In this document: one piece after another, positions 1 through 64,000 of the stretch
Numbering within the stretch: the stretch's first letter is position 1
Layout of the letters: every line of letters starts with the position of its first letter
NCBI GenBank assembly: GCA_030390025.1
Contig: CM059431.1
Coordinates: 118,546,001-118,610,000, forward strand
Length of the DNA: 64,000 nucleotides
Direction: 5' to 3'
DNA from: Squalus acanthias
Lineage: Eukaryota
Translations under genes and position numbers: made by a program
Notes under the pieces: model-generated
Told to the model about the DNA's origin: nothing
Seen by the model: only the letters and a program-made list of their open reading frames with translations
Database searches by the model: none

Positions 1-1043
1 CGTTGCTGCGCTATGTTGTGCAGGGCGCAGCAGACTACAACGATTCTGGAGACCCTGGCTGGTGCGTACTGCAGGGCTCCTCCAGATCTGTCCAGGCATC
101 TGAAGCGCATTTTAAGCAACCCTATTGTCTGCTCTATGACACTTCTGGTGGAGATGTGGCTTTGATTGTAATGTTCCTCAGCCTCGTTTGTTGTCCTCCT
201 CAAAGGTGTCATGAGCCACGTCTTTAGTGGATAGCCCTTGTCTCCAAGCAGCCAGCGGAAAGATAGTTTGGAGGTCTGATGAGCTGAGGAACAGTGGATT
301 GACGCAGGATGTAGGAGTCATGGCAGCTCCTAGGGAACTTAGCGCACACATGGAGAATTATCTTCCTATGGTTGCAGATCAGCTGCACATTGAGGGAGTG
401 GAAGCCCTTGTAGTTGATAAACTGGGTTATGATGGGGTGCCCTGATGGCCACATGTGTGCAGTTGATTATGCCCTGCACCCATGGGAATCCAGCCAGAGC
501 TGCAAAGCCAACCGCACGCTTAGCAGCACTGGCTTCATCAGTTGCAAAGATTATACAATTCGCTGACTTGTCAAATAGGGCATCAGTCACCTGTGTAATG
601 CATCTGTGTGCGGCCGACTGCGAGATGTCGCAAATGTCTGCTGCAGATGCCTGGAAGGAGCCTGAGGCAAAGAAGTTGAGGGCAAGAGTGACTTTCACAG
701 TTACTGGTAAGGGGTGTCCACCCGCTCCTTTGGGCTGCAGCTGTTGCTCCAGCAATCTGCAAATGCCCGCCACGACCTGGCGTGATAGCCTAAGCCTCCG
801 TTGGCACTGCTGCTCAGTCATGTTGAGGAAGCTCATCCTCAGCCTGTAAACCCTGTGCTGGGGGTAGTGCCTCCGGCGAAGTCCAGCCCTGCACTGATGC
901 CCTCTGCCCCAAGCAACATCAGGTGGTTGAGGCAAAGGTTGGCGCTCTTGTTGTTGTTGCTGCTGTTGTGGTGCCTGGTTCTGCTGGTGTTGGGGCTGAT
1001 CGTGGTCAGATTCTGAGGACCAAGGTGAGAGAGTGTAAACCAT
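1..1043 (-). pseudogene. Harbinger DDE transposase (HARBI1-like), frameshifted
   Basis: Motifs [32 protein letters not shown] and, in another frame, [21 protein letters not shown]. Close paralogue of ORF 36671-37948. First catalytic D is N here, plus frameshifts. Confidence 0.9.
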
Positions 1044-1524
1044 ACCCACTCTGATGTAAGAGATGGCAGGTGACGGAGAGATGACGGAAGCAAATCTGTC
1101 AATGGTGGGAGAGGTTGTTCCAATGAGGTGGCACTGGATAGAGAGTTGGCTCAAAACACTTGCAAGCTGCACAAATATATGTCTTCCAAATGCAGTAACC
1201 AACAGTTTCTGAGCTCTTAAAGTGAACAGCTACAACATGGTATCCTTTATACAACTTCTGCAGCTGTCAGGCAATCAGATAATTCAACGCAGACTCAACT
1301 CAGGACATGCTGAGCTGACGTGTTCCCCGAGCAGCAGGTAACCCATGGGGGAGCACGTAAAATTGAAATGTAGGCTTAAAATAACAGTTAATTGGATGTT
1401 AACAACCCATGTAATGATGTGAATTGCCTCCCCCGTCGGGTTCCCTACCCGCTGTCAATCTTTGCTATTTTGACAGCTGACCCGCCTCCAAACCTGCCCT
1501 CTGAGCGCCGGCAAAATTCAGCCC
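1..1524 (-). mobile_element. PIF/Harbinger transposon, transposase-side end (runs off window start)
   Basis: HARBI1-like transposase fragments on the minus strand. Terminus AAAATTCAGCCC ends at 1524 and is followed by TTA. Confidence 0.9.
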
Positions 1525-1619
1525 TTAGAATTCCAATGAGACACTCTATGGAATCAGATTTCCATGGCATTTTGTTTTTAATCCCAATCATTTCAATTTT
1601 ATTTTAAATTTTTCACATT

Positions 1620-2382
1620 GGCCCAGAAATTCGGCTCCCTGGCTTCCCGCGGGTGCAAGGATCCCGCGCGCACCTACCTACCGCGCCTGCCGTTGACCTC
1701 TGGGCCCACGGGGACTTCGGCTCCTGGGCCTCCCCCAACTGCCAGCGCGCAGTGCTTGTATATCCCAGGGGCGTAGTTTGTGCGATGCATCCCCTGGGAT
1801 CACGTGGGCCATGGAGAGCCAATGGCAGCAGACCATCTTTCATTCATAGATTTGACAGGACCTGTCAAATCTATGAATTGAAATCGGCCCCAAAACAACA
1901 CCTAAACTTCAAATAATTTTTTTTTTTAAACCATCACATTTTTAAAATAACTATAAGTTAAATAATTTAACTACTTTAAACAAAAATTTAAATTTTTTAA
2001 AAAATTAAAATACTTTTTAACAGTGCTAAAAATAAACTTACCTTTCTTTAAAGTATCTAAAAACGATAAACCTGTTGAAAATTCTTTTTAATTGAATTAA
2101 TTAACCACTTACCTTGTTGAAAACGGGTCTTGCGTCTCCTTTTTAAAAGTGCAGCTTCTTCAATACTTACCCTCCCAGAGAAACCTGAAAAAAAACCTAA
2201 GTTCACTGCGTGCGCGCAGCCTCTACCGCGCACGCGGTTCACCTCTGAACCGCTCCCTTCACGAGACCGGAAGTTCCGGTTTCCCGCGCATGCGCAGTGC
2301 ATGCAGGAGACCGGCACTTCAGGGGGCCTTACGGATGAGTACACAGTGCGAACTCACCCGGCAAGTGCCGAATTTTTGGCCC
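1620..2382. mobile_element. Non-autonomous Harbinger-type element (family A)
   Basis: Imperfect TIRs GGCCCAGAAATTCGGC / GCCGAATTTTTGGCCC. Homologous to 11160-11897 in inverted orientation. Confidence 0.8.
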
Positions 2383-3122
2383 ATAATCTTTGTAAAGAAT
2401 AATTGTTGAATAGACTGTTGCGGTCCATCTGCACATGGCACCAATTTGTTTTGCACAGCCTTAGGCTTACGAAAATATTATTCATTTTGCTTTAAAAATG
2501 TATTTACATTGCTAGACTCAGCATTGCATTGTACTGAAGGAAGCCACTCGTGGATCTCAATGTGCTATATTTTTAATGCAGTTATGGATGTTAGATACAC
2601 TGGGGTACACAGCAGGTAGACCACAGTCTGATGCTGGGGTCGTTTTTTTGTTTTGGACTGTATAATGATTTTCCACTGTTCAGCAGCTTCTGTTTGCCAA
2701 TTGCTCTTGCCTTTTTTCACTCACATGCAATTTAAGTGTTCATGACAGAAGTCTTGGAATTCCAGTCTAGAAAATCTCAGGTTAGCTGCCATCAATATAA
2801 TGACTACAACAGTGCTACCACAGTCATTTCATCATAGCTCATTATACTGCTATGTAACCTTGCATCAATTTCAAAGGGTTCTTATCCCTGAAGTTTCTAT
2901 AGCACTGTTGCATTTTTAGTTGATGTAAACTAGTTGTTTATACACAGAAACAATAAAGGATGAATGTTACATTGCCTATCGTTGGTGTGGTCTTTCTTAC
3001 ACTTCACAAGAAGTTCAACCTCCAAGATCAATTTAAGTAACATGTAGAAATGTGTGGAAAAATCAAGCAAAGCCAGCATGGATTTGTTAAAAGCATGTTT
3101 GACAAACTTAACAGAGGTTTTT

Positions 3123-5770
3123 GAATCATAGAAATTTACAGCACAGAAGGAGGCCATTTGGCCCATCGTGTCTGTGCCGGCTGAAAAAGAGCTATCCAGC
3201 CGAATCCCACTTTCCAGCTCTTGGTCCGTAGCCCTGTAGGTTACAGCACTTCAAGTGCATATCCAAGTACTTTTTATATGTGATGAGGGTTTCTGCCTCT
3301 ACCACCCTTTCAGGCAGTGAGTTCCAGACCACCCTCTGGGTGAAGAAAGTTCTCCTCAACGCCCCTCTAATCCTTCTATCAATTACTTTAAATCTATGCC
3401 CCCTGGTTATTGACCTATCTGCTAAGGGAAATAGGTCCTTCCTGTCCACTCTATCTAGGCCCCATATAATTTTATGCACCTCAATTAAGTCTCCCCTCAG
3501 CCTCCTCTGTTCCAAAGAAAACAACCCCAGCCTATCTAATCTTTCCTCATAGCTAAATTTCTCCGGTCCTGGCAACATCCTCGTAAATCTCCTCTGTACC
3601 TTCTCTAGTGCAATCACATCTTTCCTCTAATGTGGTGACCAGAACTGTACGCAGTACTCTAGCTGTGACCAGCTAGTGTTTTATCCAGTTCAAGCATGAC
3701 CTCCCTGCTCTTATATTCTATGCCTCAGTTAATAAAGGAAAGTATCCTGTATTCCTTCTTAACCACCTTAACTACCTGTCCTGCTACTTTCAGGGATCTG
3801 TGGATATGCACTCCAAGGTCCCTCTGTTCCTCTACACTTCTCAGTATGAAGGGATATTTACTAGTCCTAGCCCCTTTAGGGCTACCCCGGATCAGGCGTA
3901 TTTCTCAGACGTTCACTTTCAACTAAAGTTTGAGGTAGCCGAATCCTAAAGATGCTTAATTGGGTCTAAAGGAAAGGAACAACCCGAGAATGTTACCATC
4001 CTCCAGATAGCACTTTTAATAAGTTTAGCTAGACTGTAACGTCCCGGATATTATGAGGGTCCAGAAAGTTCCCTCAGAATTCTGTAACTCTTCACCAAAG
4101 AGTGTACAGAGATTGAGTTTGCGAGTTATTGATACAGACGACTTATGTGAAACAATTCTAAAAATATATAGAGATTTATTAAAAGAACCGACATGCAATT
4201 TACAGTTGGTGAATCAGTCAATCGTAACGTTAACAGTTCTAAAAAGTGAAAAAATACTATCTTATTATTAACAGAGAATATTACTTTTAAATCTTAACTT
4301 CACTACAGTATTAAAGTTCTTAAAATTTTCTATACAGGATATCCATCAATATCAAATACCTTTGATCCCCGAGGTACAAAGAGTTGGAGACCACGAAGCC
4401 ACCTCTGTAGCCGAGAATCACTTTGCCCAATTAAAGTGAGTCTGATATCCCATTTGAAACTTCAATATTTATACCCTTTTTCAGTGTTATTTCCTTTAAG
4501 GTTTTCTGCTGATGCAAATTAATTATCCCTATTCATCTTTCTGCCGACCTCTGCAATTCTTACTGCTACATCAGCTTGTAATATTCCAGAATCTTGTCTC
4601 ATCTCCAGATAGTTTACCATATAGAACGGTGTGAAGGGCAGGTGTTCCTTATTTTATGTCATCTTTATGAGGGCAGATGTTCCTTATCTTATGTGCCGTC
4701 TTTACAAAGTTTAAATTAGAACACCTTATCCAGGGTGAACCATTGTTTTTGTTCCCAAAGGTCAGCCTGTCGGAGCCATGCACCTTCTGTTTCAATAAGG
4801 TTACTTACTCAGGGTCAACAACTGTCTTATCTCAATAGCCAGAATTCTTTCATAGCTATTTCATAGTTAGGTTTCTAAATTTCCAAACCCAGTTTGTCAT
4901 GTTTTAATAAGGCCAGAATTCTTTCATAAGATAGTGTATTTTTCTAAATAGGTTATATGGCTTATTCCTTCATAAGTATCCTACCATTTACTGTATATTC
5001 CCTTGCCTTGTTAGCCCTCTCCAAATGCATTACCTCATACTTCTCCAGATTGAAATCCACTTTTCTGTCCACCTGATCAGTCCATTGATATCTTCCTGCA
5101 ATCTACAGCTTTCTTCCTCACTATCAACCACACGGCCAATTTTTGTATCCTCTGCAAACTTCTTAATCATGCCCCCTACATTGAAATCTAAATCATTGAT
5201 ATATACCACAAAAACCAAGGGACCTAGTTCTGAGCCCTGTGGAACCCCCTTGGAAGCAGCCTTCTAGTCACAAAAACACCTGTCGACCATTACCCATTGC
5301 TTCCTGCCACTGAGCCAATTTTGGAGTCAACTTTCCCTTGGATCCCATGGGCTTTTACTTTTCTGACCAGTCTGCCATGTGGGACCTTGTCAAAAGCCAT
5401 GCTAAAATCCATGTATACTACATCAAACATGCTACCCTTATCAACCCTCCTTGTTACCTCCTCAAAAAATTCAATTAAGTTATTCAGACACGACCTTCTC
5501 TTAACAAATCCATGCTAACTGTCCTTCGTTAATCCGTGCCCTTTTGGAAATGACGATTAATTATGTCCCTCAGAATTTTTCCAATAATTTTCCCACCAAC
5601 GAGGTTAGGCTGATTGGCCTGTAACTACTCAGTCTATCTCTTTCTCCCTTTTTATACAATGGTACAATGTTAGCAGTCGTCCAGTCTTCCGGCACCACCC
5701 CTGTAGCCAAAGAGGATTGGAAAATGATGGTCAGAGCCTCCGCTATTTCATCCCTTGCTTCTCTTAACAA
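3123..5770 (-). mobile_element. CR1-clade LINE, 5'-truncated RT and 3' end, interrupted by solo LTR
   Basis: ORFs with YRPISLTS, KFAEDTK and LEKVQRRFTRM..LFSLEQRRLRGDLI. CR1-type 3' tail near 3123-3190. Confidence 0.9.
3847..4972 (-). mobile_element. Solo LTR-like insertion (1126 bp)
   Basis: TGAAGGGATA...TATTCCTTCA inverted ends (TG..CA). Flanks TCAGTA/TAAGTA. Minus-strand TATAAA (~4470) and AATAAA (~4177). LINE sequence resumes on both sides. Confidence 0.7.
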
Positions 5771-6602
5771 GGCACAGAAGAAGTAACTGTATAAATAAAA
5801 GAAATGCAATAGATGTAGTGTGTATGGATTTTCAGAAGGCGTTCGATAAGGTATCTCACAGGAGGCTTATTACGCAGATTTAGGCATATGGCATGAGGAA
5901 GAGTAGCTGCATGAATTGAAAGTTGGTTGACAGGAAACAAAAGGCTATAGATATTGTTCAGATTTGACATGAGTTAGAAATGGTTTACCCCAAGGGTGAG
6001 CACTGGGTCAATTTATATATGTATGTGTATATATGTGTATATGTATATATATATATATATATTACATGCTTTGGGCTTGGTCTTAAGGAGCACAATAACA
6101 AAATTTACTGATGACACAAAAGTAGCGGATTTAGCAAACAGCAAGAAGAAGTGTAAAAGGCTTCAGGAGGACATAAATGAGTTGGTAACATGGCCATGCA
6201 GATGGCGGATTCAACTTGATGCAAAGAGATGTGAGGTGATGCATTTGGGAGGAAAAACAATGAATGGGATTATTTCCTGAAGGAAAGATGCTGAAAGGCA
6301 TCAAGAAACAGAAAGACCTAAGGGTGCAATTACCTAATTTGTTGAAAGTTTGAGTGCAAGTAGATAAAGGCACAAAAAATACAAATAGCATTTTTTATAA
6401 ATCATAGCATGGACTACAAGAAGAAAATGGTTTTGATAACTTAATACAGACAATGATTAGACTAAGGTTGGAGCAGTTCTGAGTATTCCATTAAAGAAAG
6501 GACAGTGAAGCCATAGAGAACATAGAGCATAGATTCACCAGGATGATGCTTGGAATGGGAAAATAAAGTTATCAGGAGAGAATCCAGATACTGGGACTGT
6601 TG

Positions 6603-6762
6603 CCTCTCTCCTCCTTCAAGATGCTCCTTAGAACCTATTTCTTCCTGTCCTAATATCTCCTTATGTGGCTCGGTGTCAAATTTTGTTTGGTAACGCTCTT
6701 TTAAAGTGCTTGGGACGTCTTACTACGTTAAAGGTGTTATATAAATGCAAGTTGTTGTTGTT
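6603..6762 (+). mobile_element. L2 LINE 3' tail fragment
   Basis: Matches the 3' end of the L2 at 20210-20390 and 49960-50142; ends in (GTT)n. Confidence 0.7.
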
Positions 6763-6845
6763 GAAGCACAGAAAGTGAAAAGGAGATTTATGCAGCGGTT
6801 TTAAAATTATGAATGGTTCTGGTAGGGTGAAAAGCAAAAGACTAT

Positions 6846-7104
6846 GAAGTGGAAATCAGCCCTCGTTGCAGCCATTTTACGAGCATAAAATGGGCGTAAC
6901 AGGGGCCAATTTCTGGGACCAACATCCTGCGCACAAAGTATGCCTGACAGATGTCCAACCCGATATTGCACCATTTTTCAGGCATCCCTAGCAGCCACCT
7001 AAAACAGGTGTTTGGCTCCTTACATATGTAAATGAGGGGCTAACACTGTTTTAGGTCCCCTCCAGGAAACTGGCCCGAAAATGTGCCTAAATGAATTTCC
7101 ACCC
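6846..7104. mobile_element. Small Harbinger-type MITE
   Basis: GTGGAAAT...ATTTCCACCC ends, interrupts CR1 sequence. Confidence 0.5.
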
Positions 7105-7654
7105 ATATGTCTTTTGGTTTGGAAGTCAGTTATGAGAGGTGATCAATTTAAAATTGTCACTAAGATAGTGAAGGAAGAGCTTGAGAGAAATTTTTTTATG
7201 CAGAGAGTTGTTAGAACATAGAATGCTTCGACACAGGGAGTAATTGAGGCAGAGATTATTGCATCTTGTAAAGGAAGAGTAGATATTTGAAGCAGAGGAT
7301 GATACAGGGCTAAGGAGAGAGACCATGACAGTGGGATTTGTTCTTGATTGCTCTAGCAAACAGCCAGCATAGACACAATATACTGAATGACCTCCTTTGG
7401 TCCTGCCTGTAGACTTTTATGGCTCTTGCAATGACCTGTAAAGGACAAATACTTAGGAGGTACGGCTAGTGAGTATCCCCACCAACATGTGAAAGGAGAC
7501 AATGCACATGCCTGGTGCTGTACTGTAACATAGCATTTGTCCCTTGGTTGATTTTTTAGTGCCTCATGTATCCTGTTCCTGTTTTACTGTCAATTCTGGC
7601 ATTGCTTGTCCTTCTTTTGCTTTCCCTATTGTTCCTTGCCTGTCCATTTTTTGT

Positions 7655-8295
7655 TCAGACAGTTAATAAGGCTATAAAAAAGCAAACCAAGCACTGGGGT
7701 TCATTTCTAGAGGGATAGAATTGAAAAGCAGAGAAGTCATGTTAAACTTGTATAGAACCTTGGTTAGACCACACTTGTTCTGTGCACAGTCTCCATATTA
7801 TAAAAGGATATAGAGGAATTAGGGAAAGCGCAAAAAAGGTTCAGAAGAAGGATTCCAGAACTGTGAGGTTATAAGAATCAGGAAATATTGAACAGGCTGG
7901 ACTCTTTTCTCCAGGAAAAAGAAGGCTGAGGGTTGACCTGATAGAGGTCTTTAAAATTATGAAGGGGTTCGATAGTGTAGATGTAAATGTTTCCACTTGT
8001 CAGGGAGACCAAAACTAGAGGCCATAAATATAAGATAGTCACTAAAAATCGAATAGGGAATACAAGAGAAACTTTTTTACCTAGAAAGTGGTAAGAATGT
8101 GGAACGCACTACCGCAAGGAGTATTTGAGGCAAATAGTGTTGTTGCATTTAAGGGGAAGCTAGATAGACACATGAGGGAGAAAGGAATAGAAGGATATGC
8201 GGATAGGGTTTGATGGAGAGGGGTGGGAGGAGGCTCTTGTGGAGCATAAACACCGGCTTAGACCAGTCGGGCTGAATGGTCTGTTTCTGTGCTGA
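7655..8295 (+). mobile_element. CR1 LINE 3' fragment
   Basis: LYRTLVRPHL and RRLRVDLIEVFKI motifs and CR1 3' UTR. Confidence 0.8.
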
Positions 8296-8971
8296 GACTC
8301 GATTTAACTCAATGTAACTGTGATTCTGATCAGACCCACCATCTTAATCAAGTAAGCTCTGACTAAAATATGTCATCTACTCATATCTTCCCTACTACCA
8401 ACTTTTTTTTAAAGGACATTGGATTTTTGTGGTTCTTTCACATGCCTTCTCAAGCAGCTGTATTCCTCAACTTAGAAGCACTGCTTGTGGCCTTCCTGTA
8501 CTATTGCTCCACCTAGGAACTGTAAAATCTTGGAAGGTGCCACTTGCCTTGGATATGATAAATCTTCAATAAGTCACATTTACACATTGGTCACCACGGA
8601 TAGCACACATGCAGCTGCATTAATGTAGAAATCAAAATGATACTATTGGAATGTTTTATTTCCCCTAACCTTTTATTGAAAATAAGACTAGCCCAGAAAA
8701 AAGAAGGAACAGTTGACACCTTGATGAGTAGGTAGAGGTTGTTTGTTCAATTTGCCATGAAGTTCAAATGCAAAATCAATCAATCAATTGCCATCATGAC
8801 AGTAGAAATACAAAACATCATTTTGAGTCAAATCACACTGGTTCTGAGGCAAACTATCCAAGAGGTTCTCAATTGAAAACGTAGAAAATTAACTCTAGCA
8901 GTTGGTTTCAATCATTGCTACAATGTGCTAATGCATTAAGTAGCCAGTATCATGCTACAGATACATTCCTA

Positions 8972-9133
8972 GGCTGGGAAATTTTTCAGAACTGCTCTCG
9001 CTCTGCTTCACCAAGTTACTTCACCAAAGGTCTGATGGAAAAACCCATTTACGCTCATAAAAGGGGTTTCTGCCACACTTCCGGCAAAGTAACACCGGCG
9101 GAGCAGGAGCAGCTCCAAGCGATGTCCTGGATC
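8972..9133. mobile_element. ~160 bp palindromic MITE (same family as 47534-47688)
   Basis: Inverted arms, similar to the copy at 47.5 kb. Confidence 0.55.
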
Positions 9134-9479
9134 TAGAAATTGTAACCTAATGAAACGTAGGAAATGTTCCAGTGATAAAACTTGTAAAACAATAGCTACA
9201 GTAATTCTCTTGGCGCTCTTGGTAAAGAACAAAAAAATAATCACTCATTCTAGATATACAGTAATTGCAAGTTGTGATAGCAGGTGGTCTGATGAATCCC
9301 AAGAAAGGATTACCAATTAACAAACAGACCCATCTGTCCTATGTCAACACTTTCATCAATTGGACATTCTGCCTGGGGATAAATGCAATTAGCAGCAATC
9401 ACATGTAAAAAAGAGCAAACGTTTCTCTTTTGCAATTGATTTATAAAGTGATATTCATGACATTGCTTAATTTTGTAGG

Positions 9480-10960
9480 TATGAGGGAATCTATGGACAT
9501 GGAGTACCAGTAGATTGGAAATTAGCTAATATTCAAAAATGGTGACAAAAAGACACAGGCAATGACAGACCCATTAGTCTCTTTTTCATTTTGGAAAATA
9601 TAATATAATTGATTAATAGGAATAAACTTAAGTACAGTATTATCTGTGCAGTAATAATGTAGTGAATAGCAGTCAATGTGGATGAAAAAGGAAAAGTTCC
9701 TTTCATTCCATGTTCCTCAACTTCTTTGGGGAAGTGACATCTTACGTGGACTGTGGAAAGCTCTAAAACACACAGTTCTATATGAAAAGCTATTATTTAA
9801 ATGTGAGTTGTGGGGATTCAGGGTGAATTTTTTGGAATGCATAAGAAACTGGCTGAATGGTATAATGCAATGACTACTAGTTAGAGGAGTTATGTCATGT
9901 TGGGGACAAGTACTGAGCCTGGTGTGTTAGGTTTTGGGACCCTAGCTACTCTTTCTAATTTATATAAATGACCTGAATTCAGGAATTCAATGCAAAGTTG
10001 AAAAATACAAACCAGGAGAGGTAGTGGATTCAGTGGAGGCAGCTCTCAAATTACAGAATGAGGTGGACAAAATGTACCTAAGGGAAGAATAATGGCAGAA
10101 AAAAAGTCATGCAGACATGTGCAAAATACTGTGCATAAGAGGGGGAAATAGGCTTAATATGTATTTCATGACGGGTGTTGAAATAGCTACGGATGAATCA
10201 ATAAGAGAACTGAAAGTATTAGTAGACTCAACACTAAGCATATCCCACCAATCCCGAGCAGCAATCAAAACACCAATAGAATGGGAACTACATAGCCAAA
10301 ACAGTAGAATATAAGTCAGAGGAAGTCATGATCAAACTGTACCGTTTTCTGGTTAGAATACACCTTGAGTGCTGTGTCCCGTTCTGGTCAATGAGACATG
10401 CTGGGAAACATTCTAGCGCTAAAGACACTGATGCATTGTGTCAAAGATCTGAGTTATAAGGAAAGACTGGAGAAACTTGGGGTTAATTTTCCACTTTGCC
10501 GCCTGTTTGGTAACCTGGTGGAGTGGATCGCTCACCCTCGATAGGACTTGCCCAATTTTTATATTGATTTCAATGGAACGGAAATCGAGTGAGTTCTACA
10601 CCAGTGGTTGATCCGCTCCGCCAGGTTACCACCCCTTAGACTTTTCATTTTGGGAAAGCAACATCTCAGAGGTGATGTTATAGAGATATATAACATAATA
10701 AAGGCAACGAAAAAGGCAAATTCAGCATATCAGTTTAAACTAAATTATGAGAATAAGTCAAGGAGCATAGGTTCAAATTAGTAAAAGTAAATTTAGGACT
10801 GATTTGGGGAAATTCTTCTTCACACAAAGAATGGACAGATAGAGTAGAGGAGGTGAAAATTCTGGAAGCATTAAGAAACGATTAGATGCTGCAATGGGCA
10901 GGCTTTAGGATATTTTTGGATGAATGAATTTAGATGGGCTGAATGCCCTTCCTCATTCAT
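9480..10960 (+). mobile_element. Old, highly degraded CR1 LINE
   Basis: Remnants of ANI..FKKG, FLIYINDL and LVRIHLECCV motifs and a CR1-type tail. Confidence 0.6.
10479..10635. mobile_element. Small palindromic MITE inserted in old CR1
   Basis: GGTAACCTGGTGGAGTGGATC / GATCCGCTCCGCCAGGTTACC inverted arms. Confidence 0.6.
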
Positions 10961-11159
10961 AATTATATTGTGATCTTGTAATGTCTGTTCGTTAATTGCA
11001 AGGTGGGTAACGTCTACTCGTAATAGGAAACAACAGCTGATCAGGTAAGATTTTTACTTCTATTCTTTGCACAACTTTAATGCAGAGAAGAAGGAAGTTG
11101 ACATATCCAGTTGCTGCAATCACTTTATGGAGAAATGTGCTGACAATACGGAATCTATT

Positions 11160-11897
11160 GGCCCGAAAATTAGACCTAATACGCGAGAGTACGCACTGTG
11201 TACTCTCGCGTTTTAGGTCTCCAATTGCCGGTTTCCAGCATGCACTGCGCATGCGCGGGAAACCGGCACTTCGTGAATTCAAAAGGGGGCGGTTCCTAAG
11301 TGAACCGCGTGCGCGCTACAGGCTGCGCGCACGCAGTGCACTTAGTGCTTTGAACGCGCAGGTAAGCATGGAAGATTTTACACATAAAGAAAGGAGGCGT
11401 AAGACCCTCTTTTAACAAGGTAAGTAGTTAATTATTATTTTAATTTTTTTTCAACAGGTTTATCTTTTTTAGAGACTTTAAAGAAAGGTAAGTTTATTTT
11501 TATAACTTTTAAAAAGATTTAAATTTTTTCAAAAATTTAATTTTTTGTTTAATGTGGTTAATTTATTTAACTATACTTATTTTATTAATGTGATGGCTTT
11601 TTTTAAATTTAATTGAGGTTTAGCTGTTCTTTTGGGGGGGTATAGTATTCATAGCTTTGACAGGTCTTCCTGTCAAAACTATGAATGAAAGATGGTGTGC
11701 TGCCATTGGCTCTAACTGAATCACGTGATCCCAGAGCTCGCACGAACTAATTGCGTCTCTGGGTCACGCAAGCACTGCACAGCTGCAGTCTTGAAACTAA
11801 AGTTCGTGTGGGCCCGGAGGAAAAAGGTAGGCGCGGAGTGAGATATCGCGGGGAAGCCTTACCCCCGCATGAACACTCAGTGTTTAATTTCTGGGCC
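11160..11897. mobile_element. Non-autonomous Harbinger-type element (family A), inverted relative to 1620-2382
   Basis: TIRs GGCCCGAAAATTA / TAATTTCTGGGCC. Internal homology to 1620-2382. Confidence 0.8.
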
Positions 11898-13495
11898 ACT
11901 GTCTCTGTTAATTGCTGCTCAGAATTGGTTGGACATGTTTAGTGCCAAGTCTACTGAAACTCCAAGGTCTTTTTCATCTTTCTCCTTTGATATTGCAACA
12001 CCATTCATGGAGTACAGTGTACGCCTATCTTTCCTTCCTCTGTGCAGTACTTTCTACTTGTTTGCATTCATTTTATCTGCCATTGTTCTGCCCACAGATA
12101 TACTTTAGCCTACTCATTCTGCAATTTGGGAGCTGCCTCCTCTGATTCCATTACAGACTTCAGAGTGAAGGAAAGTGCTGCTGTGTTGACTGAGGCTGCC
12201 ATGGAAAATGGTAACACAAGTTGCTGATCATATCAACGGACTTGACCAAGCCAAAGCTCAACTGGAACAGATAGATACGCAGGTGTATGTTGTGCTCAAG
12301 GGAATGCACACTCAGAATAATTTCTGGCTGATACTTGTGAGCAGTGACATCCACGCAACACTTAAAAAGCTTGTCATGGGTTTACTCACCATGTTCAGCA
12401 TGTGAATCATCCTTTTATAGCACAAATCTCATTAAGGGCAGTTACTTGCACAATTTAATGGATGAAATTTTTTACAATTACTTTATGCAGCTGTGACTGG
12501 ATTTAATTTTAAACTTAAAATAAAATTGTCAGTACAAAGAACTGTTGATTTTTTTTTACATCAACTTACTTGCAAAAGCAATACAATAAAATATCTGGAA
12601 TTGAAAGTGTATTTTCAATATGCTCACTCTATTCCCCATACTGATAAAAGCATCAACCTTTCTAAGGAAACTAATTGTCCTTTTGAGCTTTAGTGCAAAC
12701 CACTTTCTAGATCTGTGTATCTGTGGGTCTCCACTAAAAATTTTATTGGACTATGCTGGCTCTTGTAGCATAATGACCCTCGCACAATTAGACACTACTG
12801 GTACATAGCCTGTCACCTGTACAAATATCATTTTGGTCCCTTAGCTTATATTTACATTATTGTCACCAATATTACTGCTAACAGTGGTGGCCAAAATAGT
12901 ATCTAGGCTGTGTCTGGGTAAATGCAGTCTAAGTTAGATTGTACTAACTCGTACTTTAGAAACTCAAATATTACTGTGGAGCAGAATGTGGTTTGTGTGT
13001 AATATAGTGCCTCAGAATGTGGAACACCACATCAGAATGTTAATGCAAACTTCCAAATAGCGAGCATAAAAACCATATACAAAATAAAATTGGCAAATTA
13101 AGGGATTTTTAAAAATGGAGGATAAATAAACAAAAGAAGTCAAATATATGAGAAGCTAACGTTGGTTGTGCCATCTTCAAATACATCATTAAAATTTTAA
13201 ATGTTTGTAAATTTTGAATGAATTTAAATGCCTCATTGTAATGTAAAAAGTGTTAAATGGGATTGTAGACTGTGGAAGAAAACAAAAGAGGTAAGTAGCA
13301 CTGGGGAATCTGAATACATAGGTTTATGGTTGTGTGCAAATTTGAACAAGGACATAGACCTGCAGTCATTTTTTTATGGACATGGGGTAATTACTAGGCA
13401 ATTATGATATGGAAAAAGAGAAATAAGCTTCTAAGCCACAATCTCTCGGTTATTTCTGTTGGCCCCATGCTCTCTCGCTTTTACAATTTCATAAT

Positions 13496-14212
13496 GGGCC
13501 AGATTTTTTTCTCTCAAAATAATGGCGAGCTAATGGTGCTTGGTGTTATTTATGCACAAATGGCAACTTCAGGCAAGGGACAGATGCACAGTTAAATGCC
13601 ATTATCCATAAGTTGCTGCCAGAGCCGTTAGCTTCCCAAAAATGGCATGTTGCTGTCTGCCACACTATTGAAATGCATTGGCTGGCATGAAGTTGCTGTA
13701 TTTGTGTGGTAGATACGAGCTAAATTCGACACAGAAAGTTAAGTCTTGTAATTTCAAGTGTAAGTACACTTTTTAACAATGTGCTAAGTGTTAACTACTG
13801 CCAAACAACCTCTCTGACATTGAAAATTAACTATTACAAGCGCGGAGTCTCATTCCTTCAGGTATTAAATGTTTCATTTTACTTTTCCTTTTTGCCTCTT
13901 TTTTCTTTCTCTCTGAATCCAATCTTCCTTTCCCTCTCTTTATTTCTCTTTTTGTACCTCATTTGACATTGAATTCACCCGCTCTAATTTACACTTCCTT
14001 CTCAGTCCTTGCATGGTTAATTTCACAATCCTTCAATCTAATTGGTTAAGGAGATACACAGTTGGTAGATGCCCTGGTTCCCTCTCGCTGCAAAGTTATC
14101 AGCTCGCACTTTCAGCAACTGGCCACAAAATGTTTTAAAACCTTAACGTGCAAGGGCAGGTCTAACTAACGGCAGATGGTGCTAGATGCCCTGCTACAGC
14201 AAAATCTGGCCC
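13496..14212. mobile_element. Non-autonomous Harbinger-type element
   Basis: Perfect 12-bp TIR GGGCCAGATTTT / AAAATCTGGCCC with AAT/ATT flanks. An end fragment recurs inverted at ~16525-16565. Confidence 0.8.
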
Positions 14213-14667
14213 ATTATTAGAGTTCTATATGGTAACTTCCTTGAAGCACACAATAAAGGCAAGTTGTCTTTTATGCAGTTAGTCAACATATTGGGCCGGG
14301 TTTCGCAGGTGGAGGCGTACCTCCGGAGTATGCCTCCGACCTGAAAAAAAATCCGAACCTACCTGCAAGGCTCCTGGGCTTCGGAGACTTCAGGTCCTAG
14401 GCCTGCAGGCGTACGCCTGCGTAAAGGCCCACGGATCCCAGGGATGCAGGCGGTTCGGAAGCTGGGATCACGTGGGCCAGATCCTCCTATCAGAAAGTAG
14501 GATTCCTCATATGCTTATGAGGATTCCATTTACGAACGGGATCCTCATTAGCCTATGAGGAATCCTCAAGTAATTAAATAATTTACACAACTGAATAAAA
14601 ATAAATGTTCCCATTTTCACATTTAATTAAAAGTCGCTTTAATGAATCATTTGCAAAAAAAATACAA

Positions 14668-16320
14668 GGGGAAGAATTCATCCCCTTAGCGTCACCTGTT
14701 AGCGCCAGTAGATGACGCTAATGTGGCATTGAGACCAGTACCAAAAGGGTGAGGCAAATCCAGTGCCCACACCAAATCGGGACCCCCGTAATGCTGCCGG
14801 TACCAGCTATCACTAGAGACCTCAACACCAGGGAGATCATGACGTCAGTGAGCGTGCAACACTCACTAAACGCTCAATTTCCCAAATTGCTTTTAGCCGC
14901 TTACCACACCGCCTGGAGTAAACACCGACAGGGAGAGCTGGCGTGCAGTACCAGGGATCATCAGTAATCACTCGCATCTGTCAGGTTAATGCAGTTTCAA
15001 TGGCTTTTTGTTAGTTTCAGCTACTGCAACAGTGTCATTGAATAATTTCAAGGTTCTTTTGTATCAAAAGTCTAGTGGCAAGTACAAAGTAGTTACATTT
15101 ATTCTTCAAAGATTCAAACTGCAAAACTTGGTAAGAGTAATGGGAGCTGCACTGGCATGCCACCTTGCCCTCCAGGATCTATGGTGGAGGGAGCGTAGGC
15201 AGCGAGAAAGACGGAAAAATGTGCGCGGAGGGAGGATGAGGACGAGGAGGAAGAAGATGAGGAGGAAGAAGACGAGGAGGAAGAAGACGAGGAGGAAGAG
15301 GACGAGGGACAGGAGGGAGGGCGGAGGCAGCAAGACAATTGGCCTTCTGGACGGGCTCATCAGAATCCGATTCACATGAAACCCCAGATCCCCGTAGCTC
15401 ACCACATCACCATCATACAATCCCTGTCTCAAGCCATATCACAGCATCCTCCTGGGCACAAAGTTGAAGTGAGAGAGACCACAAAATATTCCAAACACAA
15501 TTAATAACTTTATCTATAATCATATCACACATATCACATGAATTCTAATAACTAATGACCCTTGTGCCTGCCATAGTTGAATAGCTGTCATTGTGTGCAA
15601 GGTGTGAGATGTGGGTGTTAATGTAGCTAGGTAGAGATTGTTGGTGGGTGAGTGCTGGGGCTGTGGTGCATTGAGCAGTGTGTGAAGCATATGGTGCAGA
15701 TGGTGGTATGTAGAATTTGTTGAAGCATTACTCACCCTGACAACCCATGTGAGCTTGTCAAACTTTCTCCTGCACTGTGTGTAGGTCCTGGGGACCACAG
15801 TGTTGCCTGTGACGTGGTGTGCCACCTCCCTCCACATAGTCTGGCAGACTTGTGGTGAGGGCCTCTTGCCAGTTGTGGGATACAGGACTGCCCGACTTCT
15901 CTCCACCGCTAAAACTAATGCCCCCAAAGCTTCCTCAGAAAACCCCCGGGCTCTCTCCCTGGGGCGGCGATCTGCCATCAGCATTTGTAAATAAGTGCTC
16001 CTTCTCTTTGTCCTTCTTCTTGAGGCAGCTGTACACCCAACAATGCTGAGAATGTTGCAGCATCAAGGACTTCCTCTTTAAGCAGTGAAAAAAGCCTATG
16101 GCAATCATTACTTGCGTTTAGACTACACCCGATTTTTGGTCCATCTTTTCAGTGCAACGCCAATGAGCTTGGGTTTTTAAACTAGATTTATGGCTCCAAT
16201 CATTTTAATGAGGAGTGAGGACGAATTTTGCGTATAGTCTAGATGATTTTCACCTGGCGCTAATTCACCATTTTTAGTCTGAACACTGCCCATGCCTTGG
16301 CTATAACTAATTTCTAACCC
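14668..16320. mobile_element. Internally deleted Harbinger (transposase N+C remnant on +, Myb exon 1 on -)
   Basis: GGGGAAGAATT / AATTTCTAACCC ends. MGAALACHLALQD..LIRIRFT on the plus strand. Sister copy at 47757-49279. Confidence 0.8.
15736..15978 (-). pseudogene. Harbinger Myb/SANT-like protein exon 1
   Basis: RERARGFSEEALGALV..WREVA..RTYTQCRRKFDKL, then donor GTGAGT. Confidence 0.8.
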
Positions 16321-16906
16321 ATAATTTTTTGAAAAATAATTTTAAATATTTTAATCCAGGCCAAAATTTCCATAGACTAATTTAAAATGTTTGTAGATCA
16401 TTTTTTATTTTAAAATTTTTATTTAACTGCTTTTACCAGGCGTAAGGGTTTTGTGGGCATTTGCTGGGCAGTAGTTGGGAAAATAGCCCAAATCTCGATG
16501 ACCATATAGAACTGTAATAGAACTGGGCCAGATTTTGCAGTAGCAGGGCATCTAACAGCATCCGGGTCAATAACTCATTCACAGCCGTGATTAGCACATT
16601 ACATTAACACTGCTGCTGCTCCAGCTACCTTTAACAGTGCTATTCCACACAGAACTGAATTATTATTTAGTTTATCTGTGAAAGAAACTAATGAAAATTT
16701 TCTAAATAAACAGCAACCTACCTTGCCTCCCAAAATAATCTATACACAGACAGATATCTAGAGTCGTTGTGTACAACAACAGTAGTACGAGACTGTTGTA
16801 GGTGATAATTGCGTTCAGTTTATTTAATTAGAATTTAAACATCTACTTGGATGGCATTTTGTGTGCAACTGACCTAATCAGGTGCCTTCTTCTGTAAAGA
16901 GGCATA

Positions 16907-17085
16907 GGAGGTGAAATTGGTCTTTGGCAGCAACGCAAAACGAGCACCAGTGAATCATCTGCCCATTTCTCACCCTGCCTGATTTTTTTTCCATTGACTT
17001 CAATGGAAATCAGGTGGGGTGTAAAACAGACCAACAATTTGCTATGGTCCGTTTTGCACTATGGCCGAGGACCAATTTCACCCCC
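16907..17085. mobile_element. 179 bp MITE
   Basis: TIR GGAGGTGAAATTGGTC / GACCAATTTCACCCCC with ATA TSD. Confidence 0.75.
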
Positions 17086-17829
17086 ATAGTCACCAGTTTT
17101 CTGGCAGGCCATGGTCCCAGAATAGCTTGGTTTGAACAATCCGGTCAGACATTAAATGCTGAGCTTAGAATAAATTGTACTGCAACAGAATCTGGATCTC
17201 CTGAAGCAAAGTTTTTGCACTAGTTAAAAAAAAAATTCCACCATCATTGATGATGTATTTTTTTATCAAAGTGAAGGATGGCAGTGCTATGGGACAGGAC
17301 TTGTTCATTTTAAATTTTGGTGTCCAGTGTCAGCATCATACAGTATCAGGCCAGATATAGCAGATTTTAGAGGAAAGCAAAGCTCTTTTTACAATGCCCC
17401 AACAATGGACCATCACCCCAACCTCAGAAGAGTACTCCATACGACATCACTCCAACATGTCCATTTACCACACTGATCATAATTGTGCTCTATTTAAGTA
17501 GAGGTGCCAATTTAGTGACAAATAGTAACAAACTCTGAGCAGTTCTGTGCTATATACTATATATATTCCCCCACCCATATACACAGCCACCCCCTCAATC
17601 TTGTCTCATGTGGCCTCGCTATCCCCTCCGCAATCTCTGACCACTTCCTTATATCACTCTACCTATATTCCCCTTCCCCCTCCTAAACCCACTTATTTTC
17701 TTCTACCCCCCTGGAAAATCTCTCCCTGAGGTCCCTTACCACTGCACTTTCTAGTTTCCAACTACCCGGCACAGACACGATGGACCGAATGGCCTCCTTC
17801 TGTGCCATTATGACTCTATGACCTAGCTT

Positions 17830-20390
17830 TTGACCTACAATTCTTCATGACATCTCTGCAGCTACTGACTTACTAAAGCACACCCTCTCCACCACTTTTG
17901 ATGCCCTTGTCCCCACTAAAATCATTACACTCTCTCACCCTAGTCATTCCCCTGGTATACCTCTCATCTCTGCTCCCTTAAGTGCAATGAATGCAGACTT
18001 GAACGTCTTTGCCAGACAACTGGTCTAATCATCCATCACCAGATTTGGCTAGATCATACAAAGCACGACCTGGTCCTGCTCTTCATCATTAAAACTGCCC
18101 AATATTCTAGGATCATCCAGGATGGCAAAAATAACACCAGGGGGGAAAAATTTGGTTTCTTTGCACCTCCCGTTAGCGCCCTAGCACCCGGGCATGACAC
18201 CGCTGACGCCTCCTGTGAAATTCAGCAGGAGGTTAGCAGCGGCGGTAGCCGGTAGCGCACCACGGCGCTGCACCTCCGGTGATGATGTCATCGCCATGCG
18301 CAGCACCCCGCTCGTGCCCCGGCCGCAAACTTGGCTCGTGCCCCCTGACCTACCGCCGGACGCTATGTCTGACAGGGTCAGGGTGCCATTTTTGCGGCTG
18401 AGGCGGTGTAAATTAAAGGGTAGGTGCCGGGCAGCCATTTTTTTTGAGCCGCCTGCCAGCACCTGCCCCCTCTCGCCTCCTCCTGCGGGGTGCCGGCCAC
18501 GATCAGTCAGTCCGGCACTCCTCTTGAGTGCCGGGCTCTTTTGCTGGCACCCCGCTCCCCAGTGGTCCAGCAGGGCCCCGGTGCGTGCTGCGCTAGTCCC
18601 CTCCCCTTTAATCAGGAGAGGGTGGCCTGTAATACCCGTGGCGCTGCTGCATGTAGCGCCGCGATATTCAATGGGAGCGCTTCCAGTAGCGCCCCGCCTC
18701 CTGCTTGGGGCGCTACCATTCAATTTTGCATATTTCTCTAATTTCTCTCCCATCGCCCCTCTTCCCCTTTCAAAGCTCATCTTGTCAATGAGACCAACCT
18801 CCTGCTGTCTTGACCCTGTTCCTACTAAATTGCTGACCACCCAACTTCCCTTCCTGGCTCCCATGTTAGCAGATATTGTTAACAGTTCTCTCTCCTCAGG
18901 TATTGTCCCTCTTTCCTTCAAATCTGCTGTCATCACCCCTCTCCTCAAAAAAACTCTTGACCCCTCTGCGCTTGCCAACTATCACCCATCCCCAACCTCC
19001 ATTTCCTCTCCAAAGTTCTTGAACATGTTGTCGCCTCCCAAATCTGTGCACATCTTTCACAGAACTCCTTGTTTGAATCCCTCCAACAAGGCTGCTCTTA
19101 CCAAGGTCACAAGGTCACAAATGACATCCTAATTGAATGCAACACAGGTAATTCATCCCTGCTCATGCTTCTGGACCTGTCTACAGCATTTGACCTGGTT
19201 GACCACAAAATTCTGCTCCAATGCCTCTCCACCGTTGTCCAGCTGGATGGAACTGCACTCGCCTGGTTTCATTCCTATTTTTTCAGCCGTAATGATAGAA
19301 TCACCTGCAATGGCTTCTCTTCCCGACCCCACACTGTCACCCCTGGAGTCCCCCAAGGATCTATCCTTGGCCCCCTTCTATTTCTCATCTACATGCTCCT
19401 CCTCGGTGACATCATCTGGCAACACAATGTGAGTTTTCACATATATGCTGATGATACCCAGCTCTACCTCTCCTCCACCTCTCTCGAACCCTCCACCGTC
19501 TCTATAATATCAGCCTGCTTGTCCGACATCCAGCACTGGATGAGTAGAAATTTCCTCCAATTAAATATCGGGAAGACTGAAGCCATTGTCTTCGGTTCAC
19601 GCCACAAAATCCATTCCCCTTCCACTGATTCGATCCTCTCTCCCCGGCAACTGTCTAAGGCTGACCAAGTCTGTTCGCAACCTTGGTGTCATATTTGATC
19701 ATGAATTGAGCTTCCTACCTCATATCTGTTCTATCACTGAGACTGCCCATTTCCACCTTCGTAATATCGCCCATCTCCGCCCTTACCTTATCTTATCTGC
19801 TGCTGATACCCTCATCCATGCCTTTATCACCTCTAGACTTGACTATTCCAATGCACTCCTGGCCGGCCTCCCTAGTTCTACCCTCCATAAACTTGAGGTC
19901 ATCCAAAACTCTGCCGCCCATGAGCTAACTCACACTACGTCCCGCTCACCCATCTCTCCTGCGCTTGCTGACCTACATTGGTCAGTTAAACAACACCTCG
20001 ATTCTAAAATTCTCATCCTTGTTTTCAAATTTCTCCATGGCCTTGCCCCTCCTTATCTCTGCAATCTCCTCCAGCCCTATAATCCCTGTAGACCTCTGCG
20101 CTCTGCCTATTCTGGCCTATTGAACATCCCCGATTTTAAATGCTCCATCATTGGAGTCGTGCTTTCAGCTGCCTAAGCTCTGGAATTCCCTCCCTAAATC
20201 TCTCTGCCTCGCCACTTCTCTTTCCTCCTTTAAGATGCTCCTACCTCTTCGACCAAGCTTTTGGTCATCTGCCCTAGCATTTCCTTATATGGCCCGGTGC
20301 CAATTTTGTTTTTGATAACACTTCTGTGAAGCGCCTTGAGTCATTGTGTTACATTAAAGGCGCTATATAAATATAAGTTGGTGTTGTTAT
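17830..20390 (+). mobile_element. L2-clade LINE ORF2 (RT) and 3' end, frameshifted
   Basis: LLDLSTAFDLVDH, GVPQGSILGP, YADDTQLY and ITSRLDYSNALL motifs; L2 3' tail. Confidence 0.92.
18141..18735. mobile_element. GC-rich Harbinger MITE (family B, inverted) inside L2
   Basis: Start GGGGGAAAAATT..CCTCCCGTTAGCGCC is the reverse complement of the right end of 38598-39492 and 41811-42703. Confidence 0.7.
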
Positions 20391-22648
20391 GGACCCCTGG
20401 CCACAAGGAACAAAGTTGAGGTTGCCCAAACTGTTTTGCTTCAGGGCTTAAAATCTGATGAGCAAGTTTATGCTTGTGCAGTTGTTTTCCTGTTGTTCCA
20501 GTGCAGGGGAATGTACCCCCTAATTAAAACAGGATAGTTTCTTTTGCACCAGATCCATTACAAAACTCCTTAATTGTTGCCTTTTTGCTATTCTATTAAG
20601 TGACAATAGGTGAATTACATTTATACAACAGCCTTAATGTAGTTATGTAAATCTAGTTAATTAGAATTCAGACTTTGAATACAGACAAAAAATAAGCCTT
20701 GTCTTTACAAAACTTGGGAGTGCAAAATTATTAGGCTATTAGCAATAACATGAACAATTATGTTAATTATACCTAATTTACATATACAAATTAGGTTCAT
20801 TGGAACAGAGTTTTCTCTCTAGCTGAAAATATATAAATCCTATCTTCATGAACTTAAAGGGTATGGGTAAGGTCACCAGTCATATTTGGAAAAAGTATAT
20901 TGCAATAAATCATACTTTTCTTTTGGTTTCAATCTCGAGTATTTTTTACACGTCAGTCACTCAGATAAAAGATTTCTGTTTAAGTGCTTTAATACAGGCA
21001 AACTGCTATGGCATTGTTCTGTTGTACTGTCATTAGCATCTGACTAGTATCTATGGCTACAAGTAGTGAGTAATATCATTTTGATGCCAATTATTAATAA
21101 TTTCTAGGTGAATTCTTAAAAGATATGAATTGATTATTGGTTTGAGTCTCATCCTAAGGGACTGTAGCCGTTGGTGCAGATGTGGAGTTACCGTTATGGG
21201 AGAGGATGTAGACCGCAGTCGTGTCACAGCAAGTGAGTCTTGTGAGCCAAGAAATGTCTGAATTGTCAGGATGTGTAATTCAAAATGTAATTGTGATTGA
21301 CTTTGCAAATTTAACATGAAAAGTAAATTTCAGTCACATATTTTAACAACAGCCTTTTCTGTTTCAGCGTTACTAATGGCTGTGATCCCCTATCAGTCTG
21401 TAATGCTGATTGTAAACTGATATGGGAAGGTACAAATCAGATAACAGGATAGCTATATTGGTTCCCAATTGAGTCCAGTAAAAAGAATCTAAAAACAAAA
21501 GTAGCTCCCAGAAGTAGTCATTAATATTTTGTGCAGTTCTTTTACATTGTCCTTTAACCAATCAATATCCGTCACGAGCAGTGATCAAACCAATTACAGT
21601 AGAAAGAAGATCATATCTGGCTCTAAAATTCAATGTCATTTGTCAGAATAGTGTCACACAGCCGACATTTGATTCCTGGGTAGTGAGATAACTGATTTCC
21701 ACTGGCACTGCATTGGTGCACAGTTGGTATTAGGACTCCTTGGTGAAAAAAAGGGAAAAGTCAAGCAGGGGTTCCACTTCTAAGCCTTATCCGGTCACCT
21801 CTACTGGAAGCAGCATGTGTGAATGTTGGATGAGGACGGGATTGGGCATGACTGTGATGTCCCTAGTAGTTGAATCACCTGCTAACACTCTTGGCTTGCA
21901 CATAAATAATGGTCACTTCGATGACGGCAAGCAGCACCCCTGGAATGTAGACCAACAATGGATCCTTCCTTCAGTAAAGGGAGAGCGGAAGGGAAGAAAC
22001 ATTGCTGAGCAAAAAAATGTAACAGCCACAATGGTAATTTTTTTTTCTCAGCCAATTTTTTTCTTTCGTCTCCTCAGGGCATGGATATTTTGCTGGAATA
22101 TGTTCCGAGGGTGATGAGTACCTCTGTTGTTGCTCATCGTTAACTCAGCGCAGACCACAGATTGAATTTGGGACCTTTCTAGTCTGTATGGTTTTGTTAC
22201 TCACAGTATAACCTCTGTGATTCAGTGGGGAAGGTTAATTGGTCTGAAACACGTAACTATAGTGAAAAGACACAGATAATTTACTAAATATGCCCTGTTA
22301 GTGGGCATGAACATGGTATTAAACTGTTTTCTCTGAGAGGTACTCAGATTATATTTATAGTATTCTGGGGTCTAAAAAACTACCACAGCATGAGATCTAA
22401 GTGCTGAATTTCCTCATTGTCTTCAGCACTTACGTTGTTGTTTTACCATTATTGAGCTGAAAAGTCCGAGTTAATTTGCATTTTAGTGCATTTAGGTAAA
22501 TAAATGCAAGTTTCCTCGCGCTTTTTAACAATGCAAATTTTACGTCTGTCAAAGCCCTCAGGGCTCATTTATATAGCTGCTCTGTTCAAATACATGGAAG
22601 TTTCCTGGGTTTATGCCGATTGGTGTAATTTTACATCCAAAAAGCAAA

Positions 22649-23178
22649 GGGCTGAATTTGGGCATCCAAAAACGGGTGGATTGGGGTCGGGTCAGATGCT
22701 AAATTTATAAAAATCTAAAACTCGACTCCCCAAGTCCCCTCCAACATGCCCACGTCTGGGTTTCCCAGGCCTCGGGAAACCCGGCAGCTGAAGAGAGGCG
22801 AGGACAGGTTCGAGGAGAAGATAGGTGTCTTTACAGCCTGCTTGTGGGCCAGGAGAAGTAGGAATACTTCCCCCTCGCCCCCGGCCACCCCAAGCTTCCC
22901 CCCATCAGACCCCCTCCCCATACAAAGGCCCCCGGGATCGGACCCCCCCCACCCCCGGGGTTGTGGATCGGACCTACCTGCTCTTGTGGCCTGCTCCGGA
23001 GTCCTCCCAGCTCGCTTGAAGCCAAGCCTGTCAATCAGGCTGACTTCCGGGCAGGGAACCTGTCATTGACAAAAGAGTTAAAACTCCACAGTGTGCAGCG
23101 AAACTCGGGCTTCCGGGTTTCCCATACAAAACTCCGTCTCCCCTCCTACATAACCTACCCCTGTTAAGATCCAGTGCC
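22649..23178. mobile_element. Non-autonomous Harbinger-type element (family C)
   Basis: GGGCTGAATTT start. Internal homology with 57765-58452 (GCCAAG..TGTCAATCAGGCTGACTTCC). Confidence 0.7.
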
Positions 23179-23479
23179 TAACAGTCTAACAGCTCCTCCT
23201 AGCACTTCATAAGTGAGGAGTCAGTGAGCTGAAGAGGACACCAACTTCACTTACTGATCACAGGCTTTTGAGCGACATTTTTTAACCCATTCTGTCACTA
23301 TTTTTGTCACTGTCACCTGCTCTTCATTTTATTGTAGTGATTTCCTCTCTTTCCAGAGAAAAAAACTGGGACCCCTGACTTCCCCCACCCTCAAACCTAC
23401 GCTCAGATTGACTTCAGACAAGGTTGGCTTTCACTAAAGGCATACCACTCCATGCCATAATAATAGAGGAGGAGTTGCA

Positions 23480-24120
23480 ATAGCAGTGTGTCCAGGCCAG
23501 AGAATCAGGCTGTGTGGCTGAGGACAGCAGCCAACCAGGTAATGCTCTCCTCAATGTGTCTGCAGGCTATACCGGTCCTTTGAGGTCTTCTCTGAGAAGC
23601 CGTGCATCTGACAGCTGCACCCCTCTAATGATGCTATTGAATCAATTGCCAACACTCTTGGCTTGCACATAAATAATGGGCACTTGCATGACAGCAAGCA
23701 GAACTCTTGGAATGTAAACCAACAAAATGGTCCTTCCTTCACTGAAGGGAGAGTGCAAGGGGAGAAACATTGGTGAGCAGAAAAAATACAACAGCAACAA
23801 TGGTCTTTTTTTTCTCAGCTAATTTTTCTTTTCCTCTCCTCAGGTTATTAACGTGACAGCAGCACTAAAATATCTTGGTTCTGCATCCTTCCAGAGTGCC
23901 ACGGGGCATCTGAGCAACATTAGCCAAACAGCTGTCAAGATGTGTATCCTGTCGTCTTTCATAGAGCAGACAGGTTCCTCTACTTGGCCATCTCCCCCAG
24001 GCAGCAGAGGCACAGAGCAAGGGGACTTCTATAGGATAGCTGGATTCCCCAGGATGCAGGGTGCCATGACAGCACGCATTGAAGGCATCGATCGAGCAGT
24101 CACTGACGTATGTGTGTAGA
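23480..24120 (+). pseudogene. Degraded Harbinger transposase fragments
   Basis: TAALKYLGSASFQSATGHLSNISQTAV and YRIAGFPRMQGA motifs. Confidence 0.7.
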
Positions 24121-24435
24121 CAGGAGTTCCACTCTGCCAATGAGGCCATGTCCTCAATGGCTTAACTATGGTGTAACCACGGCATAACTGACATCGAGAA
24201 AATTCAGGATCTTTGTGCGTGATGCAGATCATGGTTGAAAATGGCAGAATATGTCCTTGCATTAATCAACTGAGTTAGAGGTGAGGTTATGTTAGTTAAG
24301 GCGAAACAAAATTAGGCATTATTGGCATATACATCTATTCAGTAAACTTGAGAGTTACTGGCTCCTTGTACTCAATAAAAACCAAGTAAGTAAAATAGAA
24401 AAACATTAGATTATACATTATATCTACTATATAAT

Positions 24436-25794
24436 ATATCTACTATAACCCCACTGACTCTCACAGCTACCTTGATTACACTTTGACATGAATCTTGTCA
24501 TTCATGTGGAAATGACTTATGAAATAATACTGGGCAGCCTGCTGGTGGCGCTGTCCAGGGAGAGTATAAATACTCGGGCATGGGCCCAGCTTGCTCAGGA
24601 CATTCTTCAACAGGAACTAGTGAAGGACACAAGTAGACCTCCATGTTGAAAAACAGTTGATTAAAGCTTTGTTTAACGCTTAGACCAAGTGCCTAGTAGT
24701 TTTCTTACATCACACTTCTTCCCAGCCCGCTTCCTGTAAGGACTCTATTCCATTTTCCCAGTTTCTCTGTCTTCATCACATCTGTTCTGACAATGCCACC
24801 TTCCACACCAGTGCTTCCGATATGTCTTCCTTTTAATTCAAACGAGGATTCCCCTCCACCGTTGTTAACATGGCCCTCGACCATGTTTGTCCCATTTCCC
24901 GCACTTCTACTCTCACTCCTTCCTCTCCCTCCCAGCACCACGATAGGGTTCCCCTTGGCCTCACCTTTCACCCCACCAGCCTTCACATTCAATGGATCAT
25001 CCAACACCATTTCCGCCACATCCAGCCACCACCAAACATATTTTCCCCTCCCCTTTCAACATTCTGAAGGGACCGTTCTCCCCGCGACACCCTGGTCCAC
25101 TCCTCCATCACCTCTAACACGTGTTCCCCTTCCCATGGCACCTTTCCATGCAAGCGCAGGAGATGCAACACCTGCCTTTTCACCTCCTCCCTTTCCACCA
25201 TTCAGTGCCCCAAACACCCCTTCCAGATGAAACAGTGATTTACTTGTACTTCTTTCAATTTAATATACTGTATTCGCTGCTCACGATGCAGTCTCCTCTA
25301 CAATGGGGAAATCAAATGCAGATTGGGTGATAGCTTTGCTGACCACCTCTGTTCAGTCTGCAAGCGTGACCCTGAGCTTCCAGTCGCTTACCATTTTAAA
25401 TCTCCGCCCCACTCCCACTCTGACCTCTCTGTCCTCGGCCTCCTACATTGTTCCAATGAAGCTCAATGGAAGTTCGAGGAACAGCACCTCATCTTTTCAT
25501 TATGCACTTTACAACCATCTAGAGTCAACACTGAATTCAACAATTTCAGATCATAACCACTGCACCCATTTTTTCAGACCCATCTTTTGTTTCTTTACTT
25601 GTCCCATTACATCTCCTTTTCCTTGCACCATCAACCCTTTTGTCATTTAATCTCTCCTGCCTCCCAGCCTATCACCGACCTTCCCTTTTGTTCTATACTC
25701 CCCTCCCCCTGTTCCTTGCCACTGTACTTGCTTAAAACCTGTTGAATTTCTAATCTTTTCCAGTTCTGAGGAAAGATCATCGACCTGAAATGTT
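24436..25794 (+). mobile_element. Penelope-like retroelement 3' part (RT thumb + GIY-YIG), degraded
   Basis: PTDSHSYLDYTSS..KDSIPFSQF and YCIRCSRC..GESNAD / DHLCSVCKRDPELPVAYHF motifs. Hammerhead-like motif at 25766-25794. Confidence 0.85.
24484..24712 (+). mobile_element. 229 bp solo LTR inside Penelope element
   Basis: TG..CA ends, exact 5-bp TSD CACTT, TATAAA at ~24566 and ATTAAA at ~24660. Confidence 0.8.
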
Positions 25795-26371
25795 GGGGGG
25801 AATCTTAACCCCAAGTATGAGTGGCTTGGGGGCGAGTGGGGAGTTAAAATAAGTGATTTTTAGATCACAACCTGCAACCCGGTTCCAAGGCGTTCATTTC
25901 TGGGTTTAACGGAGGCGCATTGGATGCCTGCGAGTAACCTACTCGCCTAAGTTGGTGCTTTGATTAATGCCAGTGGGTGGGTACTTATTGCAGCAATTAG
26001 CGTCCTTATCAGTATTAATTCAATTTTACTAACCTTTAAATTTAACATCTCCAGCACAGGCTTCCCGGAGCTCGTTAATCTCGCCAGTGAAACAGAGGCG
26101 AAATTGAGCCGCAGTTTATGCGGGTATTTAAATTTGTGATTGCCCATCTGAATAAAAGTTCAGTTATTACAGCTGGTGTCTTTGTTCCCTCTGGCAAATG
26201 TTTGGCAGAGAGTTCCTGTGTTGATATAGCTTTTTCTCTACTGTGAAGCCTTTCAAACTGACAAGATCTGGATGGGCAGAACGTTGGATGTGTTTCACAG
26301 CACATCAGAAGACAAAGACCTTCACCATCCACGGCAGCGACAACGTGCTGTGGTTGAATCAGCAGGTACAC
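25795..26371 (+). mobile_element. Harbinger end plus start of transposase, running into the minisatellite
   Basis: GGGGGGAATCTT terminus. ATG at 26272 gives MGRTLDVFHSTSEDKDLHHPRQRQR, resembling the N-termini of the other transposases in the window. Confidence 0.6.
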
Positions 26372-29300
26372 TAGAGAGGTGCACAGGATAGCGGTGCACA
26401 GGCGGGAGTTGAACAAGAGAGAAGTGCACAGGAGAGAGATACAGAGGAGAGAGGTGCACAGGAGAGAGGGGCACAGGAGAGAGATACAGAGGAGAGAGGT
26501 GCACAGGAGAGAAATACAGAGGAGAGAGGGGCACAGGAGAGAGATACAGAGGAGAGCGGTGCACAGGAGAGAGATACAGAGGAGGGAGGTGCACAGGAGA
26601 GAGGGGCACAGGAGAGAGGTGCACAGGAGGGAGGTGCACAAGAGGGAGTTGAACAGGAGAGAGTTGATGGGAGGGAGTTGCACAGGAGAGAGTTGAACAA
26701 GAGAGAAGTGCACAGGAGAGAGATACAGAGGAGAGAGGTGCACAAGAGGGAGGTGCACAGGAGAGAGGTGCACAGGAGGGAGGTGCACAGGAGGGAGGTT
26801 GCACAGGAGAGAGGTTGCACAGGAGGAGGTGCACAGGACAGAGGTGCACAGGAGGGAGGTGCACAGAGGGAGGGTGCACAGGACAGATGTGCACAGGACA
26901 GAGGTGCGCATGAGGGAGGTGCACAGGAGGGAGGTGCACAGGAGAAGGTGCACAGGAGCGAGGTGCAGAGGAGAGAGGTGCACAGGAGGGAGGTGCACAG
27001 GAGGGAGGTGCACAGGACAGAGTTGCACAAGGGGAGGTGCTCAGGATGAGGTGCACAGGACAGAGGTGCACAGGAGGAGGTGCACAGAGAGAGGTGCACA
27101 GGATTAGAGGTACAAAGGAGAGAGGTGCACAGGAGGGAGGTACACAGGAGAGAGGGGCACAGGAGGGAGGTGCACAGGAGAGGAGGTGCACAGGAGGGAG
27201 GTGCACAGTGAAGAGGTGCTCAGGAGGGAGGTGCACAGGAGAGAGGTGCACAGGAGGGAGGGTGCACAGGACAGAGGTGCACAGGAGGGAGGTGCACAGG
27301 AGGGAGGTGCACAGGACAGAGGTGCACAGGACAGAGGTGCACAGGAGGGAGGTGCACAGGAGGGAGGTGCACAGGAGAGAGGTGCACAGGAGCGAGGTGC
27401 ACAGGAGAGAGGGGCACAGGAGGGAGGTGCACAGGAGGGAGGTGCACAGGACAGAGGTGCACAGGAGGGAGGTGCACAGGAGGGAGGTGCACAGGACAGA
27501 GGTGCACAGGAGGGAGGTGCACAGGAGAGAGGTGCACAGGATAGAGGTACAAAGGAGAGAGGTGCACAGGAGGGAGGTACACAGGAGAGAGGGGCACAGG
27601 AGGGAGGTGCACAGGAGAGAGGTGCACAGGAGGGAGGTGCACAGGAGAGAGGTGCACAGGAGGGAGGTGCACAGGAGAGAGTTGCACAGGAGGGAGGTGC
27701 ACAGGACAGAGGGGCACAGGAGAGAGGTGCACAGGAGGGAGGTGCACAGGACAGAGGGGCACAGGAGGGAGGTGCACAGGAGGGACGTGCACAGGACAGA
27801 GGGGCACAGGAGGGAGGTGCACAGGAGAGAGGGGCACAGGAGAGAGGTGCACAGGAGAGAGGGGCACAGGAGAGAGGGGCACAGGAGGGAGGTGCACAGG
27901 AGGGAGGTGCACATGAGAGAGGGGCACAGGAGGGAGGTGCACAGGAGAAAGGTGCACAGGAGAGAGGTGCACAGGAGGGAGGTGCACAGGAGAGAGGTGC
28001 ACAGGAGAGATGCGCACAGGAGGGAGTTTCACAGGAGAGAGGTGCACAGGAGAGATGGGCACAGGAGAGAGGGACACATGTGGGAGGTGGACAGGAGGGA
28101 GGTGGACAGGAGGGAGGTGCACAGGAGGGAGGGGCACAGGAGAGAGGTGCACGGGAGAGAGGTGCACGGGAGAGAGGGGCACAGGAGAGAGGGGCACAGG
28201 AGGGAGGTGCACGGGAGAGAGGGGCACAGGAGAGAGGTGCACGGGAGAGAGGTGCACAGGAGGGAGGGGCACAGGAGAGAGGTGCACGGGAGAGAGGGGC
28301 ACAGAAGGGAGGGGCACAGGAGGGAGGGGCACAGGAGAGAGGTGCACGGGAGAGAGGGGCACAGGAGGGAGGGGCACAGGAGAGAGGTGCACAGGAGAGA
28401 GGTGCACGGGGGAGAGGGGCACAGGAGAGAGGTGCACGGGAGAGAGGTGCACAGGAGGGAGGGGCACAGGAGAGAGGTGCACAGGAGAGAGGTGCACAGG
28501 AGAGAGGTGCACAGGAGGGAGGTGCACGGGAGAGTGGTGCACAGGAGAGAGGTGCACAGGAGGGAGGTGCACGGGAGAGAGGGGCACAGGAGAGAGGTGC
28601 ACAGGAGAGAGGGGCACAGGAGGGAGGGGCACAGGAGAGAGGTGCACAGGAGAGAGGTGCACAGGAGGGAGGTGCACAGGAGAGAGGTGCACAGGAGAGA
28701 GGTGCACAGGAGAGAGGTGCACAGGAGGGAGGTGCACAGGAGGGAGTTGAACAGGAGAGAGTTGATGGGAGGGAGTTGCACAGGAGAGAGTTGAACAAGA
28801 GAGAAGTGCACAGGAGAGAGATACAGAGGAGAGAGGTGCACAAGAGGGAGGTGCACAGGAGAGAGGTGCACAGGAGGGAGGTGCACAGGAGGGAGGTGCA
28901 CAGGAGAGAGGTGCACAGGAGGGAGGTGCACAGGACAGAGGTGCACAGGAGGGAGGTGCACAGGACAGAGGTGCACAGGACAGAGGTGCACAGGAGGGAG
29001 GTGCACAGGAGGGAGATGCACAGGAGAGAGGTGCACAGGAGCGAGGTGCACAGGAGAGAGGGGCACAGGACGGAGGTGCACAGGAGGGAGGTGCACAGGA
29101 CAGAGGTGCACAGGAGGGAGGTGCACAGGAGGGAGGTGCACAGGATAGAGGTGCACAGGAGGGAGGTGCACAGGAGAGAGGTGCACAGGATAGAGGTACA
29201 AAGGAGAGAGGTGCACAGGAGGGAGGTACACAGGAGAGAGGGGCACAGGAGGGAGGTGCACAGGAGAGAGGTGCACAGGAGGGAGGTGCACAGGAGAGAG

Positions 29301-32300
29301 GTGCACAGGAGGGAGGTGCACAGGAGAGAGGTGCACAGGAGGGAGGTGCACAGGACAGAGGTGCACAGGAGGGAGGTGCACAGGAGGGAGGTGCACAGGA
29401 CAGAGGTGCACAGGACAGAGGTGCACAGGAGGGAGGTGCACAGGAGGGAGGTGCACAGGAGAGAGGTGCACAGGAGCGAGGTGCACAGGAGAGAGGGGCA
29501 CAGGAGGGAGGTGCACAGGAGGGAGGTGCACAGGACAGAGGTGCACAGGAGGGAGGTGCACAGGAGGGAGGTGCACAGGACAGAGGTGCACAGGAGGGAG
29601 GTGCACAGGAGAGAGGTGCACAGGATAGAGGTACAAAGGAGAGAGGTGCACAGGAGGGAGGTACACAGGAGAGAGGGGCACAGGAGGGAGGTGCACAGGA
29701 GGGAGGTGCACAGGAGAGAGGTGCACAGGAGGGAGGTGCACAGGAGAGAGGTGCACAGGAGGGAGGTGCACATGACAGAGGGGCACAGGAGAGAGGTGCA
29801 CAGGAGGGAGGTGCACAGGACAGAGGGGCACAGGAGGGAGGTGCACAGGAGGGACGTGCACAGGACAGAGGGGCACAGGAGGGAGGTGCACAGGAGAGAG
29901 GGGCACAGGAGAGAGGTGCACAGGAGAGAGGGGCACAGGAGAGAGGGGCACAGGAGGGAGGTGCACAGGAGGGAGGTGCACAGGAGAGAGGGGCACAGGA
30001 GGGAGGTGCACAGGAGAAAGGTGCACAGGAGAGAGGTGCACAGGAGGGAGGTGCACAGGAGAGAGGTGCACAGGAGAGATGCGCACAGGAGGGAGGTTCA
30101 CAGGAGAGAGGTGCACAGGAGAGATGGGCACAGGAGAGAGGGACACATGTGGGAGGTGGACAGGAGGGAGGTGGACAGGAGGGAGGTGCACAGGAGGGAG
30201 GGGCACAGGAGAGAGGTGCACGGGAGAGAGGTGCACGGGAGAGAGGGGCACAGGAGAGAGGGGCACAGGAGGCAGGTGCACGGGAGAGAGGGGCACAGGA
30301 GAGAGGTGCACGGGAGAGAGGTGCACAGGAGGGAGGGGCACAGGAGAGAGGTGCACGGGAGAGAGGTGCACAGGAGGGAGGTGCACAGGACAGAGGGGCA
30401 CAGGAGAGAGGTGCACAGGAGGGAGGTGCACAGGACAGAGGGGCACAGGAGGGAGGTGCACAGGAGGGACGTGCACAGGACAGAGGGGCACAGGAGGGAG
30501 GTGCACAGGAGAGAGGGGCACAGGAGAGAGGTGCACAGGAGAGAGGGGCACAGGAGAGAGGGGCACAGGAGGGAGGTGCACAGGAGGGAGGTGCACAGGA
30601 GAGAGGGGCACAGGAGGGAGGTGCACAGGAGAAAGGTGCACAGGAGAGAGGTGCACAGGAGGGAGGTGCACAGGAGAGAGGTGCACAGGAGAGATGCGCA
30701 CAGGAGGGAGGTTCACAGGAGAGAGGTGCACAGGAGAGATGGGCACAGGAGAGAGGGACACATGTGGGAGGTGGACAGGAGGGAGGTGGACAGGAGGGAG
30801 GTGCACAGGAGGGAGGGGCACAGGAGAGAGGTGCACGGGAGAGAGGTGCACGGGAGAGAGGGGCACAGGAGAGAGGGGCACAGGAGGGAGGTGCACGGGA
30901 GAGAGGGGCACAGGAGAGAGGTGCACGGGAGAGAGGTGCACAGGAGGGAGGGGCACAGGAGAGAGGTGCACGGGAGAGAGGGGCACAGGAGGGAGGGGCA
31001 CAGGAGGGAGGGGCACAGGAGAGAGGTGCACGGGAGAGAGGGGCACAGGAGGGAGGGGCACAGGAGAGAGGTGCACAGGAGAGAGGTGCACGGGGGAGAG
31101 GGGCACAGGAGAGAGGTGCACGGGGGAGAGGGGCACAGGAGAGAGGTGCACGGGAGAGAGGTGCACAGGAGGGAGGGGCACAGGAGAGAGGTGCACAGGA
31201 GGGAGGTGCACGGGAGAGAGGGGCACAGGAGAGAGGTGCACAGGAGAGAGGGGCACAGGAGGGAGGGGCATAGGGGAGAGGTGCACAGGAGAGAGGTGCA
31301 CAGGAGGGAGGTGCACAGGAGAGAGGTGCACAGGAGAGAGGTGCACAGGAGAAAGGTGCACAGGAGGGAGGTGCACAGGAGAGAGGGGCACAGGAGGGAG
31401 GTGCACAGGAGAGAGGGGCACAGGAGGGAGGTGCACAGGAGAGAGGTGCACAGGAGGGAGGTGCACAGGAGAGAGGTGCACAGGAGGGAGTTGCTCAGGA
31501 GAGAGGTGCACAGGAGGGAGGTGCACAGGACAGAGGGGCACAGGAGAGAGGGGCACAGGAGGGAGGTGCACAGGAGGGAGGTGGACAGGAGGGAGGTGCA
31601 CAGGAGGGAGGTGCACAGGAGAGAGGTGCACAGGAGGGAGGTGCACAGGACAGAAGTGCACAGGAGGGAGGTGCACAGGAGGGAGGTGCACAGGACAGAG
31701 GTGCACAGGAGGGAGGTGCACAGGAGTGAGGTGCACAGGACAGAGGTGCACAGGAGAGAGGTGCACAAGAGAGAGGTGCACAGGAGAGAGGTGCACAAGA
31801 GAGAGGTGCACAGGAGAGAGGTGCACAGGAGAGAGGTGCACAGGAGGGAGGTGCACAGGAGTGAGGTGCACAGGAGGGAGGTGCACAGGAGGGAGGTGCA
31901 CAGGAGTGAGGTGCACAGGACAGAGGTGCACAGGAGAGAGGTGCACAAGAGAGAGGTGCACAGGAGGGAGGTGCACAGGAGTGAGGTGCACAGGAGAGAG
32001 GTGCACAGGAGAGAGGTGCACAAGAGAGAGGTGCACAGGAGAGAGGTGCACAGGAGAGAGGTGCACAGGAGGGAGGTGCACAGGAGAGAGGGGCACAGGA
32101 GGGAGGTGCACAGGAGGGAGGTGCACAGGACAGAGGTGCACAGGAGGGAGGTGCACAGGAGGGAGGTGCACAGGACAGAGGTGCACAGGAGGGAGGTGCA
32201 CAGGAGAGAGGTGCACAGGAGAGAGGTGCACAGGAGAGAGGTGCACAGGAGGGAGGTGCACAGGAGAGAGGGGCACAAGAGGGAGGTGCACAGGACAGAG

Positions 32301-34221
32301 GGGCACAGGAGGGAGGTGCACAGGAGGGAGGTGCACAGGAGGGTGGGGCACAGGAGAGAGGGGCACAGGAGGGAGGTGCACAGGAGGGAGGTGCACAGGA
32401 GAGAGGGGCACAAGAGGGAGGTGCACAGGAGAGAGGTGTACAGGAGAGAGGTGCACAGGAGAGAGGTGCACAGGAGGGAGGTGCACAGGAGAGAGGTGCA
32501 CAGGAGGGAGGTGCACAGGAGAGAGGTGCACGGGAGAGAGGGGCACAGGAGGGAGGTGCAATGGAGAGAGGTGCACAGGAGAGAAGCGCACAGGAGGGAG
32601 GTTCACAGGAGAGAGGTGCACAGGAGAGATGGGCACAGGAGAGAGGGACACATGAGGGAGGTGGACAGGAGGGAGGTGGACAGGAGGGAGGTGCACAGGA
32701 GGGAGGGGCACAGGAGAGAGGTGCACGGGAGAGAGGTGCACGGGAGAGAGGGGCACAGGAGAGAGGGGCACAGGAGGGAGGTGCACGGGAGAGAGGTGCA
32801 CAGGAGAGAGGTGCACGGGAGAGAGGTGCACAGGAGAGAGGGGCACAGGAGAGAGGTGCACGGAGAGAGGGGCACAGGAGGGAGGGGCACAGGAGAGAGG
32901 TGCACAGGAGAGAGGTGCACAGGAGAGAGGTGCACAGGAGAGAGGTGCACAGGAGAGAGGTGCACAGGAGAGAGGTGCACAGGAGAGAAGCGCACAGGAG
33001 GGAGGTGCACAGGAGAGAGGTGCACAGGAGAGATGGGCACAGGAGAGAGGGACACATGAGGGAGGTGGACAGGAGGGAGGTGGACAGGAGGGAGGTGCAC
33101 AGGAGGAGGGCACAGGAGGAGGGCACAGGAGAGAGGTGCACGGGAGAGAGGTGCACGGGAGAGAGGGGCACAGGAGAGAGGGGCACAGGAGGGAGGTGCA
33201 CAGGAGGGAGGTGCACGGGAGAGAGGGGCACAGGAGAGAGGTGCACGGGAGAGAGGGGCACAGGAGGGAGGGGCACAGGAGAGAGGTGCACAGGAGAGAG
33301 GTGCACAGGAGAGAGGTGCACAGGAGGGAGGTGCACGGGAGAGAGGGGCACAGGAGAGAGGTGCACAGGAGAGAGGGGCACAGGAGAGAGGTGCACAGGA
33401 GGGAGGTGCACAGGAGAGAGGGGCACAGGAGAGAGGTGCACGGGAGAGAGGGGCACAGGAGGGAGGGGCACAGGAGAGAGGTGCACAGGAGAGAGGTGCA
33501 CAGGAGAGAGGTGCACAGGAGGGAGGTGCACCGTAGAGAGGGGCACAGGAGAGAGGTGCACAGGAGAGAGGGGCACAGGAGGGAGGGACACAGGAGAGAG
33601 GTGCACAGGAGAGAGGTGCACAGGAGAGAGGTGCACAGGAGGGAGGTGCACGGGAGAGAGGGGCACAGGAGAGAGGTGCACAGGAGAGAGGTGCACAGGA
33701 GGGAGGTGCACGGGAGAGAGGGGCACAGGAGAGAGGTGCACAGGAGAAAGGTGCAGAGGAGAGAGGTGCACAGGAGGGAGGTGCACAGGAGGGAGGGGCA
33801 CAGGAGAGAGGTGCACAGGAGGGAGCTGCACAGGAGGGAGGGGCACAGGAGAGAGGTGCACGGGAGAGAGGGGCACAGGAGGGAGGGGCACAGGAGAGAG
33901 GTGCACGGGAGAGAGGGGCACAGGACAGAGGTGCACAGGAGAGAGGGGCACAGGAGGGAGGTGCACAGGAGGGAGGTACACAGGATGGAGGGGCACAGGA
34001 GGAAGGTGCACAGGATGGAGGTGCACAGGAGGTAGGTGCACAGGAGGGAGTTGCACAGGAGGGAGGTGCACAGGAGGGAGTTGCACAGGAGGGAGGTGCA
34101 CAGGAGGGAGGTGCACAGGAGGGTGGGGCACAAGATGGAGGAGCACAGGAGGGAGGTGCACAGGAGGGAGGGGCACAGGATGGAGGAGCACAGGAGGGAG
34201 GTGCACAGGAGGGAGGTGCAC
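26372..34221. repeat. ~7.85 kb 15-bp minisatellite, consensus GAGGTGCACAGGAG(A/G)
   Basis: Directly visible: roughly 520 units, purine-rich plus strand, variant units repeated in blocks. Confidence 0.98.
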
Positions 34222-34510
34222 TGTAGTTACATAGGGATGGATTTTGTCTTGGGGTCGGGTTGGGGTCGTGTTACCCGCATTTTGTGTTGCCCCCCCGACT
34301 CCATATTAATGTGGATGAATGATGCGATTTTAACTTAATTGGCCAATTGAATTCCAACATGTGGGAACCCATGGCCAATGAGTTATTCCAGTCTGAAAGT
34401 CGCCTCCGATGATGTCATCATTGCTGCTGCATTTAAGGTCTGCAACAAGCCTTGCTCCCTCTGCAGGCTGCCAAGCTTTTGGACCTCAAATCTAAAAACC
34501 TGCAGCAGGA

Positions 34511-36413
34511 ATGGCCAGCCAACGGCCCAGGGCTGCTCCCAGGTTCCATGATGTTGCCCTTCAGGCTTTGGTGGATGGAGCAAGAGCCAACAGGGAGGTG
34601 CTCTTCCCCTCCTCAGGGAGGAAGAAGCCTCCCCAGCAGACAAAGGCTGTGTGGGTCCAGATCGCCCAGGAGGTCACCTCTTTATCATTCACATGCAGAA
34701 CCTAGATCCAGTGCAGGAAGAGGTTTCATGACCTTCTACATACTGCTAAAGTGAGTATGACTTTCCCTTCACCCTCAATCTGATCCCCATTGCCTCTCCT
34801 CACCAGCACTCAGCTTTAGCAACCTCTTCCTCCATATCCCACTTGACACTGACATCCATGCACCCTTACCCATTCCCTCTCCCTCTATGGTCACATTCAC
34901 CTTACTATTCGACTATGCAGCCCTCACACTCCCTATAACTGTCATGCTTTGAAAACAACTTACAACACACAGGGAGGGCCCTTAGTCTCGCCAGCTCAAT
35001 CCATCTTTGTCTCCTTCTAAGCATCTATGCTATGGATTCTCTACACTCACTCCTTCAATCTCACTCAAACTCCACTTATCTCCCTCATTGCAGGAAAAGA
35101 GAGCTCACAATAAAAGGGAAAGAGCCAGGACAGGAGGAGGGCCACCCTCATTAGCCCAGCTCACCACCTGGGAGGATGCGGTCCTGGAGATCGTGGGCGT
35201 GGAGGAGGAAACGCAAGTGGGGGATGGACAGACGGGTGCATCACAGCAAGCTGGTGACTGAATAGTGTTCCATCTCTCTCATTGACATTGCATGAGTCGC
35301 TGATAATGAATCTGAAGCTCTAACAGATGGATTTATGATCATCTGCAATATGCAATGTGCATGTAAACTTGGCATCACATCTCTGACTCTTTCCTTTACT
35401 CTCCCACAGGACCATCGCAAGCACCCGTCCCCACTAGCCAGGAGGAAGAGCCTGAACAGACAGACTCCTTAGAGGAAGCTGCAACCTCTGAGGGCGCAGC
35501 ATCAGCAGAATTCAGCGCACCCAGCACCAGCGCAGACACTCACACCTCGGTGGGACCCTCGGGACATAGAGTAGTGTTGTCACCTGGTGTATCACAGCTC
35601 ACAAGTGAGCATCAGCAGATGGTGGAGACAGGGACAGCAGTGGAGAGTCCAAGTCAGAGGGCGCAGGACTCTCCTAGCTCGGCTCAGCTGCATGTCAACC
35701 CTCTGCCTCTGGGTCCATCCATAAAATCAGCGGTGCTGGGACTCCAGGAACAGATGCAGGAGTCTCTGACAGGTTTTGTCTCCAGGGTCGCTGCGAGTGT
35801 GGAGCGAATGGAGGAGTCCATCACTAACATGAGCAGAGCCTTTCTGGAGTCATTGACGCATGAACGCATCACCATGGAAAGGATGGCAACCTCCATGGAG
35901 GTGATAAGTTGCCAGAGTGCAGAAAACATGGTCATTGTTCTGAATAGAATGACATCTCTGGAGGAGCGATGGTCATCTATTGAACAGAGAAACCAGACCT
36001 TCATGGAAGTCCTTCTGAGTAGGACTTCCAGTGCAGATACGGGTCCCCATGGCCCCCCTGATGTGCAGCAAGGTGCTCTCAAGCCACTTGCAAGCGCTGA
36101 GGTGGACCTGACCCATGAGAGGGATGTTGGTGGCACACAACAAGGAGGTGGGGGCTCCTCTCCAAGCGCTCACACTTCCATGCCACTGACAGGTCCTCGG
36201 TCAGAGCCCCAGCAGAGTCCGCACCCATGTGAGATCGGCATCTCAACCCCTGCCCAGCCGCAGGAGCAGCAGGTTCGCAACCCCAGAGGACGCCCGTCAA
36301 AGGAGTCGAGACAGGAGCAGCAACAAAGTGAGCAGGGGGCCTCCACTTCTGCTGAAGCCACAGGGGAAGTACCACGTAGGAGCATGCGTAAGAGAAAGAA
36401 ACTGCACAAATAG
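34511..36413 (+). pseudogene. Harbinger Myb/SANT-like DNA-binding protein, 3 exons (34511-34750, 35094-35253, 35410-36413), one premature TAG
   Basis: GT-AG introns join in frame (phases 0 and 1). RAAPRF..W.QIA..RT*IQCRKRFHDL; KRAHNKRERARTGGG. TAG at 34703-34705 sits where the 45.8 kb paralogue has Trp. Confidence 0.85.
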
Positions 36414-36670
36414 TCACAAGGGTAGTCACTTGGGTGAATTTTGATGTGTATTGTGAAAAAGCCATCAGCTGTAAAGTGTAAATAAAAACTCTGATAGCTA
36501 CAGCTGCAGTTGTGGCGTCTGTCATTTCGCTAATGGGACTTCCACAATGAGGCCTTAGGATAACTTGCAATTGTCAGTATGGTGGTCACATTGTTAGGGA
36601 TCCGCTGGGTCTGGGTCATTGTCGTAGCTCTGGTAAGAAGCTGCGAGGCAAAAGTGCTTGCTTGTCTAGG

Positions 36671-37948
36671 CTAAGCAAATCTGGCCAAGATGAGTGCGTT
36701 CCTTGCATTCCGGGCAGCTATGGTCTCGCGTAATGCTGCCGCTGGTTGAGGGGCCTCTGCAAGTTGTTCGTTCTCTCTCTCCTCCTCCTCCTCCTCATCT
36801 GAGGAGGCTATGTGAGGAGCCACTTGGTCCTCCGGCATCTGTAAGCCACGACACTGTGCCATGTTGTGAAGTGCACAGCAAACCACGATGATTCTGGAGA
36901 CCCTGGCTGCTGAGTATTGCAGGGTTCCACCTGATCTATCCAGGCATCTGAAGTGCATCTGCAACAAACCGATGGTTTGCTCGATTATGGCTCTGGTGGA
37001 AATGTGGCTGGAGTTGTAGCTCTCCTCAGCTGCGTTGGATGGGCTTCTCAACGGCGTCATTAGCCACGTCTTCAGGGGATAGCCCTTGTCTCCAAGTAGC
37101 CATCCGTGAAGTTGGTCTGGCGGACTGAATAGCGGAGGCACACTAGACTGGCGCAGTATGAAGGAGTCATGGCAACTGCCAGGGTACTTGGCACAAACAT
37201 GCAGAACTTCCTTGTTGTGGTCACACACCAGCTGAACGTTGAGGGAGTGGAAGCCCTTGCGGTTGACAAAAATACCTGGATTGCGATGGGGTGCCTTAAG
37301 GGCCACATGTGTGCAGTCAATGACGCCCTGCACCCTTGGAAAGCCTGCCAGATTAGCTAATCCAACCGCACGTGCCGTGACACTTGCTCGATCCTTGGTG
37401 AAATGGATGTGATTGTGCGCGATGGCAAAGAGGGCATCGGTTACCTGCGTGATGCAGGTGTGTGCGGCCGCCTGGGAGATGCCACTGATGTCTGCTGCTG
37501 ATCCCTGGAATGAGCCTGAGGCAAAAAAGTTGAGTGCGGTGGTGATTTTGACGGCCACTGGTAAGGGGCATCCACCTGGTCCTCTGGGCTCCAGGTCTTG
37601 TTGCAGCATTGCGCAGATGTCACCCACTACCTCTCGCGAAAGTCGGAGCCGCCTTTGGCACTGCTGCTCAGACATGTTGAGGTAGCTGACCCTCTGTCTG
37701 TAGACCCTGTTTGGGGGGTATCTCCTGCGGCGACGGCCTTCCATACGCTGGCCCCTTCTGTCCTGTGCAGCTTCAGGTGGGTGAGCAGCAGCTTGGCGCT
37801 CCTGCTGTTGCTGCTGCTGTTGGTGCTGCTGTTGTTCATGGTTCTGCTGGTGCCGCGGCTGTTGTTCGTCCTCATCGGATACCCAGGAGGGAAAGAAATA
37901 AATGGCTCCCATGCCTCTGGTATATGTCTCAGTTGAGGAAGCCCTCAA
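36671..37948 (-). CDS. Harbinger DDE transposase (HARBI1-like), open 425 aa (likely start Met at 37912)
   Basis: [38 protein letters not shown] and IEQTIG motifs; N-terminal polyQ and C-terminal acidic tract. Confidence 0.95.
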
Positions 37949-38597
37949 TGAGGGTGGCCAGAGGGGTTTCCCAGGAGGTCATACTGCAGATGGGTGTCAG
38001 GCTCCAAACTTCCAGGGCTGTGGTTATGCCTTCTAAAAGTTCCCCCAGACCTGTGACAACAAAGTCCTGCCACCTGCAATTGATGGCTGATCAAATCTCC
38101 TATTTAAAGGTTGAGCTGCAGCTGAGAGTCAGCAATCCACTTGTGCTCCCGCCAGGTTTCACTGGAGTGTTTCCCATCAGGCGTGCTTCACGTGGGAAAA
38201 GGGTTAAACTACCTAAAATGCTTCAAAATGGCATTACTGAGCCACTTTAGGGATTGTTAAGGGCGTTAATGGCCTCTCCCGCCTCTTGGAGGCGGGACGG
38301 AGTCGGGAACCCCGATACCGATTTTGTCAAAATTGCGTGGAGGCGTGTTGGAGTTGGAATGGGGTCGGGACCCCCGAATCTGCTACTTTAACCCCCCACA
38401 CGCCTCCAAACCCGACTCCACGGGTCGTTCAAAATCCAGCCCATAGAGGCATAATGGCACAGAACAAAGCCATTCGGCCCATCGATTCCGTGCCAGCTCT
38501 CTGTAGAGCAATCCAGTCAGTCCCATTCCCCTATCCCCGCAGCTCTGCAAGTTTATTTCCCTCAAGTGCCTATCCAGTCTCCCCTTGAAAACAATGA

Positions 38598-39492
38598 GGG
38601 GTAAAAATTAGGTCGCGCCCCATTTGGGGCGCAAATATCGTCTGGATGCAAATATTAGCGCCTGGCGCTAATTATCGGCACTGACTGGAAACTTCACTTT
38701 TACCGCCCCGGGAGGTGAGTAGAGCGCTAAATCAGGTGCTGCACACCTGTCTTAAGGCGCAAAGGCCAAGGAGTGAGGCGCTAACTCAGAGCGCTGGCGA
38801 AGCTCGTGTAATGTCAGTCAGCAATGGAACACACACACAATGGCACGGGCCAGTTCTTAAAGGGGATGGTTAATCTTGCTTTCCATCCACATCCTGTTCA
38901 TTGCAGCCTTGAATCTCGGCCTGGAGAGACTTGCACATCAAATGTGCTGGAAAGAACAATGGAGAGTACCAGGCAAAGAGATCAGAGTGCAGCTCCCACA
39001 GTCTCTGCTAAATCGATACAAGGAATGGCAAATCAAAATGAACCTGCAAAGTGCTGCTCAGTACCCAAAACTCCTTCACACAACATTGAATCTCTCCAGA
39101 AGTCTCTCCCTCTCTCTCTCTCAGAATGCATAGTTCAAAAATGCCACCAACAATAAAAGACAGGAAGAGGCCCCCTTTAAATAGCGCCCCCCCCAGCCCC
39201 ACAGCGATTGATAGCGTTCCAGTCTTCTGGTCGTTGGATGCGCCAGGCGGTAAGGCAGGGGGCGCCACTCAATTTCCGCTCCGGGGTGCCACAAGGGCGT
39301 TGCACCATGGAATGACGTCATAATCTGCGCGCGCAGGTGGTCGCAGCGGTAAGTTTTAGCGCCGCCGCACAATCTCTAGTTAAGTTCCCGAGCGGCGCAA
39401 ACATCGCTGCGCCCGGGCGTTAGTGGCTTTGCACCCCATTAGCGCCCTCTTAAGGCGCTAACGGGAGGCGCAACCAACTGAATTTTTACCCC
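38598..39492. mobile_element. Harbinger MITE family B
   Basis: TIR GGGGTAAAAATT / AATTTTTACCCC with TGA TSD. Confidence 0.9.
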
Positions 39493-41810
39493 TGAGTGTC
39501 TCCGCTTCCACCACTTCCGTCGGCAGCGAGTGCCAAGTCCTCACCACTCGCTGCGTAAAAAAGTTTTTCCTCACATCCCCCCTCTATCTCTTGCCCAAAA
39601 CCTTAAATGTGTGTCCACTAGTCCTTGTGCCATCAACTAGTGGGAACAGCTTTTCGCCATCTAGCCTATCCAAACCCGTCATAATCTTGTACACCTCGAT
39701 CAAATCACCCCTCAAATTTTTTGCTCTAATGAAAACAAATCCAGCTTCTCCAGCCTGTCCTTGTAACTAAGATCCCCCATCCCTGGAACCATTCTGGTAA
39801 ATCTCCTCTGCACCCTCTCAAGTGCCTTCACATCCTTCCTAAAGTATAGTGACCAGAATTGGATGGAATACTCCAGTTGTGGCCTAACCAGTGCATTATA
39901 AATGTTCAGCATAACTTCTATACTTTTGTACTCAATACCTCTATTTATGAAGCCCCAGATCCAATATGCTTTCCTAACCACTCTCTCAATATGTCCCGCC
40001 ATCTTCAGGGACCTATGCACATTAACTCCCAGGTTCCTCTGTCCCTGCACATTCTTTAAAACTGTGCCATTCAGTGTATACCGCCTCTCCCTGTTCCTTC
40101 TGCCAAAATGCATCACCTCACACTTCTCTGTATTAAATGCCATCTGCCACTTGTCTGCCCATTCTGCTTGCCGTTCTGTGTCCTGTTGTAGTCGATTGGT
40201 ATCATCCTTACTGTTTGCCGCACCCCCAAGTTTGGTGTAATCGGCAAAGTTAGAAATTCTACTCTGTATTCCAATATCCAGGTCATTTATATATATCACA
40301 AAAATCAGTGGCCCCAGCACTGACCCTTGGGGAACACCACTGTCTACCATCCTCCAGTCTGAAAAACAGCCATTTACCACAACTCGCTGTTTTCTGTCCT
40401 TAAGTCCATTCCTTATGCAAGCTGCCACTGACCCACCTATTTCATGAGCCTCAGTTTTATTAACCAGCCTTCTATGTGCTACTTTGTCAAATGCCTTCCT
40501 AAAATCCATGTAGACAACATCCATTGCATTTCCTTCACCTATCCTCCCTGTTACTTCGTCAAAAAATTAAACTGGTTTAGTCAAACATGATCTGCCTTTT
40601 ACAATCCCATGTTGGCCCTCCTTAATTAGCTTAAACCTCTCCAAGTGCCTGTTAATTTTTTCCTTGATTATTGTTTCTAAAACTTTACCCACCACTGATG
40701 TTAAACTGACCGGCCTGCAGTTACTAGGATTGTCCTTACACCCTTTCTTGACAATAGTGTCATATTTGCCACTTTCCAATCCTCAGGCACCTCCCCTGCA
40801 TCTAGGGAAGATTGGAAAATGATGCCCTTCCGCTATCTCCTCCCCCAATTCCCTTAGCAACCTGTGATGCAAGCCATCTGGACCAGGTGACTTATCCACT
40901 CTAAGCATACCCAGCCTTTCTAGTACAACCTGTCTATCAATTTTCACCCCTTCCATTGCTTCTACCTTTTCCACTGCTACCGATATTTTGTCAGCATCCA
41001 CCTCCTTAGTAAACACCGATGCAAAGTACTCATTGATTATTCTAGCCTTGCCCTGCGCCTCTAAGCATATATCACCTTCTTTGTCCCTAATAGGCCCCAC
41101 CCCGCCTCTTACTACCCGCTTACTGTTTACATGCCAGTAGAAGATTTTTGGGTCCCCTTTTATGTTAACTGCCATTCTACTCTCATATTCTCTCTTTGCC
41201 AATCTTATTTTCATCTTCACTTCCCCTCTCAACTTATTGTATTTGGTCTGGTTCTCTCTTGAAGAATTCACCTGACATTCATCATATACCCTCTTTTTTT
41301 GTTTAATCATCTTCTCTATCTCCCTCATCATCCAAGGAGCCCTTGCTTTGGTTCGCTTACCCTTCCCTCTTGTTGGAATGTACCTAACCTGTACTTGGAA
41401 CATCTCCTCCTTAAAGATCACCCATTGTTCCATTACAGTTTTTCCTGTCAGCCTTTGGTTCCATTTTACTCTGGCTAGATCCTTTCGCATCCCATTGAAG
41501 TTAGCCCTATTCCAGTTTAGAAGTTCCACTCATGATTGTTCCTTGCTCCTCGCCATTGCTAATCTAAATCTTATGATACGATGATCACTCGTACCCAAGT
41601 GTTCTTCCACAGACACTTGGTCGACCTGACCCACCTCATTCCCCAGCACCAGATCCAGTAATGCCTCCTTCCTAGTTGGGCCAAGAACATACTGGTCAAG
41701 GAAATTCTCCTGAACACATATCAGAAATTCCTCCCCCTCCTTTCCCTTTACCCTGGCATTATCCGAATCGATATTTGGGTAATTAAAGTTCCCCAATATC
41801 ACCACTCTAT

Positions 41811-42703
41811 GGGGGAGAAATTCAGTATCGCCCCATTTGGGGTGCAATTATCGGCCGGGCGCAAAGATTAGCGCCTGGCGCTAATTATCGCCACCGACTG
41901 CAAACTTGACTTTTATCGCCCCTGGAGGTGATTGCAGCGCTAAATCAGGCGCTTCACACCTGTCTTAAGGCGCAAAGGCCGAGGAGCGAGGCGCTACCTC
42001 AGAGCGCTGGCGAAGCTCATGTAATGTCAGTCAGCAGTGGAACACACACACAATGGCACGGGCCAGTTCTTAAAGGGGATGGTTAATCTTGCATTCCATC
42101 CACATCCTGCTCATTGCAGCCTTGAATCTCGGCCTGGAGAGACCTGCACATCAAATCTGCTGGAAACAACAATGGAGAGTACCAGGCAAAGAGCTCAGAG
42201 TGCAGCCCCCACAGTCTCTTCTAAATCGATACAAGGAATGGCAAATCAAAATGAACCTGCAAAGTACTGCTCAGTACCCAAAACTCCTTCACACAACGTT
42301 GAATCTCTCCAGAAGTCTCTCCCTCTCTCTCTCAGAATGCGTAGTTCAAAAATGGCACCAACAATAAAAGGCAGGAAGCGGTCACCTTTAAATAGCGCTC
42401 CCCCTTTCCCTTCATGACTGCAGAACGCTCCCCTCAACCTGTCATTGCTAGCGTCAGGCGGTAAGGCAGGGGGCGCCACTCAATATCCGCTCCGGGGCGA
42501 TACCGGGGTGTTGCGCACTCGACTGACGTCACGATCTGCCGGTGCAGGAGATCGTGGCGGTAGTGTTTAGCGCCGCCGCAAAATTTCTAGTTAATTTCGC
42601 GAGCCGCGCAAACTTCGCCGCGCCTGGGCGCCAGATGCTTTGCGCCCCATTAGCGCCCTCTTAAGGCGCTAACGGGAGGCGCAACCAACTGAATTTTTCC
42701 CCC
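41811..42703. mobile_element. Harbinger MITE family B
   Basis: TIR GGGGGAGAAATTC / GAATTTTTCCCCC with TAT TSD. Colinear with 38598-39492. Confidence 0.9.
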
Positions 42704-43244
42704 TATAACTCTTGCATATCTCTGCGATTTCCCTGCAGATTTGCTCCTTTACCACCCTCTCACTATTTGGACGCCTATAGAATACCCCCAATAGCGTGAT
42801 CACACCCTTTTTGCTCCTCACCAAATGGACTCTGTCTTTGTCCCCTCAAGAACATCCTCCCCTTCCAACATTAAAATGTCTTCCTTAATCAGCACTGCCA
42901 CCCCACCTCCCTTTTTTTCTTCCCTATCTTTTCTGAACACCTTCTACCCTTGAATATTAAGTGCCCAGTCCTCACCGCTTTTAAGTCACGTTTCCGTGAT
43001 TGCCACAACATCATATTGCCACATGGCTAATTGTGCTTGTAGCTCACCAAACTTATTCACTACACTTTGTGCGTTTACATACATGCATTCTGAACCCATT
43101 TTCTTATTCTGCTCCTAGCTAATATGGTACTACATCCGCCTCTAGCACTACTTTCTTCTCTGGTACTATCCAACACACTCACTCTTTTATGCACCTTATT
43201 CCCCTTTTCTACTCCTATATGCTGGTGCCCATCCCCCTGCCAAG

Positions 43245-44061
43245 CTAGTTTAAACCCTCCCTAACTGCACTACCAAATCTCCCCACGAGAATATTGGTCC
43301 CGGCTCTGTTGAGGTGTAACCCGTCCGGCTTGTACACATCCCACCTTCCCCAGAAACGGTCCCAATGGCTCAAGAATCTAAAGCCCCCCCTCCTGCACCA
43401 CCTCTCCAGCCACGCATTCATCTGTTCTATCCTCCTATTCCTGTACTCATTGGCACGTGGCACCGGGAGTAATCAGAGATTACTAACTTTGAGGTCCTGC
43501 TTTTTAATCTCTTTCCTAACTCCCTATAGTCTGCCTGCAGGACCTCATCCCTCTTTCTACCTATGTCGTTGGTACCAATATGGACAATGACCTCTGGCTG
43601 TTCACCTTCCCCCTTCAGAGTGTCCTGCATCCACTCAGTGATATCCTTGACCCTGGCACCAGGGAGGCAACATACCATCCTGGAGTCACGTCTGCGCCCA
43701 CAGAAACGCCTATCTGTTCCCCTAAACAATGAATCCCCTATCACTATTGCTCGTCCACTCTTCTTCCTCTCCCCCTGTGCAGCTGAGCCACCCGTGGTGC
43801 CATGGTGTTGGCTCATCACCTCCACCAGTTTCCAGAACTGTGAACTGGATAGCGAGTGAGATGCGCTCTGGGGATTTCTGCCCTACCTGCCTGCTCCTCC
43901 TTCTCTGCCTGCACATTCTGTGGCTGCGGGGTGGCCACTTCTAGAAACGTGCTTTCCAAGTATTTCTCAGCCTCGCGGATGTACTGTAGTGACTTCAGCT
44001 GCCGCTGAAGCTCCGAAACCCGGAGCTCGAGTTGCTGCAGTTGGTGACACTTCCTGCACAT
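43245..44061 (-). pseudogene. CR1 ORF1 (coiled coil + SGNH/GDSL esterase), frameshifted
   Basis: VIGDS, PGA, HIGTND and DGLHLN blocks in successive frames. Confidence 0.88.
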
Positions 44062-44342
44062 GTGGTCGTCCAGGCCACAAGAAGCTACCCACCAATCAGC
44101 ACTTCCCTCTATTAGATAGGCTATGAACTACTTAGCAGAAATATACTCAAAACAGCACAAAAAAAACTTACCACAGATACTCACCTCTCAGCTCCCATGT
44201 GCCAGCGACACCTTTGAATTCTGACGTCACTCCTTCATTGTGTCACTTGCCGACTGTCTCTTTTGCAGGTAGTCTGCTCACTCAGACGCCCAGGCCTCTG
44301 CTCCACGCTGCCTTTATCCCCGGGTTCCAACTCCATTCCTAC

Positions 44343-46354
44343 CGAGTCGATGACTCTATGAGGTGGTGGCAGACATCTGCAGCCTCCGAGGAGAAGACCT
44401 GGCTGGGGGGGTGCTGGGGGTGGGGCTACGGGTCAGAAGTGGAAATGTTTTGAGTGGAGTTCCCACTTCCATGTCCCCTTTCACCATCATCCCTCTCCTG
44501 GGCCAGCACTACATCACTCCTACTACTCTGCTGCAGACCAGCTTGGTGAAGAACAGTGATGTGTTGCAAGGCCATGGATAAGGTATCTGTCATGCTGTTT
44601 AAGATGGCAGTCATGTTGACATTCAAAATCAGCATGGCCATTCAAATGGCCTGCATGGACTCATTTGAGAGCTGTGCTTGAAGCTCCATGGAGGTGGCCA
44701 CTCTCTCCATGGCAGACATTCTTGAAATTCCCTGCAATCCACTAGCGATCGAGTTGGACACCTCCATCCTGTCTGCCATTGTGAAGAATGTGCGTGGCAC
44801 ATCTGTCAGTACCTGGCTAAGTTGCTGATGCACCTCTAGCATTCTACTTCTCAACGATAGTCCCCGTGGTTCAGCATCTGTGTCCAGCTGAGCAGAGCTC
44901 GTAGAGGGCTGTGCCTCCCGACATGGCCTCTCCACAGTTGTCCCTGCCACCAGTGTCTGCTCGTGCTCACTTGTGAGTTGTGAATCACCAGGTGAAAATC
45001 CAACTAACTGTCTAAGTGGATCCACTGAAGTGCGAGTATTTGCGCTGGTGCATGGCTGTGCGTCCTGTGACGGTGCACCCTCAGAAAGAATGAGGTCCTC
45101 TGAGGAATCGTCCTCATGCATGTCCAGCGACACTTGGAAGACAAAAGAAAGTGACATGAATTTGTCATAGCAAAGCCACGATCTTGACAGTCACCATACT
45201 CAGTCTTGTCTTAGTTCAGTCATTGATGAAATACAGTCAGAATATGGGTGTCAGAGATATTTGTAATTCTGTCATCAGCTATCTGTGAGTTTGCTGTCTC
45301 TCCATCTCCAATTGAGAGGGATGCTGATATGCCACTTATCTCCATGGCATCCTCCTCTGCATCAGTGAGCTGTACTATTTGTGGCAGCCCTCCTCCAGAC
45401 CTCTCCCTCGCCCTTGCATTTTGCGCTCTCTTCTTCTACAAGAGGTGAAGAAACAGAGTTGTGGGTGACTGAAGGTCAGGTATTCACCCAATGGATGCAG
45501 TGCATTTAGTGAGGGTGACTATGAGACAGATGCATCACATTGCATAAGGATTGGGGTGTGTGGTAATGGTGGATGGATAAATGGGGAAGTGATGAAGTAC
45601 ATGGAAAGTGAAAGCTGGATGCTGCTGAATTCCGAGTGGGTGTGAGGAGTGATGTGATGCAGTACACTTGGCAAGACAGAGTGAAAGGGGACGAGGTTTA
45701 CATGACAGGATGTAGTTGAAACAGCAAATGTACTCACTTTTCCTGACCTGGTGAGGTCATTAAACCGCTTCCTACATTGCATCCAAGACCTGGGCACAAT
45801 GCTCCTGTTGCTCACCTCCTCAGCTATCTCCAACCAGACCTTCTTGGTGAGAGCCACAGGTTTCTTCCTCCCATTGCTGGGTAAAAGTCTGTCCTTCCTG
45901 CTCCTGACTGCACCCAGCAGTAATTACAGAGATGTATCAGTAAATCTGAGTGCTGCTCTTGCTCTCGGTGCATCCATTGTGAAAACCTCCTGGCTCCTCC
46001 AAATTCCATTTCTACATTATCCCTTTAAATAGAGTTGAGATCACGTCATGCGGATGTGCATCACACCCTGCTGCGCAGCTTGGAGACGCAAAAGCCGGAA
46101 GCTAAAATTTATTGCTTCAATTCAGTCGTGATCGCAGATTCTGACTGTAATATATGTGGGTAGAACAAATGAAGAACAGAGACACGATGAGTTGCTAGTT
46201 CATGTGCTTGCTTTATTAGGCCAGAGTGAACTGAGCATGCTCATACCAAACCATGCGATAATACATTACACTGACCCACTGACTTGACCTCCGGGTTTCG
46301 TCCAAGCAATTCCACCCACCGCTTGGAAACTGCTTTCACATTAATACTGGGGCC
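44343..46354 (-). mobile_element. Harbinger Myb-side half: 3-exon Myb/SANT pseudogene plus terminus
   Basis: Exon 1 ~45738-45977 (WLEIAEEV..RSWMQCRKRFNDL), exon 2 KRAQNARARERSGGG, exon 3 homologous to 35410-36413. Truncated at the CR1 5' end. Confidence 0.8.
46146..46270 (-). mobile_element. 125 bp solo-LTR-like insertion
   Basis: TGTAAT..ATTACA ends, exact 5-bp TSD CTGAC, minus-strand AATAAA. Confidence 0.75.
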
Positions 46355-46577
46355 TATGTATCCCTTGAACAGCATTATTGAAACAAAGCATTTCCACGAA
46401 TCTCATATTTAGACAGTCTTCAGTTTCTTTCAAGTCACAATCATATTCCTCCTCTTGAGAGTAACATTGTTCTCACAAAAGTCTCTGTTCCTTTGTGCTA
46501 TCTGTTAAAATACAGGAAGTAAGGTGTATGACTCTGACTCCCCTGGTTTCAGTTATCAGCAAGATTAGAAACTGTTT

Positions 46578-47208
46578 GGCCTAGAAATTAGATAAAGCCT
46601 GAAAACGGGGTGGGGGGAGGGGGCGGAATCACAATGCACTACCAACCCGCGCCCTTTTGGAGGCCTGCAGGCAGCACTGGAACTTGGTGCTCTCTGCTGA
46701 TTAGGATTATTGTGGTGTTCAGCCCCCCCACTGAACGTGCTGAATGGCTGAACTCCCAGCAAGGACTCTGGGGAGAGCCTGGAGGTCAAGGCCAGGATCG
46801 GAAGGGCCTGGAGGTTGGGGCCAGGCTCGGGGGGTGGGGGGGGGGGGGGAAATCGGAGGGGGCCTGAAGGTCAGAGTCGGGAGTGAGGTCGGAGATGATA
46901 ATGGTAAGTGCTTAGCTTTTATAATTTGGCGCTGTTTAGCGTTGGTTTTCCGGGAGGCAGTCAACGCTGGCATTGGTTGTCTCAGAAGCAAGCCAAATTT
47001 GTAAGAGGAAGCAGAAGCAGGTGTTAGGCCCCTTATTTGAATATGTTAATGGCCTAACGCCTGCTTCAGTCAAAGGTAAATGATGCCTCTTTTTTTTGCC
47101 CTCACCAATATGGCGTCTAGCGTGGCCCGCGTGGAAGTGGACAGAAGCGAGGCAGACGCCATCTTTTCCACAAAACTGGCCTTAATAGTTGGCGCTAATT
47201 TCAGGCCC
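46578..47208. mobile_element. Non-autonomous Harbinger-type element
   Basis: GGCCTAGAAATTAG / CTAATTTCAGGCCC ends. Confidence 0.65.
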
Positions 47209-47533
47209 ATTATATCTTTCTTTCAACAACCTCCAGACTGGCATTAATGTAATCCTGGCTCTGCATACGCCCTCTGGAGCCACAGAAAGGCAAGATTAGA
47301 ATGAGTGTAATTGTTTTCAGTTAACAACCCAGAAGCAAACATGAATACAGTCCTGGTTTTGCAGGCTCTTTCTGGTTTCACAGATAGTCAATATGAGAAT
47401 TAGTTCACGGTTTTCTCCCAACAAATGAGTAATAACGCAATCCTGGCTGTGCTTCAAGTACTTCAATTATTTCCTGCTGCAATTTTGCCGCTTCTTGAGC
47501 TGGTAGACTCACGCTAATAAACAGGTGACAGCA

Positions 47534-47688
47534 GTGGGGAATTTCCTCGGAGCTGCTTCCACTCAGCGGCTGTAACTTCGGCCAAAGTGCGGTGGAAGCC
47601 CCGTGTATGCACATAAATGGGGTTTCCACCAAACTTCCACCGAAGTTAGGGCAGTGGACCTGGAGCAGCTCTGAGGAAATTCCCAGCT
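47534..47688. mobile_element. ~155 bp palindromic MITE
   Basis: GGGAATTTCCTC / GAGGAAATTCCC inverted ends. Confidence 0.65.
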
Positions 47689-47756
47689 AGCAAATGCTGA
47701 GTGAAGCAGGTTACATACACTGAGTGCTCTAGTTTTCTCTGGAACACAAAGTGCAA

Positions 47757-49279
47757 GGGGGAAAAATTTGATAGGTTAGCGCCTCCCATTAGCGCCTGCA
47801 GAGGGTGGTAATGGGGCGCTGATGCAGTAGCACTTGGGCGAGGCGAATCCAGCGCCGCACGCCAAATCTGCCCCCCCCCCCCCCATTGCACCACCGGTAC
47901 GAGGTACCGCCAGGAACTTCAACGCTAGGCAGATCGTGCCGTCAGTGAATGTGCAACACTCACCGGGTACCCAATCTGCAAAATTCATTGTCGCCACTTA
48001 CCTTTGCGCCTTGACCAGACAGTGACAGGGAGAGCAGGCACACAGCTGATGGAAGTCGGCTCCAGTGACATTATTTAAAGGCATCAGCATTAATCACTTG
48101 CAGCTGTCAGGGCAGGTTAGTTTCAGTGGTTTCTTGTCAGTTTCACCCAGTGGAACAATTTCTATGAGTAATTTCAAGCTTCTTTTTTATCAGCAGTCTT
48201 CTGCCAAGTGCAAAGTGGCTACATTTATTGTTCAAAGATTCAAACTGCTACACTTGGCAACATTAATGGGGGCTGTACTGGCATGCCACCTCGCCCTCCA
48301 GGATCTACGGCAGAGGGAGCGTAGGCAGCCAGAAATACGGGAACATGTGTGCAGAGGGATGAGGAGGGACATCAGGGCTCTCACCAGGAGGCCTTACCCT
48401 CCGAGGGTATTCCAACAGCACTTCTGTTACCTTCAATTAAGCAACGAGCAGTGTATTAGACGGCTCCGCATCACCAAGGTGGTGGTCACAGAACTCTGCC
48501 ACCTCCTCCAAACAGACCTCCAGCCTCACAGCAGGATGACTTAAACCCCAGATCGCTTTTGCTCACCACATCCCCATCATTCCATCCCTGTGTCATGCCA
48601 TATCACAGCGTCCTCATGTGCACAAAGGTGAAATGAGAGAAAACAAAATATTGCAAACTCCATTAGTAAATTTATGCATAAACATATCACACATATCACA
48701 TTCATTCTCATAACTAATGACCCTTGTGCCTGCCATAGTTGAATAGCTGTTATTGTGAGATGTGGGTGTGAGTGTTGTTAGGTAGAGATTGTTGGTGGGT
48801 GAGTGCTGGGGGGTCTGGTGCTTTGGGCAGTGTGTGGAGCTTGTGGTACAGATGGTGGCATGTAGCATTTGTTGAAGCATTCAATCTCCCTGACCACCCA
48901 ACTGAGGTGGATCTGCCATGAGCACACCTGCTTCAGTCCTTTGGTTCCTTCTCCTTGTTGTGCTTCTCCTTGCTGAGGCAGCTGCACAGCCAGCAATGCT
49001 GAGAATGAGGTGCTGCAGTATCAATGAACCTCCCCTTTAAGTACTGGGAAAAGCCTGTGGCAATGATGAGTTGAGATAAGACTGCACCAAATATTGGTCC
49101 ACCCTTTGAGAGTAATGCCACTGAGCTAGGCCTTTAAGACTTGAATTAGCGCCCCAATCATTTCTTTGAGCAGTGAGAATGAATTTTGCGTGCAGTCTAA
49201 AGCATTAGCGCCTGACGCTAATTCTCAAACTTTTCTAAAGATACCGCCCATTCGTGGGCTATAATGAATTTCTAGTCCC
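47757..49279. mobile_element. Internally deleted Harbinger, sister of 14668-16320
   Basis: MGAVLACHLALQD..RRPYPPRVF..CIRRLR transposase N-terminus; colinear with 14668-16320. Confidence 0.8.
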
Positions 49280-49829
49280 TAGTGTCCATGCACAGGCTCG
49301 GCACTTGCCTGCTCACCATACTCAGCATCAACTGAGAAGGATTACATTTCCTTAATGTCCAATTAGTGTGTGACGACTGGCACAGGTTCCTGTAATTGAG
49401 TCTCCAGTATGCAGGGAGCTGCCTTGATTTATTTATCCTTCAGCAGTGTCTCTTTCAGAATCAAGGGCAAGGTGCTGACTGGCATCTTGGAAACCAAAGA
49501 TATGTAATACCAGCATGGCTTCTAACACCATTGTGAAGGACCACCAATGAAATGGAGGAAAGCACTCAAATTAAATTGACTAGGCTATATGAAGGTGCAT
49601 GACCAAGTTTCTTGCTACTGTTTGTACTCCCAAACTATTATACAGGTAAACTGGTCGATGGTTCGGACAAACCTGCAGCCACCATTGGTCCTCCTACATC
49701 TCATTCCCAGACAGATTAAGTCGCATGGTTCCCCAGGATCTTCAACATTGCTTCTGCTTAAGGGGGGTCAAAGGTCTATTGTGGGATCACCACATGTGGT
49801 CTGAGAACAACACCCCTCCCCCCAAGATA

Positions 49830-50142
49830 TCTGTGTTCCTCTATTTCTGCCCTCTTGAGCATCCCTGGTTATAATTGCTCAACCATTGGTGGCCGTGCCT
49901 TCTGTTGCCTAGGCCCTAAACTCTGGAATTCCCGGCCTAAACCTCTCTGCCTCTCTACCTCTCTTTCCTCCTTTAAGATGCTCCTTAAAACCTACCTCTT
50001 TGACCAAGCTTTTGGTCATTTGCCCTAATTTCTCCTTATGTGGCTCGGTGTCAAATTTTTTGTCTTATAATACTCCTGTGAAGTGCCTTGGGACATTTTA
50101 CTACGTTAAAGGTGCTATATAAATACAAGTTGTTGTTGTTGT
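49830..50142 (+). mobile_element. L2 LINE 3' end
   Basis: Matches 20090-20390; (GTT)n tail. Confidence 0.8.
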
Positions 50143-50438
50143 GATTATGGGTCTAGTTCTGCTGTGAGAGAGAGATTAGGAAGACATGAGTATTGTAGTG
50201 AAGGCTGCACAGAGTCTTTTGTTACAACAGTTTGACATTTTGTCATATCTGAGGGGCAAAAATCAAGAAAGGACAGATGTGGCAAATGAGGGAGACTTGC
50301 TCATGCAAGATACACAGTACATAGAAGGTGTCACAAGATGGCAGAAGGCATCAGAGTGTGTCCTAGAGATCCATGATGGTAATGGAGTGGGACGTGTATA
50401 AAGAGACTGCAAGGCAAGGTCGGGATCAGATATCTTAC

Positions 50439-53400
50439 CTTGGCCACTCTCGTCAGCTCATTTTGATTTAAAAAAATCATCTACATGTATCACAAGATGT
50501 TGACTCCAGCGGACAAGAAAAATGCGCCACACCTCTATGGAATTTGATGGCCTGTACAGCCAGAAATATTAGGCACATTTGACTTTAGAACGTTCTCCAT
50601 AGCAACCGATTCCACTCTGTCAAGCCAAACAAGAAAGTGTAAATTCAGCTGCACAGAGAAGCTTGTGCTCTCTCTCTCTTTGCTCACTACTGAAAGCCAG
50701 AAAGGAGATAACAAGGTACACCAGAGGCAAATAATAGTGTGAGGGAAACATGGACTTGCCAGATTACCAAAGTGCCTTAATGCCCACTGTGTGACTGTTA
50801 GACCTGATTTTGACCAGAAGCCAAAGCATTGGCCGGTTTCTTCTTGTCAGAGCCTAAAGATTAGTGAATTACTCATCTAGAACGAAGATCAGTTTGATGC
50901 CTAAAACTTATCTTTCACTATACTGTAACCACTTGGACAGTTCTGACATTTGCCTCGTGAACCTTCTGATGGTAGCGGTATGTGTACCTCTTTTAACTCT
51001 TCAGGAGTCTCATTATTGGCTAATCAAATGCTCTACCTGCTTTACTGCTTCTGGCACTCTTTATAACTACAGGCAAAACATAGCCAAGGCAATGCCAGAG
51101 AGAAGCGTTCAACAGAAATACTAGGATCGACTGCTTGCTTTGTGCTGTGCTGTGACTAATCCGCTTCATGCCTAATGTAAATTTAACTGCATTTGCGAAG
51201 CATATGCCTAGGAGCATATAGTGATGTGCGTGGTAGAAGTATGATGAACTCTTCAGAGGGGGATTGATTCGTAGTGTGTAAATAAATAAATTGCTGTGTT
51301 TGTGCCGATTCTTTTATCTCTATATTTTGTTTGATCTAACCCAGTTCTACACTGTGGCTAAACCTGCCAGAGGGCTTTTTCAACCCTAACTTTGTTTGTA
51401 ATTATCTAGTGTCTTAAACTTTAAATAACAAGATATGCTCATGTTAGCATGTTGTAATATTTGCATGCCACCCTGCCATTGATACTAACATCACAAGAGC
51501 AAATAAAATGTTCCACTTCAAGAGAACTTACAGATGTGAATCACATGGAAAAATGACATTTGAGACTGGAGCACTAAAAGTGCCTTCCTTGCCCCTGCAG
51601 CAGGGATGGGGTGGGTGGCGGGGGTGGGGAGGCGGGGTTGCGGTATCTAGAGTTCCTGCTCCTATTGCTACCCCTGGAAATCACATGTAGACATTCATTG
51701 AGGACAGAATCATGCTGTGCTGGCAGCCATTGCCTCGACTCACATATGAAGAATATCCACTTGGGCAAGGAACCAGAGGGTGACCACTATTCAATGATCT
51801 ATATCCCATCAAGCTTCAGGACCGTCAGTAGGAGATGGAAGAAAAGAGGAGGGATCAAGAAGTAAATGGCAATTGGGTCTGGGAGCAAATATTTTATGCT
51901 GATCCCCCACTGCAGATGTAAACCACTGAAGGGGTAATGTCCTCTAAGTGCTGGGCCCGTTGGAGGGAGAAGAGCTCACTATAAGGCCATCTCCCTCCAT
52001 TTGGGGAGCTTGGGGCCTTTGCTGCTACTTCCTGAGACCGAGCAACATCTTCCACATAGCATTCCTAAGTAGTGGCAGTGAGTGGGCTGAACAGGAGTGA
52101 AGACCGCTGGGGTCCTGGCCCAGCCATCCCCCCCTTCCACCTATCCCCCCTCCCCGCCCAATACCATTTGAATGCAATGGGCAGAGGGGTGGTCAGTGGC
52201 CATCCTGGTGGCGGCAGAGGGTCGGAAATATTGGCCAGGGTGATGAGGCTGTAGTAGGCCTCTCCACCCAAATTTTCTCTCACTCTCCACCGTGATCCTG
52301 TTCAATTTTGTGTCATATTTGCAAATATTAACCGCAAGTTGGACAGGATTGCCACATTGAGTCTTTAGAGTGACTGGATGTTTGTGCAAATATTGAATCT
52401 CAAACTGCAGTTATAAGGCTGAGAGTGATAGCTCAGGTCTGCACATTTCAGCTGGCAAGACCAAAATTTTATGCAGAGCTCTGCACACTGGTGGCTATTT
52501 TTTTTAACATTTGGAGACGCTCAGAAGCTTAACATTTAAAAGACCGTATACTAATGTAATACATGGCACAACATTTATACAGACCCAGCAGATCCTGCTA
52601 AGCACTTTGAAAACCTGGTTTCATACCAGACTGGACCTATAGTGCACTTGGTGTGTGAGGCGGCCTCCCGGATGGGATCTCACACCACTTGACAGTCAAA
52701 ACTCAGACCTGTCTCCTGAGTGATACTGGCACGTTTCCATCTATGCGTATCCAAAGCAATTTTGCATCAACATGGAAGTGACAGTATAACTGAAACATGA
52801 AATGATTCTGAGGTGAAGTGAAGACTTATTTTACGTTGGATCCATAGCTGATCATTTTAAACAAAGGTTTTGTATAAATGAGGCTCCTCGTTGGGTAGTT
52901 TTGTCTTGGCCAAGCTGAATAGTTCTATTTAATTAGACTGACAGGGAACTCATTTCTCTATAGGCCTCGCTTACTTGTTACAGATTCTTCTGTAGCATGC
53001 CAAGCTTGTTCCTGCTGATATAAAGGGCTCTATTTCCCAGTGATCTGTTGACCCCCAGCCTTTACTGTCTGGTGGTAATTGGATAGGAAGCACAAATAAT
53101 AGTATCTGTGAGTTTTATACATGTCAGTTACCCAAGAGTTTTGAGTCTGCTTACTCTCATTTATTTATTTTCATACAATTACTGTTTTCTCAGATCTTCT
53201 GTCTGACTGCGATGAATCAGTTTCCCAGGTAATTTTAATGGGATCTGAAGTGTTAAAAGTTTGATTTTCCTCACTTGGCGGGGGAGGTATTGTTCAAAAT
53301 GTTGAACTTTAGGCCAACAGTATTGTTTGGAAGGGTAATTTTAACATTTGAATTGATTTTGTACTGGCTCATTTGAATTGCTACCATAAAACTATCATTG

Positions 53401-54910
53401 CAAGCAACTTGAGCATTTTACTGGAATCGCTCAGCTGAGTCCAACACGCCAAGTAGTTGTTTAAAGGCAGAGAGATTTTTAAAGGGCCATGGTGATTAAG
53501 GCAAAAGGTCTTGCAAAACATTTTACCTTGTTTGTCGGAGGGTTTCTGTGTACAGCGATGTAGTGATGTCACTGTGACTCTGATGATGTCTAAGTCCGAT
53601 TTTCATCTCCGTTTCTAAAACATCTTGAAGCTTTGAATTTGCTCAGTGGGACAGCAGCATACCAATAATTAACAGGCATCCTCTGTTTTAAATCAGGTGC
53701 TAACCTATTTCAAATACAGTAATGGGTTAATGCGTATGTTAAGATAGTAGAGGAAGGAATTTTATACAAGTGTTTCTATGCTACCATCTCTCCGTGTAAT
53801 TTCAAAGCCTAAGATCAAATTTGAAACATAGAGATGCAGAAGCTAATTTTCTAAACAAGCTGTTCTTGGCTATGATTAGCCAGCACCAAATGAATTGATA
53901 ATTCACCATTAACTAGCTGTACAAAGATAAGTCACTCCCAGGTGCTAAATGTAAAAATAATGGTTAGAATCTGAATAACAGAATATAAACCTTTAGCTAC
54001 AGGTGAGCCATTACTCAGTTGCTATGGCAACTAAATTGTATAATCATGAATTCTCAATTTTTTTACAGCTATTACCCAAATCGACCGTGGGTGTTCAGAA
54101 TAAAAAAAATGCACTTTATACCCCTTTCCAACAATTTAATATCTACATACATGCCAACTGTCAATATTTGCTGTCAAAAACTCCGTGTGCACTAGGCCCC
54201 TCTCCCCCTTCAGTCCTACTCTCCTCTCTGTATTCGATGGCTAATGCACTTGAACAGGTCCCTGAATCTTTCAATGCTACGCCCAATGCTAGTGGCAGGG
54301 AATGCAGCTTCTGTATACTGTTGGCAGGAACTTGCATAAGAACAGCGACGCCCACATCCCATAGACGAATAAAAAAAAACAGGGGAGGGGAAAGCATGGA
54401 TGTCAGCGAAAGGAGAAATGGATGGTAACGAAAGGCGAGGGGGAGAATCGATGGCAGTGTAAGAGGGGCGGAGACTGGAGCGCAGTGAAAGCAGGGGCGG
54501 GGTGGATAGAGGTGAAAGGAATTAATGGTAATGAAAGAAGGGGGAATGAAGGCAGCGAAAGAAAGAGGAATGGTATGCAGTGAAAGGTAGGAAGTTGATG
54601 GTAATGAAATGGGGAATGTATGGCTGCGCAAGAGAGGTCACCGATAGCAATGAAAGAAGGAGGAATGGATGGCAATAAAGTGGGGGAATAAATGGCAAGG
54701 AGGAAATGTTTGCCGACATAAAGGGGGCAAGGATAGCAATAAAGTTGGAAGTAAATAATTATTTTGTAATTAATAATTTCATACATATTATCCCAGCATA
54801 AGGTATCTGTTGAGAATTTACTCTTGGGAGAAAGGATATTAGGTTTGGTTGACAGGCTTTCTGGCCAATCCCCGTACAGGGAAGGATTGGAGGCCCCATC
54901 CTTCCACTTC
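50439..54910 (-). CDS. Candidate host-gene exons (54822-54910, 53527-53614, 50439-50551), product unknown
   Basis: AG/GT-bounded segments in non-repeat DNA that splice in frame. No family recognised. Confidence 0.3.
54018..54031. promoter_or_regulatory. RFX X-box motif GTTGCTATGGCAAC
   Basis: Near-palindromic match to the RFX X-box consensus. Confidence 0.5.
54375..54745. repeat. Degenerate purine-rich tandem repeat (GAAAG..GGGGAATGGATGGCA-like)
   Basis: Recurring roughly 25-bp motifs. Confidence 0.6.
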
Positions 54911-55595
54911 CTGTCAATGCTCACGAAGAATAGAGAAAAAGATAAACATGGACCGTTGGTCAGGATTTAAACCAGAGACTACAAGGTACTGGCCTGGATT
55001 TGGAGCTGGAAGCTAAAATGCAGGAGACCATTGTTTTCAGTTAGAAGGTGTCTAGAAAGGAATAAGTAAAGCAGCCCACAAAAGAGAGAGGGCAAGCGTC
55101 TTGTTTTCATTTTTTCTTGTTGCCTGATGAGACAAGTTAGATTGAGTGAAAGAAGTGCGATTTGTTTTAACTGTTATTCTTGCTATCTATAAAATAAAGC
55201 TCATCACTGTAATGCAGCAAATATATCAAAACAAATAATTTGCATGCAGTATAAATATTACATGTCTTACTGATATTGAAATATACAGGTCTCTGTATAA
55301 AATATGTGATATTATCAACCTAATATTTTATAACATTTGCTTAAAATGCAAGTAACTCATTTGTTCTTCCCTTCCCCAAACTTCTTATTCTTAATTATTT
55401 ACTTTGTACCATGGTAATACACTAGAAAATAAATAATAACAAAATGAAAAGAAAGGATTAAATACCCAGATTAAATGGATGGAAAAATTGGCAAACTGAA
55501 CTGTGGATCAGCAAGAGGAAGTATTGTTTTGGGCACCCCATTATAGGGAGGTTATAAAAACAATGGAAAAGGTGCTGTGTAGATTCACTAAGATG

Positions 55596-56732
55596 CCACA
55601 TCTGCTCTGAGGATGCCACCTTCCATATTAGTGCTTCCGGTATGTCTTCCTTTTCCCTCAACCGAGGATTCCCCTCTACCGTGGTTGACATGGCCCTCGA
55701 CCGTGTCCGTTCCATTTCCCGCACTTCTGCTCTCAACCCTTCCCCTCCCTCCCGGAATCACGATAGGGTTCCCCCTGTCCTCACCTTTCACCCCACCAGC
55801 CTCCACATTCAACGGATCATCCTGCGCCATTTCCGCCACCTCCATCGTGATCCCACCACCAAACACAACTTCCCCTCCCCCCGCCCTTTCAGCATTCCGA
55901 AGGGACTGCTCCCTCCATGACACCCTGGTCCACTCCTCTATCACCCACAACACCCCTTCCCCTTCGCACGGCACCTTCCCGTGCAAGTGCAGGAGATGCA
56001 ACACATGCCCTTTTACCTCCTCCCTTCCCACTGTCCAGGGCCCCAAACACTCCTTCCAGGTGAAACAGTGATTTACTTGTACTTCTTACAATTTATTCAC
56101 TGCTCACGATGTGGTCTCCTCTACATTGGGGAGACCAAACGCAGATTGGGAAACCGCTTTGCGGAACACCTCTGTTCAGTCCGCAAGCGTGACCCCGAGC
56201 TTCCGGTCGCCTGTCACTTTAATTCTCCCCTCCACTCCCACTCTGATCTCTCTGTCCTCGGCCTATTACATTGTTCCAATAAAGCTCAACGTAAGCTCGA
56301 GGAACAGCACCTCATCTTTCAATTAGGCACTTTACAGCCTTCTGGACTTCAACAATTTCAGACTATAAATTGGCCCCTGTATTTCTTTATATATATTTTT
56401 TTCTCTTGTTTCCTCACATGGTAGCTGTTAATGTTGCTGCCATCATCATTCACACATCATCTAGAGCCATCTTTTGTCTCTTAACTTGTCCCATTACCTC
56501 TCCTTTAGACTTGCACTATCAACCCTTTTGTCAGTCAACCTCTCCTGCCTTCCATCCTATCACAAACCTTCCCTTAGTTCTTTCCTCCCCTCCTCCCTGC
56601 CCCTACTTAAAAATCTCTCTTCCCTAACCTTTTCCAGTTCTGACGAAGGGTTCGACCCGAAATGTTGACTCTGTTTCTCTCTCCTCGATGCTGCCTGACC
56701 TGCTGAGTGTTTCCAGCACTTTCTGTTGTTAT
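55596..56732 (+). mobile_element. 5'-truncated Penelope-like element (GIY-YIG) inserted in a CR1 fragment
   Basis: CSRCGLLYIGETKRRLGNRFAEH..EEQHLIFQLGTLQPSGL motif; 12-bp TSD TTCACTAAGATG. Confidence 0.9.
56635..56672 (+). ncRNA. Minimal hammerhead ribozyme-like motif of Penelope 3' repeat (degenerate)
   Basis: AGTT-CTGACGA-AGGG-TTCGA-CCC-GAAA-TGTT-GACT: catalytic core boxes, stem II and stem I present. Confidence 0.6.
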
Positions 56733-56878
56733 TTCACTAAGATGTTACCAGGGATAAAACGACCACAGTTGTGAAGCATAATTTGAGAAGTTAGGGCTTT
56801 TTGCATTATAGACGAGAAGGTAAAGGGATGATTTGATGGAGGTCTTTAAGATTATGTAGGGTTATGATCAGGTAAATG

Positions 56879-57338
56879 AAGACTTGCATTTATATAGTGC
56901 CTTTCACAACCACCGGAAGTCCCAAAGTGCTGTACAGCCAATGAAGTACTTTTGAAGTGTAGTCACTGTTGTAATGTAGGAAACGCAGCAGCCAATTTGC
57001 ACACAGCAAGCTCCCACAAACAGCAATGTGATAATGACCAGATAATCTGTTTTTGTGATGTTGCTTGAGGGATAAATATTGGCCAGGACACCGGGGAGAA
57101 CTCCTCTGCTCTTCTTCAAAATAGTGCCAAAGGATCTTTTACGTCCACCTGAGAGAGCAGACGGGGCCTCGGTTTAACGTCTCATCTGAAAGACGGCACC
57201 TCTGACAGTGCAGCTTTGCCTCAGTGCTGCAATGTGTCAGCCTAGATTTTTGTGCTCAAGTTTCTGGAGTGGGACTATGAGCCCATAACCTTCTGACTCA
57301 GATGCGAGAGTGCTACCAACTGAACCATGGCTGACACA
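56879..57338 (-). mobile_element. tRNA-derived SINE with L2-type 3' tail (DeuSINE/SacSINE-like)
   Basis: Minus-strand head with A box TGGTTCAGTTGG and degenerate B box. Tail matches the L2 3' ends in this window. Confidence 0.8.
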
Positions 57339-57764
57339 AGTCAAATAGTGATAGAATGTTCCTATTGGCTGGTGTCGCACTAACAAGAGGCCATTGCCTC
57401 AAAATTCTGCAGGTTTCTCCAGTGGAAGACCAGCAGAAGTCCCAGAGATAGGATGTAAATGGCTAAAAATGACTGTTGACGTCTTTTCTCTGGGGTTTCC
57501 ATTGATATTCTGCAAAAAGTTACAACAGAAGACAGCGAGAATCCTGCAAAATTACCAGGTACGTCACATAATCACAAAAAAAATTAAAGGAAAGGTTAGA
57601 AATCAATTCTTGACACAGAATTGTTTCTTGTGCACCAACATTTTATTGTATTGTTACATACACACTTCAAATAATAGCAAACTATAACATCCTGGAAGAC
57701 ATTTCCATTTCCACACAGGCAATATGTCACTATATTACACAAATGTTCTTACTACTGACTCATT

Positions 57765-58452
57765 GGGGGGAATTTTAACATAGGTGAGCAGGTGGGAGTG
57801 GGTGCGGATGGGGGGTTAAATAGGGAAAATTTGGAAGAGTGTCGGGAAGCCGTCTCCAACCCGCCGACTTCTGGGATTTACCGGAGATGGGATAAGGGGC
57901 GGGCAGCTAACCCACTCCCAGGGTACTTTAAATATGATAATGAGGCTGGAAGCCTCGGATTTAACCTGCTTTGCTGGGTCTCGAGAATCCCGGCAGCTGC
58001 AGCAAGATGAGAACAGCCTTGGGGAGCACTCCTTGTGGGCCAGGAGGAGCATGAGTGCTTCCTCCCCACCCCCCAAGTTCCCTTTTCATCAGCCCCACCA
58101 CCCAATACAAAAACCCTGTGGGATCCCCTCCCCCCGCCCCCGGCGGGGTCATGGATTGAATCCCCGCTGGGGTTGGGGATCGAACCCCCCTTGGGATTGG
58201 ACCCTCCCACCCCCCCCAGGGTCGGGGATTAGATCTACCTGGTCCTGCGGCCTCCTCTAGAGTGCTCCCAGCCTGACTGGAAGCCAAGTCTGTCAATCAG
58301 GCTGACTTCCAGGCGGGGAACCTGTCAATGATGTCAGACGTCTGCTGTGGAGTTAAATCTCCAAAGTGTGCGGGGAAACCCAGAATTCTCAGTTTCCCGC
58401 GCCCTACCGGACACCCCCGCTCCCAGCGGGTCTGCGGATAAAAATTCCAGCC
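57765..58452. mobile_element. Non-autonomous Harbinger-type element (family C)
   Basis: GGGGGGAATTTT / AAAATTCCAGCC ends with ATT TSD. Confidence 0.78.
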
Positions 58453-59197
58453 ATTGTGTACATCGGATACCCACGTCAACTGATAGTCCAATAAAAGGTA
58501 AACAATCCCCCCACTATCGTTTGAGTCTACCAACATTCAGCACTCCTGGTAAATCTGGCTTACCCTTTAACACACAGGCTTTCTGTGGAGAAAGACTTTA
58601 AAGTGTTCCTTATCTTTTTCATTCTTTAAGCAATGAAATTGCTCTCGCGCAAACACGTCCATGGAGATCTTCTCGGGAATTCTTGGTGCTATGCTAAGAA
58701 TTGGCAGATTCTAGGTTAAAAAAGAAAGTAGTTTGAGGTAGAGTCCTGACAGATCCCAATATTTGAATAGGGGAAATTGTTTAGAAAAATTCAGGCATAT
58801 CTTAAAATGGGTTATGTGTACAGTTAAATAATAAGATGTTACAAATCATAAATAAAAGATATACAATAGGGAACTGCAAGCTGCAGACACACAGAGAAAA
58901 GCAGAGCACTGAGTTTATGCAGTGAGTGGCAAGACCTCATCACTTATGAGTGACAAGGCAGTATGTGGAAGAACCAGGATTTTTAACTAATATCCATTGG
59001 GTATATTTTGTGAATACAAGGAGAGATGCCATTTTTATATTTCATATTATGTAATATGCATTTCATCACCTCCTAGATTTAATTTATCACCAGCTTGGAA
59101 ACCCCTTGAATTGGGACTGAGCATTTACTGAATGAGAAGCAAATACTACCACTTTGACCAATAAGTCAGACCGCTGCTATGAATATCCAGACACTTT

Positions 59198-60063
59198 GGG
59201 CGCAATCTTACTTTTCGCTGAGAGTTGGGAGCGGGCCAGCTGACTTGCGGGTTCCGATCCCGCCCCCAATGACGCCCAACGCACAGACGTAATTTTACGT
59301 CAACTGGCCTTGTTAAGCCCGCCCTGCGGGCTTGCCGGCCAATTAAGAGGAAGCCGGTGTCAGATGACATCAGTTGATGACGCGTCATCTGCCAGTTTTC
59401 TTAAAGGGGACATGCTCATTTTTGTTTGACAGATGATTTTTCAGTGTTTGACAGCATTGAGGTGCTGCAAACACTGCCAATCACTGTACAAAGGTGAGCC
59501 CTTGTACCCAGGCTCTCCAGAGACCCTCTCCTTAGGATAAAACAGATGGCAGCTACAGGTAAGGTTACAGAAGCGATCTGTCACTGGTGAGAGAGGTTCT
59601 CCCAATGAGGTGGGACTACACAAACTCTTCAAACCTTATTACCTACAGAAAAGTCTAAATACATGAAAAATGATTTCCCCAACATTTTCTTACCTCTGAA
59701 ACTCACCAGTGTACCATTGTATCCTTCACAACACTTCTGCAGCTGTCATCAATGAAGAAACATTACAGTAGACCCACAGCACGCCACACTTACCCTGGCG
59801 TGGTGTCCGGATGTCGGGAAGCCCGCAGTCGACCTGGCAAAATTGAAAAAAGCCTCTTAACTGCCTGTTAAAAGCAGTTAAGTGCCTATAATCCTCTTCC
59901 CACTGCTAGGAGTCGGGTCCCTGCGCAAATCGGGGACCCGACACTTGGGAAGATTGTATGGAGGTGGGTTGACAGCGGGTTCGGGATCCGCTGTCAATCT
60001 TTGCGATTTTGCCAGCAGTCCCGCCTCCAAACCCGCCCCCTGAGCACCGGCAAAATTCCCCCC
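59198..60063. mobile_element. Non-autonomous derivative of the Harbinger at 1-1524
   Basis: Last ~85 bp align to 1438-1524; TTT flanks on both sides. Confidence 0.78.
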
Positions 60064-60151
60064 TTTATATAAACATAAAAACATTTAAATACATTTTGAA
60101 ATGAAACTGACTTATAGCAATAGGCGAGAAGAATGTAATTCCAAACTTTAT

Positions 60152-60547
60152 GGGACTGAATTTGCGATCGGAGGCTTCCCGCAGGTGGATGTCTCCGGTC
60201 ATCAAATTTTCTACACATTTACCTGGTGGTCCGGGGAGATACGGAGACTTGCGCTCCTGGGCCTCTCCTGGTAGAAATGCTTGAAGGCCCACGTATCCCA
60301 GGGGCACATGCAGTTTGCAAGCGCCCCTGGGATCACGTGGGCCAGGCAAACAATGAAAGAATGGAATCCCCATTCATACTTTTGACAGTTCGTACATACG
60401 GAACTGTCAAAAGTATGAATGGGAATGACTTTAAAAAATGCACGAACACATGACATTTTTTTTTAAATTACATATATAAAATTAATTAAAATGGCATTTA
60501 ATTAAATATTTTAAACAAAAATTTAATTTTTTGAAAAAAAAATGTGA
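60152..60547. mobile_element. Family A element, left part (interrupted at 60548)
   Basis: GGGACTGAATTT start, GGGATCACGTGGGCC, internal hairpin and AT tract. Confidence 0.7.
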
Positions 60548-61286
60548 GGGGGAGAAATTCAGTATCGCCCCACTTGGGGCACAATTATCGGCTGGGCGCA
60601 AAGATTAGCGCCTGGCGCTAATTATCGCCTCCGACTGCAAACTTGACTTTTATCACCCCTGGAGGTGATTGGAGCACTAAATCAGGTGCTGCACACCTGT
60701 CTTAAGGTGCAAAGGCCGAGGAGCGAGGCGTTAACTCAGAGCGCGGGCGCAGCGCAGGTGCTGTCAGTTAGCGATGGAACACAGACACACTGGCGCCAGA
60801 TAGTTCTTAAAGGGGAGGGTCGATCTTGCACTCCAGCCACACCCTGCTCATTGGAGCCTTGAATCTCGGCCTGGAGAGACCTGTGCCTAAATCTTCCAAC
60901 CAAGGACTATGGAGAAGGTGAGAGAACGAGCTCCGCGCTTCAGCGAGCGGGCCTTGGATGCTCTGGTTGGCGCGGTGGAGCGCAGAAGATCTATACTCTT
61001 CCCTGAGAGTGGCAGGAGGCCTTTGCCGCGCGAGTACAGAAGAGTGTGGAGGGAGGTGGCTCAGAGCGTGTCCTGCAGGAGCATGGTGCCCAGGACCCAT
61101 ATACAATGTCGAAAAAAGTTCAATGACCTCACTCGGGTCGTCAGGGTGAGTGGCTTTTTTTCAATACCTCTCCATCCCTCCATCTCAACCTCACTCTATG
61201 GCCAGAGGGTCTTAAAACCCCAATGCCCAACACTCATCCAACACCTATGGCCCTCTCATGAAACACACACGCACATTCCACACTTT

Positions 61287-61449
61287 GCATAGAGTAAGGG
61301 CTATTCACCTATGGGAGGCACATCAGGCAAGACCATGGCTGCATACAGTAAGGGCTATTCACCTATGGGAGGCACATCAGGCAAGACCATGGCTGCACAC
61401 AGTAAGGGCTATTCACCTATGGGAGGCACATCAGGCAAGACCATGGCTG
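61287..61449. repeat. 54-bp tandem repeat, ~3 copies, in Myb intron 1
   Basis: AGTAAGGGCTATTCACC.. starts at 61293, 61347 and 61401. Confidence 0.92.
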
Positions 61450-62495
61450 TATTATTACTCAGATGCTGTCCTTTTTCTTGCAGGCCAAGCTATCTCATAA
61501 TAGGAGACAGCAGCAACGGACGGGTGGAGGGCGGCCTCAGCTGCAACCCCTCAGCGATCTTGAGGCGCGCGTCCACAGGATTGTGGCAAGCTGGGTGATC
61601 GGTCCCGTCGCCACTGGAGACGCTGACCCCATTCTGGACAGCAATGGTAAGGTCATCACCTTTTTGTCCTCTCTCCTTCCACTTGTCCCTCACAACACCA
61701 GCCTTTGACACTTTCAATCCAACTTACTAAATCGCTGCACTCATTCCTCCCTTACTGCCCCTCTGTCCTCACGCTAAAGCCACTCTTGCACCTCCCTGCT
61801 TTCAGATGGTGATTCACCAACTGAGGAGACAGGCCCTCAAGCTGCCAGTGGGACTGAAGCTGCAGGTGAGGAGGAAGATGAAGGCGGAGCATCAGCGCCA
61901 CCCTCTCCCGAGGAAGCCCATGCCCACACTAGGAACACGTTTTCCCTGGAGGGGAGCAGGGGGGAAGGGTCTGATGAGGGTGAAGCTCCAGGACCCAGCG
62001 GGCTGCAGCAACGCAATGGGGGTAGGGAAGCTCGGGGGCCTTCTCCCCGGAGGGCGAGTATGCCAGCGAGTCCTGCTGCACTGGACGCAGAGGAGGATCG
62101 GCTGATCGCTGAAATGAACACCCAGGTGGTGGACATGCACACTGAGCTCATGGGTGCAGTGGGAAGGGTGCCCGAATGCATTGAATCACTGGCAAGGAGT
62201 GTGGAGCACTTCGCTGTAGCACAGGCGGATGCCACGCAAATGTTTAGTGCTGCAATTCAGTCACTGACTGCCGTGACCCCATCTCTGACAGCTCTCATGC
62301 AGACTCAGATTGAGGCCACGCGAGCACTGACTGCTGCCATCCTCGCTGGTTCGGACACATTTCCCCGGTGCTGTCACCGCACCGCAGCAGGTCAGCAATC
62401 TGTGCTCCAGCAGATTGCTCCAGATGCTGAAGTGCTGCCCCGTGGGAGTGCCAGTGTGTCGGTCGAGCAGGGAGTTGCTGTCCTCTCTCAAGATG

Positions 62496-62700
62496 CGGAG
62501 ATGCCGGTGTTGGACTGGGGTGGACAAAAGTGAGAAGTCGCACAACACCAGGTTATAGTCCAACAGCTTTATTTGAAATCACAAGCTTTCGGAGCGCTGC
62601 TCCTTCGGCAGGTGACCTGACGAAGGAGCAGCGCTCCATAAGCTTGTGATTTCGAATAAAGCTGTTGGACTATAACCTGGTGTTGTGCGACTTCTCACTT
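62496..62700. mobile_element. 205 bp palindromic insertion with two inverted hammerhead-like motifs (probably Penelope-derived)
   Basis: 86-bp inverted arms 62528-62613 / 62615-62700; 13-bp TSD CTCTCTCAAGATG. Confidence 0.8.
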
Positions 62701-62803
62701 CTCTCTCAAGATGACAGCATTCCTGCTGCCACCACTGTCACTTCTCCACTGCACTTGCCACCGCCTGTAGCCCAGACTGCTGCCGCCCATCCAGAGTTGG
62801 TGC

Positions 62804-64000
62804 TGTAAGGGGTTCGGTCGTCGGTGCTTGTATCGCAGCCGGTGCTGGTGCGGGGTTAGGCCTTCGCTGCCTAATACTATTGCTTGCTCTGGTCTCCGGC
62901 CAGCCTTGTTGCAATAAGCACCTGTGAGTGGTTCGACCCACTCGCCCTTACGGTTCTAACACTGGACTTAGGTGCGAGAGCAGTAATGCAGAGAAAAACT
63001 CAAATAGACCCGGTTGAATAGTACAAAATGGAAATCTTTATTGCATAGCGTCCACAATCATGAAGTACATGTCATAGGCGCAAATTAATGAGAGTACAAG
63101 TATACATACATTCATAAAACTTGGTCTAGGGTAATGAGGAACGCACGGCACATCGTAAAAAGGGGAACACATTATATTTATCCTTAATAAAACCACCCTC
63201 CCCTATCAATACCTACACTAATCTAGATTTGTATGATCGGGAAACATGCTCACCACTCGTGATACTTCGGAGAATTTTAAAGTGAGGCACTCGGCTCGTT
63301 TCGCTGCAGCGCCTGACTGTCACGTGTTTGAAAGGGTCTCTGTACCCCACTTGTTTATCTTCGCTGCTCCGGCAAGCAGGCTGGGCTCCCCGTCGTCATG
63401 AAGAACTCGACAGTGCTCGGACACGGTTGTAGAAGTCCAGAGAGACAATCAAAAGCTCACCAGTCAAGCGAGTCCATGAAGCGGCAAGCGAATAAGAGTT
63501 CAGCAGTCATCAGCCAGATAAGAGAATAATAAGCAAGAGTTCAGCCCGAGTCAAGAGTCGAATCAAGAGACCGATGGATATTTGTTCACTATAGTTATAG
63601 TGCTGTGTTCCCTTATCTCCCGCTCAAATCTTAATGTTTGTCCTTTGTGTAATACTGGTGCACAAAACTCCCAGCATGGGGCGATTCTTTCCTTTAATGG
63701 GTTTCGGTAGCACCTTAAACTGGCCAACTACCCGTTAATATTTTCCCCATTGTTGAACCGGCTAGGAGTCTCCCTGACTGGTTTTGGGGCCTCCTCGAAT
63801 ACTGACTTAATCACCCGAGAATGGCTCTCTCATTGTAGAGCCGTGGGGAATTTGCGTATTGATGTATCTGGATGGGCCTTCGATTGCCCAGTACAATGGT
63901 CCTTACTTGTGCATGGAAAACGATTCCAGCACTTATCTCTTGCTATTGTGTCGAATGCAGACAGGTTGCATCCTGTCTTTATCAGTGTTTGCTGCGTATT
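62804..64000 (-). mobile_element. LTR-like insertion, truncated by window end
   Basis: Abrupt break of the Myb frame at TGTAAGG; minus-strand AATAAA at ~63040; layout like 3847-4972. Other end not visible. Confidence 0.5.

Follow-up and report, generated by a model that had tools for sequence, protein, structure and literature searches.

A 15-bp minisatellite beside a decayed Harbinger transposase N-terminus in Squalus acanthias and its probable origin in the transposase linker

Tandem repeats derived from transposons

That transposons can give rise to repeats, and a transposase gene even to a satellite, has been published: the Chenopodium satellite CficCl-61-40 derives from a CACTA-like element, Jozin, and specifically from its tnp2 domain (PMC7320549). 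As described in the available part of that paper, CficCl-61-40 resembles the locus considered here in that an array is joined to the transposase gene of a DNA transposon, with a coding piece as start monomer; however, it is a nanopore-confirmed major satellite family with a 40-bp monomer that stems from a conserved domain of a plant CACTA element, whereas the present case concerns a vertebrate Harbinger, a 15-bp unit of five codons, a variable linker and one array of assembled length. The miDNA4 and Xstir satellites of Xenopus were born inside MITEs, and minisatellites derived from Alu, B1 and MaLR elements are also described, together with the model of Haber and Louis, which invokes slippage between short flanking repeats (accessible portions of PMC9659126 and PMC6947457). 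These share with the present locus a monomer internal to a transposable element, slippage at short direct repeats and amplification by unequal exchange, but they arose from non-coding parts of the elements, while here the motif lies in the codon phase of a transposase. In Merlin elements, internal tandem repeats have been termed “proto-satellites” and their spread by transposition has been proposed (excerpts of PMC8101967); the likeness is that of tandem repeats inside a DNA transposon, the difference being that the Merlin arrays are short and the elements judged mobile, whereas here 524 units lie in an element missing its other end.

Vertebrate PIF/Harbinger elements have terminal repeats, 3-bp target duplications, and a DDE transposase together with a Myb-like gene (PMC9179366, PMC9392472, as far as their text was available). 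All these features are found in one complete element at this locus (element B), while the element adjoining the array (element A) displays an end and a transposase N-terminus, and differs from the described type in having one end only, with neither the core nor an assigned Myb gene. The accessible text of the two papers contains no mention of repeat expansion in the N-terminal linker, and no published Harbinger-derived minisatellite or repeat-prone transposase linker was found in the literature searched, which lay mostly outside subscription journals and supplements.

Element A and the array

The window, i.e., the whole 64,000-nucleotide stretch of Squalus acanthias DNA that was analysed, contains the following features at and around the left side of the array.

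24777-25794, plus strand: 3′ part of a Penelope-like repeat, the insertion target of element A, 78-82% identical to a copy at 55597-56667
25795-26271, plus strand: terminal repeat of element A (25795-25806), followed by the non-coding leader on its transposase side, recognized by end motif and local similarity
26272-26364, plus strand: decayed Harbinger transposase N-terminus of 31 codons, with protein matches to P0121, P0131 and P0130
26365-26377, plus strand: first repeat unit, in the ATG frame, 13 nt long rather than 15, which shifts the frame
26378-26440, plus strand: seed-like linker units in the order of the single-copy P0130 linker (score 44, 7/3000 shuffles), straight after the ATG-frame match
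26373-34221, plus strand: minisatellite of about 524 head-to-tail units, about 7.85 kb as assembled, well above chance
26797-27261, plus strand: indel-rich copy of 28898-29345, with densely packed single-base indels and substitutions between flanks that are 100% identical

The Harbinger-type terminus that the earlier note had placed at 25795 was borne out: the end of element A, GGGGGGAATCTT, matches the end pattern of the window elements carrying 3-bp target duplications (element B, two MITEs nested in a LINE, and elements F and I), and Penelope-like contigs from all four sequencing runs depart from the reference exactly behind 25794. The last three bases of the Penelope-like repeat before 25795 are GTT, the presumed target duplication. 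The Penelope label itself is tentative, the related copy at 55597-56667 having a weak GIY-YIG match (E 0.006). The leader that follows has local scores of 44 and 45 against the transposase ends of elements B and C (shuffle maxima 36 and 38), and of 74 against a MITE at 57765 (shuffle maximum 38); it belongs to a multicopy family of about 80-85% identity, represented by 48-81 contigs at single positions, and one 383-bp contig, found in two runs of one sample, covers 25774-26156 without any difference. Rfam gave nothing near threshold in 25500-26400, including for a hammerhead-like motif in the flank.

An ATG at 26272, 477 bp in as had been claimed, encodes MGRTLDVFHSTSEDKDLHHPRQRQR. The corresponding distances proposed for the two other coding elements were recovered as 530 bp in B (end 38442, ATG 37912) and 481 bp in C (ATG 1043, end 1524); in C, however, it is a GTG at 1049, and not the ATG at 1043, that lines up with the other starts. 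The 31 codons are the best six-frame match in the window for the N-terminus of P0121 (score 59, against 34 for the best unrelated one), and they score 63 with P0131 and 49 with P0130, each at 0/3000 shuffles; the majority letters of other copies at five of these codons are D, E, E, H and G. With the 40-residue N-terminus as query, a word-index protein search returned two candidates, none at E ≤10, and the relatives come from a profile search. Proteins matched by this N-terminus (P0131, P0085) carry DDE_Tnp_4, while the DDE core is absent from element A: tblastn detected no transposase core on the plus strand between the array and 46354. Within the 64-kb window no fitting site was found for a right terminal repeat of element A, for a right copy of GTT or for the rest of the Penelope-like tail, which occurs only at 56665. 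Element A is thus a truncated Harbinger-derived remnant rather than a whole element and, since core and right end are lost, this copy would be immobile as it stands.

The 15-bp array of 7.85 kb reported previously is present in the assembly at 26373-34221 (period 15, 523.8 copies, 87% matches, TRF score 11428; 341 ApaLI sites), its plus strand being purine-rich, with 50% G and 31% A. The edges are diverged and the interior is homogenised: the mean number of differences per unit is 1.3-1.5 at the 5′ edge, falls to 0.2-0.6 in the interior and is 0.8 at the 3′ edge, and exact internal repeats of 499, 357 and 277 bp occur at offsets of 615, 2084 and 2684. This profile, together with exact duplications at kilobase offsets, fits slippage and unequal exchange. 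Six GAQD[G/S]-type units were identified, four of them in the last 250 bp of the array and one being the first whole unit. The indel-rich block at 26797-27261 is probably a sequencing or consensus error; it holds nine of the 16 units whose length is not 15 nt, the other seven lying outside.

The right side of the array is occupied by other elements, as follows.

34222-44346, minus strand: LINE whose 3′ tail abuts the array, with three nested insertions, recognized by RVT_1 and tail sequence; limits approximate
34234-38442: element B, a complete Harbinger inserted into the LINE tail, with terminal repeats and target duplication ATA
37751-37769, minus strand: single unit-like stretch, AQDRRG, in the linker of element B, 15 bases of which match the array exactly
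38598-39492: Harbinger MITE inserted within the LINE, target duplication TGA
41811-42703: second copy of this MITE, 88% identical, target duplication TAT
44396-46354, minus strand: element G, the Myb half of a Harbinger (Myb_DNA-bind_5, E 8e-6), its 3′ end cut beside the LINE 5′ end

The LINE, which we take to be CR1-like, has an RVT_1 match at 39715-40563 (E 1e-18) and weak esterase-type matches at 43430-43879. In element B the transposase ORF (37912-36671, minus strand) is intact, as the earlier note had it, but the Myb gene (plus strand, ATG 34511) has a TAG at codon 66. The similarity of element G to the last Myb exon of B ends at 44396. G is oriented like the missing half of A and truncated as that half would be, and its Myb sequence is closer to B (188) than to H (176) or D (124); it could then be A's own Myb half, with about 1.5 kb between them deleted upon LINE insertion. 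This reading is tentative and rather unlikely, because only 6 of 12 positions are shared between the end of G, GGCCCCAGTATT, and that of A, their flanking triplets are not the same (TAT for G, GTT for A), the Penelope tail does not continue beyond G, and no DNA similarity above shuffles links the two ends. Element G is probably an insertion separate from A.

Origin of the array

The explanation that we favour, with good though not full confidence, is that the array lies in the variable linker of a decayed Harbinger transposase, where it expanded in situ out of a single motif of five codons, and that it is likely neutral in a dead copy. The main evidence comes from P0130 (XP_067848358.1), a protein of the sevengill shark Heptranchias perlo, in which the N-terminal motif is followed by one GAQDGGA motif and then by the transposase core. 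The order of motifs is the same at this locus, i.e., N-terminus and then GAQD-type units; birth of the array from the linker motif is therefore likely. P0130 matches the ATG frame at 26323-67 and the last five array units at 0/3000 shuffles each; straight behind the ATG-frame match, it also matches the first units in their RGAQE phase (7/3000). In the X-bridged reading, the best four among the compared proteins were P0131 (75), P0130 (73), P0121 (67) and P0122 (60), the next scoring 51, and in the tree, which does not contain P0121, P0130, P0131, P0122, P0085, P0005 and P0006 form one clade (support 97/93). The first five array units had no match in P0131, P0121, P0122 and P0085 (523, 429, 1003 and 310/3000 shuffles, respectively). 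Counts were also low in the wrong-frame control (36/3000 on P0130 and 6/3000 on P0121), so that the shuffle p-values are loose; support for the seed motif comes mainly from P0130, an automatic chimeric model joining a pirin fragment to a transposase and picked post hoc from 249 proteins. The similarity of the array monomer to the single-copy stretch of the P0130 linker, which matches in position and order, is thus one at the protein level with one homologue of another species. In the assembly the array adjoins element A sequence at its 5′ side, while the 3′ side is lost; with the continuation into the core absent, only its 5′ end anchors it to the gene. An origin inside a Harbinger transposase N-terminus, as previously proposed, is supported by the homologues, which continue to the core, one of them via a single GAQDGGA.

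The proposal that the transposase N-terminus is a repeat-seeding site also gained support: tandem in-frame repeat runs occur in the linker of 6 of 79 relatives and in the adjacent core of none (0/79), and they fall in four separate lineages of the tree, as expected of a repeat-prone site.

The AQDRRG stretch of element B, in contrast, which had been linked to the array as its seed, did not hold in this role. The 19-mer is present at 37751-37769 on the minus strand, and it contains the sole exact 15-mer of the array found elsewhere in the window; by simulation, such a match arises in 0.06% of cases with linker composition and in 3% for the single-strand whole window (1-2% for a 13-mer). In the alignment, AQDRRG stands opposite AQQEGG and AQEHGG from the clade resembling A; however, B itself lies outside the clade that matches the N-terminus of A, and its stretch is therefore not supported as the seed. 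Element B as parent of the array is rejected on the tree, in which it is a separate lineage.

The proposed seed is the GAQDG motif of five codons, bounded by repeated Gly-Ala, which would have grown by slippage and then by unequal exchange. The first few duplications were presumably in frame and tolerated, as in the relatives with in-frame linker runs, and the large growth would have followed the death of the gene. The LINE may have landed near the natural 3′ edge of the array, and a later or simultaneous deletion, e.g., between two LINE copies, could have removed the core and the right end and brought the Myb half of G alongside.

Alternatively, the expansion might be older than the insertion, an array-carrying subfamily having spread by transposition, with this copy one of many that bear the array. 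Array-like unit variants absent from the window occur in contigs; the unit therefore exists elsewhere and could predate this locus. Moreover, in each of the four runs the summed contig depth is higher at 26370-26399 than in the leader bins, the leader itself is multicopy as noted above, and tandem repeats are known within mobile DNA transposons (PMC8101967, in the part available). On the other hand, depth does not equal copy number, and the summed depths were not taken as such; run X6, a small share, was excluded from origin claims. Among the contigs listed, no leader-array junction was found at high identity, and two distinct leader-bearing ones (two runs, one sample) match no further than 26362, leaving 33 and 44 letters unaligned, so that those copies do not continue as element A does. 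Furthermore, the leader differs by 15-20% from its relatives, as against exact duplications in the array interior, suggesting that most of the growth is much younger than the insertion. An older expansion is unlikely, though not negligible. It would be compatible with a linker origin, the element then being a vehicle.

An unrelated earlier minisatellite, joined to the N-terminus by deletion, gene conversion or mis-assembly, with a peptide likeness due to chance and low complexity, appears less probable still. The missing core and right end, the existence of the unit family elsewhere, the low p-values attainable in wrong-frame controls and the error-prone appearance of part of the array would all suit such a joining; however, the first unit stands in the ATG codon phase exactly where P0130 has GAQDGGA, and the next 20 residues keep the order of the P0130 linker, which is not expected by chance.

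The coding status of the array differs from that given in the earlier note. The ATG frame had been said to run directly into an array that preserves the frame as RGAQE; instead, with 2 nt missing from the first unit, it stops at a TAG (26389-26391) after 39 codons, and the RGAQE phase is never entered. In a single contig of one run, 2 additional bases follow 26372, but this may be an array contig and not a leader-bearing copy. Within the array there are 16 shifts of unit phase and seven units with in-phase stops, the longest clean in-phase run being 166 units; the array of element A is therefore not a coding satellite, contrary to what had been claimed, and no open frame connects the start codon through it with the remainder of the gene. 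Selection on the RGAQE frame was likewise rejected, and the substitutions give no sign of it: of the possible changes, 9 of the 10 synonymous and 28 of the 32 non-synonymous ones are seen, as are all 3 that create a stop, in a test that is near saturation and has little power. That the array contributes to a selected, functional protein, either as a giant low-complexity N-terminal extension or as a piece exonised by the host, is very improbable: the in-frame expanded linkers of relatives reach 225 aa (P0012), host-transposase chimeric models exist in the clade (P0121, P0130) and the 166 units are open in phase, but against these stand the early and the internal stops, the seven units of aberrant length even beyond the error-like block, the absent core, the missing synonymous bias and the ESM Atlas, where the RGAQE-phase translation had no match at 0.9 or above.

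Significance for Harbinger linkers

The N-terminal linker of vertebrate Harbinger transposases could, more broadly, be a recurrent nursery of codon-phase minisatellites, whose runs would be spread by transposition and retained as long repeat linkers in Harbinger-derived proteins of sharks, crocodilians and birds, the 15-bp family then being a genome-wide satellite with one Harbinger family as its source; at present this is a speculative extension, to which we give little credence. Short in-frame runs would be tolerated as long as the element is alive, while multi-kilobase arrays would form after the copy dies.

The locus preserves a record of the birth of a minisatellite, in which the parent motif, the codon phase and the frame-breaking step are legible at the 5′ edge, while a relative, P0130, still displays the ancestral state with one copy of the motif. 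Together with the in-frame linker expansions in four lineages, it makes a testable case of repeats escaping an initial protein constraint.

The element A remnant and its N-terminus

Harbinger elements, LINEs and Penelope-like repeats are densely packed in the window. The DNA resembles that of cartilaginous fish: its intact transposase is closest to gene models from sharks and rays, with up to 65% identity. Element A, the decayed Harbinger remnant forming the 5′ flank of the 15-bp array, starts at 25795 within a Penelope-like repeat. Penelope-like contigs from all four sequencing runs depart from the reference exactly at this start, while a single 383-bp contig (two runs, one sample) crosses the junction with zero differences; the end motif of the remnant agrees with that of five window elements having both ends and 3-bp target duplications. 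The insertion lies directly behind a CTGANGA...GAAA motif of the Penelope-like tail (25765-25794; second site at 56639-56667), which we take to be hammerhead-like; Rfam gave no match for the motif beside element A.

The non-coding leader (25795-26271) is weakly similar to the transposase ends of the coding Harbingers B and C, above the level of shuffles, and it represents a multicopy family from which the element A copy is ~15-20% different in the contigs. ATG 26272 is where the N-terminus of the transposase relative P0121 finds its best six-frame match in the window (score 59 vs 34 for the best unrelated hit), and the reading from this ATG aligns to two other relatives, P0131 and P0130 (0/3000 shuffles each). 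The majority letters of other leader-family copies encode an acidic and histidine patch resembling that of these proteins. These comparisons indicate that ATG 26272 opens a genuine transposase N-terminus. P0121 and P0130 are Heptranchias models that join host exons (EF-hand, pirin) to the N-terminus of the transposase clade, fusions that would be either annotation artefacts or exonisation.

Probable birth and structure of the array

P0130 (XP_067848358.1, Heptranchias perlo), an automatic gene model in which a pirin fragment is fused to a Harbinger transposase, contains the shared HHPRQ motif, then one GAQDGGA, then the transposase core. It aligns to the ATG frame at 26323-67 and next, directly, to the first array units in RGAQE phase (7/3000 shuffles; chosen post hoc among 249 proteins, with wrong-frame controls giving 36/3000 and 6/3000 on two of five homologues); it also aligns to the last five units (0/3000). 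Among the five N-terminal homologues scored, P0130 only matches the first five units. GAQD-type units are the first whole unit, four within the last 250 bp and one more in the interior. In the simplest history, five codons between two Gly-Ala dipeptides would have been duplicated, a step that fits the short-flanking-repeat model of tandem-repeat origin, as outlined in the available part of PMC6947457.

The array (26373-34221) has a period of 15 and 523.8 copies according to Tandem Repeats Finder; segmentation, two end fragments excluded, yielded 509 units with 15 nt, the other 16 having 13, 14 or 16 nt. Four master units, differing at two positions, predominate. The 5′ edge averages 1.3-1.5 differences per unit and the 3′ edge 0.8, against 0.2-0.6 in the interior, where blocks of 499, 357 and 277 bp recur exactly, offset by 615, 2084 and 2684 bp, respectively. 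Diverged edges and a duplicated interior are what slippage and then unequal exchange are expected to leave (established knowledge; PMC6947457, in the part available), and the pattern is consistent with this course. The segment 26797-27261 repeats 28898-29345 with many indels, the surrounding flanks being 100% identical, and probably represents a sequencing error; the exact array length and 9 of the 16 odd-length units are therefore uncertain, the other seven lying outside this block.

The array had been proposed as a coding-frame satellite, a view contradicted by 16 changes of unit phase and by seven units with in-phase stops. The first unit (26365-77) begins in the codon phase of the ATG and is 2 nt short, so that the ATG frame runs into a stop at 26389-91. 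There is no sign of selection on the frame, in a substitution test that is nearly saturated (synonymous 9/10, non-synonymous 28/32 and stop 3/3 of the possible changes present). Unit variants absent from the window occur in contigs, which places copies of the unit elsewhere too. Two contigs that carry the leader (two runs, one sample) end their match at 26362, with 33 and 44 letters unaligned, so at least some sister copies do not proceed in the manner of element A.

The right flank and neighbouring elements

Element B (34234-38442, target duplication ATA) starts twelve bases past the array, within the 3′ tail of a LINE (minus strand) that extends to about 44346 and contains two MITE copies; the insertion of B into the short-repeat tail, a few bases from the LINE end, is visible at 34222-34236 and 38440-38500. 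The transposase ORF of B is intact and its Myb gene (34511-34753) has a TAG at codon 66. The unit-like AQDRRG of B, previously described as a near-identical unit, is a genuine 15-base match to the array, in a linker position (the variable stretch before the core) shared with AQQEGG and AQEHGG of A-like proteins; B as the parent is excluded, as it falls outside the clade of A-like proteins in a tree of 34 selected rows. The stretch may be either a distant cousin of the seed motif or a chance likeness.

Past the LINE lies G, a truncated Myb half ending at 46354, and no plus-strand transposase core is present between the array and this end. More likely, a deletion brought together two separate insertions, A and G; a mis-join in the assembly may also account for the junction. 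That G is the missing half of A agrees with its orientation, but only 6/12 bases of their ends agree, the flanking triplets are not the same and the Penelope-like tail does not restart beyond G. The subterminal region of G carries a 125-bp insert (46146-46270; TGTAAT...ATTACA ends, 5-bp duplication CTGAC) that resembles a solo LTR, though a very short one.

Other observations concern the neighbouring elements. The Harbinger at 14667-16320 has an internal deletion that seemingly fuses the transposase N-terminus to an acidic C-terminal stretch; its junction has its own 15-bp repeat (15231-15307, 5 copies), a second, small example in which repeats occupy a purine-rich junction in a transposase, and 47758-49276 is a differently deleted paralogue. 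Three 54-bp tandem copies, 98% alike, occupy 61286-61449, in intron 1 of another Harbinger Myb gene. Two copies of a 210-bp repeat (21870-22078 and 23637-23844; 85% identical, 1.8 kb apart) are found, the second followed by a transposase-core fragment (23838-24141). A short inverted-repeat element (62480-62700) apparently splits the Myb gene of the element starting at 60548, with more mobile sequence near 62970.

The linker as a probable repeat-prone site

The proposal that the transposase N-terminus is a repeat-seeding site is supported in general terms. Of 249 fetched proteins, 79 could be aligned at the start of the core and had 20 residues or more ahead of it (the other 170 were dropped); in six of these 79, clear tandem periodicity precedes the core, vs none in the adjoining core. 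The six belong to four lineages with different repeats, all in automatic gene models:

Lineage 1: P0008/P0012 (Scyliorhinus, Mustelus)
Lineage 2: P0011/P0019 (Heptranchias, Chiloscyllium)
Lineage 3: P0162 (a sparrow)
Lineage 4: P0232 (crocodilians), on a long branch

Near relatives of lineages 1-3 (P0003, P0007, P0114) have no such runs. The short branches of the cross-species pairs suggest that they may be domesticated host genes. In all six proteins the runs stay in frame.

There is ample documentation of tandem repeats that originate within transposable elements (PMC9659126, PMC6947457, in the parts available). The Chenopodium satellite from CACTA tnp2 (PMC7320549) has a transposase-gene origin, as proposed for this Harbinger array; in the accessible text on Merlin (PMC8101967), tandem repeats lie within DNA transposons judged mobile, whereas element A is a decayed remnant. 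A transposon-born array in the linker of a Harbinger transposase is well supported, and the claims of coding and dispersal made in the earlier note are dropped. Going by these sources, the general process, including birth from a transposase gene, was already known; no report of a Harbinger-linker instance was found in the literature searched.

Follow-up and report, generated by a model that had tools for sequence, protein, structure and literature searches.

The 205-bp fold-back at positions 62496–62700 of the window (the whole 64,000-nucleotide stretch of DNA analysed here) carries hammerhead motifs on both strands and raises the question of whether it moves as a unit or is what remains of the insertion of another element. 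The initial annotation offered both readings, describing a mobile 205-bp element, either retrozyme-like or an inverted pseudo-LTR (pLTR) Penelope remnant. The last of these identities is borne out: a minimal hammerhead ribozyme (min-HHR) in a pLTR, an inverted copy joined head to head, a tail at one end only and a target-site duplication (TSD) with an empty site are all present. An adjacent inverted, 5′-truncated copy with a 30–40-bp tail at one end is the usual layout of Penelope-like elements (PLEs), as outlined in an excerpt of PMC8557442. We conclude that the focal element is very likely a dead, minimal head-to-head PLE insertion of this already described layout, its hairpin having been formed at insertion. 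There is nothing unusual in a dead insertion lodged within another repeat; its value lies in the clean record it preserves, from which the TSD, the empty site, the turn and each 3′ end can be placed exactly.

Two arms of 86 bp each (62528–62613 and 62615–62700), complementary at 82 of 86 positions and separated by G62614, make up the palindromic part, 173 of the 205 bp. The four mismatches lie at 62608/62620, 62590/62638, 62589/62639 and 62574/62654. A further 32 nt (62496–62527) have no pairing partner and extend one arm only; the initial annotation located the fold-back and its 86-bp arms correctly but left this extension unmentioned. In ribozyme sense the long arm (62528–62615), recognized from arm comparison and family contigs as the 3′ segment of a pLTR, lies on the minus strand and ends in the extension, a C/A-rich one-sided tail (62496–62527, minus strand) delimited by the arm comparison and by family 3′-end clusters at 62488–62494 and 62526. 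The tail measures 32 nt, or 36–40 nt if bases common to the target are included, within the published range of 30–40 bp. The short arm (62615–62700, plus strand) is the same pLTR segment without the tail and stops 32 nt sooner, at an end that mirrors 62528 and corresponds to the no-tail cluster at 62526. The arms are joined at their 5′ ends, that is, head to head, and the turn of the palindrome (62614–62615), placed by arm comparison and by the drop in depth across it, lies 3 nt 5′ of the catalytic core, away from the cleavage site and about 31 nt upstream of it. The 1-nt spacer of the earlier description exists as G62614, but because the family sequence continues through 62615 on the long arm, A62615 can be read as common to both arms, without an untemplated spacer. 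BLAST found no second copy of 62496–62700 within the 64-kb window, only the element itself and its own reverse complement over 62528–62700.

An exact 13-bp direct repeat, found by repeat search at 62483–62495 and 62701–62713, adjoins both ends of the element. For comparison with related contigs we used positions 62290–62632 as the reference, comprising the left flank, one arm and 18 nt beyond the turn, and compared four of 24 sequencing runs, none of the 24 being catalogued as RNA although X15 may be: two of contigs (X1, 12,093; X15, 2,477), whose source organism may differ from the species of the window, and two of raw reads (X21, eight reads; X22, none). In X1, 13 contigs from other copies of the host repeat run directly from 62495 into letters matching 62714–62743 (agreement 0.88), with two differences between their consensus and the window over 30 nt; in X15, two contigs do the same (agreement 1) and are identical to the window over 30 nt. 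Since the empty site is found in other copies of the host repeat, the 13-bp repeat is a true TSD, both boundaries are real and a single insertion event is recorded, in agreement with the clean 13-bp TSD reported earlier. The last 4 nt of the left TSD copy also match the family 3′ end, with contigs aligning in to 62492 (n = 101) and 62488 (n = 50).

The host is a high-copy repeat with an open frame (61778–62808, plus strand), recognized from its ORF, from separate translation of the flanks and from high flank depth. The insertion interrupts this frame 30 codons before its stop, and the frame resumes in the right flank. A Pfam search of the interrupted ORF gave no match, while the upstream exon at 60891–61289 is of Myb type (PF13873, E 1.1e-9); we infer that the host frame is the end of that Myb gene, the repeat probably being the last exon of a Harbinger-type Myb/SANT gene. 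Three 54-bp tandem copies (95–97%) lie directly after the Myb/SANT frame, at 61286–61452.

The rest of the window is repeat-rich eukaryotic DNA with a Harbinger-type DDE transposase, Myb/SANT and reverse transcriptase (RT) fragments and a weak GIY-YIG match. The transposase frame (434 aa, 36671–37978, minus strand) matches PF13359 with an E-value of 3.7e-36, and a second copy, 75% identical, is seen at 6–998. Roughly 8 kb at about 26000–35000 are strongly purine-skewed, with very long open frames on both strands, and are probably a simple repeat. Short palindromes without a hammerhead match occur at 47537–47684, 60286–60343, 60366–60426, 14499–14566, 11172–11220 and 1838–1883, and are probably sub-terminal hairpins of transposons. 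A second PLE, of another family and truncated at its 5′ end, occupies 55584–56744 (plus strand), with the weak GIY-YIG match (E 0.0056), a minimal hammerhead at 56640–56662 and a 12-bp TSD at 55584 and 56733. It has an older relative at 24777–25790 (plus strand; 82% over 793 nt) with a hammerhead-like core at 25766–25790, for which a TSD was sought and not found. The end of this other PLE differs from that of the focal pLTR, and no RT/GIY-YIG ORF linked to the focal pLTR is present within the 64-kb window. A 3,967-nt X15 contig carries the focal arm in sense at its positions 55–137 and is a candidate full-length partner element.

The hammerhead assignment rests on published features of min-HHRs, because an Rfam scan of the window gave no family at gathering score and an E-value scan gave no hammerhead model even below the gathering threshold. 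Sub-threshold Rfam matches of hairpin type in the window were rejected. According to excerpts of PMC4209133, the minimal hammerheads of PLEs possess an extra base after A9 (between 9 and 10.1), a G10.1–C11.1 pair, a palindromic 15.2–16.2 and a short helix I. Judged by these features, minimal type I motifs are indeed present on both strands. That of the minus arm (62579–62615) has a helix I of 4 bp, C3 at 62611, the extra A at 62604, helix II at 62603–62591, a palindromic AGCU at helix III and a predicted cut between 62583 and 62582; its core lesion is A6C, at 62608. The motif of the plus arm (62615–62647), for which the arm comparison was used as well, has C3 at 62617, the lesions G12A and A13U at 62638–62639 and a predicted cleavage site at 62645/62646. 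The core lesions of both arms are as given in the initial annotation, which passed over the reduction of helix I to 2 bp in the plus arm. Helix II comprises 5 bp in both motifs. Each single arm is damaged, at different core positions, and the arm consensus is a complete core with all of the published min-HHR features, as had been claimed. A strict core pattern gave seven matches across the window against 4.7 expected by chance and missed both focal arms; a relaxed scan found the minus arm and one unrelated match and missed the plus arm on account of its overly short helix I. Within the family, cleavage position 62583 varies between U and C (27% of X1 depth), with the cleavable triplet kept. 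Each arm has an AATAAA some 10 nt below its predicted cut (62655–62660, plus; 62568–62573, minus).

Folding of the element strand gives −163.7 kcal/mol (z −23), and none of 200 shuffled sequences is as stable, so that the claim of a long double-stranded RNA holds as a prediction: a transcript of the focal element would be a long hairpin, for which a role as an siRNA or ADAR substrate is physically plausible. Forcing the ribozyme folds costs 44.6 or 48.5 kcal/mol relative to the full hairpin, and in both transcription directions the complement is made before the ribozyme. Both focal ribozymes are very probably inactive, given the core lesions, the predicted burial in the hairpin and the report, in the excerpted part of PMC4209133, that even intact minimal motifs gave no cleavage as monomers. 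A6C was considered as a working variant and rejected, since it greatly lowers Mg2+ cleavage elsewhere (PMC7151607, in excerpt) and the motif is here buried in the hairpin; the same excerpt states that other hammerheads retain Mn2+ cleavage with A6C. Nor were the lesions accepted as a selected loss of function, two of three mutation events having struck the core (P ~0.05).

Whether such hairpins move as units is addressed by the family in the related contigs. Among the ends listed for X1, the best-supported 3′-end groups are at 62488 (50 contigs), 62492 (101) and 62526 (41), together 192 of 754 partly aligned contigs, with unrelated flanks (agreement 0.37–0.40). In X15, 34 of 173 partly aligned contigs end at 62488–62494 and, among the ends listed, none at 62526. 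A further 215 weaker loose-end rows lie outside the listed ends. The end of the long arm coincides with the 62488–62494 group and the mirrored end of the short arm (62528) with the 62526 group. At the centre the picture is different: summed depth across the turn falls from 481,022 to 9,338 and 6,801 in X1 (ratio 0.014–0.019, about 50–70-fold) and from 36,184 to 2,153 and 31 in X15 (ratio 0.001–0.06). Eight of the 15 listed joints share the end 62615, each backed by very few contigs and some with the strand inferred, and the inclusion of only 18 nt of the second arm in the reference favours joints at this position. The inverted arms paired with 62615 stop at eight different positions (62516, 62517, 62527, 62539, 62549, 62551, 62553 and 62560). 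Of the other seven joints, two are skips, and five run backward or change strand. One of these five, 62561 to 62492 (depth 333), is a partial direct tandem and suggests that 70 bp are partially repeated head to tail in the family; the joint 62553 to 62609 resembles a deletion between two CAGGT pentamers. In viral and metagenome contig collections the focal sequence had no match; 19-mer matches (two metagenome, one genome) extended over only 22–23 nt and were dropped as chance.

The boundary comparison thus gave a divided answer to the proposal that fixed boundaries would mark a mobile unit: the outer ends cluster, but the centre varies. Movement of a PLE-derived hairpin as a unit cannot be read from fixed outer boundaries alone, and clustered outer ends with a variable centre are what one would expect where the ends are dictated by PLE start sites and the fold-back arises during insertion. 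Because just 1.4–1.9% of summed X1 depth crosses the centre and eight inverted-arm lengths are seen, each insertion most likely builds its hairpin anew, without movement as a unit, and the description of a mobile 205-bp element is not upheld.

The origin of the tandem and inverted ends of PLEs is called unresolved in the excerpted text of PMC8557442. We lean, tentatively and at close to even confidence, towards priming from two nicks at the two internal start sites of the element. A PLE RT-endonuclease encoded elsewhere would have nicked one copy of the high-copy repeat with a stagger of 13 nt, and both 3′-OH ends would have primed cDNA on uncleaved pLTR RNA. The downstream internal start site would give the long arm with the tail and the upstream site the short arm without it. 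Both cDNAs would have extended almost to the 5′ end of the RNA, presumably near the turn and just above the hammerhead; their ends would have been joined with the loss of a few bases and one base shared, the gaps filled, and both cores disrupted afterwards by point mutations. Excerpts of PMC11167929 describe an Anolis PLE in which RT has two internal start sites with the tail between them, the main template is uncleaved RNA and the protein, predicted to form a dimer, cuts and extends both target strands in vitro. Such behaviour would account for the TSD, the origin of one arm from each start site, the retention of the 5′ half of the ribozyme and the position of the turn.

Fold-back self-priming is a serious possibility for the second arm of the same PLE insertion, although we think it somewhat doubtful. 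A single target-primed cDNA would reach the 5′ end of the RNA, snap back and copy itself, and the hairpin would be resolved at the tail boundary. Self-priming from head-to-head junction palindromes, on an antisense template, was proposed in PMC3846280 (in excerpt), and the turn of the focal element is a near-perfect palindrome with one shared base. The arms also agree at all 12 internal positions listed as family-variable, for which the chance is ~0.04 if eight sites were independent draws, the sites being linked; this agreement would fit one template copied twice as well as two RNAs from one donor. What favours two-nick priming is the end of the short arm, which falls at the no-tail cluster (62528 against 62526). 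Two start sites explain that end directly, with a protein that extends both strands in vitro in the Anolis case (PMC11167929, in excerpt), whereas self-priming needs an extra step to halt the copy there.

The target matches the end of the tail over four exact nucleotides (chance 0.004). The hexamer that ends the focal TSD also ends the 12-bp TSD of the second PLE insertion and occurs 44 times on the two strands of the window; because of this second TSD, an endonuclease preference, at which the shared hexamer hints (n = 2), is as likely as primer pairing. For microhomology-primed PLE insertion no support was found in the excerpt of PMC9977147, which gives a median insertion length of 128 bp.

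A more specific version of two-nick priming is unlikely, though informative if correct. A PLE RT dimer, acting at two nicks, would have used two capped RNAs transcribed from an initiator some 5 nt above helix I, and the hairpins would be the trace of that reaction, each arm running from one of the two internal RT start sites to the cap and the G before ACTTC being the copied cap. Behind 62615 there are loose ends in 28 contigs (agreement 0.46), and above helix I the sequence resembles an initiator; a TCACT motif has been noted in A. vaga pLTRs (PMC3846280, in excerpt) and an internal promoter in the Penelope of D. virilis (PMC2377424). Four of the seven filler joints show a G directly before ACTTC, a position occupied by C in the loose-end consensus. 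For two of these four, the other arm could have supplied the G, and a subfamily variant with G before ACTTC accounts for the filler joints equally well. Titles and the openings of abstracts, a coverage that leaves out most subscription papers, contained no proposal that PLE hairpins arise by two-nick priming or include a copied cap. If the reading were true, the transcription start, the two RT starts and the stagger of the nicks could be located to the base from thousands of copies, which would also settle the choice between twin priming and self-priming. Counting such copies across the genome would in any case be a cheap test of that choice.

Outside insertion by a PLE of the kind preferred here, the best surviving identity, in itself improbable, is a family of non-autonomous fold-backs mobilized by PLE machinery as fixed units of 205 bp. 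The outer ends do lie at family-wide clusters, and the X1 depth beyond the centre (6,801–9,338) leaves room for a small number of copies with this centre. Short-read contigs may also under-represent palindromes. Against this, depth falls about 50–70-fold at the centre, where at most ~2% of summed X1 depth crosses (depth differs from copy number), and the listed joints show eight inverted-arm lengths. The 173-nt hairpin would also be a poor RT template, and it would bury both ribozymes by 45–49 kcal/mol.

Distinctly less probable is an assembly artefact, or a single pLTR insertion of which DNA repair subsequently made an inverted duplicate. In its favour, the junction of the window itself is spanned by none of the listed contigs; yet the four arm mismatches argue against an assembly fold-back, a single TSD encloses both arms, and the short arm ends at the family no-tail site rather than at a random point.

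We give still less weight to a non-LTR retrozyme monomer or dimer replicating via circular RNA, although the element is short, lacks an ORF and has a type I hammerhead, and the family includes the one partial direct tandem joint (62561 to 62492). Retrozymes are reported, in an excerpt of bioRxiv 10.64898/2026.07.22.740005, to be non-autonomous PLE derivatives, and their non-LTR class is defined there by tandem repeats and two consecutive complete ribozymes. The focal ribozymes lie on opposite strands and both are damaged, there is no tandem direct repeat, and neither the ends (62496, 62700) nor the turn (62614) fall on the cleavage sites (62583/62582 and 62645/62646); the retrozyme-like unit suggested earlier is not supported by these results. 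Least credible of all is a DNA-transposon MITE or foldback element, which the short, non-coding palindrome inside a probable Harbinger gene might suggest, since the termini are not inverted repeats (32 nt are unpaired on one side), a PLE-type ribozyme is present in the arms, which adjoin each other, the family ends at two staggered sites, and a 13-bp TSD is unlike the 3-bp TSD of Harbinger elements.

Among known systems, L1 twin priming reportedly leaves an inverted segment inside one TSD, which is attributed to priming from both nicks, and the focal element likewise has its inverted segment within a single TSD. L1 twin priming is said to yield non-overlapping inverted parts of one RNA, whereas in the focal element the same stretch occurs twice. 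With non-LTR retrozymes (bioRxiv 10.64898/2026.07.22.740005, in excerpt) the element shares its short length, lack of coding capacity, type I hammerhead and PLE derivation; retrozymes are head-to-tail with complete ribozymes, in contrast to the head-to-head arrangement with damaged ones seen here. The extra nucleotide, the G10.1–C11.1 pair, the palindromic 15.2–16.2 and the short helix I are those of metazoan PLE hammerheads (Cervera and De la Pena 2014, PMC4209133, in excerpt). The dual motifs of S. mansoni in the same excerpt lie on opposite strands 100–700 bp apart and have a helix II of 7–8 bp; those of the focal element are a few bases apart, have core lesions and have a helix II of 5 bp.

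The closest likeness in layout is to PLEs of A. vaga, for which excerpts of PMC3846280 describe inverted pLTRs, mostly head to head, of which one bears a 31-bp tail, along with palindromes at the junctions and TSDs of 8–10 bp. Like Pen2a and Pen3a (PMC3846280; scheme in PMC8557442, Fig. 2), the focal element has an adjacent inverted pLTR, a palindromic junction, a 30–40-bp tail at one end only, a TSD and a hammerhead in the pLTR. It differs from them in having neither an ORF nor a direct pLTR between the arms and only ~120 nt of pLTR, and its TSD is 13 bp rather than 8–10 bp. As in PAc, the Poseidon-type PLE of Anolis carolinensis (PMC11167929, in excerpt), there are two 3′ ends a tail apart and the 5′ part of the ribozyme is retained, as on an uncleaved template. 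The distance from the tail end to the start of helix II is 108–116 nt in the focal element against 111–118 nt in PAc; priming in PAc is reported to be non-homologous to the cut DNA, whereas here four target nucleotides match the end of the tail.
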